DNA of 64,000 nt from Clostridia bacterium (GTDB taxonomy: Bacteria; Bacillota; Clostridia; UBA1212; UBA1255). The stretch is taken from assembly GCA_017560765.1 (NCBI GenBank), contig JAFZEI010000015.1, positions 397 to 64,396 on the forward strand, in the 5' to 3' direction. A model generated the notes under the pieces. The model did no database searches. It was not told the DNA's origin and saw only the letters and a program-made list of their open reading frames with translations. The position numbers and the translations under genes were made by a program. This document shows, piece by piece, positions 1 to 64,000 of this stretch (positions are counted from its first letter, which is position 1; the number at the start of each line of letters is the position of its first letter).

Positions 1-536
1 TATGCAAAGAAATCCTGTTGAGCATCATCTTTAGTTTTCATTACCAAAAAGTAGAACGTAATAGTATCCCCGTTTGCGAGCGTGAGCACATATCCATTGT
101 CAGGTATTGCCGGACCTGTATACGCATTTACTCTCTCTACCAGTGTTTTTTGTAATCCCCAAATATATTGGCCATCAGTGAAATTCCAAACAACGGCTTG
201 TACCGTATTTGTATCACTAAGTATGTAGCCTGATGCATCATCATATTTATAAAGTTCATCAAAACTTTGAGTAAGAAGTATCTTTATCTTTTGCGAAACA
301 TCACTACCATCAACATTACTTGTTGCTACTGACGTATCTACAGGTGTAAATACATCACCGGTGTAGGCACCCTTCTTTTTTTGATCAAGGCAAAATCCAC
401 GATAGTCATTCGAAAACAAAACGTCTGTATATCCGTTTGTCATAGATGAAGCATCATCTGCAAAAACAGGTACTACAGCTATCGAAGACAACAAAAAAAC
501 TACGGTCATTACTACACATAAAATTCTTTTTACCAT
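1..536 (-). CDS. Secreted surface protein, N-terminal fragment (gene runs off the window start); signal peptide plus thioester-domain (TED/TQXA)-like adhesin module
   Basis: ATG at 536 with GGAG 8 nt upstream. Own translation: MVKRILCVVMTVVFLLSSIAVVPVFADDA (signal peptide), then RGFCLDQKKKGAY (candidate thioester Cys), TNTVQAVVWNFTDG (TQXA-like Gln motif) and AQQDFFA. The frame is open to position 1. It is absent from the ORF track because there is no stop in the window. Confidence 0.7.
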   Translation of the reverse strand, partial: MVKRILCVVMTVVFLLSSIAVVPVFADDASSMTNGYTDVLFSNDYRGFCLDQKKKGAYTGDVFTPVDTSVATSNVDGSDVSQKIKILLTQSFDELYKYDDASGYILSDTNTVQAVVWNFTDGQYIWGLQKTLVERVNAYTGPAIPDNGYVLTLANGDTITFYFLVMKTKDDAQQDFFA

Positions 537-570
537 CTACTTCACTCCTTTTTTTGGTATAACTGCAAGC

Positions 571-648
571 AAATACACATTCATATTTGTGTATTTACAA
601 ATATCTGTTGATATATACAATCACAGCTATTATTGATTATATATCAAC
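571..648. promoter_or_regulatory. Two inverted repeats upstream of the adhesin gene (candidate operators or 5' UTR hairpins)
   Basis: AAATACACA (571-579) pairs with TGTGTATTT (588-596), with an 8-nt loop. GTTGATATATA (607-617) pairs with TATATATCAAC (638-648), a perfect 11-bp pair with a 20-nt spacer. Both lie 35-112 nt upstream of the ATG at 536. Confidence 0.35.
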
Positions 649-780
649 TTGTCTTCCACTGTCAATCTTTGGGAAACATAAAATATTCCCACTAAAAACA
701 AGAACAGCACCACTTCGCAAAAAGCTTCTGTAGTACTGTTCATCTATTATAAGTTGCTAAATTATAATTATCTTATTATA

Positions 781-978
781 TTAACAATTTTTGCAACGGT
801 AGCTTGAGCACAAACTCTCATCCTCTGTCTGAGAACAGTTCCCTTTTCTGGGTGCAACCTGAATTTCAGCTAAAGAACAAGAATGTTCTGTCTCCATATT
901 ATATATGCAGCTTTTAACGTTACACATTATTGACTGCTTTCCTGTTTTACAATTTTTCGAATCTTTACAATTGTCCAT
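781..978 (-). CDS. Small Cys-rich protein, DUF1540-like
   Basis: 65 aa. The core MCNVKSCIYNMETEHSCSLAEIQV resembles the C-x-V-x2-C-x-Y-N...C-x-A-x2-I-x-V pattern I recall for DUF1540 proteins of spore formers. Confidence 0.6.
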   Translation of the reverse strand: MDNCKDSKNCKTGKQSIMCNVKSCIYNMETEHSCSLAEIQVAPRKGNCSQTEDESLCSSYRCKNC

Positions 979-1067
979 TTCGAAGCGCCTCCGTATAATA
1001 ATTTATATCTTTTGGATACGCATTTATTATTACCTCAATACAAAAAAATATTCATCCTAAAAAATAC

Positions 1068-1105
1068 AAAAAAAGACCTACAACAGTCGTTAACTATTGT
1101 AGGCC
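1068..1105 (-). terminator. Rho-independent terminator of pck
   Basis: Minus strand reads GGCCTACAA-tagttaacgac-TTGTAGGTC followed by TTTTTTT. It starts 33 nt after the pck stop. Confidence 0.8.
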
Positions 1106-1137
1106 AATATAATTTATATTTTTATAAAGAAACAGGA

Positions 1138-2895
1138 TTACATGGCAGCAATTCTTGCAGCAAGACCTTCGTACTGAGCTTGAAGCTCTGCAGGAAGTTT
1201 CTCAAACTGAGCAAGGTGAGCTTTTTGATCCTCAACTTCTTGCATCCATGACTCTTTGTCAATAGAGAGCAATTCAGCAAGAACTTCTTTAGTAATGCTT
1301 GTGCCTTCAAGATCAATATCTTCAACTTTAGGCAAGTATCCTATAGGAGACTCAACAGCGTCAACTTGATCATTGCAACGAGCAAGAATCCAAAGAAGAA
1401 CTCTGAGGTTGTCACCGAATCCGGGCCAAATGAACTTACCGTTCTCATCTACGCGGAACCAGTTAACATTGAAGATTTTCGGGGGATTAGGTATCTTTTT
1501 ACCCATCTCAAGCCAATGTTGGAAGTATTCTCCCATATTGTATCCGCAGAAAGGACGCATAGCCATAGGATCTCTTCTTACTACGCCAACTGCGCCTGTA
1601 GCTGCAGCTGTTGTCTCAGAAGCCATTGTAGCACCAACGAATACACCATGCTCCCAATCAAATGATTGATATACAAGCGGAGCAACTTTTGCACGACGAC
1701 CACCGAATACGATAGCTGAAATCGGAACGCCTGCAGGATTCTCCCACTCAGAAGAGATGCAAGGACACTGACAAGCAGGTGCTGTAAATCTTGAGTTAGG
1801 ATGAGCACCCTTTGTTCCCATATCAGGAGTCCACTCATTACCCTTCCAGTCAATTGCCTTTGCAGGAGCGTCAACGCCCATGCTCTCCCACCATACATTC
1901 TTATCAGGAGTGATAACAACGTTTGTGAAGATTGTATTTTTCTGACATGTAAGGAGCGCGTTGGGGTTAGATTTCATACTTGTTCCCGGAGCAACACCGA
2001 AGAAACCTGCCTCGGGGTTAACTGCCCAAAGTCTGCCGTCTGCGCCTATTCTAAGCCAAGCGATGTCATCGCCCACTGTCCAAACTTTATATCCCATAGC
2101 TCTGTATTTCTCAGGAGGAATAAGCATTGCAAGGTTTGTTTTACCGCAAGCACTTGGGAATGCAGCTGAAACGTATTGAATGTCACCCTTAGGACTCTCA
2201 ACGCCGAGGATGAGCATGTGCTCAGCCATCCAACCTTCTTTTCTGCCGAGCCAGCTTGCTATACGAAGAGCGAAGCATTTTTTACCGAGAAGAACGTTAC
2301 CGCCGTAACCTGAACCGATTGACCAGATTGCATTATCCTCGGGGAAGTGACAGATATATCTCTTCTCAGGATCAATCTCGCCTTTTGAATGGAGACCTTT
2401 AATGAAATTAGGTGAATCGCCAAGCATATCCATAGCAATTTTACCCATTCTTGTCATAATTCTCATGTTCAATACAACATAGATACTGTCTGTAATCTCA
2501 ATACCAACTTTGCTGAACTCTGAGAAAGCAGGTCCCATAATGTAAGGGATAACATACATTGTTCTACCCTTCATGCTGCCCTCAAAAAGTGTACCTAATT
2601 TTGCATAAGCTGCACTCTTTTCCATCCAATTGTTAATCGGGCCTGCGTCTTCTTTGTGTTCTGTGCAGATGAATGTAAGATGCTCTACTCTGGCAACGTC
2701 ATTTTCTGCTGTTCTATGATATAAACAACCGGGGAGTTTTTCTTGATCTAATTCAATCATCTCACCTGTTGAAAGAGCTTGCTTTGTTAATCTTTCACGC
2801 TCTTCTTCTGAACCGTCAATCCATACTATAGAATCCGGCTGGGTCATTTTTGCCATCTGTTCAACCCATTCGTTAACGTAAACGTTGTTATACAT
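1138..2895 (-). CDS. pck: Phosphoenolpyruvate carboxykinase (GTP)
   Basis: 585 aa with full-length resemblance to GTP-type PEPCK. Motifs include FPSACGKTNLAML (P-loop), GSGYGGNVLLGKKCFALRIAS and VNWFRVDENGKFIWPGFGDN. Confidence 0.95.
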   Translation of the reverse strand: MYNNVYVNEWVEQMAKMTQPDSIVWIDGSEEERERLTKQALSTGEMIELDQEKLPGCLYHRTAENDVARVEHLTFICTEHKEDAGPINNWMEKSAAYAKLGTLFEGSMKGRTMYVIPYIMGPAFSEFSKVGIEITDSIYVVLNMRIMTRMGKIAMDMLGDSPNFIKGLHSKGEIDPEKRYICHFPEDNAIWSIGSGYGGNVLLGKKCFALRIASWLGRKEGWMAEHMLILGVESPKGDIQYVSAAFPSACGKTNLAMLIPPEKYRAMGYKVWTVGDDIAWLRIGADGRLWAVNPEAGFFGVAPGTSMKSNPNALLTCQKNTIFTNVVITPDKNVWWESMGVDAPAKAIDWKGNEWTPDMGTKGAHPNSRFTAPACQCPCISSEWENPAGVPISAIVFGGRRAKVAPLVYQSFDWEHGVFVGATMASETTAAATGAVGVVRRDPMAMRPFCGYNMGEYFQHWLEMGKKIPNPPKIFNVNWFRVDENGKFIWPGFGDNLRVLLWILARCNDQVDAVESPIGYLPKVEDIDLEGTSITKEVLAELLSIDKESWMQEVEDQKAHLAQFEKLPAELQAQYEGLAARIAAM

Positions 2896-2981
2896 GTTCC
2901 TGTCCTTCTTTCTGTTTCATTTACTCTCATAAAAGCTTTTTATAAAGCTTTCTTGCGAAATTCTATTAGCTCGCAACATAT

Positions 2982-3009
2982 ATTATACTCAAAACGAAGA
3001 TTTGTGCAA
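2982..3009 (-). promoter_or_regulatory. Candidate sigma-A promoter of pck, straddling the rsmA stop codon
   Basis: Minus strand reads TTGCAC (3009-3004), N16, TATAAT (2987-2982). Two hairpins (TTGCGA/TCGCAA at 2953-2976 and AAAGCTTT/AAAGCTTT at 2932-2951) lie downstream, in what would be the pck 5' UTR and the rsmA 3' end. Confidence 0.45.
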
Positions 3010-3870
3010 CAATAAATTTGAAAGCTGTCCAAATTCCTCCGGAGAAAGCACTTCTCCCCGTATTCCTGAGCTTTTTCCAATTTCTTCTATGCATTTCACT
3101 GCAGTTTCACGCGTAATTCCCAGATATTGTGCATTTGCTAAAGAGTTTGCCAGCATTTTTCGTCTTTGACAAAAAGCAGCACGCACAACTTTAAAAAAGT
3201 ACTCTTGATCGTTCAATTCAAAAGGCGGCTTCTCGCGAAGCTTCAACGTAATAACCGCCGAGTCCACATTCGGTTGCGGTATAAAACAATGCGGCGGCAC
3301 AATAAATTCTATTTCCGGTTCGGAAAAATATCCCACCGTTACGGTAAGAGCACCATAATCCTTGCCACCGGGCTTTGCAGTCATTCTTTTGGCTACTTCT
3401 TTTTGCACCATAAACGTCATAGAGCGAAGCTGCGGCATCTTATTCTCCAAAAAAGAAAAAATAATAGGTGTTGTAATGTAATACGGCAAATTTGCTACTA
3501 CCTTTACATTTTTTAATTTACCGTCAGACTCCTCTATTTTCTGTGCTACTATTTCTCTTATATTCACTTTAAGAATATCATCGTTAATAAGCTCAATATT
3601 GTTGTGCATATCGCATACAGCCTTCAAAGGCGGTATAAGATTTTTATCAATCTCAACAGCAATAACAAGCCCGGCCTCATTAGCCAGTAAATCGGTCATC
3701 ACTCCCAATCCCGGTCCAACTTCTACAACAATATCCTCTTCTGTCAAATTCGCAGAATAAACAATTTCCTGAACAACTGAAATGTCGTTCAGGAAATTTT
3801 GTCCCAGACTTTTTGAAGGCTTTATGCCGAAAAAATTCATACGATCCTTTGTATTAAACTTCTGATCCAT
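2989..3870 (-). CDS. rsmA: 16S rRNA (adenine1518/1519-N6)-dimethyltransferase
   Basis: KSLGQNFL, VVEVGPGLGVMT (SAM motif) and ANLPYYITTPI. Length 293 aa. Confidence 0.95.
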   Translation of the reverse strand: MDQKFNTKDRMNFFGIKPSKSLGQNFLNDISVVQEIVYSANLTEEDIVVEVGPGLGVMTDLLANEAGLVIAVEIDKNLIPPLKAVCDMHNNIELINDDILKVNIREIVAQKIEESDGKLKNVKVVANLPYYITTPIIFSFLENKMPQLRSMTFMVQKEVAKRMTAKPGGKDYGALTVTVGYFSEPEIEFIVPPHCFIPQPNVDSAVITLKLREKPPFELNDQEYFFKVVRAAFCQRRKMLANSLANAQYLGITRETAVKCIEEIGKSSGIRGEVLSPEEFGQLSNLLLHKSSF

Positions 3871-3903
3871 TTATTAGCCTCACTAATTTACTTTTTATTC
3901 TTT

Positions 3904-5061
3904 TTAACCTCTTAGGGCAAAAACATCCACACTTTGATCCTCAAGAACATAAACCGTTACATCACGAATACCAAAACGATTACAATCATCTTCGCTCTCC
4001 ATGAACAAATCAACTCTCATATTCTTAATTGATCCGCCCACATCCCATGCAATGCAATATCCGTAATCCGGTATACCTGCAACATTACTTTTTATATAAA
4101 GCTTTGTACCAAGAGGAATAACTCTTGTATCGACTGCCACAACACCCTCTCTTGCCCTGTTTCCGGAAGCTGTTGAATAACCCCAATTTTCAGGTGTAGG
4201 TGAATAAGCAGTAGCTACCATATCAAAAACCTTTGAATAACTGTCGTTAAAACCTCTGTTTGTTGTAAAAGAAACCTTCGTTCCCACTGCAACAACCTTA
4301 TTTACAGGCTGTGTCTTGACTTCTGAAATCAATTCTCTGGAAACTTCCTTGCCGTCTTCATATTTTACGGAATACTTTCTTGTAACAGAACCATTCTGAC
4401 CTTGAACCGCAACCTCCGACTCACCTTTATATAAAGTCGAATCCTCTACATAAACCGTCTCATACGGAATATCGGCTTTCTCTTCTACTACCTTTGTAGA
4501 TACAATCACAACGGTAATCGCATCACCGTCAGAAGCAGTCCCGTCTTGATTACCACCGTGAATTACATCGGAACCGTCAACCTTTATGCCGTTTTCCGTA
4601 AGGGCGTCCGAAATATTATCTGTATAAGTTTTGATAATTTTCTCTTCTCCGGCCATTGTAACAAGAAGTGTAATCGGTCTGGAGACGGAAATAACATCAT
4701 TTACATTATCCAAATTGCAAGTAAGGTCATAATTTATCTTATCATCTGTTGCAAGAACAATACCTGCATCCTTAATAGCCTCCGAAACTGTTTCCGCACG
4801 AGTAGTTATTTCGTAAAGCTCCCCGTCTACACTGACTGTAACTGTTCTGAAATCTTTTGTAAAAAGACATACAGCCAAACAAATAGAAACAGCCATTACG
4901 CCACAGAGGATGCCCATATATTTAACCAAACCTAAAGATTTTTTTATCGCTATGATTTGCTTTCGAATACTAATACAAATCGCTCCAATCTGTTTTTTCT
5001 TTTCGCAAGCTTTTATCTTGTTGCAAAATTTCCCAACGCGCCCTACCTCCGGCAGAGTCAC
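3904..5061 (-). CDS. YabE-like cell-wall protein (TM anchor, DUF348-like repeats, G5 domain, 3D domain)
   Basis: TM segment MGILCGVMAVSICLAVCLF, G5-like YKGESEVAVQGQNGSVTRKY and C-terminal 3D-like VAVDTRVIPLGTKLYI...WDVGGSIKNMRVDLF. The start is uncertain. GTG at 5061 has no SD and sits about 5 nt from the predicted TSS, so ATG at 4917 is an alternative. Confidence 0.8.
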   Translation of the reverse strand: MTLPEVGRVGKFCNKIKACEKKKQIGAICISIRKQIIAIKKSLGLVKYMGILCGVMAVSICLAVCLFTKDFRTVTVSVDGELYEITTRAETVSEAIKDAGIVLATDDKINYDLTCNLDNVNDVISVSRPITLLVTMAGEEKIIKTYTDNISDALTENGIKVDGSDVIHGGNQDGTASDGDAITVVIVSTKVVEEKADIPYETVYVEDSTLYKGESEVAVQGQNGSVTRKYSVKYEDGKEVSRELISEVKTQPVNKVVAVGTKVSFTTNRGFNDSYSKVFDMVATAYSPTPENWGYSTASGNRAREGVVAVDTRVIPLGTKLYIKSNVAGIPDYGYCIAWDVGGSIKNMRVDLFMESEDDCNRFGIRDVTVYVLEDQSVDVFALRG

Positions 5062-5071
5062 GTATGCTACA

Positions 5072-5101
5072 ATTTTAGTATAAAAACGGGAATAGTGTCA
5101 A
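5072..5101 (-). promoter_or_regulatory. Candidate sigma-A promoter for yabE-like/rsmA
   Basis: Minus strand reads TTGACA (5101-5096), N18, TAAAAT (5077-5072). Confidence 0.5.
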
Positions 5102-5179
5102 CTTTTTATCTCTGTTTTGCAAAATTTCATGCATGATGCTCGCAACTTATACAAAAAAGCCTGTGGAAAAACCTATTTT

Positions 5180-5977
5180 TTAGTGCAATTTGCCAAAAAC
5201 TCTCAAAGCATTGTCTGTTGTTAACTCACAAATATATTCATAAGAAACATCAAGAATTTCTGCCATTCGTCTTGCCGTGTATACTGTATACGACGAATCG
5301 TTTCTTTTTCCTCTATATGGCACAGGAGTCAAATACGGGCTGTCCGTTTCAATAAGTATGCGTTCTCTTGGCATCACTTTCACAGCCTCTGCCAATTTAA
5401 CTGCATTTTTAAAAGTCAGTACTCCTCCCACTGAGAAACTCATATTAAGCTCCGCAAAATCTCTTACCATCTCTGCACTGCCGGAATAGCAATGTAATAC
5501 ATTTTCCACTTGACCGGACACATTATCTTTAAGAATATTAAGAGTATCTTGATGTGCATCCCTGTCGTGCACCACTAAAGGCAGCCTCAAGCTTTCCGAC
5601 ATACGTATATGCTCAATAAAATTAACTTTTTGCAAAGCCTTTAATCTAAGCACCTCATCAGGCTTGTCCTTAGGGAGCCAATAATAATCAAGCCCCGTTT
5701 CGCCAATACCTACCGCTTTCGGTTCGTTTTCTATAAGATTACTTATTTTGCCCAGAACCTCAGATGAATATGTTTCCGCATACTCCGGATGAATTCCCAA
5801 CACACAATAAACATTATCAAATTTCTTTGCAAGCTCTATGGATTTTACCGAGGTCTCATAATCGACGGCAGCATTTATTACATATCCTATACCCGCCTCT
5901 TTTACTCTTTCCAGGCAACTGTTTAAATCTTCTGAAAACGCATTATCATCATAATGCGCATGAACATCAATAATCAT
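5180..5977 (-). CDS. tatD: TatD-family metal-dependent hydrolase/DNase
   Basis: MIIDVHAHYDD, VVHDRDAH and ETDSPYLTPVPYRGKRN. It has the conserved position next to yabE/rsmA, as in Bacillus yabD. Confidence 0.9.
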   Translation of the reverse strand: MIIDVHAHYDDNAFSEDLNSCLERVKEAGIGYVINAAVDYETSVKSIELAKKFDNVYCVLGIHPEYAETYSSEVLGKISNLIENEPKAVGIGETGLDYYWLPKDKPDEVLRLKALQKVNFIEHIRMSESLRLPLVVHDRDAHQDTLNILKDNVSGQVENVLHCYSGSAEMVRDFAELNMSFSVGGVLTFKNAVKLAEAVKVMPRERILIETDSPYLTPVPYRGKRNDSSYTVYTARRMAEILDVSYEYICELTTDNALRVFGKLH

Positions 5978-6006
5978 GCGAAATCACCGTTCCCCTTTAT
6001 ATTATA

Positions 6007-6792
6007 TTATTTAATGATACATTGTATACCTTCCGTTCCCTCCGGCAGAATGCTTCGTATGCAATATGTACCATCAGTATCACGGGCGCATTCAATCTTA
6101 ACGCTTCTGTTTGATTCAGGCTTTGCTATATATTCTGCAAAAGAAATTTCATGCTTGTATTTAATATCAATTACAGAAATACTGTTCCCCTCTGCAAAAA
6201 ATTCTATCGGCAAAGCTTCCTCAGCCCACTCCACGTATTTTGCATTATTTACATGTCTGTTATAGTCAAAATCAGCATACGACGGAATTCTCGTGCGCTC
6301 TCCCACTTTTGAAACATCAAAAACTTCAGGTGAATACATAGCACCCTTTGGCATTGCAAAAGGTTCCTCTTTCGAGATAATCTCCGGGAATGCAATATTA
6401 CATTCCGAAGGTCTTAAAACAGAACGCTTAGATACATCAAACAAGGCCCACTGTGAAACAGCGCTGCCATAAACATTTCCTTTTAAATCCTCAACTGTAA
6501 AATAACGAGTAAAAATAACTTTCATGTTCTTGTTGGGCCAAGTTCTGATAACGATTTCCTCTCCGGCTCCCGGATGCCTTTGCATCTCAAAACGCATACG
6601 CGACAAAATATAACAAGCATTATACTTTTTCATTAGGTCGCCCCAGCCGCAGCCAAATTCAACACATTGAGCATTGGCAGTATCTTGCACAATTGCAAAA
6701 ACGGCAGACATTTTTATCTTGTTATTCATATCTACATCACGAGCAACTATCTGTCTTATTTCTGAATAAGTACCATCAGCATTCTGTCCCAC
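6007..6792 (-). CDS. Acyl-ACP thioesterase
   Basis: 261 aa double hot-dog type. Motifs are RDVDMNNKIKMSAVFAIVQDTA and DFDYNRHVNNAKYVEW. The GTG start has AGGAAG 7 nt upstream. Confidence 0.8.
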   Translation of the reverse strand: MGQNADGTYSEIRQIVARDVDMNNKIKMSAVFAIVQDTANAQCVEFGCGWGDLMKKYNACYILSRMRFEMQRHPGAGEEIVIRTWPNKNMKVIFTRYFTVEDLKGNVYGSAVSQWALFDVSKRSVLRPSECNIAFPEIISKEEPFAMPKGAMYSPEVFDVSKVGERTRIPSYADFDYNRHVNNAKYVEWAEEALPIEFFAEGNSISVIDIKYKHEISFAEYIAKPESNRSVKIECARDTDGTYCIRSILPEGTEGIQCIIK

Positions 6793-6866
6793 AAAAACAC
6801 TTCCTTCTCATAAACCAAAAAACTTCATCTCCGATAAAACAGAGACGAAGTAAAAAATACTCGATT

Positions 6867-6895
6867 ATGATACCCTAAAAATTTTTTCATGTCAA
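6867..6895 (-). promoter_or_regulatory. Candidate sigma-A promoter for thioesterase/tatD
   Basis: Minus strand reads TTGACA (6895-6890), N17, TATCAT (6872-6867). Confidence 0.55.
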
Positions 6896-6922
6896 CGTGT
6901 AAGGAGCAACAGCCTGCCTTTT

Positions 6923-9130
6923 TCAGATTAATATCTTATGCACTTTTCCGTCATCTTCCAATTTTATTGTTTTGCATCCTTTTGATTTTACAGTAATGAT
7001 ATATACAGAATTTTTATATTTATATTCTATTGTATATTCCTTCCACTCATCCGGAATGTTTGCGTTCAATACTATTTCTGCTTTACCCTTAATTTCACTG
7101 TTTTTCACTGTAAATCCCAAAATATCTTCAAGAATCACCTGATACAGCCATGAGGACGAACCTGTATACCAAGTCCAACCGCCGCGACCAATATTTTCAT
7201 CGCTGTAAATATCTGCTGCAACAGCATAAGGTTCCGTTTTATAACGCGCAACTTCCAATTCTGTCCTGGTATGATTTATAGGGTTTATTACATCTACCAT
7301 ACGTCTTCCTTTTTTAGCAAAATCATCTCCCATTTTAAGAAATGCTTTTGCCAACCAAACTGCCCCATGGGTGTATTGTGCACCATTCTCACGTATTCCG
7401 GCAGGATATGACGCAATATAACCCACATCTTCAATAGAATCAGCAGAAAAAGGAGGCGTGAGCAGCTTTATTATTCCGTTGTTATAATCTGCCAAAAAGC
7501 GTTCCGCAGACAAAAGAGCAGTCTTGCACCTTTCTTTATTTCCAAAGCCGCTTAACACTGCCCATGATTGAGCTATGGAGTCTATCATACATTCTCCCGA
7601 ACGGTGGCTGCCTAAAACCCTCCCGTTATCACAAAACGCACGAATATACCAATTGCCATCCCAAGCATGTTTTTCTATGGCATCGGCAATTTTTTTTGTT
7701 TCCGTTTGCAATCTATGCCTGTCTACCTTTGCAGATTGAGACAGAAGCGACATTTTATCCAAGGCCTTTAGGCAATAACATAAGAACCAGCCGAGCCAGA
7801 CACTTTCGCCTTTACCTTGAATGCCCACGCGGTTCATTCCGTCGTTCCAATCACCGCCCATTATAAGCGGAATACCATGTTCTCCGTATCTCATTGCGTG
7901 CCTGCATGCCAACAGGCAATGGGAAAACAGACTCTCGCTTTTTTCAGATACCTCAGGTATCTCATATCTGTCAATTTCGTTAAAATCAAGAGATTTACTC
8001 TTAATATACGGTACTTTTATATCAAGAATCCCACTGTCTCCCGTAACTTCTATATAGCGAAAAGTCACGTAAACGAGCCACAGTAAATCGTCGCTGTATC
8101 TGCTGCGTATACCTGCATTTTCCGGAGGATGCCACCAATGTTGTACATCGCCTTCCTCATACTGTCTTGAGGCATGCAGTAAAATGCGCTCTTTAACTTT
8201 CTGCGGGTCTGTACATAAAAGGGCAAGGCTGTCTTGAAGTTGGTCTCTAAAACCATAAGCACCGCCGCATTGATAAAAAGCAGTTCTGCCATTTAAGCGG
8301 CAACTAACAGTTTGGTACAAAAGCCAACCGTTCATCATAACATTTATGCTCTTTTCCGGCGTAGTTATGCGAATTCGTCCTAAATATTCTGACCAATAAT
8401 CTTTTACTTTTTCAAGCGCCTCACTGCATGCTTCATATCTGGTATATTCTTGTAAAACAGTCTTATTGTCTGACAGTAGCAAAACACCTTTCCATGTATC
8501 ACCTTTAGAAACAGCCTTTCGTATATTTTCCGCCGAGGAATACATCTCGTGCCTGTATGGTGTTTCAACGGAATACTTTAGAGACAATTTCTTTTCTTTC
8601 TCCGACGTAATTTCAAAAAGCGTTATTTTAACACCTTTGTTTATTGGTACAAATGTTGTAAAACACCACTCTATTCCGTTATATTCTCCTTTAAAGGATG
8701 AATATCCATAGCCATGATGTGTTATGCAATTTGAAAAAGGAGAAATGGAATTTTCTCCTTCTTCTGTAAATTCTGTAATTTCTATACGTTCATCAGATAA
8801 ATCCTCCAGAGGATCGCAATACCAGCGAGTTATAGGATTTTCTCTGCTGTTTCCATGCCAAACGTAACCTCCGCCTTTTTCTGAAATAATAAAGCCAAAC
8901 GGTTCTCCTTCAGCAGCAGAGATGCAATTAATCCAAGGTACAGGAGGACTTTTATATATAATATATTCTCCTGACGATGTATCAAAACCACCAAATCCAT
9001 TGTTAAATTCCAAATTACCGTAATTAAAATTCCTTTTCACAAGCAGCACTCCCAATTTTTTATCATAGCCAAAAGACAAGATTTGATGCTTCAATGATTG
9101 GTGCAGCTCCGTTACTGTCTTTAGGCACAA
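6923..9130 (-). CDS. GH94 (cellobiose/cyclic-glucan phosphorylase-like) domain protein; C-terminal part of a cyclic beta-1,2-glucan synthase in a separate frame
   Basis: EFNNGFGGFDTSSGEYIIY (GH94 N-terminal signature), RYSDDLLWL and GGDWNDGMNRVG...GESVWLGWF (catalytic region). The track start at 9130 is a TTG. GTG at 9040 has GGAG 8 nt upstream and lies 23 nt after the upstream stop. Confidence 0.85.
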   Translation of the reverse strand: MCLKTVTELHQSLKHQILSFGYDKKLGVLLVKRNFNYGNLEFNNGFGGFDTSSGEYIIYKSPPVPWINCISAAEGEPFGFIISEKGGGYVWHGNSRENPITRWYCDPLEDLSDERIEITEFTEEGENSISPFSNCITHHGYGYSSFKGEYNGIEWCFTTFVPINKGVKITLFEITSEKEKKLSLKYSVETPYRHEMYSSAENIRKAVSKGDTWKGVLLLSDNKTVLQEYTRYEACSEALEKVKDYWSEYLGRIRITTPEKSINVMMNGWLLYQTVSCRLNGRTAFYQCGGAYGFRDQLQDSLALLCTDPQKVKERILLHASRQYEEGDVQHWWHPPENAGIRSRYSDDLLWLVYVTFRYIEVTGDSGILDIKVPYIKSKSLDFNEIDRYEIPEVSEKSESLFSHCLLACRHAMRYGEHGIPLIMGGDWNDGMNRVGIQGKGESVWLGWFLCYCLKALDKMSLLSQSAKVDRHRLQTETKKIADAIEKHAWDGNWYIRAFCDNGRVLGSHRSGECMIDSIAQSWAVLSGFGNKERCKTALLSAERFLADYNNGIIKLLTPPFSADSIEDVGYIASYPAGIRENGAQYTHGAVWLAKAFLKMGDDFAKKGRRMVDVINPINHTRTELEVARYKTEPYAVAADIYSDENIGRGGWTWYTGSSSWLYQVILEDILGFTVKNSEIKGKAEIVLNANIPDEWKEYTIEYKYKNSVYIITVKSKGCKTIKLEDDGKVHKILI

Positions 9131-12100
9131 TTACAAAAATATCGCCTCTTACAGGGAAACATCCCCACATAGCTCTTTGCACAAGAGAATCGGCCAACTC
9201 GTGTATCGGACTTACATAGTCTGAATTGTCAAAGACTGCTAAAACCATATCAAGTTTTATACCTCTGAAACTATAATAGCACCACATTCTTACTAATCTT
9301 TCAAGTCTTACAGCATTTTCGACTTTGCGTATCAAAACAGTAATTATAGGATTGTCGCCTGAAATACCGTAGCCCCATAAATGCTTTTTTGTTTTATCGT
9401 CATAATATTTTCTGCCGTAAAGTAATTTAGAAGCATAACTTCTGAAAAATTGCATATCTCCTTTTCTAAAAGAAATATGTTCTTTTTCTATGAGGCAACG
9501 CGTCCTTGCCAATTCAAAAATACGTTGTGTGTTGGCAAAACTGTTAATTTCTGTAAAAGCAGTCTCTTTATTCTGATTCATGCCCATAACAAGCGAAAAA
9601 ACTGCATTTTCTCCGGCTTCGACACGCAACTTAAGATTTACTGCAAAGCATGGATTTAAAACGGTTCCAGCTATGCCTGATAACAAAAAGTCAGAACTAC
9701 CGTTTCTTCCCTTAAAAGAAAGTACATCAGTGTCATACATTATTGATTCCACCTGTTTTTTGCTTTCAGAAGAAACATCCACATAAAAGTAACTTTCCAC
9801 ATGATTATCCGTCGGCTTATGCTTTCGCCTTGTTGCCAAAAGGCAAACACTTGAGCTTTCTGTCTTTACAGCTTTCGTGGTAATAAACATTCCCGAATAA
9901 GAAGGATGCGCCGCATACGAAGCAGGATAGTCCATCATAAGTCTGCAATACAATGTTATGTTTTCATACAGCTCATTTTTCCCTTTGTTTGTAATTTTAA
10001 AAATACGAACTTCTGCGTTATCTTCCGTTGCTACACATATACTTTGTGTTACTTCCTCTTGTTTTGTAAGGTAGAGATATTCACCGCTCCCGGAATAAAC
10101 AGTACATTTTACAGGTTTCATCATTTCACCATTTAAATAAAACACAATACCCTCAGGTAAAATTTGTTCTCTGTGAACATCAATGCCCATCCCGCATAGG
10201 GAAGAATAGCTGTTTCCCTGACCGTTGATTACCACACTGTATTTACCATTTGACAGTACATGAGCATCGTGTCCGGAAATGCAAACGTACTGTTCCTGCT
10301 GTTTTTCTTCACCTGAAGGTTCTTTACGGACAAGCTCATTTTTCGTCTTTGAAGCGTGTTTTTTAAATGCTTTTTTAGGGAACTTTTCTGTAAGCATTAC
10401 TTTAACCGGTTGCATCATTGCCATGTCGCTCAAGCCTTTTGATACCATTTCGTCAAAAAGCAAGTTTGCAATGCCGCATAAAGCCATACCCACATGATGT
10501 GCCATAAAACTTTCTACAATGCCTTTTCTTCCCGGAGTAAAGTCAATTGCCTCGTAATAACCATATTTTCCCTCTGTTCCCAATCGTGACAACAGCTCCA
10601 TATTACTGAATACTGCTTGTGGCGTAATGCTGCTTGCCATTAGACTTGCATAAGGTGCTACAACTGCATCGTCATTATGCATTCTCTTGACTGCCAAAGA
10701 TTTTAGGCCAAAAGCTTTGTATTTATAATTCATATTTATATCAAGCGCATTATAACCTGATTCTGAAATACCCCAAGGTTTATCTCCCGCAAGACTTTGC
10801 TGAATTTCCAGCATTTCATAAATCGATTTATTTAAAGCCGAACCGCAAGGCGACGGCACAAACAATTCAGGCAATACATATTCAAAAACAGTTCCGGACC
10901 AAGAAAGAAGCACATTGCCATCTTCATTACATCTGCGTGCAAGAGCAGAAAAGTGTTCCGCCTCCACATCACCCTTTGCCATGGCCACATAAGAAGTCAG
11001 CCGCGCCTCCGACATAATCATATCATAAAAAGAATTTGAAAATTCCCCCGTACTGTAATTATAACCTATACATAAATGCCTATGCTTATCGTTATACAGA
11101 ATGCCAAAATCCATTGCCAAAGCCATATTTTTCATTCTGGCTGCCAGAATTTTTTTATCCTCATATAAATTAAAAACACCTTGTGTAATATTTTTTTCTG
11201 CATTAACAAGCATTTCTTTCAAATTACAGCGAAAAGAATGGGCGTCTGCCTTTTCGTTCTTTACAGGCGCAACAAGCTCTTTATAATATTGTATTACTCT
11301 CAGAAATTCTTCTTTTGTATAATTATCTTTATTTAAGAATTCTTCTAAAACCCATATTTCTGCTGTATTTCCTTTTTCTGCAAATTCGTTTAAACAACAT
11401 ACTGTATCGTACAGACCTTCAGCAGATTTTTTTATATAATCTTCTGTTGTCTCCACTTCATTTATTGAATTTATCAGTGAAGACGCTGCCAACAGGCAAG
11501 CAGCAAGATTGCCGCTGTCTACACAAGAAACGTATTTTGGTTCCAGAACCTGCAAAGACATTGTGTCATACCAATTAAAAATATGCCCGTTCCACTTGTC
11601 CATTCTGTCTAAGGTATTCATAATTTTTTCTAAACGAACAAGCATTTCTCCTTGAGATATATAACCGAAGTGTTGTGCAATTACAGTAGAAACTATCAAA
11701 AAACCAATATTTGTAGGAGATGTTCTGTGGGCTACCGAATACACCGGCGAAAATTGCACATTGTCAGGGGGCAGAAAATTATCGCTTTCTACGGCATAAT
11801 CGTAATAAAAAGCCCATATTTTTCTTGCATTAATACGAAATTTCTTTATTTGAAGCTTTGTAAGTTTTTTAGATTTATTTCCGTATCTTTGTTTAATTGT
11901 TTTTTTAGAACAAACATAAGCTCCCCACGGTCCTAAAATCCACAATACACTTGGAATTCCAAACAAAAAAGGCGCCATAACAGCTGCCGAAGCAAAATTT
12001 ATCCACATTGTTCTGTTATAGTAAGCTAATGTATTTTGTATGCTTTTGTCAGCATCAGAGGAAACAACCCATTCCAGCATTTTCTGTCTGCTGCGAAAAG

Positions 12101-14543
12101 TTCTCCACACCGCACGTATCATACCATCTGCATGAACAAGGAAAGTGTGTGGAAGCAGTATAAAATTGCTTAGTACTCGCATGATTCTTGGTACGAATCT
12201 ACCTCCCGATGTGATTAACAGTGTACCTGTAACGATAAAAACCCATAAAAAGGCATCACGGCGAAGAAAAAGCATTCCTATCACAAAAACCATAAAAAGA
12301 GCTACAGGCAACAAACTTCTTAATAAATTCATTCCGATTTTAAAACGCGAGTAAAAATTAAGAGGATTATTTTTTAATACACCTTTTTCGTTTTCAAATC
12401 TTTTTCCCAAAAAAGGAAGTAACTGCCAATCTCCTCTTATCCACCTATGCTCTCTTTTAATATATCCACCGTAGCTGCGGGGAAAACTGTCATATAAATG
12501 AACATCCGAAACAAATGCAGTTCTTACAAAGGAACCTTCCAAAAGGTCGTGGCTTAATATACTGTTTCTTTTAAATCTCCCATCAAGAACACCATTGAAA
12601 ACATAAGGATCATACATGCCCTTTCCCGTATATATTCCCTCTGCGCAAACATCAAAATAAAAATCTGATGTTTTGCATCCGTATGAATCAAATCCCACTT
12701 CATCACTGTAAATTTTTTCAAAAATTGTTGTATTTTCTCTGTCGAGTCCTGATGGGGATATTGCAGGCTGCAAAAGCCCGTAACCCTTTGTCACCACGGG
12801 TTCACCTTTTACATAACTTATCTGCGGACGGTTTAAAGGATGATACATAATTTGCGCCATTTTGACAGCCGTATTTATTGGAATTACTGAGTCCGCATCT
12901 ACTGTCAGCACATAATTCACTTTTGGCAACTCACCTTTAATAATTGCTCTGTTAAGCTCAATAAGTGCACCTCTTTTTCTCTCATACCCCATCCATTTAT
13001 TGTCTTCTTTATAAAAATCTCTTTCCCTGACAAGTATACAAAAACGTTCACCTAACTTTTCTGTTTCTGTCTTTGCATACTGAATGAGTTCCCTGTCTTC
13101 CGGTGTGGTTTTTGTGGTACTTTCAGGTAAATCTGCCAACAAAGTATACCAAATCCCCTCTTGAGGATTTGCCCAATATGCCGCCTCCAATTGCTTAATC
13201 ATTTCGTCTACTCGTTTTTTTGAGGTTATCATACATGGCAAAACTATCATAATTTTACAATCCTCAGGTAATTTACCATGAAATTCCATTTCCGGCAGCG
13301 AAAACGGCATCTTCCTGTCCGTGTACATTTTCTGTATCAATGACAAAGAAATATTCATTGACGCAATTAATATAAGCAAAACGCAAAAGGCTCCTAAAAA
13401 TATTCCGAATATACCGTAAAGTTCCATAGAAAGCCCATACGCATAAACTCCGGGGCAAAAGGCCAAAACGGCAGAAGTAAACAAGAACATAACAAAAAAA
13501 GAGCCAAAGTCATTATGCTTTGTATAGTCCTCATATATAAAATCCCCTACATGAGCCTGCCGGTTTTGAGCCTTTTCCAATACTTCCAATGCATATTTTT
13601 CGGGAGAGGTATGTTTGCGTTTTGCACATACTTGTACAATACGCAAATATTCACGTCTTGACTTGGATGTCATTTTGTTAAAAATTCCCGTGGGATCTTT
13701 GCGTAAAATCTGCTCTGTAACACAAAGCTCAGACATAATTTTATCCCAATCCAGTGACGGCAAATCCCTTAGACTTTTTATGGCATTTCCCATAGAAACA
13801 CCTAATGAAATTCTCGTTCTGTGTTCTCTTTCTATCAGCTCTTCAACCGTTGTTCCTTTTGCTGCCAGCTTACCGGAAAGAGCAGTTCTTATTGTGTCAT
13901 TCTGTTCTAATTCAGCAGACAACCGAAGTACAGTTTCGGCAAAAACAGGCGTTATCATATCTGCATTATCAAACAAAACAGCTGCACTTCTCATGCGCTG
14001 CCCATTTTCCGTAGTGTAAGAAGAAAACTCTCTGAAAATTTTCTCGGCTGTTTTTCTGTCTTTGTATATTTTATCCGAAATTTTACAAATTTCTGCAATT
14101 CTCTTAATAAGTGCCACTTGTAGCATACATGGCAAAAACGTAAGAGACTCGGTATCTATTGGTCTTATTTTTTCATACGACGTTACAAAATCCAATATTT
14201 CCCGCTGCCCAATGCAGCCATCTGTATGCGAAGCAATTTCCGCCGCCAAATCATAAACAGGTAAAATTTTACGACTGTATTCTTCGTTTTTTACACTTTC
14301 GGCAGCCTCATTTACAACATGATAATTGTCAGCTATCCACTCGTCCGACGGAATACTTTGCAATTTTTGCGTATTTTCGCCATCTGACATAATTCTGCTG
14401 TATGTTTCATCTATACTTCCACTGCATTTTTCTATTGACGGAATGCTCCTTACGCCGTATCTGCCTTGCAAATGCTTTTCTCCGATATTTGCAGCATGCT
14501 TTATATATTCTTTTCCCGTTAATAATGTATCCTCAAGAATCAT
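9063..14543 (-). CDS. Cyclic beta-1,2-glucan synthase, N-terminal 1826 aa (N-terminal region, GT84-like glycosyltransferase, TM segments, glucoamylase-like/cyclization region)
   Basis: WIADNYHVVNE, WMGYERKRGALIELN, LTVDADS, GYGLLQPAI, SHDLLEGSF, REHRWIRGDWQLLPFL, SPTNIGFLIV, NWYDT...VDSGNLAACLLA and GISESGYNA. This is the same order as in Cgs/ChvB/NdvB. Confidence 0.85.
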   Translation of the reverse strand: MILEDTLLTGKEYIKHAANIGEKHLQGRYGVRSIPSIEKCSGSIDETYSRIMSDGENTQKLQSIPSDEWIADNYHVVNEAAESVKNEEYSRKILPVYDLAAEIASHTDGCIGQREILDFVTSYEKIRPIDTESLTFLPCMLQVALIKRIAEICKISDKIYKDRKTAEKIFREFSSYTTENGQRMRSAAVLFDNADMITPVFAETVLRLSAELEQNDTIRTALSGKLAAKGTTVEELIEREHRTRISLGVSMGNAIKSLRDLPSLDWDKIMSELCVTEQILRKDPTGIFNKMTSKSRREYLRIVQVCAKRKHTSPEKYALEVLEKAQNRQAHVGDFIYEDYTKHNDFGSFFVMFLFTSAVLAFCPGVYAYGLSMELYGIFGIFLGAFCVLLILIASMNISLSLIQKMYTDRKMPFSLPEMEFHGKLPEDCKIMIVLPCMITSKKRVDEMIKQLEAAYWANPQEGIWYTLLADLPESTTKTTPEDRELIQYAKTETEKLGERFCILVRERDFYKEDNKWMGYERKRGALIELNRAIIKGELPKVNYVLTVDADSVIPINTAVKMAQIMYHPLNRPQISYVKGEPVVTKGYGLLQPAISPSGLDRENTTIFEKIYSDEVGFDSYGCKTSDFYFDVCAEGIYTGKGMYDPYVFNGVLDGRFKRNSILSHDLLEGSFVRTAFVSDVHLYDSFPRSYGGYIKREHRWIRGDWQLLPFLGKRFENEKGVLKNNPLNFYSRFKIGMNLLRSLLPVALFMVFVIGMLFLRRDAFLWVFIVTGTLLITSGGRFVPRIMRVLSNFILLPHTFLVHADGMIRAVWRTFRSRQKMLEWVVSSDADKSIQNTLAYYNRTMWINFASAAVMAPFLFGIPSVLWILGPWGAYVCSKKTIKQRYGNKSKKLTKLQIKKFRINARKIWAFYYDYAVESDNFLPPDNVQFSPVYSVAHRTSPTNIGFLIVSTVIAQHFGYISQGEMLVRLEKIMNTLDRMDKWNGHIFNWYDTMSLQVLEPKYVSCVDSGNLAACLLAASSLINSINEVETTEDYIKKSAEGLYDTVCCLNEFAEKGNTAEIWVLEEFLNKDNYTKEEFLRVIQYYKELVAPVKNEKADAHSFRCNLKEMLVNAEKNITQGVFNLYEDKKILAARMKNMALAMDFGILYNDKHRHLCIGYNYSTGEFSNSFYDMIMSEARLTSYVAMAKGDVEAEHFSALARRCNEDGNVLLSWSGTVFEYVLPELFVPSPCGSALNKSIYEMLEIQQSLAGDKPWGISESGYNALDINMNYKYKAFGLKSLAVKRMHNDDAVVAPYASLMASSITPQAVFSNMELLSRLGTEGKYGYYEAIDFTPGRKGIVESFMAHHVGMALCGIANLLFDEMVSKGLSDMAMMQPVKVMLTEKFPKKAFKKHASKTKNELVRKEPSGEEKQQEQYVCISGHDAHVLSNGKYSVVINGQGNSYSSLCGMGIDVHREQILPEGIVFYLNGEMMKPVKCTVYSGSGEYLYLTKQEEVTQSICVATEDNAEVRIFKITNKGKNELYENITLYCRLMMDYPASYAAHPSYSGMFITTKAVKTESSSVCLLATRRKHKPTDNHVESYFYVDVSSESKKQVESIMYDTDVLSFKGRNGSSDFLLSGIAGTVLNPCFAVNLKLRVEAGENAVFSLVMGMNQNKETAFTEINSFANTQRIFELARTRCLIEKEHISFRKGDMQFFRSYASKLLYGRKYYDDKTKKHLWGYGISGDNPIITVLIRKVENAVRLERLVRMWCYYSFRGIKLDMVLAVFDNSDYVSPIHELADSLVQRAMWGCFPVRGDIFVIVPKDSNGAAPIIEASNLVFWL

Positions 14544-14600
14544 TTCACAACTACACCTCGTTGCTTTATTATTCGCAAGGAAGGTAAATTTTATACAAAT

Positions 14601-15392
14601 TCAGACCTTTTTCAATCTGGAATAATCGCCCTCTCTCATTGTGCAATAAATTCTGGATGGATCAAGCTCCCAGCCGTTTCCTGTATTCCTGTTTAGCAGT
14701 TCATCAACAGTTACAAAACGATATCCTTTTTCTTTTAAAATATCCATGGCTCTGAATGCTGTTTCTATAGATGTTTCATAATTATCATGGAGTAAAACAA
14801 TATCTCCGTCAAAAGTGTTTTCAACTATTGTTTTTACCATTTTATCTATATTTCTGCATTGCCAATCACGAGTATCATAATATCCCCAGCAAACAGTTAT
14901 CATGGGTGCTGCTATATTTCTCACCCAAGGAGCAGTCAATGCGCTGCCTCCCGGTGGTCTCATATATTTAGTCTCCTGACCTGTTATTTCTTTTATAAGT
15001 TCATTTGTTTTTTTTAGCTCATAATCAACTTTTTCATGTGTTGATTTGCTGAGCCAACAATGAGAATACGAATGATTTGCAACAGTATGTCCCTCTCTTG
15101 CCATACGTGCAACAAGCTCTCTGCCTTTTGCAATCTCCCAATCCTCATATTTACCGGATTTATAATCCAATCTTTCACCTACAACAAAAAAAGTTGCTTT
15201 TGCATCTCTTTCGGCCAAACCATCCAAAAGCTTTTTTGTATATATGGGATTTGGCCCGTCATCAAACGTAAAAGCGACCATGGGCTTTATTCCCTCTCCG
15301 TTATCTGCTTTTACATAAACAGGAAAGAAAAGCGACAATACAATTACTAACCAAATTATAAAAATTGTTTCTATAAGATACACTTTGCGCAT
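14601..15392 (-). CDS. Membrane-anchored polysaccharide deacetylase (CE4/NodB domain)
   Basis: N-terminal TM segment, FTFDDGP, HSYSH and LLHD motifs. Length 263 aa. Confidence 0.9.
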   Translation of the reverse strand: MRKVYLIETIFIIWLVIVLSLFFPVYVKADNGEGIKPMVAFTFDDGPNPIYTKKLLDGLAERDAKATFFVVGERLDYKSGKYEDWEIAKGRELVARMAREGHTVANHSYSHCWLSKSTHEKVDYELKKTNELIKEITGQETKYMRPPGGSALTAPWVRNIAAPMITVCWGYYDTRDWQCRNIDKMVKTIVENTFDGDIVLLHDNYETSIETAFRAMDILKEKGYRFVTVDELLNRNTGNGWELDPSRIYCTMREGDYSRLKKV

Positions 15393-15426
15393 AAAAAAAC
15401 TCCTTCACACGATAATGTGACGGAGT
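15393..15426 (-). terminator. Terminator-like hairpin after deoC whose 3' arm contains the SD of the deacetylase gene
   Basis: Minus strand reads ACTCCGTCACA-TTATCG-TGTGAAGGAGT followed by TTTTTT, then ATG at 15392. The stem is 11 bp with 1 mismatch. Confidence 0.65.
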
Positions 15427-15474
15427 TTATTATTAGCAAAATTATTTCATTGAAACAGAAAATTAATGTAAATT

Positions 15475-16143
15475 TTAAATTGCGCCGGCATCTATTGCTT
15501 GCTGCATTATTTTCACCCCTGAAGAAGTTCCCAATCTGCTGGCTCCTGCCTCTATCAAGGCTGCTGCTTCTTCATACGTGCGTATTCCTCCGGAAGCCTT
15601 TACAAGTGTACATTCAAACAAGTCGACATTTTTTTTAAGCAATTCAACATCTTTAACTGTAGCCTTTCCCTCTGTGAAACCTGTACATGTCTTAACAAAA
15701 TCAGCACGTGCTTCACAAACAAGCTTTACAGCCATGTCTTTTTCATGTTCCGTAAGAAGTCCTGTTTCTATAATAACTTTTAAAGTTCCGCCGCGAATTG
15801 CGCGTTTGACAGCTGCTATTTCATTTACAACAAAACTGTATCTACGTTCCTTCAGTGCCGCCAAATTCATTACCATATCGTACTCATCACAGCCATTTTC
15901 GCAGGCTTCTTCTGCTTCTGCCATCTTAATTCTTACAGAATTCGCTCCCAAAGGGAATCCTATAACGGTGCACACCTTTACATCCGTTCCTTTTAAAAGA
16001 CCGCTTGCCAACGGAACATATATCGGATTTACGCATACAGAGGCAAATTTCCAATATGCCGCTTCTGTGCAAAGCTTTTCTATATCAAATCTCGTTGCTG
16101 AAGATTTTAAATTTGTATGGTCAATATATTCGTTAAGATTCAT
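15475..16143 (-). CDS. deoC: Deoxyribose-phosphate aldolase
   Basis: IDHTNLK, FVKTCTGF (Schiff-base Lys context) and KASGGIRT. Length 222 aa. Confidence 0.93.
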   Translation of the reverse strand: MNLNEYIDHTNLKSSATRFDIEKLCTEAAYWKFASVCVNPIYVPLASGLLKGTDVKVCTVIGFPLGANSVRIKMAEAEEACENGCDEYDMVMNLAALKERRYSFVVNEIAAVKRAIRGGTLKVIIETGLLTEHEKDMAVKLVCEARADFVKTCTGFTEGKATVKDVELLKKNVDLFECTLVKASGGIRTYEEAAALIEAGASRLGTSSGVKIMQQAIDAGAI

Positions 16144-16161
16144 TATATATCTTTTCCTTTC

Positions 16162-17382
16162 TTAATCTCTTTTGAAAAGGTCTCTCGTATACACTTTCTC
16201 TTTAACATCATCAAGGCAAGCGTCATATCTGTTTGCTATTATACAATCACACTGCTTTTTAAAAGTCTCTAGGTCATTTACAATTTTACTGCCGTAAAAT
16301 ACTGAATTATCCTCCAAAGTCGGCTCATAAATAATAACAGTCGTTCCTTCTGCTTTTATTCTCTTCATTACTCCCTGTATAGAACTCTGTCGGAAATTGT
16401 CGGAATTGCTCTTCATTGTCAATCTATAAACGCCTACAGTGAGATTTTGCGCGTTATTTCCGTCAAAGCCTGCCTTTTTTAGCACACGCTCCGCAATAAA
16501 ATCTTTTCTCGTCCTGTTGCTTTCTACAATCGCACCTATCAGATTTTCAGGAATATCTGCATAATTCGCAAGCAACTGCTTTGTATCTTTTGGCAAGCAG
16601 TACCCTCCGTAACCGAATGAAGGATTATTGTAGTGATTGCCTATTCTTGGGTCTAAACATACACCTTCTATTATTGCTTGTGTGTCAAGGCCTTTGATTT
16701 CCGCATACGTATCCAGCTCATTAAAATACGATACTCTCAAAGCCAAATATGTGTTTGCAAAAAGCTTCACTGCCTCTGCCTCTGTAGTTCCCATGAAAAG
16801 AGTATCAACATTTTCTTTGATTGCGCCTTCTTGTAAAAGTTCTGCAAAAGTATGAGCTGCTGTCACAAGCTTCTCGTTTTGCATATCCGTTCCCACTATT
16901 ATTCTTGACGGATACAAGTTGTCATACAAAGCTTTTGATTCTCTTAAAAACTCAGGGCTGAAAAGTATGTTTTCTGTGTTATATTTTTTTCTTACTTTTT
17001 CTGTGAAGCCTACAGGTATTGTGGATTTTATTACCATTACAGCATTTGGATTGCATTTTTTTACAAGTTCTATGACTGCTTCGACTGCCGTTGTGTCGAA
17101 ATAATTTTTTGTGCTGTCATAATTGGTTGGTGCTGCAATAACTATAAAATCTGCATCGGAATATGCTTTGTCCCCATCTACCGTTGCTGTTAGATTTAAT
17201 TCTTTGGTAGATAAATATTCTTCAATTTCTTTGTCCTGTATGGGTGATTTTTTTTCATTAATAAGAGCTACCTTTTCAGGGACAATGTCTACAGCAGTAA
17301 CTTGATTATGCTGTGCCAAAAGGACAGCTAATGAAAGTCCCACATATCCTGTTCCGGCAACTGCAATTTTAAAATTATTCAT
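16162..17382 (-). CDS. ugd: UDP-glucose 6-dehydrogenase
   Basis: [13 protein letters not shown] and [12 protein letters not shown] prefer ATG at 17382 (GGAGG 5 nt upstream) over the track's TTG at 17397. Confidence 0.9.
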
Positions 17383-17400
17383 ATTATCCTCCCACAAAAT

Positions 17401-18582
17401 TTACGAAATAATTTCTGCAGAAATTTTTTTGCAAGAGAGCTTTTCGCAAGGTTCCCAAATCTGCTTTTCTGCCATAAGAGCTCTGATTTTTTGTATGATA
17501 TCGTTTTCTTCATTATTACACCATAAATATCTGTCAAAGCCTGCAATATACTCTATCATTGCTTCTTTGTTATCTCCGTCTACAAGTACAAGCACAGGTC
17601 TGTTAGTAGCAGCATAATGATAAAGCTTTCCCGGTATTTGCGTGCCTTTTTTATTAAGAACGCAAATATATAAATCAGTTTTCTTTTCAAGCTCACTTAT
17701 ATCGCCTCTTGGAAAAACATTTATATTATCTGTTTTTTCAAGTGCAAAATCTGCTTTTCCCATAACATTCAATATCAATTCATTCTTCATGCCGTTACAA
17801 GCATTATACAAAGGCATAATATCTCTGTTATTCGAAAAATAATCTCCGTAATAACCTACAGTAAATATATTATTTTTTGTTTCACGATAAATCTTCGTTT
17901 CGATGAACGGAGTAGGCACAAATATCATTTTGTTTGCAAACTCCGGTTGTATTCTCTGCTCTTCTTGTAGTGTGAACGGTGATGTATAAACAATTTTATC
18001 TGCCTTTGAAAAGAGCTTTTTTTCTTCTCTTTTTATTGCTTTTTTAGTGTATATTGTTTTTGATGCTGAGATATCTCCTACCAAAGGGTCTCCCCAATAC
18101 TGTATCCACTTTTTATAAGTTAAACCTTGCTCAACTAATTTTGCCATAGCTATATGGCTTGTCTTTGGATCGGAATCTGACATCACATACTCATATTCTT
18201 TTGACGGAAGTTTTTCTATAGAAACTTTTTTTGCGATATCATGTGTAAAATCGTAAAGTGTTGTATAATGATACAATTTTCTTGCTATTTTAAATAGTTT
18301 ATGTTTTATACCGCCTTTTGAACCGCTAAGCATTCCGTATACTGCTTGATTTGCACCGCCGTTTTTTTCTTCATCTGCATAAATTATATTGACTTGCTCC
18401 ATAAAACCATAGCCGGACAAATCCTTTAATACTATATTTGAATTTGCATGAATGCAGAACAAATCTACTTCATATCCGTTCTCAACGAATCCCTTTATTA
18501 CAGCCAATGTTCTAATCATGGATGATGAAGAAGCATTTGGTGCTGCCATTTTTACTACGAGAATTTTTTTGTTATTTTTCAT
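17401..18582 (-). CDS. GT-B-fold glycosyltransferase (family not assignable by eye)
   Basis: 393 aa. Two Rossmann-like halves, with C-terminal QIPGKLYHYAATNRPVLVL resembling GT4-type donor-binding helices. Confidence 0.55.
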   Translation of the reverse strand: MKNNKKILVVKMAAPNASSSSMIRTLAVIKGFVENGYEVDLFCIHANSNIVLKDLSGYGFMEQVNIIYADEEKNGGANQAVYGMLSGSKGGIKHKLFKIARKLYHYTTLYDFTHDIAKKVSIEKLPSKEYEYVMSDSDPKTSHIAMAKLVEQGLTYKKWIQYWGDPLVGDISASKTIYTKKAIKREEKKLFSKADKIVYTSPFTLQEEQRIQPEFANKMIFVPTPFIETKIYRETKNNIFTVGYYGDYFSNNRDIMPLYNACNGMKNELILNVMGKADFALEKTDNINVFPRGDISELEKKTDLYICVLNKKGTQIPGKLYHYAATNRPVLVLVDGDNKEAMIEYIAGFDRYLWCNNEENDIIQKIRALMAEKQIWEPCEKLSCKKISAEIIS

Positions 18583-19669
18583 TTTCCAATATATCCGCTA
18601 TTCTTTTGCATGCAAAACCATCCCCGTAAGGATTGCTGGCATGTGCCATCTTGTTATATTCTTCTTTGTTATCCAGAAGCTTCGTAAAATTATTATATAT
18701 CACTTCTTCATCTGTGCCTACCAGCTTTAATGTGCCGGCTTCAATCCCTTCCGGGCGTTCCGTTGTATCTCTCATAACGAGAACAGGTTTACCCAAAGAG
18801 GGCGCTTCCTCCTGTATTCCGCCGGAGTCTGTAAGTATCATATAGCTGTTAGCCAAAAAGTTATGAAAATCGAGTACCTCCAATGGCTCAATAATATGAA
18901 TTCTGTCACAATTGCCCAACTCTTCTGAGGCTGCTTGTCTTACAACCGGATTCATATGAATGGGATAAATTGCCTTTACGTCAGGGTGTTCGTCTAATAC
19001 TCTACGTATTGCACGGAACATATTATGCATAGGCTGTCCCAAATTTTCTCTGCGGTGTGCTGTTATAAGAATCAGTCGGCTGTCTTTTGCCCATTCCAAC
19101 TCTTTATGAAAATACTCTGTCTTTACAGTAGTTTTTAAAGCATCTATAGCCGTATTTCCCGTAACATATATATACTTTTCATCTTTGCCTTCTTTTACAA
19201 GATTTTCTTTTGCGAGTAAGGTAGGTGCAAAGTTATATTTTGCAACAATAGATACTGCCTGTCTGTTAAACTCCTCAGGATAAGGACTGTATATATTAAA
19301 TGTTCTCAATCCTGCTTCAACATGTCCGATTGGAATTTGCAAATAAAAACAAGCAAGTGCAGTAACAAAAGTTGTGGAAGTATCACCATGAACAAGAACG
19401 ACATCAGGCTTTACTTGTTCTAATACAGCTTTAATACTGTTTAATATATTTGTAGTTATATCAAACAATGTTTGTTTTTCTTTCATTACAGATAAATCAT
19501 AATCCGGCGTTACATCAAAAGCGTCCAAAACTTGATCAAGCATTTGTCTGTGCTGTCCTGTAACACAAACGACAGTATTTATATTTTTTCTTTTTTTTAG
19601 CTCGTTTACAAGAGGACACATTTTAATTGCCTCAGGTCTTGTGCCGAAAACTAACATTACTGTTTTCAT
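18572..19669 (-). CDS. wecB: UDP-N-acetylglucosamine 2-epimerase (non-hydrolysing)
   Basis: MLVFGTRPEAIKM, HVEAGLRT and DSGGIQEEAPSLGKPVLVMRDTTERPE. Confidence 0.93.
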   Translation of the reverse strand: MKTVMLVFGTRPEAIKMCPLVNELKKRKNINTVVCVTGQHRQMLDQVLDAFDVTPDYDLSVMKEKQTLFDITTNILNSIKAVLEQVKPDVVLVHGDTSTTFVTALACFYLQIPIGHVEAGLRTFNIYSPYPEEFNRQAVSIVAKYNFAPTLLAKENLVKEGKDEKYIYVTGNTAIDALKTTVKTEYFHKELEWAKDSRLILITAHRRENLGQPMHNMFRAIRRVLDEHPDVKAIYPIHMNPVVRQAASEELGNCDRIHIIEPLEVLDFHNFLANSYMILTDSGGIQEEAPSLGKPVLVMRDTTERPEGIEAGTLKLVGTDEEVIYNNFTKLLDNKEEYNKMAHASNPYGDGFACKRIADILENEK

Positions 19670-19694
19670 TATAATACCTTCTTCTGTTTATAAA

Positions 19695-20918
19695 TCACAA
19701 ATAGTAAACACTATCTGAATTTATTCCGATATTTTGCGTGTCTAAAACAATTTTTCCCTTTAATTTGTCTGCATTTTCTTTTATCTCATTATGTTTTACC
19801 ATAATAACAACAAAATCTACAGATGATAAGAATTCATCCAAATCAAAAATCTGGTTTTCTGTTATGTTATGCTTTATAAATGGATCATACGCAACAAGAG
19901 GTTGTGCCAAATGTTTTTTCTGACACTCCAAAAGCTGCAGAGCCGGGGATTCTCTGTAGTCGTCCACATTCTCTTTATAAGTCAATCCGTATAAGCCTAC
20001 TTTTGATATGTCTGTCATGCCCTTTTCTTTCATTATGTCATGAATTCTTTCTAAAACAAAAGCCGGCATAGAATCATTTACTTTCATCGATTCCCATATC
20101 ACTTTTGTAAGGCTCGGGTAATCTCCTACCAAAAACCACGGGTCTACGGAAATGCAATGGCCTCCCACTCCGGGGCCCGGATTAAGAATATTTACCCTTG
20201 GGTGCATATTGCAAATTTTAATGATTTCATAAACATTCATATTGTCATTTCTGCAAATTTTTGCCAACTCATTTGCAAACGCTATATTTACTGCTCTGAA
20301 TGTATTCTCTACAACTTTTGTCATTTCTGCCGTTTTTATATCAGTAATAATTATTTCTCCTTGGCAAAAAGAAGCATAATACTCTTTTATTTTCTCACCG
20401 ATTTCTCTGTCATCTGCACCTATTGTTCTGTTGTTATGCAAAAGCTCATATACCATATTGCCGGGAATAATTCTTTCGGGGGCATGTACAAGATTTATAT
20501 CTTTTCCAATAATTAAACCTGCCTTTTCTATTACCGGCCTTACATATTTATCAATTGTTCCGGGAGAAACAGTAGACTCTATTACAATAGTAGCTCCTTT
20601 AGGGCAAACTTTAATTATCTCTTTTACTGCAGAATTCACATAGCATACATCTATTTTTTTTGAAAAACTGTCATACGGAGTTGGCACAGACACAATATAT
20701 GTATCTGTAACACAATATTCCGTAGTAAATTTGATACCGCTCTTCAAAGCTTTTTCAAACAGTTCATCCAAGCCGTCTTCTTTAAAAGTCGTTTTCCCCG
20801 CATTGAGAGTAGCCACAAGTTCCTTATTATAATCTGTTCCTACCACTTCTACCCCATGAGATGCCATCATAAGAGCAGTCGGAAGACCTATATACCCCAA
20901 GCCAATAACATTTACCAT
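19695..20918 (-). CDS. wecC: UDP-N-acetyl-D-mannosamine dehydrogenase-type nucleotide-sugar dehydrogenase
   Basis: VIGLGYIGLPTA and GVGGHCISVDP. Adjacent to wecB. Confidence 0.85.
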   Translation of the reverse strand: MVNVIGLGYIGLPTALMMASHGVEVVGTDYNKELVATLNAGKTTFKEDGLDELFEKALKSGIKFTTEYCVTDTYIVSVPTPYDSFSKKIDVCYVNSAVKEIIKVCPKGATIVIESTVSPGTIDKYVRPVIEKAGLIIGKDINLVHAPERIIPGNMVYELLHNNRTIGADDREIGEKIKEYYASFCQGEIIITDIKTAEMTKVVENTFRAVNIAFANELAKICRNDNMNVYEIIKICNMHPRVNILNPGPGVGGHCISVDPWFLVGDYPSLTKVIWESMKVNDSMPAFVLERIHDIMKEKGMTDISKVGLYGLTYKENVDDYRESPALQLLECQKKHLAQPLVAYDPFIKHNITENQIFDLDEFLSSVDFVVIMVKHNEIKENADKLKGKIVLDTQNIGINSDSVYYL

Positions 20919-20925
20919 TCTTAAA

Positions 20926-22434
20926 TTACCTCGTTTTCCTTAATTGTGCCTTTTCTTCTTTATTTAAACCAAATGCCCACAATGTGCCCAGATAAACTAC
21001 AGCAAAAGCCGCAACACCCAAAAGCATTTTCGCAAGTAGATTTTCGAAAAGAAGTGTGGCTGCAAAGCAAGCTATTCCGCTTAAAATCAAGCAAATCCAA
21101 ATTTTACCGAATATGTTTTTATACATTTTTATCATATTAATTTTATAAATCTTGTAATAATAAATGTTCATTATTATTACGCTGCCAACAAAATAGCTGA
21201 AAGCAGTTCCTACAGCTGCCGCATAATAATTCCAAAAATACGTACCAACCAAGGAAATTATAATATTCAGTACCGTAGTCAAAAGTAAAATCATGGTTCT
21301 GAACACCAATCTATTCTGGGCCCTTAATATAGATAAGCATACATTGACACACAATTCCAACAAGGAAGGTAACATGAGTATTAGAACAATGATATACACA
21401 TCCTCATAGCCATTCCCTAACCATAAATTGACAAAAGTTTTACCTAAAACAATAAAACCTGTCAATGCACCTCCTAATAAAGCAAATTGTATTCTGCCTG
21501 CCTTAAGAATCAATTTTTGAGTCGCAGAAAGATTTTCATCATCGTTTTTTAAGGTTTCAGTTACTGTAGGAAGCATAACACTTGAAATAGATGTAGAAAG
21601 CTGCTCAAACATAGAAAATATCAATAATCCCATAGAATAAACTGTAACTGCTCCTGCGTTGACGACAGCTCCTATTATTACGTTATCAAGATTTCCGTTG
21701 GCTTGAGATGCAATAGTAGTGATAAAAATCAGCATAGAATACTTAAATGATTCTTTAAACACGCTGTGTTCCCATCTGCTGAATTTTATTTTAACATTTA
21801 ACACACGATTTATATAAACAATTTCAACGCAAAGCATTCCTATTGTCAAAAACAAGTCTAACAATACAATAACCAAGGCATCTTTTATAAAATGCAAAGC
21901 AACATATATTGTCAATATTCTTGTAAGCAAGCGGATTATCTTTAATCCGTTGCCAAACATGAATTTATTAAAACCTGTTATCACGCCATTGAAAACATTT
22001 TCAAAAATATGAGCAATAATGCCGGCACACAAAAAGACATACAGCTGTTTAGCTTTTACTAGCTCTGCTGCTGTAAGACCTTTCCCATATATATTGTCAA
22101 TAAAAAAATAAATAATTCCGGTAGCAATTATAACGACTACGCTAATAATACCTGCTTGAAATAAGCTCATAGATATAAAATTAGGTATTTTTTCTTCTTC
22201 TTTGTCAGCTCTGTATCTTGATATATATCTCAATAATGTACCGCCAAGACCAATATCTAAAACCAACAGTGCTGCTGTAAAAGAAGACATAGTCTTGTAA
22301 ACACCATAAGCACTGTCGCCTAGCTTGTCAACAATATATGGAGTAACCAACAAACCGGAAACAGTATTAAGTATTATTAATATATAAGAAAGAATCGCAC
22401 CATATTTTACTTGCGATAATGAAATTTTTCTCAA
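20926..22434 (-). CDS. wzx: Polysaccharide flippase (Wzx, MOP superfamily)
   Basis: About 12-14 predicted TM helices. The likely start is TTG at 22434, overlapping the wzy TGA (TTGA), with GGGAGA upstream. The track ORF extends to GTG at 22485. Confidence 0.75.
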   Translation of the reverse strand: MRKISLSQVKYGAILSYILIILNTVSGLLVTPYIVDKLGDSAYGVYKTMSSFTAALLVLDIGLGGTLLRYISRYRADKEEEKIPNFISMSLFQAGIISVVVIIATGIIYFFIDNIYGKGLTAAELVKAKQLYVFLCAGIIAHIFENVFNGVITGFNKFMFGNGLKIIRLLTRILTIYVALHFIKDALVIVLLDLFLTIGMLCVEIVYINRVLNVKIKFSRWEHSVFKESFKYSMLIFITTIASQANGNLDNVIIGAVVNAGAVTVYSMGLLIFSMFEQLSTSISSVMLPTVTETLKNDDENLSATQKLILKAGRIQFALLGGALTGFIVLGKTFVNLWLGNGYEDVYIIVLILMLPSLLELCVNVCLSILRAQNRLVFRTMILLLTTVLNIIISLVGTYFWNYYAAAVGTAFSYFVGSVIIMNIYYYKIYKINMIKMYKNIFGKIWICLILSGIACFAATLLFENLLAKMLLGVAAFAVVYLGTLWAFGLNKEEKAQLRKTR

Positions 22435-23657
22435 AGTTTTTCTCCCGTATTTTTTTCTTTTGCTCGCCTTATTATGCCAACACACAATCCAATAAGCAGG
22501 AAGAAGTTTGGTTCTAATAAATACGAACTTGACAAAAATAATTTAAAGAAGCTATTTGTGCAAAGCAAAGCTATAATGAAAGTTTTTTCTTTACTGCTCT
22601 CACATTTTGACAATGCACTAATATAAAGCGCTATCAATATTCCGAATATTAAAGAACCGCCAAGCACACCAAAGGACACCCATAATTCCAAAATAATGTT
22701 ATGCGCATATGCCGTTGTAAACTCTCTGTCTGCTGCAACACCCAGTCCCCAAGGATTTTCCTTTATTACAGACAGTAAGGTTTTATTAATATTATCACGT
22801 CCATTTGGGTCTGCTATTTCTCCTTCTTTAAAACTGTCCAAAATTCTGGTACTCATACCCATACTTGAAACTATCTCCCTCAAAAAGTCAATAATCTCAT
22901 CCATAAACAAAAAGACAACAAGAAGAAATAAAATAATTGCTAAATAAGCGACTATTTTGTTTTTTGTTTGCTTTATAAAGACAAAATATGCAAAAGCAAA
23001 AACTATTATTGCAACAACAGGGCCTCTTGTGCCATATGATATCAATAGCACAAATCCTATAATCATGGCAATCAGATCAATTTTTTTATATTTTTCAAAG
23101 AAATATCCGGCTGTCAGTGCAACATGAGGAAGGAGTTTATATGCCATACCCATATTGTCATCACCAATTTGCAATGTATCTGTTCCGAAAATTATTAAAC
23201 TTGCCAAATCTGCAAAAATTGCATAAACAGAAAGGACGTGTAAATAGTCAATCACCTTTTCACTTCTGTATGCCGCACCTACAAGAAATAAGGTGAGAAT
23301 GAATAAAATAAAATCTCGTCTTTCCTCTGATAATACTGTAGCAACCTCTGTATAAGCTGCGTATTGTATTCCTAATTGATATCCGGCTGCAACAGCAAAG
23401 TATAGAAATATATCAGATAGCCGCAATCGCTCAAAAAAGTAAGAGACAGAAAGCAAAATTGCCGTAATAAAAAACAAATAAACTACAATTTCTGTAATGT
23501 AGTTAAAAAACGGCAACCTGTACATGACAAGTTTTAAGTCAGAAATTAATGTATTGTTTGCCCAAACCAAGCAAAACAAAAATAAAAAAAACATTTCTGA
23601 ATTAAAAGGTTTCTCTAATATATTTATATTTTTTGGATATTCTCTATTGATTGCCAT
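22431..23657 (-). CDS. wzy: O-antigen polymerase/ligase-like membrane protein (Wzy)
   Basis: 408 aa polytopic membrane protein with a large loop (GVAADREFTTAYAHNIILE), typical of the Wzy/O-antigen ligase family. Confidence 0.65.
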   Translation of the reverse strand: MAINREYPKNINILEKPFNSEMFFLFLFCLVWANNTLISDLKLVMYRLPFFNYITEIVVYLFFITAILLSVSYFFERLRLSDIFLYFAVAAGYQLGIQYAAYTEVATVLSEERRDFILFILTLFLVGAAYRSEKVIDYLHVLSVYAIFADLASLIIFGTDTLQIGDDNMGMAYKLLPHVALTAGYFFEKYKKIDLIAMIIGFVLLISYGTRGPVVAIIVFAFAYFVFIKQTKNKIVAYLAIILFLLVVFLFMDEIIDFLREIVSSMGMSTRILDSFKEGEIADPNGRDNINKTLLSVIKENPWGLGVAADREFTTAYAHNIILELWVSFGVLGGSLIFGILIALYISALSKCESSKEKTFIIALLCTNSFFKLFLSSSYLLEPNFFLLIGLCVGIIRRAKEKNTGEKL

Positions 23658-23674
23658 AAATTCCCCTTCTTGAT

Positions 23675-24703
23675 TTACTTACCAATTAATATAGGCAACA
23701 CAAAAGTCCATAAGCCTGTTCTGCATAAAAAAAGGAAAAATCTGTATTTATAAGATAATTTTCTGTACATTTCCTTTTTATTCAAAACATCCCACGGCTC
23801 TTTATTTAAATATTCTTTTACAATATGTCTTTTTTCTTTTGATGTCTTAGGACACTTTTCAGAAAGCAATTCGCAAGATACAACAGTATAAAATTCCATT
23901 GCAAGATTTTTAGCATAACACAGTGTATTTTCTTTTATAAAAGCTGCATTTTCTTTTTTTAAGAGCTCTGCATATCTGCAAAGTATTTCTTCCCTATTTC
24001 CATAATATTTTCTCATGGAGGAACTTTCATATATCACATAGCAGTACCATATATCCAGAACGACACAAATATTACTGCACTTGTTTGTAAATTGCATATT
24101 CCATAAAACGTCTTCCCCTAAGGGTTGTCCCACAGGGAAAGGATTATTCTTCGCAACATCACTCTTTATGAGTCTTGCACATGGACCTCTGCCTATATAG
24201 CCATATTTTTTTACGTTTTTATATTCGGTCCGATTTGTCATCAAAAAGTAACTGCGCAAATCATCCATATTTTCTTTTGTATAAATATGATATTGTTTGT
24301 TTTCTTGTAACGGAATACTAACACTTTCCCCCGGTTTTGTTTTTGCAACTGCCGCAATCACCATGTCAGAATTTGTCTCTTTTATGATTTGAAGTCCCTC
24401 TGAAATTGCTTGAGGAAGCAGTACATCATCTGAATCCAAATACATAATATAGTCTCCGGTTGCAAGTTCTGTACCGTAATTTCTCGCAGCGCTTACTCCT
24501 TTGTTTTCACAATGAAAAACACGAATTCTATCATCGAGACTTTTTTGCAAATCACAAAAAGCAGCAGTTTCTTCATTTGAGCCATCGTCAATTATTATAA
24601 TTTCAACATCTTTGAAAGTCTGATTAAAAAGACTTTCCATGCAACGGTTCATATATTCACAATTAACATTGTATACAGGTATTATTACGCTGACAACAGC
24701 CAT
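23675..24703 (-). CDS. Family 2 glycosyltransferase
   Basis: VSVIIPVYN, IIIDDGS and YLDSDD motifs. Confidence 0.85.
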   Translation of the reverse strand: MAVVSVIIPVYNVNCEYMNRCMESLFNQTFKDVEIIIIDDGSNEETAAFCDLQKSLDDRIRVFHCENKGVSAARNYGTELATGDYIMYLDSDDVLLPQAISEGLQIIKETNSDMVIAAVAKTKPGESVSIPLQENKQYHIYTKENMDDLRSYFLMTNRTEYKNVKKYGYIGRGPCARLIKSDVAKNNPFPVGQPLGEDVLWNMQFTNKCSNICVVLDIWYCYVIYESSSMRKYYGNREEILCRYAELLKKENAAFIKENTLCYAKNLAMEFYTVVSCELLSEKCPKTSKEKRHIVKEYLNKEPWDVLNKKEMYRKLSYKYRFFLFLCRTGLWTFVLPILIGK

Positions 24704-24715
24704 ATTTTCCTCTTT

Positions 24716-25612
24716 TTAATACTTTATTCTAACGTAAATTTTAGCCAGCAAGCGTCTGGTACAAGCCAACATGTATCTCAAATATTGAAATACGCACACT
24801 TTTTTATCAAATACATACGAAACGATATTTACGCTTACTCCGCAATCCATAAGCTTTTTGTTCTTATTGTTATACTTAGTTCGTGAAAAAACCGTCATCC
24901 CGCTTTCTGAATATTTTTCAATTTCACCGGGAAACTTTTCTGTATACATAAACGGATATGAAATAAATAAAACACTGTTCTCTTTTAAAAACGATATTAC
25001 AGCATCAACATCATTTTCTCCCATATTGTATTCATATCTGGCACAATATATCCCTTTATATCCTAATTTTGAAACTATCGCTACAGTTTCTGTAGTATAT
25101 GCTTCTATCAGAAATCTTTCTTTTAATTCTGTTTTTTCTCCTATACACAACGAAAGTACATCAAGGAAATTCAAAATCTGTTCCTCTGTAAACATTCCGA
25201 ATAAATCGAGCATAAAAACAGTATCATTATACTCTGATAGCATATCAATAATATTTTGTAAGGATATAGGAGTAAGTCCCTTTGTGGATAAAGAAAAAAG
25301 AGTCTGTTTCATAAACCAGTCAAAGTCATATACATTGGGCTTTTCAAAAACCTCCATACGTCTCATTGACTTTTCATCAACAGTATGAGCAACGGCAACA
25401 TATTTGTTGTCAGTTGTTTTTCCGATGTCAAATTCAAAAACCTTAACACCTTTTTTATACCAACGCAAAAATGCCTCTTTTGTATTGGTTTGTCTTACAC
25501 CGGCAAAAGCACCGAGACCGTGCATACAATAATTAAATTTACCTTTTAATTCATGAACTGTCATCGTATTAAAGTTTTGCTGCCTCTGCAATTGCCAAAT
25601 CGTTTTCATCAT
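24716..25612 (-). CDS. GDPD/PI-PLC-like phosphodiesterase-fold protein
   Basis: HGLGAF...NTKEAF...VKVFEFDIGKTTDNKYVAVAH resembles the H-R/G, E-x-D and H-D pattern of glycerophosphodiester phosphodiesterases. The start is uncertain (ATG 25612/25609 or ATG 25564). Confidence 0.45.
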   Translation of the reverse strand: MMKTIWQLQRQQNFNTMTVHELKGKFNYCMHGLGAFAGVRQTNTKEAFLRWYKKGVKVFEFDIGKTTDNKYVAVAHTVDEKSMRRMEVFEKPNVYDFDWFMKQTLFSLSTKGLTPISLQNIIDMLSEYNDTVFMLDLFGMFTEEQILNFLDVLSLCIGEKTELKERFLIEAYTTETVAIVSKLGYKGIYCARYEYNMGENDVDAVISFLKENSVLFISYPFMYTEKFPGEIEKYSESGMTVFSRTKYNNKNKKLMDCGVSVNIVSYVFDKKVCVFQYLRYMLACTRRLLAKIYVRIKY

Positions 25613-26309
25613 CTATTTCATACCAACGGTCTGCATCAATTTTAACTATCCTTATATCATTGTTCCCGTAATATATCATTGCACCAAGAACAAGCTCATA
25701 GTAACTGTTTATATTTCCTATTTTTACATATAAATCAATCATAGGAAAATACTGGTTGCAAATAAAATTCTTACTAAACTTGTACACGTTTACTGTTTTA
25801 AGTGCCTCGTCATACGGGAATCCCTCATATTGGTCTCTTTTTATAACAAGGGAACTTGCCTTTATTCCATCGCAAGAAAGTATAACAGAGCCATTCATCG
25901 TTACAGGGTTATACTCACTTACCAATATATTACATTCCGCTTCTCCCGACAATATTTTTTCTATCAGATCATAACCATAATACAAATCACATTCAAGCAT
26001 AATGCAATCATCATGTATATAATCCCTCGCCAAAAAAAGAGAGTAGACATTGTTAGTTTTATCATAATCTGAATTTTCTACATATGTAATAGACATGCCC
26101 TTCCAGTTATTACCTATGTGTTTTATTATATATTCTGCCATATGGCCAACAACTATCACTACATTGTCAATTTTGCGCGTTGCAGATAAAAGATTTAAAG
26201 TATTTTCAAGAAGAGGAGTTCCCTTAACCGGAACCATACTTTTAGGCATATGATCTGTAAGCGGCCTAAGACGTTTACCAAAACCGGCAGCCAAAATAAT
26301 CGCTTGCAT
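25569..26309 (-). CDS. LicC-like nucleotidyl(cytidylyl)transferase
   Basis: MQAIILAAGFGKRLRPLT, TNNVYSL and WYEIDDENDL parallel the pneumococcal LicC motifs (AGLGTRLRPLT, YNNFYSL, YEIDSVQDY) as I recall them. Confidence 0.7.
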   Translation of the reverse strand: MQAIILAAGFGKRLRPLTDHMPKSMVPVKGTPLLENTLNLLSATRKIDNVVIVVGHMAEYIIKHIGNNWKGMSITYVENSDYDKTNNVYSLFLARDYIHDDCIMLECDLYYGYDLIEKILSGEAECNILVSEYNPVTMNGSVILSCDGIKASSLVIKRDQYEGFPYDEALKTVNVYKFSKNFICNQYFPMIDLYVKIGNINSYYELVLGAMIYYGNNDIRIVKIDADRWYEIDDENDLAIAEAAKL

Positions 26310-26327
26310 TTTTACTTACTCCTTTCT

Positions 26328-27212
26328 TTAATTAAAAAATTTTATGCACTTTTTAGGAGAATCCAACATATTAACCGGATGCTCAGGCTTTCTTCTTTCT
26401 TCAGACGGCAATAAAGAATAATCCCCATACATTTCTTTAAGAAATGTATCTGAATTAATTAATGCCATAAGTTTTTCTCCTCTAAATAAAACCTCGCCGT
26501 ATCCCTCGTCATAACTTTTTTTATTAAAACGTCTTCCGGTCTCGTACATTCTTGACGTATAACGTGTATATATTCCCGATGGTTTATGTTTCTTTATAGC
26601 AACCGCCTTGTCATTCAGCTCAAATATATCGCGAGGTCCGACAATTATTTTAGCAAAAAGACCGAGAATACTACTTACAATATCCCTTATCTTCTTATAC
26701 GTCTTGTTATATTTGTCGTGCCTTACATTTCTCACTTTAGTATTGTGAAATGCAGTTCTTAAAAATCCTGTTTTAAATTTTTTCCACTTAAAAACCAATT
26801 CGTTTGCAGGTTTTTCTTCATTAATAAATAAATCAATGTATATTTTTTTCTCCAACAACTCTTTCGTTGTTACCCTGTCAAGAAAATGAATTTTTAATAC
26901 TTTAATTTCTGAATCTTCTGCAAGTACTTGTCTAAGTTTAGTATATTCCGTCCTTGTCATCATTACGTCAGCATCATCATCCCAAGGAACGAAATCACCA
27001 TGTCGCATAGCTCCCAAAAGCGTTCCGTCAGCAAGAGAATACTTTAAATCATGCTCTTTGCAAAAACGGTCAAAAGATAATAGCAAGCGCATCATATCTT
27101 CATGTGCTTCTTTTAAGTTATACTTCTCCTCATAGCTGCCTACTTTACTGTAAGGATATGGGATTATATAGTTAATAATCGCTTTTGTCTTTGTGTCGGC
27201 GCCGCTCATCAA
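26328..27212 (-). CDS. licD: LicD-family phosphotransferase
   Basis: YSLADGTLLGAMRHGDFVPWDDDADVMM is the LicD signature. Confidence 0.85.
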   Translation of the reverse strand: MMSGADTKTKAIINYIIPYPYSKVGSYEEKYNLKEAHEDMMRLLLSFDRFCKEHDLKYSLADGTLLGAMRHGDFVPWDDDADVMMTRTEYTKLRQVLAEDSEIKVLKIHFLDRVTTKELLEKKIYIDLFINEEKPANELVFKWKKFKTGFLRTAFHNTKVRNVRHDKYNKTYKKIRDIVSSILGLFAKIIVGPRDIFELNDKAVAIKKHKPSGIYTRYTSRMYETGRRFNKKSYDEGYGEVLFRGEKLMALINSDTFLKEMYGDYSLLPSEERRKPEHPVNMLDSPKKCIKFFN

Positions 27213-27732
27213 ATGCCTTCCATCTTTCCTCTGCAGTTTCCAAATATATTAGAGAACGTCTTTTTTCTGCAAAATTTTCAAAAGTATCAATTTGCTTTGC
27301 GGGTATTCCTGCCCAGACAGCACCCGCCGGAATGTCTTTATTAATCAAACTATTAGCTCCGATTACAGTATCAGACCCAATTCTTACATTTCCCAATACA
27401 ATAGTTCCCGAACCAATAAAAACATTATCCTGTATATCTATACAACCCAGTTGCTCTTTAAATTCAGAATTATTTTTCTCTCCATGGTATTTGAAATTTA
27501 AAACACCATGAATCGCGTCATGTACAACAAACTTTACACCGGAAGCTACTTCAACATTATTTCCAAATGAAATAAGCTCGGAATGTAAAGGAACAAGCAT
27601 TGCAGGTAATCTTACATTTTTACCTACGTGATGAAAAATCTTCTTTTTCCTTGCGTAATTTCCTCTTTTAAGTTGATCAAAAAAAAGAAAAAATCTTATA
27701 GATCTGAACATTCTTTTTATATCCATTGCCAA
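27172..27732 (-). CDS. Left-handed beta-helix (hexapeptide) acetyltransferase, O-acetyltransferase-like
   Basis: Hexapeptide repeats IGSGTIVLGNVRIGSDTVIGANSLINKDIPAGAVWAGIPAK. There is no NeuD/PglD-type N-terminal domain. Confidence 0.75.
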   Translation of the reverse strand: MAMDIKRMFRSIRFFLFFDQLKRGNYARKKKIFHHVGKNVRLPAMLVPLHSELISFGNNVEVASGVKFVVHDAIHGVLNFKYHGEKNNSEFKEQLGCIDIQDNVFIGSGTIVLGNVRIGSDTVIGANSLINKDIPAGAVWAGIPAKQIDTFENFAEKRRSLIYLETAEERWKAFDERRRHKDKSDY

Positions 27733-27739
27733 ATATCTC

Positions 27740-28519
27740 CTAAATATACTCTCCGGCTGTTATTCTGAATGTACTGCCTGTCATCATGGCAGAGGAATCT
27801 GACATAAGGTAAATCAATGCCTCCACATAGTCATGTCTTTCCAACATTCTGCCCATCGGAATTGTGTTTGCCGCACGTTTTCTTAATTGTGCCTCAGTTT
27901 CTCCCTGCTGTTTTCTAAGGGCAACTTCACCCTCTGTTGGTGTCCATCCCAAAGTAAGATAGTTGCAACGTATCATTTCCGAAGCATAATTATGAGCAAT
28001 ATGTTCCATAAGAGTAATTAAAACGCCCTTGGAACAAGCGTATGCAGCTCTGTCCTTTTCGCCACCCCACGCATGAGCAGAACCTGTAAAAACTATGGAA
28101 CCTCCACCATTCATTCGCATATATTTTATTGCCTGTTGACAACAAAAAAAGCAAGCCCTGAAATTTACGTTCATTACCTGATTAAAAGTTTCTTCATCAC
28201 AAGTATCTAAAGGAGAAATCGGCGTTACACCTGCATAATTGAAAAAACCGTCTATCTTCCCAAACTTATTTGCAGCTTCGTCAAATAACTTCTTACAATC
28301 TTCTACTTTTTCCAGATCTGTATGGACAAAAATTGCTTCACTTCCATAAGTCTTGATAATTTTAATTGACTTACGAGCAGCGTCTTCATCTCTGCCACCT
28401 ATAACCACTTTAGCTCCGGCTTTTGCAAACTCTTCGGAAATTGTCTTTCCTACTCCTTTTGTACCACCGGACACTACTATAACTTTTTCTTTTAACGGTT
28501 TATTCATATCAAAAATCAA
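27740..28519 (-). CDS. Short-chain dehydrogenase/reductase
   Basis: SGGTKGVGK (TGxxxGxG-like), NYAG and catalytic YACSK (YxxxK). Confidence 0.85.
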   Translation of the reverse strand: MIFDMNKPLKEKVIVVSGGTKGVGKTISEEFAKAGAKVVIGGRDEDAARKSIKIIKTYGSEAIFVHTDLEKVEDCKKLFDEAANKFGKIDGFFNYAGVTPISPLDTCDEETFNQVMNVNFRACFFCCQQAIKYMRMNGGGSIVFTGSAHAWGGEKDRAAYACSKGVLITLMEHIAHNYASEMIRCNYLTLGWTPTEGEVALRKQQGETEAQLRKRAANTIPMGRMLERHDYVEALIYLMSDSSAMMTGSTFRITAGEYI

Positions 28520-28523
28520 CGCC

Positions 28524-29813
28524 TTATAATTCTAATGCTTTTTTTACATCAAAGCCTTTAAGCAACATGTCATTTCCGTTTGTATCAAAGACCTTAACAC
28601 AATCCATATATTCTCTAAGTTTTTCCCCCAACTCCTGTTTCGAATCACATACAATGTATAATCTTGTCATAACTTGCTTTTCATTACCTATCCATTCTTT
28701 AGGAATATTATCTCCTTCATATAAACGCTGTGCATTTGCAATAATATTTTTATCGTTTTTCCATTTATCCAAACCCTCAATTTTGCCAATGCGTCCCTCT
28801 TTGAGCAAAAACCAAAGTGTAGCAGCCCATTTTCCGCGCAAATAAGGATCATCCGAGGATAAAAGATCCATTTTTCCCTCAGACCCCGTCAAAGCAAATC
28901 TAATAAGCATTTCTCTTTGATCAAAACCTTGAATTTCTTTAATTAGCAGATGCGGTGCCTCTCCCTGAAGTCTAAAGCCTGTATCGTACACATAAAACTC
29001 ACCATTTTCATAAAAAGCAGAAAGCATGAGCACTCCATTACGTATTCCGATGTCCTTGAACATCATTACTGCATTCTCGTGCATTCTCTCAAAATATTCC
29101 TTCATATGCTTTGAGGGGTATGTGCCTCCAAGACACACACGGCTCAACCCGGGCTGTTCATCAGTAGTATATCTGTCATATATACAAGATGCGCTGCATT
29201 GTCCGTCCTTAAACGTATAATACATTCCCATGTCTTCACATTGCATGTATTTTTCTACTATAAAGCGTTTTTTCTTTGAGGCTTCCAAAGCTTTTTCAAC
29301 GGCAGGTTTTAAGTCTTCTTTACTGTAACAAACTGTCATTCCCACACCACCACCGTTATCTACAGGCTTTACCATTACAGGAAATACAATTTTATCAATA
29401 TCTCTGTCATTTAAATCTGCATCAAGATAAAACTCCGGTATTCCGTGAATGCCATACCTTTCACAAGTAGCTTTAAAAACATCTTTAAAGGCAAAAACAT
29501 CAACAATTTGCTGCGTGGCATAGCAAGGAAAACCTAAAGCATTACAAACTTTACAATAGGAAGGAACAAGAATATCAGCAACGCCTACCAGCACACCGTC
29601 AACTTTTTCTTCCATTGCCAAAGCAATAACACCGGGGACATCCATTCCGTCAACATCAAAACTTTTCCAGGAATACTTTTTTGCATCATCAGTATGGCGA
29701 CCGCTTGTAACAATGGTCTTAATTCCCATTTCGTTTGCCAACTTAACAAGTGCTGTTGTTTCAGGATTTCCTCCTAAAATCAATAACTTTTTACCTTCAA
29801 ATTCACTACTCAT
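28524..29813 (-). CDS. ATP-grasp ligase
   Basis: KKLLILGG pre-ATP-grasp region, FPVMVKPVDNGGGVGMTV and DTGFRLQGE. I prefer ATG at 29813 (AGGAGA 6 nt upstream) over the track start at 29828. Confidence 0.7.
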   Translation of the reverse strand: MSSEFEGKKLLILGGNPETTALVKLANEMGIKTIVTSGRHTDDAKKYSWKSFDVDGMDVPGVIALAMEEKVDGVLVGVADILVPSYCKVCNALGFPCYATQQIVDVFAFKDVFKATCERYGIHGIPEFYLDADLNDRDIDKIVFPVMVKPVDNGGGVGMTVCYSKEDLKPAVEKALEASKKKRFIVEKYMQCEDMGMYYTFKDGQCSASCIYDRYTTDEQPGLSRVCLGGTYPSKHMKEYFERMHENAVMMFKDIGIRNGVLMLSAFYENGEFYVYDTGFRLQGEAPHLLIKEIQGFDQREMLIRFALTGSEGKMDLLSSDDPYLRGKWAATLWFLLKEGRIGKIEGLDKWKNDKNIIANAQRLYEGDNIPKEWIGNEKQVMTRLYIVCDSKQELGEKLREYMDCVKVFDTNGNDMLLKGFDVKKALEL

Positions 29814-29842
29814 ATAAATTCTCCTCATTTATACAGTTTCTG

Positions 29843-30613
29843 TTATATAGTTATTCTTTCTCCCACAGTCATAAACATAAAATTATTATTTGGATATTGT
29901 TCTTTCATAATGTGGTAAAATTTCCCGGGATTTCCTCCATGGCACGGAAACATTCCGTAATGACTGGGAATAGTAATTTTGGGCTGTAACGCATTACTTA
30001 AATCTGCACAATCCTGTTCATTTAAATTGCCAAATGCTCCGTTTATCGGTGCAATCAACATATCTATTTCTCCAAAAGCCATATATTCTTCTGCTTTTTC
30101 AAGATGCAAACAAGTATCTCCGGCCATATATATTATTTTACCATCTACGGAAATTACCACTCCAAATGCATCCGGTGCGGCATCAGAATGATCGCAGCTT
30201 ACAAAATGCAAATCAAAACCATCCAAAGAGACGCTTTGTCCTGCTTTTACATAATGCACATTGCTTTCCTTCATTTGCAAACGTAAAACTTCTTCTCTGC
30301 ATCGTGTAGATGCAAAAAGCTTAGTATTGGGATTCGACATAAGCAGCGGTATAGAATCTATATCAAAATGGTCTACATGTGCATGAGTTGTTATCAAATA
30401 ATCAAATTCTATATCAAAAGCACCAAATAATTTAGGGAGCATTCTTTTAAAACCAATATTACCTTCAATTCGCTCTACACATTCCGACAAATACAAATCT
30501 ATGCCTAAAAGCTTCCCGTATTTATTTTTTATTATATACCCCGCCTGTCCCACATAAAAAAGATGTGTTTCTCCAAGCCGTGCAGACATAACATTTGTTA
30601 CGAAATCATTCAT
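29843..30613 (-). CDS. Metallo-beta-lactamase-fold hydrolase
   Basis: THAHVDHFD (HxHxDH), a later CDH, and GD/H motifs. Length 256 aa. Confidence 0.8.
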   Translation of the reverse strand: MNDFVTNVMSARLGETHLFYVGQAGYIIKNKYGKLLGIDLYLSECVERIEGNIGFKRMLPKLFGAFDIEFDYLITTHAHVDHFDIDSIPLLMSNPNTKLFASTRCREEVLRLQMKESNVHYVKAGQSVSLDGFDLHFVSCDHSDAAPDAFGVVISVDGKIIYMAGDTCLHLEKAEEYMAFGEIDMLIAPINGAFGNLNEQDCADLSNALQPKITIPSHYGMFPCHGGNPGKFYHIMKEQYPNNNFMFMTVGERITI

Positions 30614-30629
30614 AAACTATAATACCTAC

Positions 30630-31253
30630 CTATACAGTATTTTGTGACTCTACGTATTCAGCAAAATCCTCCATTGTAACAGAAGTTTCTGAGGATATTC
30701 CTTCCCGCTTAAAAACTGCAGCTACAGTTTTGAAAAGAATTTTTATATCCAATAAAAGGGAAACATTATTCACATAATATAAATCTAATTGAAATCGTTC
30801 CTCCCAAGACAGTAAGTTCCTGCCATTTGCCTGTGCATACCCTGTTAATCCCGGCCTTACATCATGTCTGTGTTTTTGTTCTTCTGAATAGTATGGCAAG
30901 TATTTTACCAATAAAGGCCTGGGGCCGACAATTGACATATCGCCTTTTAATATATTTATTAATTCCGGTAGCTCATCGAGAGAAGATGCTCTCAAAAACT
31001 TTCCATACGGGACCAATCTTTCTTCATCCGGTAAAAGATTATCGTTCGTATCTTTCTCGCAAGTCATTGTCCTGAATTTAATAAGCTTAAAAACCTTCTC
31101 TTTTTTACCCGGTCGTGGTTGTACAAAAAAAGGATTGCCTTTCATAACAATAGCTCCTGCGACAATCATGATTATTATAATCGGCGAAAAAACAATTAAG
31201 GCAGATAAAGAAAAAACAAAATCAAGTATACGTTTAATAAACTTTATGTACAT
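30630..31253 (-). CDS. Small monotopic phosphoglycosyl transferase (PglC/WbaP-C-terminal type, initiating sugar-phosphate transferase)
   Basis: One N-terminal hydrophobic helix, KLIKFRTM, DELPELINILKGDMSIVGPRP and RPGLTGYAQ. Confidence 0.9.
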   Translation of the reverse strand: MYIKFIKRILDFVFSLSALIVFSPIIIIMIVAGAIVMKGNPFFVQPRPGKKEKVFKLIKFRTMTCEKDTNDNLLPDEERLVPYGKFLRASSLDELPELINILKGDMSIVGPRPLLVKYLPYYSEEQKHRHDVRPGLTGYAQANGRNLLSWEERFQLDLYYVNNVSLLLDIKILFKTVAAVFKREGISSETSVTMEDFAEYVESQNTV

Positions 31254-31254
31254 A

Positions 31255-32442
31255 TTAAAAACAACTCTTTATTATCTCAATTACAACATCTTGCTCTTGC
31301 TCTGTCATTTTTATATCACTGGGCAAGCACAATCCCCTATTAAATATATCTTCACATACACAAAAATTATCAGCTTGTACAACACCACAATTTTTAAATA
31401 CAGGTTGCATATGCATCGGCTTCCATATTGGTCTCGACTCAACATTGTACGAAGCCAATTTTTCGCGAATTTCCTCAGGACAAGACTTTCCTTTTTCGCT
31501 AATATATGTAAATTCCTTTTCTTGGCGAATTTGCTTGCACATTGCTTCTTTATCAATAATTATGCAACTAAGCCAATAATTTGGTTCCATTCTTTTCTCA
31601 TCATAAGGATTCATTTTTAAAGGAAGATTCTTTAAACCTTCTTTGTATCTTTCATATATAGCCTTTTTGGCTTTTACATGCTCATCAAGATGTAATAATT
31701 GTCCTCTGCCTATCCCGGCAAGGACATTGCTTAATCGATAATTGTACCCCACAATCTCATGCTGATACCATGGAGCATCTTCTTTTGCTTGTGTAGACAT
31801 CTTTCTTGCCAAGTCTATGGCGTTTTTATCATTGCTTAATAACATTCCGCCGCTACTGCAAGTAATAATTTTGTTTCCGTTAAAGCTTATTACACCATAA
31901 TCTCCATAGTTGCCCGTTTGTACTCCTTCAAAAGTTGCACCTAAAGACTCCGCCGCATCTTCAATCAAAACAGCATTGTGTCTTTTGCAGATAGCTTTTA
32001 TTTCGTCTAATTTTGCAGGCACGCCATAAAGGTTCGTCACAATAACAGCCTTTGCATCACCGTAAATCTCAAAAGCTCTTTCAAGTGCTTTCGGATCCAT
32101 ATTCCATGTTTCTGTTTCGCTATCAATAAAAACAGGCTCTGCTGCTTCATAAACAACGGGATTTACCGTTGCAATAAAAGTCATATCCATACAAAAAACT
32201 TTATCTCCCGGTTTAACACCGGCTAATTTAACTGCTAAATGCAAAGATGTTGTTCCTGAAGACAATGCCAAAGAGTAATGACATCCTACTTTATCACAAA
32301 TTGCTTGCTCTAATTGATTTATATTTTCACCCAATGTGCTGACCCAATTTGTATCAAAAGCTTCATCAACAAAAAGTCGTTCCTCAGAATGCATCGTAGG
32401 TGTTGCTAGCCATATTTTTTTATCAAAGGGTTTAATTACCAT
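31255..32442 (-). CDS. DegT/DnrJ/EryC1-family sugar aminotransferase (PglE-like)
   Basis: Fold type I PLP enzyme. SFNGNKIITCSSGG (PLP-Lys context) and LCLPSD near the C-terminus. Confidence 0.9.
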   Translation of the reverse strand: MVIKPFDKKIWLATPTMHSEERLFVDEAFDTNWVSTLGENINQLEQAICDKVGCHYSLALSSGTTSLHLAVKLAGVKPGDKVFCMDMTFIATVNPVVYEAAEPVFIDSETETWNMDPKALERAFEIYGDAKAVIVTNLYGVPAKLDEIKAICKRHNAVLIEDAAESLGATFEGVQTGNYGDYGVISFNGNKIITCSSGGMLLSNDKNAIDLARKMSTQAKEDAPWYQHEIVGYNYRLSNVLAGIGRGQLLHLDEHVKAKKAIYERYKEGLKNLPLKMNPYDEKRMEPNYWLSCIIIDKEAMCKQIRQEKEFTYISEKGKSCPEEIREKLASYNVESRPIWKPMHMQPVFKNCGVVQADNFCVCEDIFNRGLCLPSDIKMTEQEQDVVIEIIKSCF

Positions 32443-32446
32443 TTTT

Positions 32447-34477
32447 TCACCTTACTATCTTAGTTTGCTCCTGACAAATCGAATCATTCTCAATAAAATT
32501 CGAGTTACCCGCAGGCTTATACGTAGTTACAATTTTCATAACCATTTCTCTTACATCATCATCTCTGTTTTCAAAGCACGCCTTCATTAAAAACTGTAGC
32601 TGATGCAAAAACTTATCCGTATCAAAATTTATAGGCTTTCCTATATGTATAAGTTTATTGGGAGTACTTGTTATACCCTCTTCAGCCATAAGCTTCTCCT
32701 CAAAAAGCTTCTCTCCCGGCCTTAAACCAATATATTCAATTTTAATATTAACATCAGGAATATAACCTGACAATTTAATTAAATTTCTCGCTAATGTATC
32801 AATTTTCATCGGAGAACCCATATCCAAAACAAAGATTTCTCCGCCCTTCGCATACGTTTCTGCCTGCAGAACGAGAGAGACAGCCTCCGGAATAGTCATA
32901 AAATAACGTATTATATCAGGATGTGTAACTTTTACAGGTCCACCGTTTGCAATTTGTTTTTTAAACAAAGGAATTACAGACCCGTTGCTGCCCAAAACAT
33001 TACCGAAGCGCACAGCAACAAATTCCGTATGAATCTCTCCGGGATGTTTACACGGCATTTTAAATTCCCCATCCTCATCCTCAACATGAGCCTGTATAAC
33101 AGGAAGCTCGTCCGCTCTGCCTTCCTTAATAAGCTTATCAAAAGACTGAATTATCATCTCGCACAAACGCTTGCTGGCGCCCATAATATTTGTTGGGTTA
33201 ACCGCCTTATCTGTCGAAATCAAAACAAAGCGTTTGCAACCATTCATAATAGCAGCATATGCTGTCTTGTATGTTCCGATGGCATTATTTTTTATAGCTT
33301 CGCAAGGGCTACTCTCCATAAGAGGAACATGCTTGTGTGCCGCAGCATGGAAGACAATTTCAGGCTTGTACTTATTAAAAACCTGGTTTAACTTACGGCT
33401 GTCTCTGACTGAGCCTATAAGCACCACAAGATTTAATCCGTAACACGTTTCCTTAAGCTCTTGCTCTATATCATAAGCATTGTTCTCATAAACATCAAAA
33501 ATTATCAACTGCTTAGGTGCATGTTTTGCAATCTGTCTGCACAACTCACTGCCAATTGAACCGCCGCCGCCTGTAACAAGAATTACCTTTCCGCTCAACT
33601 GACGGAAAATGTCACTCATTTCTACCTTTATCGGTTCTCTTCCCAAAAGATCTTCCACCGCAATATCCTTCATGGCAGCAACAGAAACATCACCGTTAAC
33701 AAGCTGGTATAAGCCGGGCAGATTTTTTACTTCGCATTTTGTGTTTTGGCAAATATTAAGTATTTCACTTTTGACTTCGGCAGAACAACTGGGAATAGCA
33801 AAATATATCTTCTCTATATTGTACTTTTCTACATTTACTAAAATATCGTCACGTCCGCCTACTATCGGTACGCCATCAAGATATCTTCCCCATTTACTGC
33901 TATCGTCATCAATTATACAGCAAACAACATCCTTGATTGTTGTTGCTCTTTTAACATCCTGTAAAATCATTTGTCCTGCAGAACCGGCACCAATCAGCAT
34001 AACTTTTGAAAAACCTGCCCCTGAGGTATTTTTTATTGCACTGTTTCTTTGTAACAGAATAAAACGATATCCAAAACGCACTGTAATCAAGAAAACAAAC
34101 TGTATTATTGAGCCAAATAAATGATATGAAAAAATCATTTGTTTAAAAATAACTGTAATTCCTATCCAGTGAGCAACAGAAGTAATAATTGATGCCAATA
34201 AAATTCTGGAAAACTCATTAAAACTTGCATATCTCCACAAGCTGCGATAAAGTCTGAGCAAAAAGAAAATAACAATGCAAAAGACAGAATATATCGGTGC
34301 AAATTTTGCAAACGGTTCTAAATATCCACTGCTTTCTACCAAAGAAAACTTACAGTCAAATCTAAACCACAATCCTAAAAAATATGATAAATTAACAGCA
34401 ATCACATCATAAAAAACAAGTAATATCGCTGCATAATTAATAGATTTTTTTTGTTCAATCGATTTGTTGTTATTCAT
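32447..34477 (-). CDS. Membrane-bound UDP-GlcNAc 4,6-dehydratase (CapD/PglF-like)
   Basis: Four N-terminal TM helices, LIGAGSAGQ, LVTGGGGSIGSEL and STDKAVNPTNIMGASKR. The start is set at ATG 34477 (AAGGAGG 6 nt upstream). The track ORF's extra 57 codons lack support. Confidence 0.9.
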   Translation of the reverse strand: MNNNKSIEQKKSINYAAILLVFYDVIAVNLSYFLGLWFRFDCKFSLVESSGYLEPFAKFAPIYSVFCIVIFFLLRLYRSLWRYASFNEFSRILLASIITSVAHWIGITVIFKQMIFSYHLFGSIIQFVFLITVRFGYRFILLQRNSAIKNTSGAGFSKVMLIGAGSAGQMILQDVKRATTIKDVVCCIIDDDSSKWGRYLDGVPIVGGRDDILVNVEKYNIEKIYFAIPSCSAEVKSEILNICQNTKCEVKNLPGLYQLVNGDVSVAAMKDIAVEDLLGREPIKVEMSDIFRQLSGKVILVTGGGGSIGSELCRQIAKHAPKQLIIFDVYENNAYDIEQELKETCYGLNLVVLIGSVRDSRKLNQVFNKYKPEIVFHAAAHKHVPLMESSPCEAIKNNAIGTYKTAYAAIMNGCKRFVLISTDKAVNPTNIMGASKRLCEMIIQSFDKLIKEGRADELPVIQAHVEDEDGEFKMPCKHPGEIHTEFVAVRFGNVLGSNGSVIPLFKKQIANGGPVKVTHPDIIRYFMTIPEAVSLVLQAETYAKGGEIFVLDMGSPMKIDTLARNLIKLSGYIPDVNIKIEYIGLRPGEKLFEEKLMAEEGITSTPNKLIHIGKPINFDTDKFLHQLQFLMKACFENRDDDVREMVMKIVTTYKPAGNSNFIENDSICQEQTKIVR

Positions 34478-34674
34478 CTTTTGCCTCCTTTTCTTTAATA
34501 CTTTTTTATTTCTTTTTTGTATGCTTCGCCAACCTAAACATATATTAATTTTGTTTAGATGCTTTTGTAAAAAATATATCTTTTTGTTGTCTGAAACGAG
34601 CGTAAAGCTACGATTTAAGACAAAACAAAAGTCATACAAAAAAAGCACAAACAGAACAAACCATTCGCTGTTTA

Positions 34675-34703
34675 ATTTTATTTCTTAAACACCTTTTTGT
34701 CAA
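34675..34703 (-). promoter_or_regulatory. Sigma-A promoter of the 19-kb polysaccharide operon
   Basis: Minus strand reads TTGACA (34703-34698), N17, TAAAAT (34680-34675). This implies a leader of about 190 nt. Confidence 0.6.
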
Positions 34704-34848
34704 GTAAAACATAGCTATACAAAAGGGGCTTTTCTTTGAGTTTGTGTATATTTTTGTCAAAAATTTACACTGTTTTTTTAAATTTGTTTTTCATTGAAAA
34801 TCATGTTATACTATTTAAAATTATCACTCAAATAGCGGGAGGAAAATA

Positions 34849-35220
34849 ATGAGAATACACGAATCGGGAGAAAACTATTTAGAAGCTATTTTCAATATCC
34901 GAAAACGTACAGGAGCATGCCGTTCAGTAGATGTTGCAAGAGAACTTGGATTCTCAAAACCTTCTGTAAGCATAATGATGCGAGAATTACGTGAAAACGG
35001 TTTTATAGAAATAGATGATTCAAATGATATTTCTCTGACCGAATCCGGTATGAATATCGCTCTTTCAATTTCAGAACGCCACGAAATAATAGCCAGAACT
35101 CTTATTATGTTGGGCGTTCCGGAGGATATTGCTTTAATTGATGCCTGCAAAATAGAACATGATTTAAGTACGGTTTCTTTTGAAAAAATAAAGGAATATT
35201 ACATCAAGAACAAAAAATAA
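34849..35220 (+). CDS. DtxR/MntR-family metal-dependent transcriptional regulator (no SH3-like C-terminal domain)
   Basis: ESGENYLEAIF...VDVARELGFSKPSVSIMMRELRENGFI is the winged-HTH of the DtxR family. RBS is GGGAGG. Confidence 0.8.
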   Translation: MRIHESGENYLEAIFNIRKRTGACRSVDVARELGFSKPSVSIMMRELRENGFIEIDDSNDISLTESGMNIALSISERHEIIARTLIMLGVPEDIALIDACKIEHDLSTVSFEKIKEYYIKNKK

Positions 35221-35309
35221 GCATATCAAAACCATGGATTTATTTTACTCTTCTCTTTTTATATTTTTACGAGTATAATATGTAAAGTCTCAGAAAGGGG
35301 GCTGATATC

Positions 35310-36221
35310 ATGAGAATAGAAAAAATTTCTAAAAACACTGTTAATGTATACATTTCCCATAACGACCTTGCCGCAAGACATCTTTCTTTTGCTTCCTTAA
35401 AAGAGGATTCTGCAGATTATACAAAGCTTGTATGGGATGCAATAGATCATGCAAACATAGAATTTGGCCGTGAAATCGACGATCGTCAGCTTCGCGTTGT
35501 TAACAGATTTGACAACGATGGTTGTCTCGTTCTTACTATTTCACATAGTATCGATGAAGACTCCCACGAAGGAGCACTTTATGACGAAGAAAATCCTCTT
35601 TTAGAGCATTTTGATAAAATATTAAATGCCGCTGCAGATTCTATGCGTAAAGAGTTAGGTTTAAATTCAAATAACAAAACAAGAAAGACTTCACAAGATA
35701 CTAACGCGGAGCAAAATCCCAACGGCACGGCTTTTCGCAATATTTTTCAGAAAATAAATGCCGAAACAGATGCGCGCAAGAATTTCCGTTATAACACAGG
35801 GAAGAAAAGTGAGCCGGCTCAAGAAGAAAATTACGACGATATAGCTGAAAATAAAGCAGCAGAAGGAATTCCGGAGTCAAACGACAATCGTGAACATGCA
35901 GAAGAGCGCAAAAACCATCTTCTCCCGGATTGGGATATTATTGTGTTCCCGGTTTTTACAGATATGGTAGAATTTTTCTCAAAAAACCAAAACTTTAAAA
36001 GAATAGCTTCTTCTTTATACGGATATCGCGGAGCATATTATTTGCTCCTCAAACCAAACAGCAAAAACCAACACACCGTAGAACGGTTAGAAGCTCTTGT
36101 TGTCGATTATAATGCCACCTATTTGCCTGCAGAATCTTTTCTTCCATTATTGTTAGAGAGAGGAAAAGTCATCATGGAATCAGGTGCAATCTCAAAGATT
36201 ATTAAACACTTTACTTTATAA
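35310..36221 (+). CDS. mecA: Adaptor protein MecA
   Basis: MRIEKISKNTVNVYISHNDL N-terminal domain, low-complexity linker, and a C-terminal domain ending GAISKIIKHFTL (compare Bacillus MecA ...ALETIKKHFAS). Confidence 0.85.
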   Translation: MRIEKISKNTVNVYISHNDLAARHLSFASLKEDSADYTKLVWDAIDHANIEFGREIDDRQLRVVNRFDNDGCLVLTISHSIDEDSHEGALYDEENPLLEHFDKILNAAADSMRKELGLNSNNKTRKTSQDTNAEQNPNGTAFRNIFQKINAETDARKNFRYNTGKKSEPAQEENYDDIAENKAAEGIPESNDNREHAEERKNHLLPDWDIIVFPVFTDMVEFFSKNQNFKRIASSLYGYRGAYYLLLKPNSKNQHTVERLEALVVDYNATYLPAESFLPLLLERGKVIMESGAISKIIKHFTL

Positions 36222-36240
36222 AAATTTTTATTTTCTCTAT

Positions 36241-36272
36241 AAAAAAAGCACTCGAGAAATCCCGAGTGCTTT
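36241..36272. terminator. Bidirectional terminator between mecA and nifJ
   Basis: AGCACTCG-agaaatcc-CGAGTGCT flanked by A7 (giving a T7 tail on the minus strand for nifJ) and by TT on the plus strand. Confidence 0.8.
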
Positions 36273-36299
36273 AAATTATGCTTTATTTTACGATAAGGA

Positions 36300-39200
36300 T
36301 TATTCCTGTACCTCGTAAAGATCTTTCATCTTAAGCAAGCGATTGTAACGAGCCTTAGCCTCTTCCTCTGCCTCAGCAAAGAGTTTTTCTGCTCTTTCAG
36401 GGAATTGCTGTTTAAGACGACTGTAACGTGTCTCACTCTCAATAAATGCAATGTAACTCTCAGTAGGAGCTTTGCAATCAATTGTAAGAGGATTCTTGCC
36501 TTCTGCCTTAAGCTCAGGATTGAAACGGAATGTCTGCCAGTAACCTGCAGCAACTGCCTTCTTCATCTCCTCTTGGCAATTTGACATACCGCCTTTAACA
36601 CCATGCATCTCACAAGGAGCATATCCGATGATGATTGAAGGTCCTTTGTATGCTTCCGCCTCTTTCAATGCTTTAATAGTCTGATTCATATCAGCACCCA
36701 TAGCAATTTGAGCCACGTAAACATATCCGTATGACATAGCAATTTCAGCGAGATTCTTCTTGCCTATTGCCTTACCTGCTGCAGCAAACTGAGCAACCTG
36801 ACCAAGACGGCTTGCCTTAGAAGCCTGACCACCTGTATTAGAGTAAACCTCTGTATCGAATACCATGATATTTACGTCCTCACCGGAAGCAATAACATGG
36901 TCAAGACCGCCAAATCCAATATCATAAGCCCAACCGTCTCCGCCGAAAATCCAAACTGACTTCTTAGCGAGGAATTCTTTGCTTGAAAGGATTTCTTTAC
37001 GCTCACAGCAATCACAATCAATACTTTCAAGTTTTGCAATAAGTTTCTCAGAAGCAACTGCATTTGCTGCTCCGTCATCTACAGTATCAAGATATGCTGT
37101 GCAAAGTTCTTTAAGCTCAGCACATTCTGTTCTGCCGGCAATTCTCTCAACGCAAGCAATAAGTCTGTCTCTTACAGCTTTTTGTCCCAAGAACATACCA
37201 AGACCATGCTCAGCATTATCCTCAAACAAGCTGTTACCCCATGCAGGACCGCGACCTGAATCACGGTTAACTGTATAAGGAGTTGCAGGAGCACTACCAC
37301 CCCAAATAGAAGAACATCCTGTTGCGTTTGAAATATACATACGTTCACCAAAGAGCTGTGTAATAAGTCTTGCGTATGATGTCTCTGCACAACCTGCACA
37401 TGAGCCTGAGAATTCAAGCAAGGGCTGGTTGAACTGGCTTCCCTTAACAGTGAAGTCGCTGAAAGATGTAGGTTTCTTTGTAACAGTTGCAACTGTATAA
37501 TCGAATGCATCTTGTTGAGCTGCCTGAGACTCTTGAGAAACCATCTTAAGAGCTTTTTCTTTAGCAGGACAAACTTTAACACAAAGTCCGCATCCCATAC
37601 AATCAAGAGGACTGATTGACATTGTGAATGTGTATTCCTCACAGCCTTTACCCTTCATTTGAACTTTCTTTGTTGACTCAGGAGCTGCGTCTGCCTCTTC
37701 TTTGCTCATCGCAAAAGGACGAATTGTAGCATGAGGACAAACATAAGCACACTGGTTACATTGAATACAGTTCTCCGGAATCCACTCGGGCACATCTACT
37801 GCAACACCGCGTTTTTCGAAAGCAGAAGAACCTTGCGGGAAAGTACCGTCTGCCATATCAGCAAATACTGAAACAGGCAATGAGTCTCCCTGCATCATAC
37901 CAACAGGCTTCAATATCTCGTTAACAAATTTAACCATTTCAGGACGATTGCTCTTAACGTCAGAAGCTACAGCATCAGACTTTGCATCTTTCCATGAAGT
38001 AGGAACATCAATTTTAACGATAGCATCTACACCTGCATCGATTGCTTTGTAGTTCATTTCAACTACTGCCTCACCTTTTTTAAGGTAAGACTTCTTAGCA
38101 GCAGCCTTCATGTAATCTACAGCTTCTTCGATAGGCATAATGTTCGCAAGAGCAAAGAATGCAGATTGGAGAATTGTATTTGTTCTCTTACCCATACCGA
38201 TTTCTCTTGCTTTATCAATAGCATTTACTATATAGAACTTAACGTCATTTTCTGCAATATACTTCTTTGCCTCTGCAGGAAGGTGCTTTTCAACCTCCTC
38301 AGGTGTCCATTGACAGTTAAGAAGGAAAATTCCGCCGGGTTTAACGTCATTTACAATCTTATATCCCTTAACTATATATGAAGGATTGTGGCAAGCTACA
38401 AAGTCAGCTTTTGTTACATAATATGAAGACTTAATAGCCTTATCACCAAAACGCAAGTGCGAAATTGTTACGCCGCCTGTTTTCTTAGAGTCATACTGGA
38501 AGTATGCCTGAATAAACTTGTCTGTATGGTCACCGATAATTTTGATTGAGTTCTTGTTTGCACCAACAGTTCCGTCACCGCCGAGACCCCAGAACTTACA
38601 GCTGATTGTGCCTGCAGGAGCTGTATCCGGAGCAACTTTCTCTTCTAATGAACGATTTGTAACGTCATCAACAATACCGATAGAGAAGTTAGCCTTAGGC
38701 TCGTCTGCTTTGAGGTTCTCATATACTGCAAATATGCTTTGCGGAGGAGTATCTTTTGAACCGAGACCGTAACGGCCACCTACAACTTTAGCGTTTATAC
38801 CTTTTGTTGCAAGAGCAGTAACAACATCCAAGTAAAGAGGCTCACCCAAAGATCCGGGCTCTTTTGTTCTGTCAAGAACTGCGATTTTCTTTGCTGTAGC
38901 AGGAATTGCTTCAACAAGTTTTTCTGCGCTGAAAGGTCTGTAAAGACGAACTTTAACGAGACCTACTTTCTCGCCTTGTGCGAGCATATAATCGATAACT
39001 TCTTCAGCTACATCACAGATTGAACCCATTGCTACGATAACTCTGTCTGCATCGGGTGCACCATAGTAGTTAAAGAGTTTGTAATTTGTACCGATTTCAG
39101 CATTAACCTTATCCATATATTCTTCAACAATTGCAGGAAGAGCATCGTAATATTTATTACATGCTTCTCTGTGCTGGAAGAAAATGTCTCCGTTTTCTGC

Positions 39201-39854
39201 ACTACCTCTCAATACGGGATGTTCAGGATTGAGAGCTCTTTTACGGAATGCTGCTAAAGCGTCTTGATCGATCATTCCTTTGAGAACATCATAGTCCCAA
39301 GCTTCTATCTTTGAAATCTCATGAGAAGTACGGAAACCATCAAAGAAGTTAACAAACGGCACGCGACCTTTTATTGTTGAAAGGTGACAAACTGCACCTA
39401 AATCCATTACTTCTTGAGGATTTGTACAAGCCATCATTGCAAAACCTGTTTGACGGCAAGCATATACGTCTGAATGATCTCCGAAAATATTAAGTGCGTG
39501 TGATGCTACACATCTTGCTGATACGTGAATAACGCAAGGTAAAAGCTCACCGGCAATTTTATACATATTAGGAATCATCAGGAGTAAACCTTGTGAAGCA
39601 GTATAAGTTGTTGTAAGAGCTCCGGCTGCCAAGCTGCCATGTACAGTTCCGGCAGCACCTGCCTCTGACTGCATTTCCATAACTCTTACATTATCACCGA
39701 AAATATTCTTAAGGCCTGTTGCTGACCATGAGTCAGTAAGCTCAGCCATAACACTGGACGGTGTAATAGGATAAATACTTGCTACCTCTGTGAATGCATA
39801 ACTCACATGAGCGGCAGCTGTATTACCGTCCATTGAAATCTTTTTTCTTGCCAT
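36300..39854 (-). CDS. nifJ: Pyruvate:ferredoxin (flavodoxin) oxidoreductase
   Basis: 1184 aa. Two ferredoxin-type clusters (CIQCNQCAYVCPH and CMGCGLCVKVCP), a TPP-binding region GGDGWAYDIG, and full-length PFOR architecture. Confidence 0.97.
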   Translation of the reverse strand: MARKKISMDGNTAAAHVSYAFTEVASIYPITPSSVMAELTDSWSATGLKNIFGDNVRVMEMQSEAGAAGTVHGSLAAGALTTTYTASQGLLLMIPNMYKIAGELLPCVIHVSARCVASHALNIFGDHSDVYACRQTGFAMMACTNPQEVMDLGAVCHLSTIKGRVPFVNFFDGFRTSHEISKIEAWDYDVLKGMIDQDALAAFRKRALNPEHPVLRGSAENGDIFFQHREACNKYYDALPAIVEEYMDKVNAEIGTNYKLFNYYGAPDADRVIVAMGSICDVAEEVIDYMLAQGEKVGLVKVRLYRPFSAEKLVEAIPATAKKIAVLDRTKEPGSLGEPLYLDVVTALATKGINAKVVGGRYGLGSKDTPPQSIFAVYENLKADEPKANFSIGIVDDVTNRSLEEKVAPDTAPAGTISCKFWGLGGDGTVGANKNSIKIIGDHTDKFIQAYFQYDSKKTGGVTISHLRFGDKAIKSSYYVTKADFVACHNPSYIVKGYKIVNDVKPGGIFLLNCQWTPEEVEKHLPAEAKKYIAENDVKFYIVNAIDKAREIGMGKRTNTILQSAFFALANIMPIEEAVDYMKAAAKKSYLKKGEAVVEMNYKAIDAGVDAIVKIDVPTSWKDAKSDAVASDVKSNRPEMVKFVNEILKPVGMMQGDSLPVSVFADMADGTFPQGSSAFEKRGVAVDVPEWIPENCIQCNQCAYVCPHATIRPFAMSKEEADAAPESTKKVQMKGKGCEEYTFTMSISPLDCMGCGLCVKVCPAKEKALKMVSQESQAAQQDAFDYTVATVTKKPTSFSDFTVKGSQFNQPLLEFSGSCAGCAETSYARLITQLFGERMYISNATGCSSIWGGSAPATPYTVNRDSGRGPAWGNSLFEDNAEHGLGMFLGQKAVRDRLIACVERIAGRTECAELKELCTAYLDTVDDGAANAVASEKLIAKLESIDCDCCERKEILSSKEFLAKKSVWIFGGDGWAYDIGFGGLDHVIASGEDVNIMVFDTEVYSNTGGQASKASRLGQVAQFAAAGKAIGKKNLAEIAMSYGYVYVAQIAMGADMNQTIKALKEAEAYKGPSIIIGYAPCEMHGVKGGMSNCQEEMKKAVAAGYWQTFRFNPELKAEGKNPLTIDCKAPTESYIAFIESETRYSRLKQQFPERAEKLFAEAEEEAKARYNRLLKMKDLYEVQE

Positions 39855-39856
39855 AA

Positions 39857-40801
39857 TTATTTTGCCTCCTTAGCTGCGAGAATTTTCTCTGCAATTGCTT
39901 CTGCGTTCAGGCCGTATTTTTCGAGAAGTGCTGCAGGAGTTCCTGACTTACCGAATTTCTCCTCAACACCAATCATTTTAACTTTGCAAGGATAGTTCTG
40001 TGAAAGAGCCTCACAAACTGCGCCACCTAAACCACCTGATATATTATGCTCTTCAACAGTTACAATAAAACCTGTTTCTTTAGCAGCTTTTACAAGAATT
40101 TCTGTATCTATAGGCTTAATTGTATGCATATCGATAACTCTTGCATTAACGCCTTTTTCATCAAGAATTTCTGCAGCCTTCAAAGACTCCTGTACCATAA
40201 GGCCTGTTGCTACGATTGTAAGATCAGTACCTTCTTTAATTTCTACACCCTTACCAACTTCAAATTTGAATGTTTCGGGATCATGTACAGCTTCTACGCC
40301 AAGTCTTCCGAGACGAACGTATACAGGACCATCATGCTCGATAGCTGCTTTAATAGCAAGCTTTGTCTCAATCTCATCGCAAGGACTGAGTACCAACATA
40401 TTGGGAAGTGCTCTCATTACAGCAAGATCCTCAATACACTGATGTGATGCACCATCTTCACCAACTGTAAGACCTGCGTGTGTTGCGCAAACTTTTACGT
40501 TAAGTTTCGGATAGCATATAGCATTACGAATCTGCTCACATGCACGTTCTGCTGCAAAAATAGCAAATGTGCTGGCGAAGACAATTTTGCCTGTTGAAGC
40601 AAGACCTGCTGCAACGCTCATCATATTGCCTTCTGCAATACCCATATTAAAATGTCTCTCAGGATATACTTTTTTAAATGTATCTGTTTTTGTTGATTTT
40701 GACAAGTCGGCGTCAAGAACAATAATTCTCTCGTCTGCACCAAACTCTGCCAATGCTTTACCGTAAGCTTCTCTAGTTGCTACTTTACCCATTATTTTCA
40801 A
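39857..40801 (-). CDS. Transketolase, C-terminal (pyrimidine-binding) subunit
   Basis: 314 aa. FNMGIAEGNMMSVAAGLA and GEDGASHQ motifs. Confidence 0.95.
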   Translation of the reverse strand: MKIMGKVATREAYGKALAEFGADERIIVLDADLSKSTKTDTFKKVYPERHFNMGIAEGNMMSVAAGLASTGKIVFASTFAIFAAERACEQIRNAICYPKLNVKVCATHAGLTVGEDGASHQCIEDLAVMRALPNMLVLSPCDEIETKLAIKAAIEHDGPVYVRLGRLGVEAVHDPETFKFEVGKGVEIKEGTDLTIVATGLMVQESLKAAEILDEKGVNARVIDMHTIKPIDTEILVKAAKETGFIVTVEEHNISGGLGGAVCEALSQNYPCKVKMIGVEEKFGKSGTPAALLEKYGLNAEAIAEKILAAKEAK

Positions 40802-41658
40802 GCCTCCTCTGCGATTTCTTTATCGATTTTAGCCATAAGGGCATCAAGCTCTGAAATAGCCTGATCTCTCTGCTCCTGATTAGGTGCTGTACCGTGCCAT
40901 GCATAATTATTCTCCATGAAAGAAACACCCTTACCCTTTACACAGTGGCAAACAACCATTGTAGGCTTGCCTTTAACTGTCTTAGCTGTCTCGATGGCAT
41001 TTTTAATTTGCTCGTGATCATGTCCGTCTACGGAAATAACATTCCAACCGAAAGCTGCAAACTTGTCCGCAATCGGCTCAGGATTCATAACGTCTGTAAT
41101 ATTACCGTCAATTTGGAGTCCGTTATAATCAACGAAAGCTGTAAGGTTATCAAGTTTATAATGAGCGCCTGCCATAGCAGCCTCCCAAACCTGACCTTCT
41201 TCAATTTCTCCATCGCCGAGAATTGAGTATACTCTGTAATCTTTCTTGTCAATTTTTCCTGCAAGAGCCATACCTACAGCAGTAGAAATTCCCTGACCCA
41301 ATGAACCTGTTGACATATCAACTCCGGGAACGTAAGTCATGTTAGGATGTCCTTCTAAATAGCTGTCTACCTTACGGAATGTGTATAAATCCTCCTCAGG
41401 GAAGAAGCCCTTTACTGCAAGGGTTGCGTAAAGTGCAGGTGCACAGTGACCCTTTGAAAGAACAAATCTGTCTCTGTTGGGATCCTTAGGATTCTTTGTG
41501 TCAACTCTCATTTCAGCAAAATACAGTGTAGTAAAAATATCTGTACATGAGAGTGATCCGCCCGGATGTCCGGACTTTGCAGAAAATACTTCTTCTATAA
41601 TGTATTTTCTGATTTGAGTAGCTTTTTTCTGTAAATCAAGCTTTGTGCGCTTGTCCAT
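40798..41658 (-). CDS. Transketolase, N-terminal (TPP-binding) subunit
   Basis: 286 aa. SGHPGGSLS, LSKGHCAPALYA and GDGEIEEGQVWEA. Confidence 0.95.
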   Translation of the reverse strand: MDKRTKLDLQKKATQIRKYIIEEVFSAKSGHPGGSLSCTDIFTTLYFAEMRVDTKNPKDPNRDRFVLSKGHCAPALYATLAVKGFFPEEDLYTFRKVDSYLEGHPNMTYVPGVDMSTGSLGQGISTAVGMALAGKIDKKDYRVYSILGDGEIEEGQVWEAAMAGAHYKLDNLTAFVDYNGLQIDGNITDVMNPEPIADKFAAFGWNVISVDGHDHEQIKNAIETAKTVKGKPTMVVCHCVKGKGVSFMENNYAWHGTAPNQEQRDQAISELDALMAKIDKEIAEEA

Positions 41659-41745
41659 GATGTAATCTCCTCCATATCATAAAATTATTTAAATATAGCA
41701 TGAATTATAATAAACTGCCGAAGCAATCATTAACATAAATATAAA

Positions 41746-42198
41746 TTAGTTTCTGCCTTCTATTTCTGTGATAGTATCAAGTCTAACCTGATGTCTGCCA
41801 CCTTCAAATTCAGCATTTACCCACTCATCAACTATCATTTTGGCAAGCTCTGTTCCTACAACACGAGCGCCAAAGCAAAGAATGTTTGAATTATTGTGAA
41901 TCTTAGAAAGCTTTGCCGAAAAAGGTTCTGAACAAACTGCTGCCCTTATACCATTAACCTTATTTGCAGCAATGGAAATACCGATTCCCGTACCGCATAT
42001 AAGTATACCTCTTTCACATTCTCCCGAAGCAACAGCATTAGCCACCTCTTCTGCCTTTGCTGCATAATTGCTGGCAGTGGTAGATTCTGTGCCAAAATCT
42101 TTAACTTCTATTCCCTTCGATTCGAGATGTGCTTTAATAACTTCTTTAAGTGCTACCGCACTGTGATCGTTTCCTATTGCGTACATTTCTCTCTTCAA
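41746..42198 (-). CDS. rpiB: Ribose-5-phosphate isomerase B
   Basis: IGNDHSAV...GILICGTGIGISIAANK...R. The track start is a TTG, and ATG at 42186 is the alternative. Confidence 0.93.
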   Translation of the reverse strand: MKREMYAIGNDHSAVALKEVIKAHLESKGIEVKDFGTESTTASNYAAKAEEVANAVASGECERGILICGTGIGISIAANKVNGIRAAVCSEPFSAKLSKIHNNSNILCFGARVVGTELAKMIVDEWVNAEFEGGRHQVRLDTITEIEGRN

Positions 42199-42257
42199 GC
42201 CTCCTATTGTTTTTTTACAGTCTTATACAGAAGCTTTACACTTCTTTCCAATTTATT

Positions 42258-42286
42258 ATTATACACCCTCAGCTTTTAAAATTCAA
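42258..42286 (-). promoter_or_regulatory. Sigma-A promoter of rpiB-tkt-nifJ
   Basis: Minus strand reads TTGAAT (42286-42281), N17, TATAAT (42263-42258). Confidence 0.6.
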
Positions 42287-42288
42287 TT

Positions 42289-42321
42289 AAAAAAAGACAG
42301 TTTCGCGGGAAACTGTCTTTT
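42289..42321 (-). terminator. Rho-independent terminator of the small surface-protein gene
   Basis: Perfect 10-bp stem AGACAGTTTC/GAAACTGTCT with a 4-nt loop, followed by a T7 tail on the minus strand. Confidence 0.85.
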
Positions 42322-42343
42322 AAAAACACGCTATTTTAACAGA

Positions 42344-43108
42344 TTATGCAAAAATCTTCTTTTTTGCAACTACAGTCAATGCCAAGGCAGCAATTACAAC
42401 CAAGAAAACAACACTTACATCTCCTGAATTGGGATTCTTGTTGGGATCTTGTGGCTTTGTTTCGTCTTTATCTGTGTCTGTATTTGTATCTTTATCTGTA
42501 TCTGTGTCTGTGTCGGCATCATTATCTGTATCGCCCTCACCTGCGGAAATATATGCCTGAGCTTCTTCCACAGTTTTAAACATAGCTACCCAGTCAACAT
42601 CAACTACCGCACCGCTTGCGTTTACAGGATCAATTCTAAACCATTTTACTTCGTCTACCCACTTGTCTAATGATGATCCGTCAGCAATTACATACTGCCA
42701 GTCAGTATTCTCTGCATCAATATCTCCTGTGGCACAAGCAGCTCCGCCTTTGATAAGAATCTGAAGTCTCATATTGTCTGCAGGAGTTACAATTCTCATT
42801 TTTGCAACAACTACCTTGAGAGTATTACAATCAATCGGATCTAATCCCGCACTTGTAATATCTCCTGCATGAGCGCCGGCTGATGATGTACCGGGATAAA
42901 TATATCCGTCTCCGCTCTTATCAGTTAAAGTAACATATTCATCCTCTACTTTAATTGTAGAAACAGTAGGTATTGTAAGACCTTCATCTGCGCCTTGCTC
43001 TGCACTACCTAAATCCCAAAACCATCCCGGTTCTGCTGCGAAAGCCGGAACAACACTTGCACTTAAAATAAGTACAACCATAATCATTAAAGCAACTAAT
43101 TTTTTCAT
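42344..43108 (-). CDS. Secreted surface protein: signal peptide, about 150-aa domain shared with the 1378-aa protein, D/T-rich linker, C-terminal sorting-signal-like anchor
   Basis: MKKLVALMIMVVLILSASVVPAFA signal peptide, VVDVDWVAMFKTVEEAQAY domain end, DTDNDADTDTDTDKDTNTDTDKD linker, and NPNSGD followed by a hydrophobic 18-mer and KKKIFA. Confidence 0.65.
   Translation of the reverse strand: MKKLVALMIMVVLILSASVVPAFAAEPGWFWDLGSAEQGADEGLTIPTVSTIKVEDEYVTLTDKSGDGYIYPGTSSAGAHAGDITSAGLDPIDCNTLKVVVAKMRIVTPADNMRLQILIKGGAACATGDIDAENTDWQYVIADGSSLDKWVDEVKWFRIDPVNASGAVVDVDWVAMFKTVEEAQAYISAGEGDTDNDADTDTDTDKDTNTDTDKDETKPQDPNKNPNSGDVSVVFLVVIAALALTVVAKKKIFA
42464..42533 (-). repeat. Imperfect GTNTCT/GTATCT hexanucleotide repeat encoding the Asp/Thr-rich linker
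   Basis: Plus strand reads gtctttatctgtgtctgtatttgtatctttatctgtatctgtgtctgtgtcggcatcattatctgtatc. Confidence 0.7.
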
Positions 43109-43251
43109 TTTTGCCTCCTCCTAATTTTTAAAAATTATCTAATCTAGATTCATAATCCACAGTATATTTCAATGCATCGGATATGTCAATTGTAATTTTT
43201 TTCTTCGATTTGCATATACTTACAATAAAACTATAGGAGAAGAAGATATTT

Positions 43252-44127
43252 ATGAAAGATGGATACTATTACTTTTTACCTGCCTATTTAGAAAAGGAAA
43301 AATCTAACAAATATGAAGCTGACAAGTCTTTAGGATATATTTCAATCACATGTGCTCCCGATCGGCATGTTTTTTCTATTCAATGTAGTCTAAACAAAGA
43401 TAAAATTCAGGCTATTGCCAACAGACGCACTCCGATTGAGCTTTACATAAGTCCCGTAACTTATGTAACAAACACATCTGTGTATATCGGTCGCTTTTCT
43501 CTCTCTTCTAAAAATCATTTGTTTTTAGACGCCTCCTTATCAAGCAGGCAAATACTTCCGGAAGAAGACAACCAATACATAATTGTCACTTCCGGCGGCA
43601 GAACATTGATATACTCTCTCATACAAGAAAAACGTCCCGAACCGGTTATAACCGATGAGACTCATTCTGCAAATACCTTCGGAGAAATATTTGATCCTTT
43701 TAACACTACCAATCCTGCCTATAAATGGTTTATACATTATGCCAAAAGCCAAGGCGAGCTGGAAAGAATATTCCGTACATTAAAAATACACCCGGAAATG
43801 TTCGGGAAAATTAATAACTATAATACCGGATTTTCGTCTGATACATTCATTAAAACGGCATACTACGCTCTTCGCGTAACAGGGCACATTTTGCGAGGTG
43901 AATACAGCGATCCGATAAGTGATAGATTTTTTACAGTTATAGGCTTACCCGGCTGGAATATTCGAAACAGAAAAAAATCCGCCCCTTCCATTCGCATATA
44001 CGCTCGCTGGATTACAGCCCAAAACAAGCCTGCAAAGCTTAACGCCGGCAACTACAATGGATATTGGCTATATTACTTTGATAAAGAAACGGGTTATCCT
44101 GTAAAAGCCGTTCTTAAAAATAATTAA
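43252..44127 (+). CDS. Hypothetical cytoplasmic protein (no family recognised with confidence)
   Basis: 291-aa ORF with GGAG upstream, no signal peptide and no TM segment. The C-terminal FFTVIGLPGW...GYWLYYFDKETG pattern is reminiscent of an uncharacterised Clostridia-wide family. This is from memory and unverified. Confidence 0.5.
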   Translation: MKDGYYYFLPAYLEKEKSNKYEADKSLGYISITCAPDRHVFSIQCSLNKDKIQAIANRRTPIELYISPVTYVTNTSVYIGRFSLSSKNHLFLDASLSSRQILPEEDNQYIIVTSGGRTLIYSLIQEKRPEPVITDETHSANTFGEIFDPFNTTNPAYKWFIHYAKSQGELERIFRTLKIHPEMFGKINNYNTGFSSDTFIKTAYYALRVTGHILRGEYSDPISDRFFTVIGLPGWNIRNRKKSAPSIRIYARWITAQNKPAKLNAGNYNGYWLYYFDKETGYPVKAVLKNN

Positions 44128-44627
44128 AGAAACATGCATACTATTCCGGCTGATATTGCCGAAATAAAATTTGCTGTTAATGCTGCCGGAAGTACTCCCG
44201 GCAATTTTCTTATTTTTGTTTTCTCTGTATACACTGCCATTGTGTAAAATATTGTTTCTGTAGAGCCCATCATTACACAAGCCGTTCTTGCTTCGTATGA
44301 ATCCGCTCCGCATTTTGTCATTATATCTCTCAATGTTGCTAAGGACGCACTGCCCGAAACCGGTCTTATAAGCACAAGAGGAAAAATTTCTCCGTTTATT
44401 CCTATTTTCTTTAGGACAGGTGATGCAAAATCCACTAAAAACTCTAATATTCCCGAATCTCTGAAAACTCCTATTGCTACAATTAAGCCTATTAAGGAGG
44501 GAACTAATTTTATTATTGTCACTGCACCGTCTTTTGCGCCTTTTACAAAACTGTCAAAGCACGCCACCCCTTTTATAAAACCTATGATAACTATTATTAA
44601 AACAAATACAGGCAATATGTATGTCAT
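44124..44627 (-). CDS. spmB: Spore maturation protein B
   Basis: 167-aa membrane protein directly coupled to spmA (ATGA overlap), with nucleoside-recognition-type repeats. Confidence 0.88.
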   Translation of the reverse strand: MTYILPVFVLIIVIIGFIKGVACFDSFVKGAKDGAVTIIKLVPSLIGLIVAIGVFRDSGILEFLVDFASPVLKKIGINGEIFPLVLIRPVSGSASLATLRDIMTKCGADSYEARTACVMMGSTETIFYTMAVYTEKTKIRKLPGVLPAALTANFISAISAGIVCMFL

Positions 44628-45199
44628 ACTTTTCCCCCTTTTCGAAAAAACAACTTATTGCATATCACAAAAACAGTTAAAGAAAAAATCATCGAAACTA
44701 TAGAAACTATCCATGTTGGGATTAAAATATCCACAGGGGCAGAGGCACCTAATTCTGCACGCATCGCAATAACTGTAGTTGGGAGTAATTGAATTCCTGC
44801 AGAATTTATTACAAGAAACAAACAAACATCTTTTATGTTATTTTGCATTTCAGCAACTGCCTCTATTCCTGAAGGTGTCGCTCCGTTTCCTAATCCAAGA
44901 AAATTTGCAGCAAAATTTGTAACAATTGCATTTTGCGCTTTTTCATTCTTTCTTGCAGACGGAAAAAGGCTCGATATTATAGGTTTAACAATTTTCGAAA
45001 ACCATTTTACAGCCCCTGCATCTTCAAGTATTTTTATAATCCCACACCAAAGGGAAACAATTCCAATTAGCCCCACCGCAAATTCTACTGCCTCCTTTGC
45101 CGACGATATAATGCTGTTCATAATCATATCTGTCTTACCCAAAGCAATGCTTCCTCCGATACCAATTATCATAAGCAGAACCCATATAATATTAAGCAT
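44624..45199 (-). CDS. spmA: Spore maturation protein A
   Basis: MLNIIWVLL...NFLGLGNGATPSGIEAV...QLLPTTVIAMR closely parallels B. subtilis SpmA. The start is set at the third ATG (45199), 9 nt after GAGGTG. Confidence 0.9.
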   Translation of the reverse strand: MLNIIWVLLMIIGIGGSIALGKTDMIMNSIISSAKEAVEFAVGLIGIVSLWCGIIKILEDAGAVKWFSKIVKPIISSLFPSARKNEKAQNAIVTNFAANFLGLGNGATPSGIEAVAEMQNNIKDVCLFLVINSAGIQLLPTTVIAMRAELGASAPVDILIPTWIVSIVSMIFSLTVFVICNKLFFRKGGKV

Positions 45200-45293
45200 T
45201 TTCATCACCTCTAAATCGAAACATCTTTTTAAATATATGTTTCCTTATTCGGTTATATGCACTTTTGGTTTTCCATTTTTTGGCAAATAGCAC

Positions 45294-45307
45294 GGGAAAT
45301 ATTTCCC
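45294..45307. promoter_or_regulatory. Perfect 14-bp palindrome 6 nt upstream of the abrB -35 (candidate operator)
   Basis: GGGAAATATTTCCC is its own reverse complement. Confidence 0.35.
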
Positions 45308-45313
45308 ATAAAT

Positions 45314-45349
45314 TTGACATTATTCAACAATTTTGTTAATATTTCGTCA
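45314..45349 (+). promoter_or_regulatory. abrB sigma-A promoter with an overlapping Spo0A-box-like element
   Basis: TTGACA (45314-19), N17, TAATAT (45337-42). It is immediately followed by TTCGTCA (45343-49), which reads TGACGAA on the other strand and matches the 0A-box consensus TGNCGAA. Confidence 0.6.
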
Positions 45350-45389
45350 CATTCAGTTGAATGTTTTTTCTATATAAGGAGGTAAAAAA

Positions 45390-45650
45390 ATGAAATCAAC
45401 AGGAATTGTAAGAAGAGTAGACAAATTAGGACGCATAGTAATTCCAATGGAGTTAAGAAAGGTGTTGAATATTTCAAATCGCGATGCAATAGAAATATTT
45501 TCTCAAGATAATACACTCATATTAAGAAAATATGAGCCTTCATGTATTTTTTGCGGTAACGCCACAAATGTAACAACATACAAGGGCATTAATATATGTC
45601 CGGAATGCATCATGAGGATGCAAAAATATATAAAAAAGAACGCAGTTTAA
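45390..45650 (+). CDS. abrB: AbrB/SpoVT-family transition-state regulator with a C-terminal CxxC...CxxC zinc-ribbon-like tail
   Basis: MKSTGIVRRVDKLGRIVIPMELRKVLNI (swapped-hairpin AbrB domain), then CIFCGN...CPEC. RBS is AAGGAGG. Confidence 0.88.
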   Translation: MKSTGIVRRVDKLGRIVIPMELRKVLNISNRDAIEIFSQDNTLILRKYEPSCIFCGNATNVTTYKGINICPECIMRMQKYIKKNAV

Positions 45651-45698
45651 TAGTTTCCCCCAACTGTTCTCCCTCTGTTGTCTTTTCGTTCAAGGCAA

Positions 45699-45746
45699 CA
45701 AAAAAGCCCTTGAAATTATCAATCGATAATTCAAGGGCATTTTTTT
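45699..45746. terminator. Bidirectional terminator between abrB and tuf
   Basis: GCCCTTGAAATTATC-aatc-GATAATTCAAGGGC flanked by A-rich sequence on the left and T7 on the right. Confidence 0.85.
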
Positions 45747-45770
45747 ATTATCTAGTAATATTATTTAATA

Positions 45771-46979
45771 TTATTCAATAATTTTAGCAACAGCGCCGGC
45801 ACCAACTGTTCTACCACCTTCACGGATAGCGAAACGGAGACCTTCTTCCATAGCGATAGGAGTGATAAGTTTAACTTCCATCTCGATGTTATCACCGGGC
45901 ATTACCATTTCTACTCCCTCAGGAAGTTGGATAACACCTGTAACGTCTGTTGTTCTGAAGTAGAACTGAGGTCTGTAATTGCTGAAGAATGGTGAGTGAC
46001 GTCCACCCTCATCCTTAGTCAATACGTAAACTTGACCTTTGAAGTGTGTATGAGGTTGAATTGTACCGGGTTTAACAAGAACCTGTCCTCTTTCGATTTC
46101 TGTTCTCTGAATACCTCTTAAGAGTACACCGATGTTGTCGCCTGCTTCAGCTTGATCGAGTTGTTTACGGAACATCTCAACACCTGTTACAACTGTGCTC
46201 AACTTCTCATCGCTGAGACCAACGATTTCTGCAGGATCACCAACTTTGATAACACCTCTTTCAAGACGACCTGTAGCAACAGTACCACGTCCTGTGATTG
46301 TGAATACGTCCTCAACAGGCATAAGGAAAGGCTTATCTGTAGGTCTCTCAGGTGTAGGAATGTAGCTGTCTACAGCATCCATAAGCTCTTTGATGCAAGC
46401 GTACTCAGGTGCATTTGAATCAGAATTTGCGCACTGGAGAGCTGTAAGAGCAGAACCTCTGATAATCGGAATCTCATCTCCGGGGAACTCATATGAGCTG
46501 AGAAGCTCTCTGATTTCCATCTCAGCGAGGTCGAGGAGCTCTTCGTCGCCTTCGTCGATCATGTCACATTTGTTCATGAATACAACGATGTAAGGAACGC
46601 CAACCTGACGAGCAAGAAGAATGTGCTCTCTTGTCTGAGCCTGCGGGCCATCAGGACCTGAAACGAGAAGGATAGCACCGTCCATCTGAGCTGCACCTGT
46701 GATCATGTTCTTAACATAGTCAGCATGTCCGGGGCAGTCAACGTGAGCATAGTGTCTTGTAGCTGTCTCATACTCAACGTGTGCTGTATTAATAGTAATA
46801 CCTCTTTCTCTCTCCTCGGGAGCGCCGTCGATTTCGTCATATGCTTTTGCTTCAGCAGCACCGTCTAAAGAAAGAGTCTTTGTGATAGCGGCAGTCAATG
46901 TTGTCTTACCGTGGTCAACGTGACCAATTGTACCGATATTTACGTGGGGTTTTGTTCTTACGAACTTAGCTTTTGCCAT
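45771..46979 (-). CDS. tuf: Elongation factor Tu
   Basis: [22 protein letters not shown] and full-length identity pattern. Confidence 0.99.
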
Positions 46980-47037
46980 TTTAAATCCTCCTTAAATAAT
47001 AAAATAATCAAAATAATTGAAAATGTGTCCTTTTTGT

Positions 47038-47066
47038 ATATTACACTTTTTCATTTTTTTTTGCAA
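47038..47066 (-). promoter_or_regulatory. Internal promoter in front of tuf
   Basis: Minus strand reads TTGCAA (47066-61), N17, TAATAT (47043-38). Confidence 0.55.
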
Positions 47067-47094
47067 GTATATTTTTGTGCTTGTAAATCAAGCA

Positions 47095-49173
47095 TTACTC
47101 TGCATTTCTCTGTTTGAGAACTGCTTCCTGTACGCTCTTAGGCACTTCCTCGTAGTGGCTGGGTTCCATGATAAATGAACCTCTACCCTGTGTGCTTGAA
47201 CGAAGTGTTGTTGTATAACCGAACATCTCGGCTAACGGACAATGTGCAGAAATAACCTTGCTGCCTGCAACATCCTCCATACCCTCAATCTTACCACGCT
47301 TAGCACTTACAGAACCGATGATATCACCTAAATATTCCTCAGGAACATTTACGCTAACCTTCATGATAGGTTCGAGAAGTACAGGATCAGCTTTCTTACA
47401 AGCTTCTTTAATTGCCATTGAACCGGCAATCTTAAACGCCATTTCTGAGGAGTCAACCTCGTGGTATGAACCATCAACAAGAGTTACTCTAACGTCTACC
47501 ATAGGATAGCCGGCAATGATACCGCTTTGAAGAGCTTCCTGAATACCCTGGTCAACAGGTCCGATATATTCCTTAGGAATTACGCCGCCCACAATCTTGT
47601 TAACGAACTCATAGCCTTTACCTCTTTCAAGGGGCTCAACCTCGATAACACAGTGACCGTATTGACCACGACCACCTGACTGGCGAACAAATTTACCTTC
47701 TTGGCGAACAGGTTTACGAATACCCTCTTTATAAGCAACTTGTGGGTTACCTACGTTAGCTTCTACCTTAAATTCACGAAGCAATCTGTCAACAATAATT
47801 TCCAGGTGAAGCTCACCCATACCGGAAATGATTGTTTGTCCTGTCTCATGATCTGTACGTACTCTGAATGTAGGGTCTTCCTCTGACAGTTTCTGAAGGG
47901 CAATACCCATCTTCTCCTGTCCTGCTTTTGTCTTAGGCTCAACTGCAACTGAAATAACCGGATCAGGGAACTCCATTGTCTCAAGAACAATAGGAGCACT
48001 GTCGTCACAAAGTGTGTCGCCTGTTGTTGTATCCTTTAAGCCAACTGCAGCAGCAATATCTCCTGCATATACACGGGTAATTTCTTCTCTGTGGTTAGCA
48101 TGCATCTGAACGATACGTCCTATACGCTCTTTTTTACCCTTTGTTGCATTGTATACATAAGAACCTGCTTCTAAAGATCCCGAATATACACGGAAGAAGC
48201 AAAGCTTACCTACAAACGGGTCTGTAACAATCTTAAATGCTAATGCAGCGAAAGGCTCATCATCACTTGAGTGACGAACTGCTTCTTCTCCTGTATCAGC
48301 AAGAACACCGTTAATAGCCGGAATATCTGTAGGTGCAGGCATATAATCAACAACTGCATCAAGAAGCTGTTGAACACCCTTGTTTCTATAAGAAGAACCA
48401 CAAAGAACAGGGATCATCTTAACAGCAATAGTAGCTTTACGGATTGCTCTCTTGATTTCTTCAACTGTCACTTCTTCGCCTTCGAGGTATTTCATCATAA
48501 CCTCTTCGTCTTGGTCCGCAACAGCCTCGAGTAATTCCATACGATATTGCTCTGCAAGTTCCTTCATATCCTCAGGAATTTCTTCGATTTCCATTACCTT
48601 ACCAAGATCGTCCTTGTATACGATTGCATGCATCTCAACAAGGTCGATGATACCTACGAATGAATCTTCTTTACCTATGGGCAATTGGAGCGGAACTGCG
48701 TTCGCACCTAATCTGTTGCGGATCATGTCTACACAACGGTAGAAATCCGCACCCATAATGTCCATTTTGTTTACATAACCCATACGTGGAACACCGTACT
48801 TGTCAGCCTGTCTCCAAACAGTCTCTGACTGAGGCTCAACACCACCCTTTGCACAGAACAAAGTAACGCTACCATCGAGAACACGCAATGAACGCTCAAC
48901 CTCTACTGTGAAGTCAACGTGTCCCGGTGTGTCAATGATGTTGATTCTTGTGTTCTTCCACTGTGCTGTTGTAGCAGCAGAAGTAATTGTAATACCTCTT
49001 TCCTGCTCCTGTGCCATGTAGTCCATGGTAGCAGCACCGTCATGTGTTTCACCGATTTTGTGTGTACGTCCGGTATAGAACAAAATTCTCTCTGTTGTAG
49101 TTGTTTTACCGGCGTCGATATGGGCCATAATTCCTATGTTTCTGGTATTTTCCAAACTAAATTGTCTAGGCAT
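47095..49173 (-). CDS. fusA: Elongation factor G
   Basis: [26 protein letters not shown] prefer ATG at 49173 (GGAG 7-8 nt upstream); the track ORF starts 4 codons earlier, at 49185. Confidence 0.99.
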
Positions 49174-49237
49174 TATTTTCTCCATTTCTTAGTTTAAAAC
49201 TAAACTCACACTACTGCACATAATTTCCTTAAAGAAA

Positions 49238-49708
49238 TTACCAACGGTAATGAGCAAACGCACGGTTTGCTTCTGCCATTTTGTGCATATCTTCTTTTCT
49301 TCTTACTGCGCCGCCTGCATTATTAAGTGCATCCATAAGCTCGCCTGCAAGACGCTCTGCCATTGTTCTTTCGCTTCTCTTACGAGCAAAAGTAACAACC
49401 CATCTGAGACCAAGTGCTTGACGTCTTTCGGGTCTAACCTCGATAGGTACCTGATATGTGGCACCACCAACACGTCTTGCTTTAACTTCTAACTGGGGCA
49501 TGATGTTATTGAGAGCTTCTCTGAAAACTTCTAAAGGTTCTCTGCCGGTTTTTTCACGGATGATTTCAAAGGCATCATAGCAAATTCTCTGTGCTACACC
49601 TTTCTTACCATCTAACATGATGTTGTTTATAAGTTTTGTAACAACTTGATCGTTGTATATAGGATCAGGCAGAACCTCTCTCTTCGCAATATATCCTTTT
49701 CTAGGCAT
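49238..49708 (-). CDS. rpsG: 30S ribosomal protein S7
   Basis: [19 protein letters not shown]...AFAHYRW. Confidence 0.99.
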
Positions 49709-49845
49709 TTAAACTTCCCTCCTTTTAATGATAAGTGATCATTTGGTACTCTGCATTTTTTCAGCAGTACATGCCGGCTTCTTTTCATATGATATATCAC
49801 GCTAAAAATGAAATCTATATGAATCACCGGCGATCCGGTTAATAA

Positions 49846-50268
49846 TTATTTTTTAGCTGCTTTCGGTACCTTAGCACCGTACTTTGATCTACCCTGCATA
49901 CGGTTGTTAACACCTGCTGTATCAAGAGTACCTCTGATAATATGGTATCTTACACCAGGGAGATCTTTAACTCTACCGCCTCTTATAAGAACAACGCTAT
50001 GCTCTTGAAGGTTATGTCCGATACCCGGAATATATGCAGTAACTTCCATACCGTTTGTGAGACGTACTCTGGCAATTTTACGCAAAGCAGAGTTAGGTTT
50101 TTTAGGTGTAGTTGTTCTTACAACTGAACAAACTCCTCTCTTTTGCGGACTGCTGATGTCAGTGCTTCTCTTTGTTAAGCTGTTAAAGCCTTTTTGAAGA
50201 GCAGGAGAAGTGGACTTCTTTTCAATTGTCTGTCTACCCTTACGAACCAATTGGTTAAATGTTGGCAT
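49846..50268 (-). CDS. rpsL: 30S ribosomal protein S12
   Basis: [12 protein letters not shown]...[10 protein letters not shown]...[11 protein letters not shown]. Confidence 0.99.
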
Positions 50269-50344
50269 TCAATTTCACCTCCGATTTTATTTTATGTTTT
50301 CTTGTACAAAACAGCAAAAATGCTACAAGTGCACAAGCTTTGTA

Positions 50345-50373
50345 ATTGTACACGAGACAATGCTTATTGTCAA
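50345..50373 (-). promoter_or_regulatory. Sigma-A promoter of rpsL-rpsG-fusA
   Basis: Minus strand reads TTGACA (50373-68), N17, TACAAT (50350-45). Confidence 0.65.
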
Positions 50374-50384
50374 CACTTAATGTC

Positions 50385-50424
50385 AAAAAATAACGGAGCC
50401 GATTATCGTGAAATAATCGGCTCC
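50385..50424 (-). terminator. Rho-independent terminator of the 1378-aa protein gene
   Basis: Perfect 12-bp stem GGAGCCGATTAT/ATAATCGGCTCC with a 6-nt loop, then GTTATTTTTT on the minus strand. Confidence 0.85.
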
Positions 50425-50450
50425 ATCTTTAAACGACTATTCGTTTGCAA

Positions 50451-53400
50451 TTATTTTGGAACTCTGTATGCAAAACGGAATTGGTTTGTACTCTTGTCTA
50501 TAGTCTCATACGAAGGTTGTACTGATCTTATTCTGGAATCACTACCCGCATCGTATCTATATGAGTAACCTCCATCATAGTCACTGGCAATAATGAATAC
50601 GTGTCTCGGATAGTTAGAATATGCAGGAGCAAAGCTTCCCGTATAACCAACGAATACAATATCACCTGCTTTAAGTGAACTCAGTGATGTTACCTTAGTA
50701 AATCCGTAGCGCAAAAGGAATGTTTCAAGACTGATAATATTTGCGCCGGAGTTACCGTAAAGTGAAAGTCCTTCTTTAGAAGGCTGATGTGCTGTATAGC
50801 CTGCATTACCCATGAGCCAACCTATAAATCTGTCACAAGATACATGCTTGTATGATTTGTCAAGATATGGGTTAACTGTAGAGTGTCCGTATACCCAGCC
50901 ATTTACTCTTGCATAGTCTGCAACAGATTTAGCATGAGTAAGAAGTTTTGCAACTTTCTGTCCGTGTTTAGCATAAACAAATGCACCGTTTTGATCATAT
51001 ACTGCATAACCTGTTGTTGAATTCTCATTTGCTTTTGCAACCGCAGCATTATAATCAGTATATACTCCGCCGATTTGCGCACCTAAATCATTCTTTACAT
51101 ACCATGAAATATTTTCTGCTGTTCTATCTGCTATAAAGAAGCGTTGATTTTCTTCGCCATAGTAAGTATAGAGTTGAACATTTGTTCCGCTTGTGTAATC
51201 TGCATTAGAAACATCCAAAGCCATTTTGTCACAATGAGCAGGACGGAAAGCATATGTTGTTTCTTGAATATACAGGTACCATTGCTGAGAAAGGCTATCA
51301 TTGCAGTTCTCCGTAACAATATTTGTTACATCTGTCACACCGGCTCCGCTTACAGCCAAAGCTTTATCATTACTCTCGTTGACAATTCTGTAAGCACCAT
51401 TGTCAAGTCGTATGAATTTCCAAAGTTGACTTGATGAAGCAGCCGGAGTAGCAAGCTGAACATTAGTACCTGAAACAGCAAGAGATTTACCTCCAACAGT
51501 TATATGCGCAAAGAAATTCGTACCAACATCTGCAGGCGTCAATTTATTAAATGTACTTGTTTGTGTATTCAAATAATTTACTGCAGCGTCACCATATTTA
51601 ATTATTTTTTCAGTGATATCAACGAGTTTTGCATCTGTACCACTCTGTGATGAATAAACATACGACTCAATGCTATATTCAAATGTTCCGCTTATTGCTT
51701 TACCAGTACTGTCACAAACAGTGAGTTTCACTGTTTTGCTCATCTGCGATGCACCTAATCCATCAAAAACAAATGCATATACAGGTGTACCGGCAGGTCC
51801 TGTTACAGTTGAAAAGGCATCTTGTTTTACAGTTCCCAACAAATTATTGCTTGTATCCGTTACCTTAACATATACATTTGATAAATCTGTATCAAAATAT
51901 CCTTTGATTGCAACTTTATTATCAAGATAAAGTCCCATCGCTAACCAAGTAGCTTTATCGCCGGAAGCTACAGTAGGCGCTTTTTTCACATTTGTGAGAG
52001 CTCTTAAATCACTTGTGCCAAATTTCTTCTGAGCTGTTGTCAAATTTGCACTAACAAGTTTGTCTACATTATATCCATTATAAATCTGTGCTGATGCTCC
52101 GTAATTAAGCATATCAACAAGCAATGTCTTAAAAGATGGATCCGTTGCCGATGCAAGTTTAGAATAAATATATGTAGCCACACTATATTGGTTCGTCTTA
52201 CTTGAATATACAACTCCGTCTTTAGTTGCTTTTAATGTTGTAAAAATAGCGTCGTTCATCATCTGAGGCGCCACGTTGTTAAATGAGAATAAATAACAAG
52301 CAACTCCGCCGACAGAGGATGTTACTGGATTAAGAGTAATTGTTTTTCCGCCAAAAGTCGCCTCAAGATAAGGATTTGAAAAACCTGCAGCATCAAAGAT
52401 ATCTTTCTTTACAAGATATTTAATTGTAATATCACTTGAAATTGAAAGTGTTGTACCATCAATTTTAAGTGCAGTGTCTTTTACTTTAACAAAACCAGAG
52501 TCTGTTATAAATTGGTCTGTAATATCAGAAGAACCTGATGTTGCACTGTTTACAGTAACCATTACATCGTTATCGCCCAAATTAGCGTTACTGTTTACTT
52601 TAAACTCTATGTAAGCAATAGTTCCGGTTGCTGTTGTGTTAGCAGTACCTTTCCAAGATAATTCATATGAATATGTTGTTTTTGTTGCTTTGAAAACAGC
52701 ATTTCCCATTACGATACCATTTGTCGCTTTTACTGGAGTCAAAACGCTTGGATCCCATTTTACATTAACTACAAGATTCTTTAATCCGGGGTTATTTCCT
52801 AATACAACAGGAACTTTTACCGTGCCGCCAATATTTGCCTCAACATCATCTGCATATATATCAGCCGATTTTGCAACATCAGTCACTGTAAAATATACCT
52901 TGCTGCCTTTTGGAGAAGTGTCTCTCATTATTACAGCATAGTAGTTACCTGCTGAAAGCCTCGGCAAGGAAACTGTCTTTTCGCCGCTAAGATTAATTCT
53001 GTGCATAGGATTTGCCGTTCCCATACCTGAACCGCACTCTTCACCATCATTATAGATACCCAACCAAAGATTGCTTGTAATTGAATCTCCGTAATTAATT
53101 GTTGCTTTAAGATTTCCTGTTTCGCTTACAGTAGTTGAATTAAGTGTAAGAGAAGGATCTACCGTACCTTCATATCCATAATATATGTTATCAATATTAA
53201 ATGCTCTGAAGCGAGAACCAATTGCCATAGATTTTACATAAGAAATCATTGCATTTGATGTTGTAGCCTTTAAATTGCCATTTGCATCATAAATAGTTGC
53301 TGTTCTGTAATATCTCTCGTTATATGCGTCTGATGAGCTTGGTAAAAGACCGGGATCAGCATAAGTTACAAATGCAAATACTTCTCCGTCAAGAGCAAAT

Positions 53401-54587
53401 CTCATTTTTCCACGTCCGTCATCTATCGCTTTGAATTTATGGAAAGCTGTATCAATATAACTTGTGAGCGGATGTGTGTATTTTATTTGAGACAAAGTTC
53501 CCGAAGCTGCATTATATGTTATTACACAAACTTCAATCATAGAAGGATGAATATTTACACTTACACCACTCTTACCTACAGAGTTTTCTCCGTCCACTTT
53601 ATTTGATTCGAAAAACTTATTGTCTTTCCAATCTTTTTCATAGCCATAATTGAATACAAATCCTGCAAAGTGACCAGCTGCTGTTTCCGGCTTTACATCT
53701 GCTGAGAATAAATAAGCACATCCGTTATTGAAGAATTTATTTACCTGCATACTGTCATATTTCAACTTAAGGTACTTATTTGTTCCTTCTACAACGTATT
53801 CGGAATCTCCTGTTCCTGCATTAAACAAGAATTCACCATTAATATTTGTTTTGCTTCCGATAAGTGCAAGACCATTCGTTACTGCAGCTTCTTGGAAATC
53901 ATATGATGTCTTTGGTACATAATGCAAACCATGAGGTATAATGTCAACTCTGCCGGATTTTACATCTGTATAAACCTTACAGAACAAATCATCATATTCT
54001 TGTGCCTGTGCTACACTGTCAAAGAAACCTATATATGCCACATCAACTGTTTTGCCTGCAACTGATGACGCACCGATTCTCATTGATGTAATTGTAGCAT
54101 TAAGCTGTGCTGATGTACCAACAGAACTTGTTGACGAACCCATTAACTCTTTTGATAAGTTGTATGTGGTAAGATTCCATACGCCGTCGCAAACCAGCTT
54201 GCTGGTAGATATAACTCCGCCTGCGGCAGGACCCCAACCACCGGCTGTTGTATCGGGATAAAGCCAAGGGTTACTGATTGATGTATTAATATCTCCCTTG
54301 TACTTAATTGCCATAATCTTACCGCTCATGCTTGTATCTACAAGATTTACTGTAAAATACGGGTCGTTAGCATCTGTCGTTTTAATGGAAACATACTCAT
54401 CTTTGTATGTGTATGTTATTCCACTCGACGATGTATCAATAATTAGTTTGTGATTACCTTCCGCAAAAGATGTTACTCCCTTGTATGAACTCAGCTCCGC
54501 TGCCAACAATACATTAGTTGAGGGCAACATACTAAATACCATCACAAAAACAAGTAACAGCGAAAGAAACTTCATTCCTCGTTTCAT
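50451..54587 (-). CDS. Large secreted multidomain protein. Order: signal peptide, shared N-terminal domain, ConA/LamG-like region, cohesin-like domain, duplicated about 140-aa module, ricin-type beta-trefoil lectin, C-terminal NlpC/P60-like cysteine peptidase
   Basis: RBS is AAAGGAGAG. Signal peptide MKFLSLLLVFVMVFSMLPSTNVLLAAE. Cohesin-like residues about 575-700 (GGTVKVPVVLGNNPGLKNLVVNVKWDPSVL...GTIAYIEFKV). Ricin-like residues about 1025-1155 (QLWKF, QQWYL and ENQRFFI as QxW-type repeats). The C-terminus has HVSCDRFIGW plus GDIVFVGY...PRHVFII (Cys/His of papain-like NlpC/P60). Confidence 0.8.
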   Translation of the reverse strand: MKRGMKFLSLLLVFVMVFSMLPSTNVLLAAELSSYKGVTSFAEGNHKLIIDTSSSGITYTYKDEYVSIKTTDANDPYFTVNLVDTSMSGKIMAIKYKGDINTSISNPWLYPDTTAGGWGPAAGGVISTSKLVCDGVWNLTTYNLSKELMGSSTSSVGTSAQLNATITSMRIGASSVAGKTVDVAYIGFFDSVAQAQEYDDLFCKVYTDVKSGRVDIIPHGLHYVPKTSYDFQEAAVTNGLALIGSKTNINGEFLFNAGTGDSEYVVEGTNKYLKLKYDSMQVNKFFNNGCAYLFSADVKPETAAGHFAGFVFNYGYEKDWKDNKFFESNKVDGENSVGKSGVSVNIHPSMIEVCVITYNAASGTLSQIKYTHPLTSYIDTAFHKFKAIDDGRGKMRFALDGEVFAFVTYADPGLLPSSSDAYNERYYRTATIYDANGNLKATTSNAMISYVKSMAIGSRFRAFNIDNIYYGYEGTVDPSLTLNSTTVSETGNLKATINYGDSITSNLWLGIYNDGEECGSGMGTANPMHRINLSGEKTVSLPRLSAGNYYAVIMRDTSPKGSKVYFTVTDVAKSADIYADDVEANIGGTVKVPVVLGNNPGLKNLVVNVKWDPSVLTPVKATNGIVMGNAVFKATKTTYSYELSWKGTANTTATGTIAYIEFKVNSNANLGDNDVMVTVNSATSGSSDITDQFITDSGFVKVKDTALKIDGTTLSISSDITIKYLVKKDIFDAAGFSNPYLEATFGGKTITLNPVTSSVGGVACYLFSFNNVAPQMMNDAIFTTLKATKDGVVYSSKTNQYSVATYIYSKLASATDPSFKTLLVDMLNYGASAQIYNGYNVDKLVSANLTTAQKKFGTSDLRALTNVKKAPTVASGDKATWLAMGLYLDNKVAIKGYFDTDLSNVYVKVTDTSNNLLGTVKQDAFSTVTGPAGTPVYAFVFDGLGASQMSKTVKLTVCDSTGKAISGTFEYSIESYVYSSQSGTDAKLVDITEKIIKYGDAAVNYLNTQTSTFNKLTPADVGTNFFAHITVGGKSLAVSGTNVQLATPAASSSQLWKFIRLDNGAYRIVNESNDKALAVSGAGVTDVTNIVTENCNDSLSQQWYLYIQETTYAFRPAHCDKMALDVSNADYTSGTNVQLYTYYGEENQRFFIADRTAENISWYVKNDLGAQIGGVYTDYNAAVAKANENSTTGYAVYDQNGAFVYAKHGQKVAKLLTHAKSVADYARVNGWVYGHSTVNPYLDKSYKHVSCDRFIGWLMGNAGYTAHQPSKEGLSLYGNSGANIISLETFLLRYGFTKVTSLSSLKAGDIVFVGYTGSFAPAYSNYPRHVFIIASDYDGGYSYRYDAGSDSRIRSVQPSYETIDKSTNQFRFAYRVPK

Positions 54588-54649
54588 AAAAACTCTCCTT
54601 TTTTAAAATTTTATAGGTTTGATATCAACAAAAACCTTCATTTGGTATT

Positions 54650-54678
54650 ATGATATATTACAAATATTTTTTTGTCAA
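54650..54678 (-). promoter_or_regulatory. Own sigma-A promoter of the 1378-aa protein gene
   Basis: Minus strand reads TTGACA (54678-73), N17, TATCAT (54655-50), directly downstream of the rpoC terminator. Confidence 0.6.
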
Positions 54679-54679
54679 T

Positions 54680-54713
54680 AAAAAAAGCCGCACAACCTTT
54701 TAAGTTGTACGGC
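54680..54713 (-). terminator. Rho-independent terminator of rpoC
   Basis: Minus strand reads GCCGTACAAC-ttaaaag-GTTGTGCGGC followed by TTTTTTT. The only non-Watson-Crick pair is U-G on this strand, whereas it is a C-A mismatch on the plus strand. Confidence 0.85.
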
Positions 54714-54731
54714 CAAAACACTATTTGTATT

Positions 54732-57700
54732 TTAATCTTCGTCAGGTTCATTACTATCGTCAAGATAGATATTACCATCTACAACATCGTATTGCTCTTC
54801 AACAGAAACTTCTGTATCTGCATCCTCTGCAACAACTTCATCTGTTACTTCAACGTAATCTTCCTCTTTTAACTCTTCTCCCGGCTTTCTTTGAAGAGCC
54901 TCCACATCAATCTCGATATCTTTATAACGGCTCATACCTGTACCGGCAGGAATAAGTTTACCGATAATAACGTTTTCTTTAAGACCAAGAAGCGGATCTC
55001 TCTTACTCTTAATAGCCGCCTCAGTAAGAACTCTTGTAGTTTCTTGGAAGGAGGCTGCTGAAAGGAAAGATTCTGTTGCAAGAGATGCCTTTGTAATACC
55101 AAGAAGTGTTCTGCTTCCTGTAGCCTCTTTCTTGCCCTCTGCTGCCATTTTTTCATTTTCAATATTAAATGTTGTAATATCAACCATGCTACCCGGCAAA
55201 AGTGAAGTATCTCCTACATCGTCAACTTTAATTTTGCGGAGCATTTGTCTTACAATTACCTCGATATGACGGTCGTTAATTTTAACACCCTGCATATTGT
55301 ACACTTTTTGTACTTCTTCAATGATGTAATTTTGTACGCCGGTCACACCAACAACTTTTAATATATCATGAGGATTAATGGATCCTCCGACAAGCATATC
55401 GCCCTTCTTGATAAAATCTCCATCTTTTACACGAAGGTTTGTACCCATTACAAATGAATATGTTGCTGACATACCATCCTCAGAAGTAACCGTAACTTCA
55501 CGCTTTTTACCGGAATCATTAATAGAAACAGTACCGTCAAGTTCGGAAATAGTTGCATTTCCTTTTGGTTTTCTTGCCTCGAACAACTCTTCAACTCTCG
55601 GAAGACCTTGAGTGATATCGTCCGCTGTAGCAACACCACCCGTATGGAATGTACGCATGGTAAGCTGTGTACCGGGCTCACCGATTGATTGAGCAGCAAT
55701 GATACCAACTGCATCACCCACATTACACTCTTCGTTTGTTGCAAGGTTAGAACCATAACACTTAGCACAAACACCATGCTTACACTTACAAGTAAGAACT
55801 GAGCGAATTTTCACAGTTGTATGACCTGCGGCAACAATCTTTTCAGCAAGTTCCTCTGTAATCAATGTGTCGCGGTCAGCGAGAATTTCACCTGTGCTTG
55901 GGTCAACAATGGTTTCAGCCGGATAACGTCCGGAAATACGTGCAGCCAACGGAACAATAGGTCCTTGCTCCTTTGCGTCCGGATTTTCTATAGCAGAAAT
56001 TTCTATATGATCCTCTGTGCCGCAATCATGCTCACGAATAATTACCTCTTGGCTGACATCAACAAGACGTCTTGTCAAATAACCTGAGTCAGCTGTTCTA
56101 AGAGCCGTATCTGACAATGTTTTTCTTGTACCGTGGCTGGAGATAAAGAACTCCAATACGTCAAGACCTTCACGGAAGTTTGCCTTAATCGGGATTTCGA
56201 TAGACTTACCTGATGTATCTGTCATAAGACCACGCATACCTGCAAGCTGCTTAATCTGGTTAATGTTACCTCTGGCTCCTGAATCACTCATCATATTAAT
56301 CGGGTTATATTCACCCATGTTCTTTTTGAGGATTGCAGTAAGCTTTTCTATTGTCTCTGTCCAAGCTTTAATAACATTGTTATAACGCTCTTCTTCTGTG
56401 ATAAGACCTCTTCTGTATTGTTTTACAATCTTATCAACCAATTTATCTGTCTCATCAATGAGCTGTTGTTTTTCGGGAGGAACAATAATATCCTCAATAC
56501 CTACTGTAATAGCACCTTTTGTAGAGAATTTATATCCCAATGCCTTAATTTTATCAAGTACAACTGCTGTCTCGGTAATACCGTGAACCTTAATACATTT
56601 ATCAAGAATTTCACCCAATGTACCTTTTTTTACCAACTTGTCGATTTCAAGAACGAGAGCATTTTCTCTCTTTGTTCTATCAACAAATCCCAAATCCTGA
56701 GGAATAGCATCGTTAAAAATCAACTTACCTATTGTTGTATTTATACGCTGAGTAATAGGTTCGCCCTCAAACTCACCAAATCTTCTTACAATAATAGCTG
56801 TATGCAAGTCGATTTGTCCGATATCATATGCCATCTTAGCTTCGTCATACGAAGCGAAAACAGGAGCATTTGTATAATCTTTATTTTTATTAAGTGTCAA
56901 ATAATAACTACCGAGAACCATATCCTGTGTAGGAACTGTAATCGGTTTACCATCCTTAGGAGCAAGCAAATTGTTTGCGGAAAGCATAAGAACTCTTGCC
57001 TCTGCCTGTGCCTCTGCTGAAAGAGGTACGTGAACAGCCATCTGGTCTCCGTCAAAGTCAGCATTGTACGCTGTACATACCAACGGATGCAAACGAAGAG
57101 CACGACCTTCAACGAGAACAGGTTCAAAAGCCTGAATACCAAGACGGTGAAGTGTAGGCGCACGGTTCAAAAGAACAGGATGCTCCTTGATAATATCTTC
57201 AAGAATATCCCATACCTCCGGACGAACACGATCAACCATTTTACGTGCACTCTTAACATTCAAAGCCTTACCGTCATTAACAAGTTTTCTCATAACAAAA
57301 GGCTTAAACAACTCAAGCGCCATTTCTTTAGGAAGTCCGCACTGGTAAATCTTAAGCTCAGGACCTACGACAATAACGCTACGTCCTGAATAGTCAACAC
57401 GTTTACCGAGAAGGTTTTGACGGAAACGTCCCTGCTTACCGCGAAGCATATCTGACAAAGACTTAAGAGGTCTTGTGTTAGGTCCCGTAACAGGACGTCC
57501 TCTTCTGCCATTATCAAGCAAAGCATCAACAGCCTCCTGGAGCATTCTCTTTTCGTTTCTTACAATGATATCGGGAGCTCTTAATTCTTTAAGTCTCTTT
57601 AATCTGTTGTTTCTGTTAATAACACGTCTGTAAAGATCGTTAAGGTCAGATGTTGCAAATCTGCCACCTTCCAACTGTACCATCGGACGAAGATCCGGTG

Positions 57701-58439
57701 GGATTACAGGCACTACGGAAAGTACCATCCACTCCGGCTTATTGTGAGATTGACGAAAAGCTTCTACAACTTCAAGTCTCTTTATGAGACGCATTTTCTT
57801 TTGGCTTATTGTCTGTCCGCCTTTTTCTTTCTCAACATCAGTAAGATGATCAACTTCTTCTCTTAATTCTACAGAAAGTTTCTCAAGGTCAACTTCTGAC
57901 AAAAGCTTTTGAATAGCCTCTGCACCCATCTGAGCTGTAAAGCTTTGATAACCATACTGATTTACAGCATCTCTGAACTCACGTTCTGACAAAACCTGTT
58001 TGTATTCAAGTGCCGTTGTGCCGGGGTCAGTTACGATATATGCTGCGAAATAGAGAACCTTTTCCAATGAACGAGGAGCCATGTCCAAAATCAAGCCCAT
58101 TCTGCTGGGGATTCCTCTAAAGAACCAAATATGTGATACAGGAGCTGCAAGCTCTATGTGACCCATTCTTGTTCTTCTTACCTTTGAACTTGTAACCTCA
58201 ACGCCACACTTATCACAAACTATTCCTCTATATCTGTTTTTCTTATATTTACCGCAATGACATTCGCCATCCTTTGTGGGTCCAAATATTTTTTCACAGA
58301 AAAGACCGTCTTTCTCGGGTTTAAGAGTTCTGTAGTTAATTGTTTCCGGCTTCTTAACCTCTCCGTGAGACCATTTTAAAATTGTCTCCGGTGATGCAAG
58401 GCCAATCTGTATTGAATCAAAATTATTAAAATCTATCAC
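54732..58439 (-). CDS. rpoC: DNA-directed RNA polymerase subunit beta-prime
   Basis: [12 protein letters not shown] catalytic motif and a zinc-binding CHCGKY...CDKCG. GTG start with AAGGAG 8 nt upstream. Acidic C-terminal tail. Confidence 0.99.
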
Positions 58440-58461
58440 TGTCTACACTCCTTACTCCGCA

Positions 58462-61400
58462 TTATTCCGAATCGGTATCGCCTGAAATTCCTACGAAAAC
58501 GTCAGCATCCAAAGCTGTACCCTCTTCGTCGAAATCCCCAACTGCAACATCGACAGTATCATCAAAATCGTCATCATGGAGAACATCTTCCTGTGTATCG
58601 ATGTCGTTGCCCATAAATATTGCACCTGACTCATCTGTAAAAGTCTGGAAATCAGGATTATATACATCCTTCTTTGTTCTGTACTTTTCAGGATTCTTAA
58701 TATAGTCTTCTTCTGCTTCCTTAAGCGGAATTTCTGTATTATCGTCAGTAAAGATACGAACATCAAGAGCCAAACTCTGAAGTTCTTTTACCAATACCTT
58801 AAATGACTCAGGTATACCCGGCTCAGGAACGTTCTCTCCTTTTACAATTGCTTCGTATGTTTTTACACGACCGATAGTGTCATCTGACTTAATTGTAAGA
58901 ATCTCTTGCAATGTATAAGCTGCACCATAAGCCTCCAAAGCCCAAACCTCCATCTCACCGAAACGCTGTCCGCCGAATTGTGCCTTACCACCCAAAGGTT
59001 GCTGTGTTACCAAAGAGTAAGGACCTGTTGAACGTGCGTGGATCTTATCGTCAACCAAGTGATGGAGTTTAAGGTAGTACATATAACCAACGGTTACAGG
59101 ATTGTCAAAAGGCTCACCTGTACGTCCGTCATAAAGTGTTGTCTTACCATCGGGACTCTTTCCTGCTAATTTAAGAGTTTCAATGATGTCATGCTCTGAC
59201 GCACCGTCAAATACAGGCGTAGCAATCTTCCAGCCTAAAGCTTTTGCAGCATAACCCAAATGCACTTCAAGAACCTGACCGATATTCATACGAGAAGGAA
59301 CGCCCAAAGGATTCAATACGATTTCCAATGGTGTACCGTCAGGAAGGAAAGGCATATCTTCCTCAGGAAGAATTCTTGAAATAACACCCTTGTTACCATG
59401 ACGTCCGGCCATTTTATCACCAACAGAAAGTTTTCTCTTCTGTGCAATATAAACTCTTACCATACGGTTAACGCCGGGAGAAAGTTCATCATCATTTTCG
59501 CGAGTAAATTCTTTAACATCAACAACGATACCTGACTCTCCATGAGGAACCTTCAACGAAGTGTCTCTAACGTCTCTGGATTTTTCACCGAAAATTGCAC
59601 GGAGCAAGCGCTCTTCTGCTGTAAGCTCAGTCTCACCCTTCGGAGTTACTTTACCTACAAGAATATCTCCTGCGTGAACCTCAGAACCAACAATAATTAC
59701 ACCGTTAGGATCAAGCATCTTCAATGCATCTTCGCCCACGTGCGGAATCTCAGCTGTAATTTCTTCGGGTCCCAGCTTTGTATCTCTTGCTTCACACTCA
59801 TATTCCTCTATATGAATAGAAGTGTATATATCTTCTTTAACTAACTTTTCACTAATAAGAACGGCATCCTCGTAGTTGTAACCTTCCCAAGTCATAAAGC
59901 CAATCAATGCATTGTGACCCAAGGCAATTTCTCCCTTGTCTGTAGAAGGACCATCTGCAATTACATCTCCTGCTTTTACTTCCTGTCCAAATGTTACAAC
60001 CGGCTTTTGATTAATACATGTGCCCTGATTTGAACGCATATATTTAAGCAGTGTATATTTATCCTCTGTGCCATCTTCTCTTCTGATAGTGATATATTTA
60101 CCGGTTACATCTGTTACAACACCATCATATTTTGAAAGTACAACAGCTCCGGAATCTCTTGCAGCCTTGTACTCAATACCGGTAGCAACGATAGGTGCCT
60201 CAGAACGCATAAGCGGTACTGCCTGACGCTGCATGTTAGAACCCATAAGCGCACGGCTGGCGTCGTCGTTTTCAAGGAACGGAATCATTGCAGCTGCAAC
60301 TGATACAACCTGCTTAGGTGATACGTCCATGTAATCTACGCGTTCGCCTTCAATTTCAAGGAATTCATCGCGGAAACGGCAAACAACTTTACGATTCATA
60401 AAGTGTCCTTCTTCATCCAAAGGCTCATTTGCCTGAGCAACAATATATTTATCCTCTTCATCAGCCATAAGATAGTCAATCTTGTCTGTAACACGCTTTG
60501 TAATAGGATCATACTTTCTATACGGAGCTTCAATGAAACCGTACTCATTGATTCTCGCGTATGTACTTAGCGAGCCAATCAAACCGATATTAGGACCTTC
60601 CGGTGTCTCAATAGGACACATACGACCATAGTGTGAATAGTGTACGTCACGTACATCAAACGTAGCTCTTTCACGATTAAGACCTCCGGGACCCAAGGCA
60701 CTGAGTCTTCTCTTATTGGCAAGCTCTGCCAACGGGTTTGTCTGATCCATAAATTGTGACAACTGGCTGGAACCAAAGAACTCTTTAATTGCTGCTGTCA
60801 CAGGTCTCGTATTAATGAGCGCTTGCGGTGTAACAACATCCTTTTCTTGCATTGCCATACGCTCGCGTACAATTCTCTCCATTCTGGAAAGACCAATACG
60901 AACTTGATTTTGGAGAAGCTCTCCTACCGAACGGATTCTTCTATTGCCCAAATGGTCTATATCATCTGTCTTGCCCAAATCGTACTGAAGATTTAATATA
61001 TAGCTAAATGACGACAAAATATCATCAAGTGTAAGATGCTTCGGTTGGAGATCGTTTACTCTCTCTTCGATTAATTTTTTAAGAACCTCTTCATCTCCCT
61101 CAGCTGCTTCTAAAATCTCGCTGAGTACCGTGAAGTTTACTCTCTCCGTGATACCTAATTCCTTAACATCAAATGTAACGTATTTAGTAATATCAACTGT
61201 GTTATTACCTCTAACTTTAACAGGTCTGTAAGGAGTATTTATTATAACAACATTTACGCCGCTGTCTTGGATTTCTACAGCCTTCTCCTCTGTCAAAACT
61301 TCACCTGCTGATGCAATAACCTCACCTGTACTTGTATTAATAACATCTGCAGCAAGTGTCTTTCCTGTAATCTGTGAGAACAGAGAAAGCTTTTTATTAA

Positions 61401-62277
61401 ATTTATAACGACCCACTTTTGCCAAATCATATCTCTTTGCATCAAAGAACATACCATAAAGCAATGACTTTGCATTCTCTACCAAAGCAGGCTCTCCGGG
61501 ACGAAGTTTCTTATATATCTCAAGTAAAGCAGAATCTGTATCTTTTGTTACATCCTTAAGGAATGTGTTTAAAAGACGCTCATCAATAAGATCCTCGTCT
61601 ATGCCCTCTGCAAACTCAGGTGCGAGCTCGTCCTTTGATATTGCAAATAAATTTTGAATATCAACATTATCACTGTATCCGAAAGCACGCAGGAGAATAG
61701 TTGCGGGAATTTTTCTGTTTCTGTCAATTCTTACATAAATGACATCACTAAAATCAATTTCTGTTTCGAGCCATGCGCCTCTGTTAGGAATAAGTGTAGA
61801 AGCAGTGATATACTTGCCCTTTGTTTTGTCGTAATTTTTCTCAAAATACGCACCGGGGGAACGCACCAACTGGCTCACGATAACACGCTCAGCACCATTC
61901 ATAATAAATGTGCCGTTTTCTGTCATACGGGGAAGTTCACCAAAATAGAGAACATCCTCTTTTATGATGCCCGTTTCTTTGTCAACAACGCGCACACGCA
62001 CCTTTAAGGGCGAAGCATACGTTGCATCTCTTTCTTTACACTCTTCAATTGAATAGTTTGTTTTATTTTCGAGATAATAATCTACGAATTCCAACATCAA
62101 ATTTCCCGAGTAATCGGTGATTGGGGAAATATCCTTAAAGACTTCTTTCAAACCTTCGTCCAAAAAGTGCTGATATGAACTTTTCTGAACAGCAATCAGG
62201 TTTGGCATATCAAGAATTTCCTGTATTCTTGAATAGCTTTTTCTTTCACTCTGACCGTACATTACCGAATGCACCAT
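58462..62277 (-). CDS. rpoB: DNA-directed RNA polymerase subunit beta
   Basis: Full-length RpoB pattern ([13 protein letters not shown] rifampicin cluster I region, [13 protein letters not shown]). Acidic C-terminal extension of about 90 aa. Confidence 0.99.
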
Positions 62278-62554
62278 AATTGATAATCACCTCATATTTT
62301 TTTCCTGCTAACAGCGTATAAGACATGCCCCTCAAAACTACCGCAAACTCCCATTGTACGCTGTAGAAGCTCGTGTTATAATCCCTCTTGTAATGTTCAT
62401 AAAAAATTCATATCCACAAGATGTAGTATGTGAAATTTTTAGACAACAAGACATGGCTGTAGTCCTTGCGAGATTACAACGCAGTTTGTTACTTTATCAT
62501 ATTTCTGTCAATATGTCAACATATTTTTGCGACTCATTTCAGAGAGGGTTAAAT

Positions 62555-62591
62555 AAAAAAGTAAATTCCAGTTTAAGCGGAATTTACTTTT
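62555..62591. terminator. Orphan terminator-like hairpin between rpoB leader and IS30 element
   Basis: GTAAATTCC-agtttaagc-GGAATTTAC. The minus-strand tail is TTTTTTATTT and the plus-strand tail is TTTT. No minus-strand gene remains upstream of it in the window. Confidence 0.5.
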
Positions 62592-64000
62592 ACATCACAT
62601 TCTTTATGGTGTATTATCTATGTACCTCTCGTTCGCAGTAGAAATGAGGTATATATGGCTAAAAAAATACAAACTAATCAAAAACACTTGACACAGGACG
62701 ACAGAGTTACTATCGAAAAGTGTTTGGATGCAAAAACAACGCTGTGTCATATTGCACAAGAACTCGGAAAGGACCCTACTACTATTGCTAAAGAAATCAA
62801 AAAACATCGAACATTTCAACAGCATAACACTTTCAATGACAAGCCAAACCGTTGTGCATTAGCACCATCTTGTCACAGAAAAAATCTTTGTGAGATATTT
62901 GCTCCCATATGCAAAAAAGAATGCAAATATTGCCCGCGATGTCATAAACACTGTCCAGATTTTATTCCCTATGATTACCATTGTAAACTTACAGATAAAG
63001 CACCTTATGTTTGCAATGGTTGCCAGAAGAAAGCCCAATGTCGCTTAGATAAATATTTTTATCGGGCAACAAAAGCACAAAAGGAATACAAAACCATACT
63101 TTCAGAATCCAGAACAGGCATAAATCTTTCAGAAGAAGAATTGACTCTTCTGGACGAAACTATCAGTCCTCTAGTTCTGCAAGGACAATCTGTTTACATG
63201 ATACTTCAAAATCATCCCGAAATTACTTTGTGCGAAAAAACGATTTACAACTACATCGATTCGGGAGTTTTATCTGTAGGCAATCTTGAACTTCCTAAAA
63301 AGGTAAAATACAAAGTGCGTAAATCTCACGAAACTACAATAAATGATTCAGGCATTTTCGTCGGACGTACATACAAAGATTTTCTCGCTTTTATCAAAGA
63401 AAATCACGATATACGCATTACCGAAATGGATACTGTTTTAGGATGCGAAGGTAGCAAAAAGCTTCTCTTAACATTGCATTTTGGCGAGACCAATTTTATG
63501 ATGGCGTATCTTTTAGACTCAAAAGAAGCACGTGGTATAGAAGCTGTTTTCGATAGTATTAATTCCGCCCTCGGAACGCCTCTATTCTACAAATCAATGC
63601 CTGTAATACTCACAGACAGAGGTGGGGAATTTCGCCATCCCGACACACTTGAATGCAGCGTGGATAATTTAATCAGAACAAGTGTTTTTTATTGTGATCC
63701 TATGTCTTCGTGGCAGAAACCACATTGTGAAAAGAACCACGAATATATACGCAAAATCTGTCCGCAAGGCAAAACCTCTTTCGACAGATTAACACAAGAA
63801 GATGTAAATCTTATGATGAGTCACATTAACAGTTCATGCAGAGAAAGCCTCGGAGGTTTATCTCCTTTTGCTCTTGCAAAACTAATGTTACCAAAAGAAT
63901 TATTGTCATTTTTCAATTTAACGGAAATTCCTCCTGATGACATTATTCTTACGCCAAAGCTCTTAAAGGGTAAAATCGAAGTATGAATAAAAAATCACAG
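62592..64000 (+). mobile_element. IS30-family insertion sequence (left boundary approximate; right end at or beyond the window edge)
   Basis: Contains the IS30-type transposase ORF starting about 60 nt after the hairpin. The ends are not defined because no inverted repeat pair could be found inside the window. Confidence 0.6.
62655..63986 (+). CDS. IS30-family DDE transposase with a Cys-rich insert between the HTH and catalytic regions
   Basis: N-terminal HTH (LTQDDRVTIEKCLDAKTTLCHIAQELGKDPTTIAKEIKKH). Cys-rich block (CHRKNLC...CKKECKYCPRCHKHC...CNGCQKKAQC). DDE-type core (ITEMDTV, LTDRGGEF, KNHEYIRK). RBS is GAGG. Confidence 0.85.
   Translation: MAKKIQTNQKHLTQDDRVTIEKCLDAKTTLCHIAQELGKDPTTIAKEIKKHRTFQQHNTFNDKPNRCALAPSCHRKNLCEIFAPICKKECKYCPRCHKHCPDFIPYDYHCKLTDKAPYVCNGCQKKAQCRLDKYFYRATKAQKEYKTILSESRTGINLSEEELTLLDETISPLVLQGQSVYMILQNHPEITLCEKTIYNYIDSGVLSVGNLELPKKVKYKVRKSHETTINDSGIFVGRTYKDFLAFIKENHDIRITEMDTVLGCEGSKKLLLTLHFGETNFMMAYLLDSKEARGIEAVFDSINSALGTPLFYKSMPVILTDRGGEFRHPDTLECSVDNLIRTSVFYCDPMSSWQKPHCEKNHEYIRKICPQGKTSFDRLTQEDVNLMMSHINSSCRESLGGLSPFALAKLMLPKELLSFFNLTEIPPDDIILTPKLLKGKIEV

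Follow-up and report, generated by a model that had tools for sequence, protein, structure and literature searches.

How does a polysaccharide locus complete its 4-amino sugar if it encodes a dehydratase, an aminotransferase and a phosphoglycosyl transferase of the Pgl type, but no PglD-type N-acetyltransferase? This question is raised by a 64-kb stretch of DNA from a Clostridia bacterium (contig JAFZEI010000015.1), to which we refer as the window. The original prediction placed a tightly coupled triad at positions 27740-30613, and three intact, nearly abutting minus-strand ORFs indeed fill this interval exactly. Transcribed first is the gene for an MBL-fold hydrolase, followed by those for an ATP-grasp ligase and a classical SDR.

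An amino-sugar block without a PglD-type enzyme

Just upstream of the triad, and likewise on the minus strand, lie genes for a PglF/CapD-like membrane-anchored UDP-HexNAc 4,6-dehydratase (32447..34648; Pfam Polysacc_synt_2 4.6e-114, CoA_binding_3 3.2e-12), a DegT-family (PglE/Pat-like) sugar 4-aminotransferase (31255..32442; DegT_DnrJ_EryC1 1.4e-88) and a small monotopic, PglC-like phosphoglycosyl transferase (30630..31253; Bac_transf 4.5e-61). The Pfam matches agree with the predicted PglF-, PglE- and PglC-like assignments at the family level only. The NCBIfam PseB and FnlA models match the dehydratase under their cut-offs, and the true start of its 733-aa ORF is probably internal, later than the GTG. 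The aminotransferase falls under every NCBIfam equivalog cut-off (LegC, 341 versus 420 bits; PseC, 224 versus 423 bits), so that a gluco (bacillosamine) and a galacto (FucNAc4N/AAT) sugar are indistinguishable. DegT sugar 4-aminotransferases make the amine acceptor and free 2-oxoglutarate as a co-product. The six genes from the PglF-like dehydratase to the SDR are separated by 4, 1, 16, 14 and 4 nt.

The families and the order of the three upstream genes match the PglF-PglE-PglD-PglC pathway of Campylobacter and Neisseria, which leads to UDP-diNAcBac. Whereas that pathway contains PglD, no PglD/NeuD-type N-acetyltransferase, consisting of an LbH and an N-terminal Rossmann-like domain, is encoded in the 64-kb window. 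Its sole LbH protein is the 186-aa product of the gene directly downstream of the triad (27172..27732, minus strand; Pfam Hexapep), which aligns with PDB structures of galactoside and maltose O-acetyltransferases (GAT/MAT) over residues 35-153, that is most of its length, and matches just the last 50 positions (152-202) of the NeuD/PglD model. This indicates that a PglD-type enzyme is absent, in line with the earlier claims that such an enzyme is missing and that the next gene codes for an O-acetyltransferase-like protein. In other genomes, the LbH gene is found at position +2 to the ligase in 9 loci and is present in 15 of the 43 triad loci with at least 8 kb of sequence on either side (referred to below as full-flank loci). 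The LbH protein is thus not a PglD in disguise, and it does not belong to the core either; it is an optional accessory that possibly O-acetylates the same sugar. It is followed by genes for LicD, an NTP_transferase, a GT2 glycosyltransferase, Wzy, Wzx, a UDP-ManNAc-dehydrogenase-like protein, a 2-epimerase and a UGDH-family protein.

Structural classes of the three triad proteins

The ATP-grasp protein (28524..29828, minus strand, 434 aa) is a carboxylate-amine ligase by its Pfam matches (CPSase_L_D2 6.8e-11, Dala_Dala_lig_C 1e-9). Its AF2 model has a pLDDT of 92, and the best Foldseek match is the L-amino acid ligase BL00235 (3VOT, TM 0.78-0.84) among hits to ATP-grasp ligases. It belongs to the L-amino-acid ligase structural class, with three ATP-grasp domains and a C-terminal LAL-type subdomain; the Pfam family LAL_C2 is matched by more distant members of the family, for which the searches gave more than 3000 homologues, and 455 clusters at E<1e-30. 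Although the architecture is shared with BL00235 and YwfE/BacD, sequence identity to these ligases is only 14-18%, and the genes around the window ligase point to the synthesis of nucleotide sugars and polysaccharide rather than of dipeptide antibiotics. The database names biotin carboxylase and carbamoyl-phosphate synthetase were rejected, as the central ATP-binding domain alone matches in Pfam. Biotin_carb_N and Biotin_carb_C are absent from the ligase, the NCBIfam models, whose cut-offs lie at 600-1000 bits, give it just 25-45, and the window locus contains no BCCP or carboxyltransferase partner.

The hydrolase (29843..30613, minus strand, 256 aa; Pfam Lactamase_B_3 7.9e-13, Lactamase_B_2 6.6e-12) is a UlaG-lactonase/UPF0173-like MBL-fold protein with an intact HxHxDH motif, present as HAHVDHF. 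It stays under the curated NCBIfam thresholds (PRK00685, 67 versus 144 bits; UlaG model, 27 versus 306 bits, 1.8e-6). The best Foldseek matches of its AF2 model (pLDDT 80) are UlaG (2WYL/2WYM, TM 0.74-0.79), followed by UPF0173 (7E3V/7E3W), TM1162 and Igni18. The L-ascorbate-6-phosphate lactonase UlaG and UPF0173 proteins are thus its closest neighbours in fold and motif, but the resemblance is structural only, with sub-threshold scores and a locus without ascorbate-utilisation context. Phosphodiesterase-like proteins are also among the nearest relatives, namely cAMP-bound UPF0173, NAPE-PLD and ComEC-type domains in distant fusions. A thioesterase assignment was rejected, since the nearest relatives are UlaG and UPF0173 proteins and not of the glyoxalase-II or PqsE type.

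The third protein (27740..28519, minus strand, 259 aa; Pfam adh_short_C2 2.5e-46, adh_short 4.9e-44) carries SGGTKGVG, GGRDED and YACSK, and hence the glycine-rich motif and the catalytic Ser-Tyr-Lys residues of a classical SDR. Sugar 1-dehydrogenases and 3-hydroxybutyrate dehydrogenase are among its generic SDR matches. The lysine within the glycine-rich motif and the arginine after beta-2 point to NADP(H) as cofactor; in the coenzyme classification of SDRs such motifs denote NADP(H), which is typical for biosynthetic reductases.

The triad in other genomes

Relatives, about 77% identical from one phylum to another, are found in 302 species-level genomes of Bacillota, Bacteroidota, Spirochaetota and Synergistota, and the three genes are colinear in approximately 80 species-level genomes from four phyla. 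Among the best 80 loci, essentially all have the MBL, ligase and SDR genes in one order and on one strand. In 57 loci the MBL gene directly precedes that of the ligase (position -1), and in others the two are fused, giving proteins of around 690 aa (P0012, P0039, P0054 and P0087; loci L017, L029 and L034); the SDR gene occupies position +1 in 74 of the 78 loci (median identity 0.76), and one ligase-SDR fusion (P0129) carries an SDR domain orthologous to that of the window. As judged by colinearity and fusion proteins, the triad is a real unit, and it is a conserved module that has spread horizontally in gut and rumen bacteria.

The co-occurrence predicted for the triad and amino-sugar genes was found as well. 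DegT genes are present in 38 of the 43 full-flank loci and either DegT or a PIG-L deacetylase in 39 (raw counts over triad loci only). The four others have neither within 10 kb, and three of these contain the arrangement GT2x-MBL-ligase-SDR-LicD between a housekeeping gene and the dlt operon. A PglC-like gene accompanies the triad in 28 of the 43 loci. Higher-scoring PglE-like matches (phmmer, at least 300 bits) are found with it in 29 other loci, and PglE and PglC accompany the triad as an orthologous pair, at median pairwise identities of 0.66 and 0.54, respectively. Eubacterium coprostanoligenes and metagenomes contain the exact block CapD-DegT-Bac_transf-MBL-ligase-SDR again, there followed by unrelated genes. 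In a second class of loci, RmlA and RmlB (both above NCBIfam cut-offs) and a DesI-like 4-aminotransferase adjoin the triad, which is a dTDP-hexose route to a 4-amino-4,6-dideoxyhexose, alternative to that from UDP-HexNAc. As ligases that are about 75% identical adjoin both routes, the enzyme must either have a relaxed nucleotide specificity or act on a lipid-linked sugar. Even family members of 30-40% identity, from Halalkalibacterium, Methanococcus and Culturomica, adjoin DegT and nucleotide-sugar genes. Directly 5' of the triad, most of the other genomes encode a dedicated GT2 that has an additional C-terminal domain.

A proposed N-acylation pathway and its alternatives

From the gene identities, colinearity, fusions, structural class of each protein and co-occurrence with amine-generating enzymes, all of which are direct observations, we infer an acceptor, an order of steps, an acid and a role for the MBL protein. 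Our proposal, to which we give an even chance, is that the six genes between 34648 and 27740 act together as a cassette for making and mounting a non-standard initiating sugar with an N-(hydroxyacyl) group. The PglF-like dehydratase and the DegT aminotransferase would convert a UDP-HexNAc to UDP-4-amino-4,6-dideoxy-HexNAc. The ligase would then activate a free carboxylic acid as acyl phosphate and form an amide on the 4-amino group, replacing PglD-type acetylation; based on class and gene context, it probably does acylate a sugar amine. The SDR is proposed as a candidate ketoreductase, which after or just before ligation would turn a keto function of the acyl residue into a hydroxyl, for instance by a 2-oxo to 2-hydroxy reduction; that it acts on the acyl group seems to us about evenly balanced. 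Finally, the PglC-like transferase would transfer the finished or partly finished sugar-1-phosphate onto undecaprenyl phosphate, and in other genomes the GT2 with the extra domain may glycosylate the modified sugar or the new hydroxyl.

The closest precedent is the Pat/Pyl pathway to UDP-yelosamine of B. cereus. In this pathway, Pyl is an ATP-grasp enzyme that joins 2-oxoglutarate to UDP-4-amino-FucNAc and is encoded next to a small phosphoglycosyl transferase, and the title of the paper, which names the 2-oxoglutarate amide as product, indicates that the keto acid is accepted directly. The likeness lies in the ATP-grasp class and in gene context: both ligase genes neighbour those for a dehydratase (CapD-type), a 4-aminotransferase (DegT) and a small phosphoglycosyl transferase, both ligases replace a PglD-type acetyltransferase, and the Pyl-pathway product is, as we propose here, an N4-acylated 4-amino-4,6-dideoxy-HexNAc that starts a polysaccharide. 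However, Pat and Pyl are the only enzymes named in the B. cereus papers available to us, whereas the window-type ligase is nearly always paired, and at times fused, with an MBL protein and an NADP-type SDR, and by listed mass Pyl (Bc5272, NP_834935.1; 41.9 kDa) differs from the window ligase (434 aa, ~49 kDa), so that they are probably not orthologous. In B. cereus, the mature polymer contains (2-R-hydroxyglutar-5-ylamido)Fuc2NAc4N, and the O-polysaccharide of Tenacibaculum maritimum contains 2-acetamido-3-O-acetyl-4-(2-hydroxyglutar-5-ylamido)-2,4,6-trideoxyglucose. Since Pyl gives a 2-oxoglutaryl product and the mature polymer is 2-hydroxyglutaryl, a keto-to-hydroxy reduction is needed, and among the listed papers with a mention of yelosamine we found none reporting a reductase for this step. 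The window SDR is a natural candidate for a reduction of this kind. We know of no characterisation of the MBL and SDR partners of the ligase.

With regard to the acid, 2-oxoglutarate would be the most economical choice, as it is the co-product of the aminotransferase, and would yield a 2-hydroxyglutar-5-ylamido sugar as in the B. cereus and T. maritimum polysaccharides; we name 2-oxoglutarate or 2-hydroxyglutarate only tentatively, as less likely than not. Oxaloacetate (giving malyl), pyruvate (lactyl) or acetoacetate (3-hydroxybutyryl) are possible as well. The MBL protein, tied physically and genetically to the ligase, may be a ring-opening, salvage or proofreading hydrolase, which would most likely open a cyclic acid or acylated product (a lactone or hydroxy-lactam) or clear a dead-end by-product. 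That it opens a ring is a guess that we regard as doubtful, because its nearest relatives include phosphodiesterase-like proteins besides a lactonase.

Several other readings have to be weighed against this pathway. The earlier hypothesis of an ATP-grasp amide on the 4-amino group in place of PglD is supported by the conserved context, the distant family members beside DegT and the B. cereus precedent; no support was found for its second half, in which a 3-hydroxyacyl acid comes from the SDR and a thioesterase-like MBL, as the MBL protein is nearest to UlaG/UPF0173 and the sequence of steps is not fixed by any finding. More generally, the SDR and MBL could work ahead of the ligase on free small molecules, with the former reducing a keto acid or oxidising a hemiacetal and the latter hydrolysing a lactone or thioester, and deliver a hydroxy acid to the ligase. 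The gene and fusion order, the closeness of the MBL structure to UlaG and the generic SDR matches would suit such a supply route, but Pyl, going by that title, takes the keto acid directly, the MBL protein is not of the glyoxalase-II/thioesterase type, hydrolysing a thioester only to re-activate the acid with ATP would be wasteful, and the order of fused domains does not establish that of reactions; we consider this route unlikely. The top structural match could also be taken to mean that an amino acid such as Ala, Ser or Glu is added to the sugar amine, with SDR and MBL tailoring separately, and distant family members do carry LAL_C2 and are fused to or encoded beside FemAB-like and GNAT domains. 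A plain amino acid, however, leaves no obvious job for an equally conserved, sometimes fused reductase and hydrolase, which makes this reading rather improbable.

The neighbouring genes suggest two further functions. In the HS:2 capsule of C. jejuni, an ATP-grasp amidoligase (the C-terminal domain of Cj1438) joins a sugar carboxylate and a small amine to form an amide. It was therefore also predicted that the window ligase, which we likewise propose to form an amide in a surface polysaccharide, couples an amine to the GlcA or ManNAcA carboxylate of the repeat unit, and the window operon does encode UGDH-family and UDP-ManNAc-dehydrogenase-like enzymes and a 2-epimerase. Unlike the Cj1438 type, though, the triad has amine-generating sugar enzymes as partners: with DegT or PIG-L in 39 and UGDH-family genes in only 4 of the 43 full-flank loci, the survey supports a sugar-amine amide and disfavours uronic-acid amidation. 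In addition, E. coprostanoligenes-type loci contain the six-gene block without a UGDH-family gene in a 21-kb stretch, and enzymes that would supply the amine do not accompany the triad, so that we attach hardly any weight to this function. Scarcely more probable is that the triad prepares an alcohol or acid, which LicD and a cytidylyltransferase attach via a phosphodiester, with the MBL protein as phosphodiesterase. A LicD gene sits at +2 or +3 in 47 loci, 33 of the 43 full-flank loci have one, an NTP_transferase gene comes after it in the window, three genomes have the triad, GT2x and LicD beside the dlt operon without DegT, and the MBL protein has phosphodiesterase-like structural neighbours. 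However, the LicD neighbours are heterogeneous, with a median identity of 0.26 versus 0.77 for the ligase, and are thus not co-inherited with the triad; 10 of the 43 loci, those of the E. coprostanoligenes type among them, have no LicD, several LicD genes come with their own TarI/IspD-type cytidylyltransferase, and ATP-grasp ligases have no known role in making CDP-alcohols.

Returning to the N-acylation pathway, we speculate further, as a long shot, that the hydrolase-ligase-reductase assembly decorates the initiating amino sugar with a hydroxy-dicarboxylic acid, that the co-conserved GT2 glycosylates the hydroxyl of this acid and that the MBL protein opens a cyclised 2-oxoglutaramyl (hydroxy-lactam) intermediate for reduction. 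If so, the glycan backbone in many gut and rumen commensals would run via a non-sugar linker, and the MBL protein would be a previously unknown enzyme.

Should the pathway model hold, a classical SDR would be the candidate enzyme type for the reduction of 2-oxoacyl to hydroxyacyl amides, as found in the B. cereus and Tenacibaculum polysaccharides, and an MBL-fold enzyme would be an unexpected new partner in amino-sugar N-acylation. As the module is present in cultured strains, E. coprostanoligenes ATCC 51222 and Ruminococcus flavefaciens ATCC 19208 among them, the prediction is directly testable. The N-acylation pathway would occur widely and move horizontally between genomes. By giving the first sugar of the repeat unit an N-acyl group that is acidic and hydroxylated, it would alter charge and epitope, which matters for phage receptors, for immune recognition and for how specific small phosphoglycosyl transferases are.

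The triad and its operon

Positions 27740-30613 are exactly filled by three minus-strand genes, which encode a 256-aa MBL-fold protein with an intact HxHxDH motif (29843-30613; Pfam Lactamase_B_3, 7.9e-13), a 434-aa ATP-grasp protein (28524-29828; CPSase_L_D2, 6.8e-11, and Dala_Dala_lig_C, 1e-9) and a 259-aa classical SDR (27740-28519; adh_short_C2, 2.5e-46). Upstream of this triad, with gaps of 1-16 nt, lie genes for a CapD/PglF-like dehydratase, a DegT aminotransferase and a small Bac_transf phosphoglycosyl transferase. The genes downstream code for an LbH protein, LicD, an NTP_transferase, a GDPD-like protein, a GT2, Wzy and Wzx and, further along the operon, a UDP-ManNAc-dehydrogenase-like protein, a 2-epimerase and a UGDH-family protein. 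The locus is a Wzx/Wzy-type polysaccharide operon, of which the dehydratase gene is the first gene. The original prediction described these genes correctly and was also right that a PglD-type acetyltransferase is missing, as the single LbH protein encoded in the entire 64-kb window aligns with galactoside/maltose O-acetyltransferases. Since, in addition, its match to the NeuD/PglD model is confined to the C-terminal 50 positions, we rejected the idea that it is a hidden PglD.

The genes for LicD (26328-27212), the NTP_transferase (25569-26309) and the 298-aa GDPD-like protein (24716-25612; faint Pfam GDPD match, E=0.049), all on the minus strand, form a second sub-module (24716-27212), which six related loci (cluster c23) share. 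Its product is probably a phospho-alcohol decoration; one idea is that the GDPD-like protein would free glycerol phosphate, which would be converted to a CDP-alcohol and transferred by LicD. The PglF-like ORF (32447-34648, minus strand) has a GTG as listed start, which adds approximately 56 N-terminal residues before the methionine of MNNNKSIEQKK; its homologues have 608-660 aa, so the true start is probably internal. A 393-aa protein encoded between the 2-epimerase and UGDH-family genes (17401-18582, minus strand) has no significant Pfam match and is, with a faint match to Glyco_trans_1_4 (E=0.039), probably a divergent GT-B glycosyltransferase. At 6923-14543 (minus strand), a 1826-aa ORF, in which GT2-like, glucoamylase-like and GH94 supersandwich domains are combined, has a 68-nt overlap with a 735-aa ORF for a GH94 catalytic domain. 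The pair is reminiscent of a cyclic beta-1,2-glucan synthase/phosphorylase divided between two reading frames, which could be a genuine two-gene layout or a frameshift.

Predicted activities of the three proteins

The AF2 model of the ATP-grasp protein (pLDDT 92) has as its best PDB match the L-amino-acid ligase BL00235 (TM 0.78-0.84), with biotin carboxylases ranking behind, and Pfam detected no biotin-carboxylase-specific domains. The protein is a predicted carboxylate-amine ligase. The database names "biotin carboxylase" and "carbamoyl-phosphate synthetase" were rejected, because it lacks the domains, and the locus the partners, that are specific to these enzymes. In classical SDRs, a lysine in the glycine-rich motif together with an arginine after strand beta-2 indicates a preference for NADP(H). 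Both residues can be read from the sequence of the window SDR, and we infer from these NADP(H)-type motifs that it is a biosynthetic reductase. The MBL-fold protein scores under every curated family threshold. Its model (pLDDT 80) is closest to the L-ascorbate-6-phosphate lactonase UlaG (2WYL/2WYM, TM 0.74-0.79), followed by UPF0173 proteins, one of which was solved with bound cAMP, Igni18 and NAPE-PLD; the UPF0173 literature gives no function for these proteins.

The triad in other genomes

More than 3000 homologues of the ATP-grasp ligase were found, the best 120 being 78-96% identical and including four MBL-ATP-grasp fusions of approximately 690 aa. An exhaustive search returned 455 clusters at E<1e-30 (representatives at 50% identity), among them a fusion of ATP-grasp and SDR, the SDR part of which is a clear orthologue of the window SDR, and some MBL-ATP-grasp fusions bearing a different, ComEC-like MBL domain. 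With one genome scanned for each species, relatives were present in 302 genomes. The best 80 of these are 72-81% identical and belong, by their record titles, to Lachnospiraceae, Ruminococcus, Eubacterium, Bacteroidales, Rikenellaceae, Muribaculaceae, Sphaerochaetaceae and Synergistaceae. Among these 80, 57 loci have the MBL gene directly before the ligase gene and others have the two fused, and the SDR gene comes directly after the ligase gene in 74 of 78 loci. Median pairwise identities are 0.77 for the ligase, 0.76 for the SDR and 0.59 for the MBL protein. The triad is under strong constraint and has evidently crossed phyla. Cultured strains that carry it include E. coprostanoligenes ATCC 51222 (L008), R. 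flavefaciens ATCC 19208 (L062), Sporofaciens musculi WCA-9-b2 (L054) and Lachnospiraceae bacterium AC2029 (L025), the last belonging to the loci without DegT. E. coprostanoligenes ATCC 51222 and metagenomes have exactly the same six-gene block, CapD-DegT-Bac_transf-MBL-ligase-SDR, followed there by glycosyltransferases entirely unlike those of the window; the 21-kb stretch examined contains no LbH, LicD or UGDH-family gene.

Neighbours were counted in the 43 loci whose flanks reach at least 8 kb in both directions, by phmmer against all ORFs, which was used instead of a greedy ORF-based gene call that gave spurious antisense genes in some loci. DegT is encoded in 38 of the 43 loci (a raw count) and either DegT or a PIG-L de-N-acetylase in 39. 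GT2x, a GT2 with an extra C-terminal domain, is present in 36 and mostly adjoins the MBL gene on its upstream side; LicD is present in 33, the PglC-like transferase in 28 and LbH in 15. The PglE-like, PglC-like and GT2x partners (median identities 0.66, 0.54 and 0.58) behave like orthologues inherited together with the triad. The LicD neighbours are heterogeneous (median identity 0.26), several having their own TarI/IspD-type cytidylyltransferase, and we rejected LicD as an obligate partner. The alternative that the ligase amidates a uronic acid would fit the UGDH-family gene of the window operon, but is disfavoured, as such a gene occurs in only 4/43 loci. What the triad loci share is a sugar amine rather than a uronic acid, with four exceptions. 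Three are from related Lachnospiraceae, whose GT2x-MBL-ligase-SDR-LicD block has pyruvate phosphate dikinase on one side and a dlt operon on the other and does not have DegT within 10 kb; the fourth is a Synergistaceae contig. In a second class of loci, the triad adjoins RmlA and RmlB, each above its NCBIfam cut-off, and a DesI-like 4-aminotransferase, which constitute the dTDP route to a 4-amino-4,6-dideoxyhexose. Family members with 30-40% identity (Halalkalibacterium halodurans, Methanococcus, Culturomica) also adjoin DegT and nucleotide-sugar genes, but their partners differ, being FemAB-like proteins, WbqC or extended SDRs. The wider family appears to consist of general amino-sugar N-acylating ligases with interchangeable partners.

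Several contexts deserve a separate description. GT2x (408 aa; L067, 7998-9224) is encoded directly upstream of the MBL gene in L007, L013, L019 and other loci and at position -2 to the ligase gene in 44 loci, and is inherited with the triad. Its C-terminal ~100 residues have no Pfam or PDB match and look Rossmann-like by eye. The window lacks GT2x and has a different GT2 (342 aa, 23675-24703). In eight loci (L010, L018, L033, L037, L041, L042, L057, L072), a PIG-L-family de-N-acetylase gene immediately precedes GT2x and the triad, mostly at position -3, and in L010 and L042 it is the sole amine-generating enzyme seen. This hints that a hexosamine freed of its N-acetyl group may serve as another acceptor. 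In L085, L086 and L087, the 30-40% identical ligase is flanked by an unannotated 316-368-aa, FemAB-like or WbqC protein on one side and an extended SDR on the other, with DegT adjacent. In the Lachnospiraceae loci L016, L020, L025 and L026, the genes after the GT2x-MBL-ligase-SDR-LicD block are one for an Ig-like surface protein and those of a dlt-like operon, which encodes AMP-binding DltA, a carrier protein of 79 aa, DltB of the MBOAT family and a DltD-like protein. The block itself is just downstream of pyruvate phosphate dikinase in L020, L025 and L026. Neither DegT nor PglC is found within 10 kb, a context that the amino-sugar model does not account for.

A proposed yelosamine-like pathway

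In B. cereus, UDP-yelosamine is made by the aminotransferase Pat and the ATP-grasp enzyme Pyl (Bc5272, NP_834935.1), which attaches 2-oxoglutarate to a UDP-4-amino sugar; the pat and pyl genes each adjoin a small phosphoglycosyl transferase gene. The mature polymer is ->6)Gal(a1-2)(2-R-hydroxyglutar-5-ylamido)Fuc2NAc4N(a1-6)GlcNAc(b1->, and the keto group must therefore be reduced and the hydroxyl then glycosylated. The O-polysaccharide of Tenacibaculum maritimum contains 2-acetamido-3-O-acetyl-4-(2-hydroxyglutar-5-ylamido)-2,4,6-trideoxyglucose, linked through the hydroxy acid, and the review that gives this structure also mentions O-glycosylated, amide-linked malic acid in Flavobacterium psychrophilum. 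Among the papers listed, those mentioning yelosamine do not report a reductase for the keto-to-hydroxy step, the paper on the T. maritimum O-antigen cluster does not mention ATP-grasp, MBL or SDR, and literature on ATP-grasp with LicD, or with 4-amino, amide or polysaccharide, yielded nothing useful. The window cassette therefore resembles a yelosamine-type pathway to which two enzymes, the NADP-type reductase and the MBL hydrolase, have been added. A tblastn search for Pyl against plasmids gave distant ATP-grasp matches only, none from Bacillus, and no B. cereus protein came up in two profile searches, one started from distant family members and the other from Bacillaceae ones. The listed mass of Pyl, 41.9 kDa, suggests that it is shorter than the 434-aa window ligase, which we therefore do not class as its orthologue; our claim is that it likely works like Pyl, not that it is a member of the same group.

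We propose that the ligase would form an amide on the sugar 4-amino group in place of the acetylation by PglD, which is the core of the original prediction and stands. The NADP-type SDR would account for the keto-to-hydroxy step, and the SDR and ligase steps are compatible with the model in either order. GT2x, where present, would recognise the modified sugar or glycosylate its new hydroxyl, and one might speculate that the LbH protein, which is like O-acetyltransferases, goes with 3-O-acetylation of the sugar as in T. maritimum. As 2-oxoglutarate is the co-product of the aminotransferase and has chemical precedent, it is an attractive acid; oxaloacetate, pyruvate, acetoacetate and an amino acid are further candidates. 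The proposal that the SDR and a thioesterase-like MBL enzyme supply the acid is not supported, since the MBL protein, by its nearest structures (UlaG, UPF0173 proteins, Igni18, NAPE-PLD), is not of the glyoxalase-II or thioesterase type. Its role is the weakest part of the model: it might open the ring of an acid or product that has closed to a lactone or hydroxy-lactam, or salvage a cyclised by-product of the acyl phosphate, and apart from these ideas a phosphodiesterase-type activity is a candidate.

Taken together, ATP-grasp N-acylation of 4-amino sugars is of a known kind, and what appears new are two uncharacterised, obligatory partners, the MBL protein and the SDR. The module has an unusually wide distribution among bacteria of the gut and rumen, and the prediction is directly testable in cultured strains and in vitro.

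Follow-up and report, generated by a model that had tools for sequence, protein, structure and literature searches.

Within the window analysed here, a stretch of 64,000 nucleotides from the MAG of an uncultured Clostridia bacterium, rpoB (58462-62277) and rpoC (54732-58439, minus strand) lie upstream of rpsL (49846-50268, minus strand), which is followed by rpsG, fusA and tuf. In Firmicutes generally, rpsL comes directly after rpoC or is separated from it by no more than a small L7Ae-like gene. Here the two genes are separated by a 4137-nt ORF on the same strand (50451-54587), which starts with ATG and encodes a protein of 1378 aa. The original prediction had described this gene and its accompanying signals, all of which we find within a few bases of where they had been placed, and had considered the protein to be undescribed. 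Indeed, no source supplies a functional name, and the GenBank entry (MBR5785259.1) is labelled only 'RICIN domain-containing protein'. Further upstream of rpoB, the IS30 element that had also been predicted corresponds to a transposase ORF on the plus strand (62655-63986) matching NCBIfam NF033563 at 95 bits (cut-off 80).

All signals around the gene are on the minus strand. A pattern scan places a strong candidate intrinsic terminator for rpoC at 54686-54714 (13-bp stem plus U-tract, -18.9 kcal/mol, z -5.9) and behind it a putative sigma-70-type promoter, TTGACA-N17-TATCAT, with 11 of 12 matches (54650-54678). The ribosome-binding site AAGGAGAG, read from the sequence 5 nt upstream of the ATG (54593-54600), is strong. 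Behind the gene the scan finds a second strong candidate terminator (50392-50427) with a U-tract and a stem of 16 bp instead of the 12 bp first proposed (-24.1 kcal/mol, z -7.0), and then the presumed rpsL (str operon) promoter TTGACA-N17-TACAAT (50345-50373, again 11 of 12 matches). No other promoter-like site in 5.5 kb is as good as these two; since such sites are no more numerous than in shuffled sequence (14 against an expected 19.4), it is the quality and position of the matches, and not their number, that carry the argument. Taken together, the arrangement suggests that the 1378-aa gene is an insulated transcription unit.

Two relatives (L009 and L012) carry an empty rpoC-rpsL junction of 128 bp, despite an RpoC that is 89% and an S12 that is 100% identical to those of the window and the same downstream gene order. 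Their homologous rpsL promoter lies directly 3′ of the rpoC stop codon and the rpoC terminator of the window is absent. In the same species as the window, the slot is occupied in nine further contigs (protein 95.7-99% identical), and nine conspecific alleles, each intact over 4137 nt, are under purifying selection (pN/pS 0.13). In a sister species (L007, RpoC 94.6% identical) the slot holds two tandem copies with 96.6% nucleotide identity, and the order of terminator, promoter, gene, terminator and rpsL promoter is kept around both, each copy being preceded by TTGACA-17-TAAAAT, the equivalent of the window promoter. In another sister species (L001, EF-G 97.7% identical) the order is clpB, two lipoprotein genes, a member of the same protein family and rpsL; the two lipoprotein genes carry the papain-like domain of the 1378-aa protein. 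Here a terminator and a TTGACA-17-TAAACT promoter are present 5′ of the family gene and the rpsL promoter 3′ of it, and the pattern scan shows no terminator in the stretch from this gene to rpsL. In the three closest species the slot thus contains a single copy, two copies in tandem, or a single copy accompanied by two related lipoprotein genes. The three occupants are only 51-52% identical to one another, and the three rpsL-adjacent copies belong to three different family subclades. The insert is not private to the window genome: diverged and rearranged forms are common to at least three congeneric species, and it must be older than the species. Because the copies fall into three subclades a single ancestral insertion is not proven, and it is equally possible that insertion happened more than once or that cassettes were replaced. 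The L7Ae-like ybxF/rplGB of Bacillus is likewise a lineage-specific occupant of the rpoC-rpsL gap. However, it encodes a small ribosome-associated protein and is co-transcribed with its neighbours, unlike the 4.1-kb exoprotein gene of the window with its own putative promoter and terminators and a slot content that varies between sister species.

The protein begins with a plausible Sec-type signal peptide (about aa 1-30, 54498-54587, minus strand as are all the following modules), read from the sequence as MKRGMK, a hydrophobic core and LLA|AE; this N-terminus is conserved across the family. A β-sandwich follows (aa 31-205, 53973-54497, AlphaFold2 pLDDT ~73-94), which has no family assignment and also accompanies the next domain elsewhere, in 9 of 111 representatives. 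This next or 'core' domain (aa 206-480, 53148-53972, pLDDT <50; motifs HFAGFxFN ... NERYYR ... IDN) contains the densest run of invariant columns in the family and, as the most conserved region, could be the true functional centre. It had been labelled ConA/LamG-like, but has no Pfam or PDB match, and a weak Laminin_G_3 match occurs in only one of 70 relatives; it is a predicted all-β domain without prior description, and a rare one, with 113 clusters in 1.84 billion representatives. An Ig-like β-sandwich (aa 481-573, 52869-53147) is recognized by its AlphaFold2 secondary structure (pLDDT ~82-90). Between the cohesin and ricin domains described below, two tandem modules, each made of a β-sandwich and a helical hairpin (aa 701-1015, 51543-52487, AlphaFold2 pLDDT ~76-93), show the repeated motif Y.YS...L..YG.AA..Y in the sequence and have no family assignment. 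No cell-wall anchor (LPXTG, SLH or cell-wall-binding repeats) is recognizable in the protein.

The cohesin-like domain that had been proposed is confirmed by fold as a type-I-like cohesin (aa 575-700, 52488-52865). The protein scores below the Pfam Cohesin model and the assignment rests on the predicted structure; the domain is so diverged from known cohesins that Pfam misses it. It resembles those of both cellulosomal and non-cellulosomal proteins, such as GH84C/NagJ and GH33 of C. perfringens, ScaC of R. flavefaciens and CaCohA2 of C. acetobutylicum, in being a single nine-stranded cohesin fold within a large secreted multimodular protein, but differs in being joined to a peptidase head as well as to a ricin lectin. 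Cohesins bind dockerins, and in the toxin/enzyme complexes of C. perfringens they are used outside cellulose degradation. The ricin-type β-trefoil lectin (CBM13-like, aa 1020-1157, 51117-51530) also stands, with PF14200 and PF00652 above the Pfam threshold and a β-trefoil fold. Ricin and CBM13 domains bind Gal/GalNAc-type sugars. As in the modules of secreted clostridial proteins such as botulinum HA33 and 1,3Gal43A of C. thermocellum, the trefoil carries QxW repeats (1054-1056 and 1101-1103); unlike in those modules, it is a single trefoil located between helical modules and peptidase, and the third repeat is degenerate (QRF, 1148-1150).

The C-terminal module (aa 1158-1378, 50454-51116) consists of a β-α-β-β subdomain and an NlpC/P60/CHAP-like papain fold. 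This agrees with the Cys/His peptidase originally suggested, although the protein remains below the Pfam NLPC_P60 and CHAP thresholds and the assignment is based on the predicted structure. Cys1251 lies at the N-terminus of a helix and His1329 at the start of a β-strand, both residues being invariant, as in the NlpC/P60 (MEROPS C40) and CHAP hydrolases CwlO and LytE of B. subtilis, Acd24020 of C. difficile and the phage endolysin Lys2972; the usual GD(I/L)VF ... H(V)x(I) context around the His is equally present. In contrast to these enzymes, the head has SCDRF in place of DCSG, the third catalytic residue is probably Asp1346 in an invariant RYDAGS after a loop longer by five residues, the fold is preceded by a subdomain of its own, and the partners are cohesin, ricin and novel modules where the known hydrolases have LysM, SH3b or coiled-coil regions. 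Most NlpC/P60 and CHAP domains act on peptidoglycan as endopeptidases or amidases; a papain fold can also belong to an acyltransferase, a deamidase or a binding module that lacks activity.

The 1378-aa protein is one of a small family of paralogues that diverge fast, exoproteins of ~1400 aa from uncultured gut Clostridia. Members share a body of ~1150 aa made of the two-domain N-terminal module, the Ig-like domain, one type-I-like cohesin, the two β-sandwich and helices modules and the ricin β-trefoil, to which interchangeable C-terminal heads are attached, the papain-like domain in some members and an SGNH/DUF4886 esterase in others. The architecture is new while its parts are mostly known. 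We lean, without great conviction, towards a complete cassette of terminator, promoter, ribosome-binding site, gene and terminator having been inserted between rpoC and the rpsL promoter and encoding a lectin-targeted exported cysteine peptidase. The near-consensus promoter would make expression independent of rpoBC and the two terminators would hold rpoBC and the str operon transcriptionally apart. Once exported by the Sec pathway, the modular protein would be positioned by its lectin and N-terminal module on a surface that bears glycans, whether the envelope of its own cell or a neighbour's, while the cohesin would dock it to a dockerin-type partner and the divergent NlpC/P60/CHAP-type peptidase would cut the stem peptides of peptidoglycan or a similar amide bond. 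The most likely function is that of a hydrolase of peptidoglycan or the cell envelope which is associated with the surface and targeted by its lectin.

An alternative that we consider rather unlikely is a cellulosome-like or glycan-foraging adaptor, i.e. a mini-scaffoldin whose cohesin recruits dockerin-bearing enzymes while the CBM13 and N-terminal modules bind dietary or host polysaccharide and the papain-like domain is an accessory. Such a papain-like accessory module is known from cellulosomal proteins of Ruminococcus flavefaciens. The closest structural matches of the cohesin are cellulosomal type-I cohesins, and the core domain co-occurs with dockerin and cohesin domains in other proteins (Dockerin_1 in 8 of 70 relatives, also CBM6 and CBM35), dockerin-bearing proteins elsewhere carrying both the N-domain and the core module; in addition, one paralogue adjoins GH77 and SASA genes. 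However, there is only a single cohesin, neither the 64-kb window nor the fetched flanks showed a dockerin motif, and a glycoside-hydrolase domain is absent from every family member. The strict conservation of Cys and His also points to a peptidase that is active and not to an accessory with a structural role.

Somewhat less probable still is a polymorphic toxin or bacteriolysin, where the conserved 1150-aa body would deliver swappable C-terminal 'warheads' (peptidoglycan peptidase, esterase) against competitors, the lectin would recognize target surface glycans and the rapid divergence would reflect an arms race. Swapping of heads, changes of copy number at the locus and 52-54% identity between species with RpoC about 95% identical are what one would expect here. 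Yet no immunity-like gene adjoins, the next gene being rpsL, and the search for domains of toxin trafficking (LXG, RHS, WXG and others) gave nothing beyond the Sec signal. Moreover, the papain-like domain also occurs in ordinary lipoproteins and cytoplasmic zinc-ribbon proteins, SGNH/DUF4886 is not a typical toxin head, and among conspecific alleles selection is purifying, not diversifying, in every domain (pN/pS 0.06-0.30).

That a foreign island or mobile-element cargo was recently dropped into the spacer is largely refuted and very improbable. The IS30 transposase, the cassette's own promoter and terminators and an IS110 element immediately upstream of the ribosome-binding site in one conspecific contig (L013) would fit, but the latter is a secondary insertion into the 5′ UTR of one strain only, no integrase, transposase, bracketing direct or inverted repeats or other mobile-element scars were found inside or around the insert, and the slot is filled in three species of the clade. 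With a GC content of 0.373 (window mean 0.380) and a codon-usage distance to bulk genes of 0.48, tied lowest among the large ORFs listed, the gene is compositionally native and not a recent import. Ancient conserved synteny, with the gene as an ordinary part of the local order throughout the family, is equally improbable: the three species nearest to the window all have it ahead of rpsL, but the empty junctions, the usual order in Firmicutes and the 51-52% identity of three occupants from different subclades speak against it. The placement is a lineage-specific insertion, and the gap in front of rpsL acts like a hot spot where family members are duplicated, supplemented or possibly replaced in sister species. 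In this uncultured gut Clostridia lineage the normally adjacent RNA polymerase and ribosomal protein operons are split by a gene for a large exported protein, and close relatives keep reshuffling the slot.

Few gene adjacencies in bacteria are as stable as the junction between the rpoBC and str operons. In the window it is occupied by an uninterrupted ORF of 1378 aa with an ATG start (50451-54587, minus strand), as read from the ORF list and its translation. On the same strand, rpoB (58462-62277) and the immediate neighbour rpoC (54732-58439) lie upstream, and rpsL (49846-50268) lies downstream, with rpsG, fusA and tuf coming next. All expression signals described here are likewise on the minus strand. 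A terminator directly 3′ of rpoC (54714-54686) combines a 13-bp stem with a U-tract (−18.9 kcal/mol, z −5.9 versus shuffled sequences) and precedes a TTGACA-17-TATCAT promoter (54678-54650; 11/12 in a consensus scan). Reading of the sequence places a strong ribosome-binding site, AAGGAGAG, 5 nt 5′ of the ATG. The gene ends at a second terminator (50427-50392; 16-bp stem and U-tract, −24.1 kcal/mol, z −7.0 versus shuffles), beyond which rpsL has the promoter TTGACA-17-TACAAT (50373-50345; again 11/12 in the scan). These two promoters are the top scorers of the 5.5-kb region, in which promoter-like sites as a whole are no more numerous than expected from shuffled sequence. ORF list, translation, consensus scan and folding thus reproduce every element of the gene layout in the original prediction. 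Judged by these predicted signals, the insert gene is equipped with an autonomous promoter and terminators, and its transcription would be insulated from that of its neighbours. An Rfam scan of the whole window matched no RNA family, so no known leader or riboswitch precedes the insert gene or rpsL, and the 5′ UTR folds of both genes are no better than those of shuffled sequence. The insert contains a single coding-strand ORF of at least 80 aa; there are also four ORFs of 86-124 aa on the opposite strand.

In one conspecific assembly (contig L013, 1950-3660) an IS110-family element, with a transposase of 429 aa (NF033542 at 237 bits), has landed in the 5′ UTR of the gene, at a point equivalent to ~54600 in the window. 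Placed precisely in the stretch that separates the promoter from the ribosome-binding site, it should uncouple the gene from its promoter, and this allele appears to be a natural expression variant.

An exact-sequence look-up of the ribosomal protein S12 of the window returned 10 places. In eight conspecific contigs and in L005, whose RpoC is 99.2-100% identical, the insert gene stands upstream of rpsL and is 95.7-99% identical. Two relatives with a GC content of ~0.49 (L009 and L012; RpoC 89%, EF-G 91% and S12 100% identical) have a rpoC-rpsL gap of just 128 bp. The downstream gene order of these two is that of the window (a MazE-like gene, two Gate proteins, RpiB and transketolase), their rpsL promoter TTGACA-17-TAGAAT begins 15-17 nt after the rpoC stop codon, and no intrinsic terminator follows rpoC in the junction (L009 7872-8001, L012 7870-8001). 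Their RpoC is 21 aa longer than that of the window (1256 vs 1235 aa). With the slot occupied in some relatives and empty in these two, an ancient, universal synteny is contradicted, and the presence of the same junctions in at least 10 independent assemblies rules out an assembly artefact. The predicted insertion into a conserved gene string is borne out by the empty junctions, with the correction that it is a clade-level event and not private to this genome.

The slot did not remain static. In the sister species L007 (5633-14149; RpoC 94.6% identical) two tandem members of the family lie between rpoC and rpsL, each with its own promoter and terminator; they share 96.6% nucleotide identity over 4.3 kb, promoter and terminator included, and differ chiefly in the C-terminal papain-like domain. 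In another sister species, L001 (1-4100; EF-G 97.7% identical), rpoC no longer adjoins the str operon, and the order is the clpB 3′ end, two lipoprotein genes, a family member and rpsL; both lipoproteins (674 and 367 aa) end in the same papain-like domain. Further family members are found at unrelated loci (L002, L006 and L008). In a neighbour-joining tree built on the shared body of the family proteins, the three occupants next to rpsL belong to three separate subclades, and each is nearer to a copy elsewhere in another genome (70-74% identity) than to the other occupants (51-52%). From the empty and occupied sites of the relatives together with this subclade placement, the slot is taken to have opened once the lineage of L009 and L012 had branched off. 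Since then it has been a site of duplication and addition, and possibly of cassette replacement; alternatively, there may have been one insertion followed by very fast divergence of the slot occupants.

The composition of the insert gene gives no sign of a foreign origin. Its GC content of 0.373 lies close to the gene mean (0.380, sd 0.033), its GC3 of 0.255 is inside the range of the window, and none of the large ORFs listed is nearer to the bulk genes in codon usage (distance 0.48, a tie for the lowest). GC and codon usage thus match those of the neighbours and contradict a recent horizontal acquisition. The repeat search detected no repeats bracketing the insert, which itself contains no recombinase; without integrase, transposase, bracketing repeats or atypical composition it does not qualify as a mobile element or genomic island. 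Nine conspecific alleles are all intact, with a pN/pS of 0.13 overall and 0.06-0.30 by domain, compared with 0.08 for fusA, which rules out a pseudogene or decaying gene. Given its typical composition, the lack of repeats and recombinase, the intact alleles and the low pN/pS, the insert gene is native and maintained by selection.

The encoded protein is deposited as GenBank MBR5785259.1, 'RICIN domain-containing protein', and Pfam and NCBIfam indeed recognise nothing in the whole protein besides the ricin domain (PF14200 at aa 1032-1140, 88 bits). This domain is above the gathering score of its HMM and is modelled as a beta-trefoil; ThreeFoil is a PDB sequence match of the protein (8e-12), and QxW repeats are found at 1054-1056 (QLW) and 1101-1103 (QQW), with a degenerate third, QRF, at 1148-1150. 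The ricin-type lectin is therefore secure. The cohesin assignment holds at the level of the fold, the region being modelled as a nine-stranded flattened beta-sandwich; aa 580-698 give a marginal match in the PDB sequence search (E 0.09). PF00963 gives no match to the window protein at E ≤ 1, and a precomputed PF00963 call exists for 9/18 full-length homologues.

The N-terminus (MKRGMK, a hydrophobic stretch and LLA/AE) reads by eye as a Sec signal peptide. An AlphaFold2 model computed for aa 29-1160 with 19 family sequences is confident over most of its length, except for aa 213-475. These residues belong to a core domain (aa 206-480) in which pLDDT stays below 50 from aa 213 to 340 and is uneven from there to aa 475; everything modelled with confidence here is beta-strand. 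No other part of the family is as conserved, invariant columns being dense and HFAGFxFN and NERYYR among them. The domain has no Pfam match, and PDB profile searches were empty with both a shallow (A4) and a deepened (A6) profile. At E ≤ 0.001 the profile matched 113 clusters among 1.84 billion representative proteins, a number that marks the domain as rare and undescribed. Its relatives are mainly secreted proteins or lipoproteins of 300-800 aa; among 70 of them, Dockerin_1 is found in eight and Cohesin in three, and CBM6, CBM35, Amidase_2 and NAGPA are further partners. The adjacent N-terminal domain (aa 31-205) accompanies the core domain in several relatives, dockerin-bearing proteins among them. 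The core had been predicted to be ConA/LamG-like. A terminal 'IDN-I/L' strand bears some resemblance to ConA-like domains, and one of the 70 relatives has a weak Laminin_G_3 match (E 0.003); the label is a candidate only.

The C-terminal domain was identified by a fold search, after a PDB sequence search with its profile (A2) had failed, NrdI being the lone yield and a chance match. It has an alpha+beta papain-like fold of clan CA, in which the central helix begins with the nucleophilic Cys and the catalytic His lies on the beta-sheet that follows. Cys1251, which opens helix 94-104 of the model, and His1329, which opens strand 172-176, are invariant in 24 sequences. Asp1346 is also invariant and is a candidate for the third polar residue of the triad (His, Asp, Glu, Asn or Gln in this family); a weak hhalign alignment (3% probability) pairs it with the third catalytic His of MepS from E. 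coli. PF00877 and PF05257 do not match the window protein at E ≤ 1, and sub-threshold matches occur among the relatives (NLPC_P60 in 5/24, CHAP in 3/24); its divergence puts the domain beyond the reach of the Pfam model. Together, fold and residues support the proposed NlpC/P60-like Cys/His peptidase at both levels. Stand-alone homologues of this domain (P0019-P0027) have no signal peptide, and most (P0019, P0021-P0023, P0025 and P0027) end in a zinc-ribbon-like CxxC...CxxC tail. For a peptidoglycan hydrolase a cytoplasmic site would be unexpected, and this hints at other substrates for the domain family.

The 18 full-length homologues are 43-98% identical and all come from metagenome assemblies, one genome match being a Candidatus Egerieisoma MAG, a genus of GTDB order UBA1212, family UBA1255 (PMC8035907); the organism of the window presumably belongs to this order too. 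None of the 18 has a functional name, and the literature yielded nothing specific on this domain combination or on rpoC-rpsL gene-order changes, in agreement with the suspicion that the architecture had not been described. Family members share the body, the first ~1150 aa, at 45-70% identity, and the C-terminus is modular. The papain-like domain is present in the window protein and ~10 others, P0005 and P0008 having an extra domain added to it; P0002 and P0012-14 end instead in a DUF4886/SGNH esterase-type domain (31.5 bits vs a cut-off of 26.7), and P0004 in a different domain without assignment. Non-cellulosomal cohesin proteins are a known kind, as are secreted multimodular hydrolases of the cell wall, and each recognisable module here falls in a known fold family. 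New are the architecture, the place and dynamics of the locus, and at least two domain families for which there is no Pfam model, namely the 275-aa core domain and the divergent NlpC/P60-like domain, the latter found also in stand-alone lipoproteins.

We propose that the product is exported via its Sec-type N-terminus and that the lectin, and perhaps the N-terminal module too, would bind a glycan-bearing surface. The cohesin would dock to a putative dockerin-type partner, and the putative peptidase would cut peptidoglycan stem peptides or a similar amide; the SGNH-headed paralogues might act on substrates of this class too, at their acyl or acetyl groups. The swapping of C-terminal effectors while the N-terminal body stays conserved, and the fast divergence between species, would fit an antibacterial polymorphic toxin. 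However, the neighbours are rpsL downstream and rpoC upstream, leaving no adjacent immunity gene; Pfam and NCBIfam find no trafficking or pre-toxin domain (LXG, RHS, PT-TG) beside the Sec-type signal, and selection on the gene is purifying. A cellulosome-like glycan-foraging adaptor, to which the dockerin association of the core domain might point, fits poorly with a protein that has one cohesin only and no GH domains, where a scaffoldin would have multiple cohesins, a CBM and dockerin-bearing enzymes, and a regular expression for the dockerin calcium-binding loop found no match in the window or 18 flanking loci.

A more far-reaching reading, which we consider improbable, joins the locus to a surface system. 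The gap upstream of rpsL would be a hot spot dedicated to expressing and diversifying one cohesin-bearing exoprotein family, where complete promoter-gene-terminator cassettes are duplicated, or swapped with paralogues from other genomic positions through recombination; such exchange would account for the occupants of three sister species falling into three subclades. The exoproteins and the dockerin-bearing proteins sharing the undescribed N-terminal module would then form one non-cellulosomal cohesin-dockerin surface system, previously unrecognised in uncultured gut Clostridia, that presents interchangeable cell-wall-active enzymes.

Several other features of the window deserve mention. The IS30 element predicted upstream of rpoB was confirmed: a divergent transposase ORF of 443 aa (62655-63986, plus strand) has an N-terminal HTH_38 and matches NCBIfam NF033563 at 95 bits vs a cut-off of 80. 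An 86-aa MazE/AbrB-type ORF divergent from tuf (45390-45650, plus strand) keeps its position in all relatives, those with the empty site included; as it has no visible toxin partner, an AbrB/SpoVT-like regulator is more likely than an antitoxin. Two very large minus-strand ORFs with a 68-nt overlap (6923-9130, 735 aa, with a GH94 catalytic domain; 9063-14543, 1826 aa, with GT2-like, glucoamylase-like and GH94 supersandwich domains) resemble a giant cyclic beta-1,2-glucan synthase/GH94 phosphorylase gene that is split, by a frameshift or genuinely. A run of ~20 co-directional minus-strand ORFs (15400-34650), of which the one scanned encodes a Polysacc_synt_2 (CapD/WbpM-like) protein (32447-34648), resembles a cluster for surface-polysaccharide biosynthesis, which could supply a glycan that the lectin domain might recognise.

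The locus offers a clean and datable opening of the rpoBC/str junction, with empty and occupied sites both at hand, and the opened slot then evolved quickly through tandem duplication, extra lipoprotein genes, an IS110 insertion and the loss of rpoC adjacency. No principle is overturned; the value lies in a well-delimited target for annotating microbial 'dark matter' by structure and biochemistry. With the occupant, a family of exported proteins without a name is defined in uncultured gut Clostridia, in which a cohesin and a lectin are combined with swappable catalytic heads. Should dockerin partners of the cohesin exist, cohesin-dockerin assembly would reach cell-wall-active enzymes in gut anaerobes.
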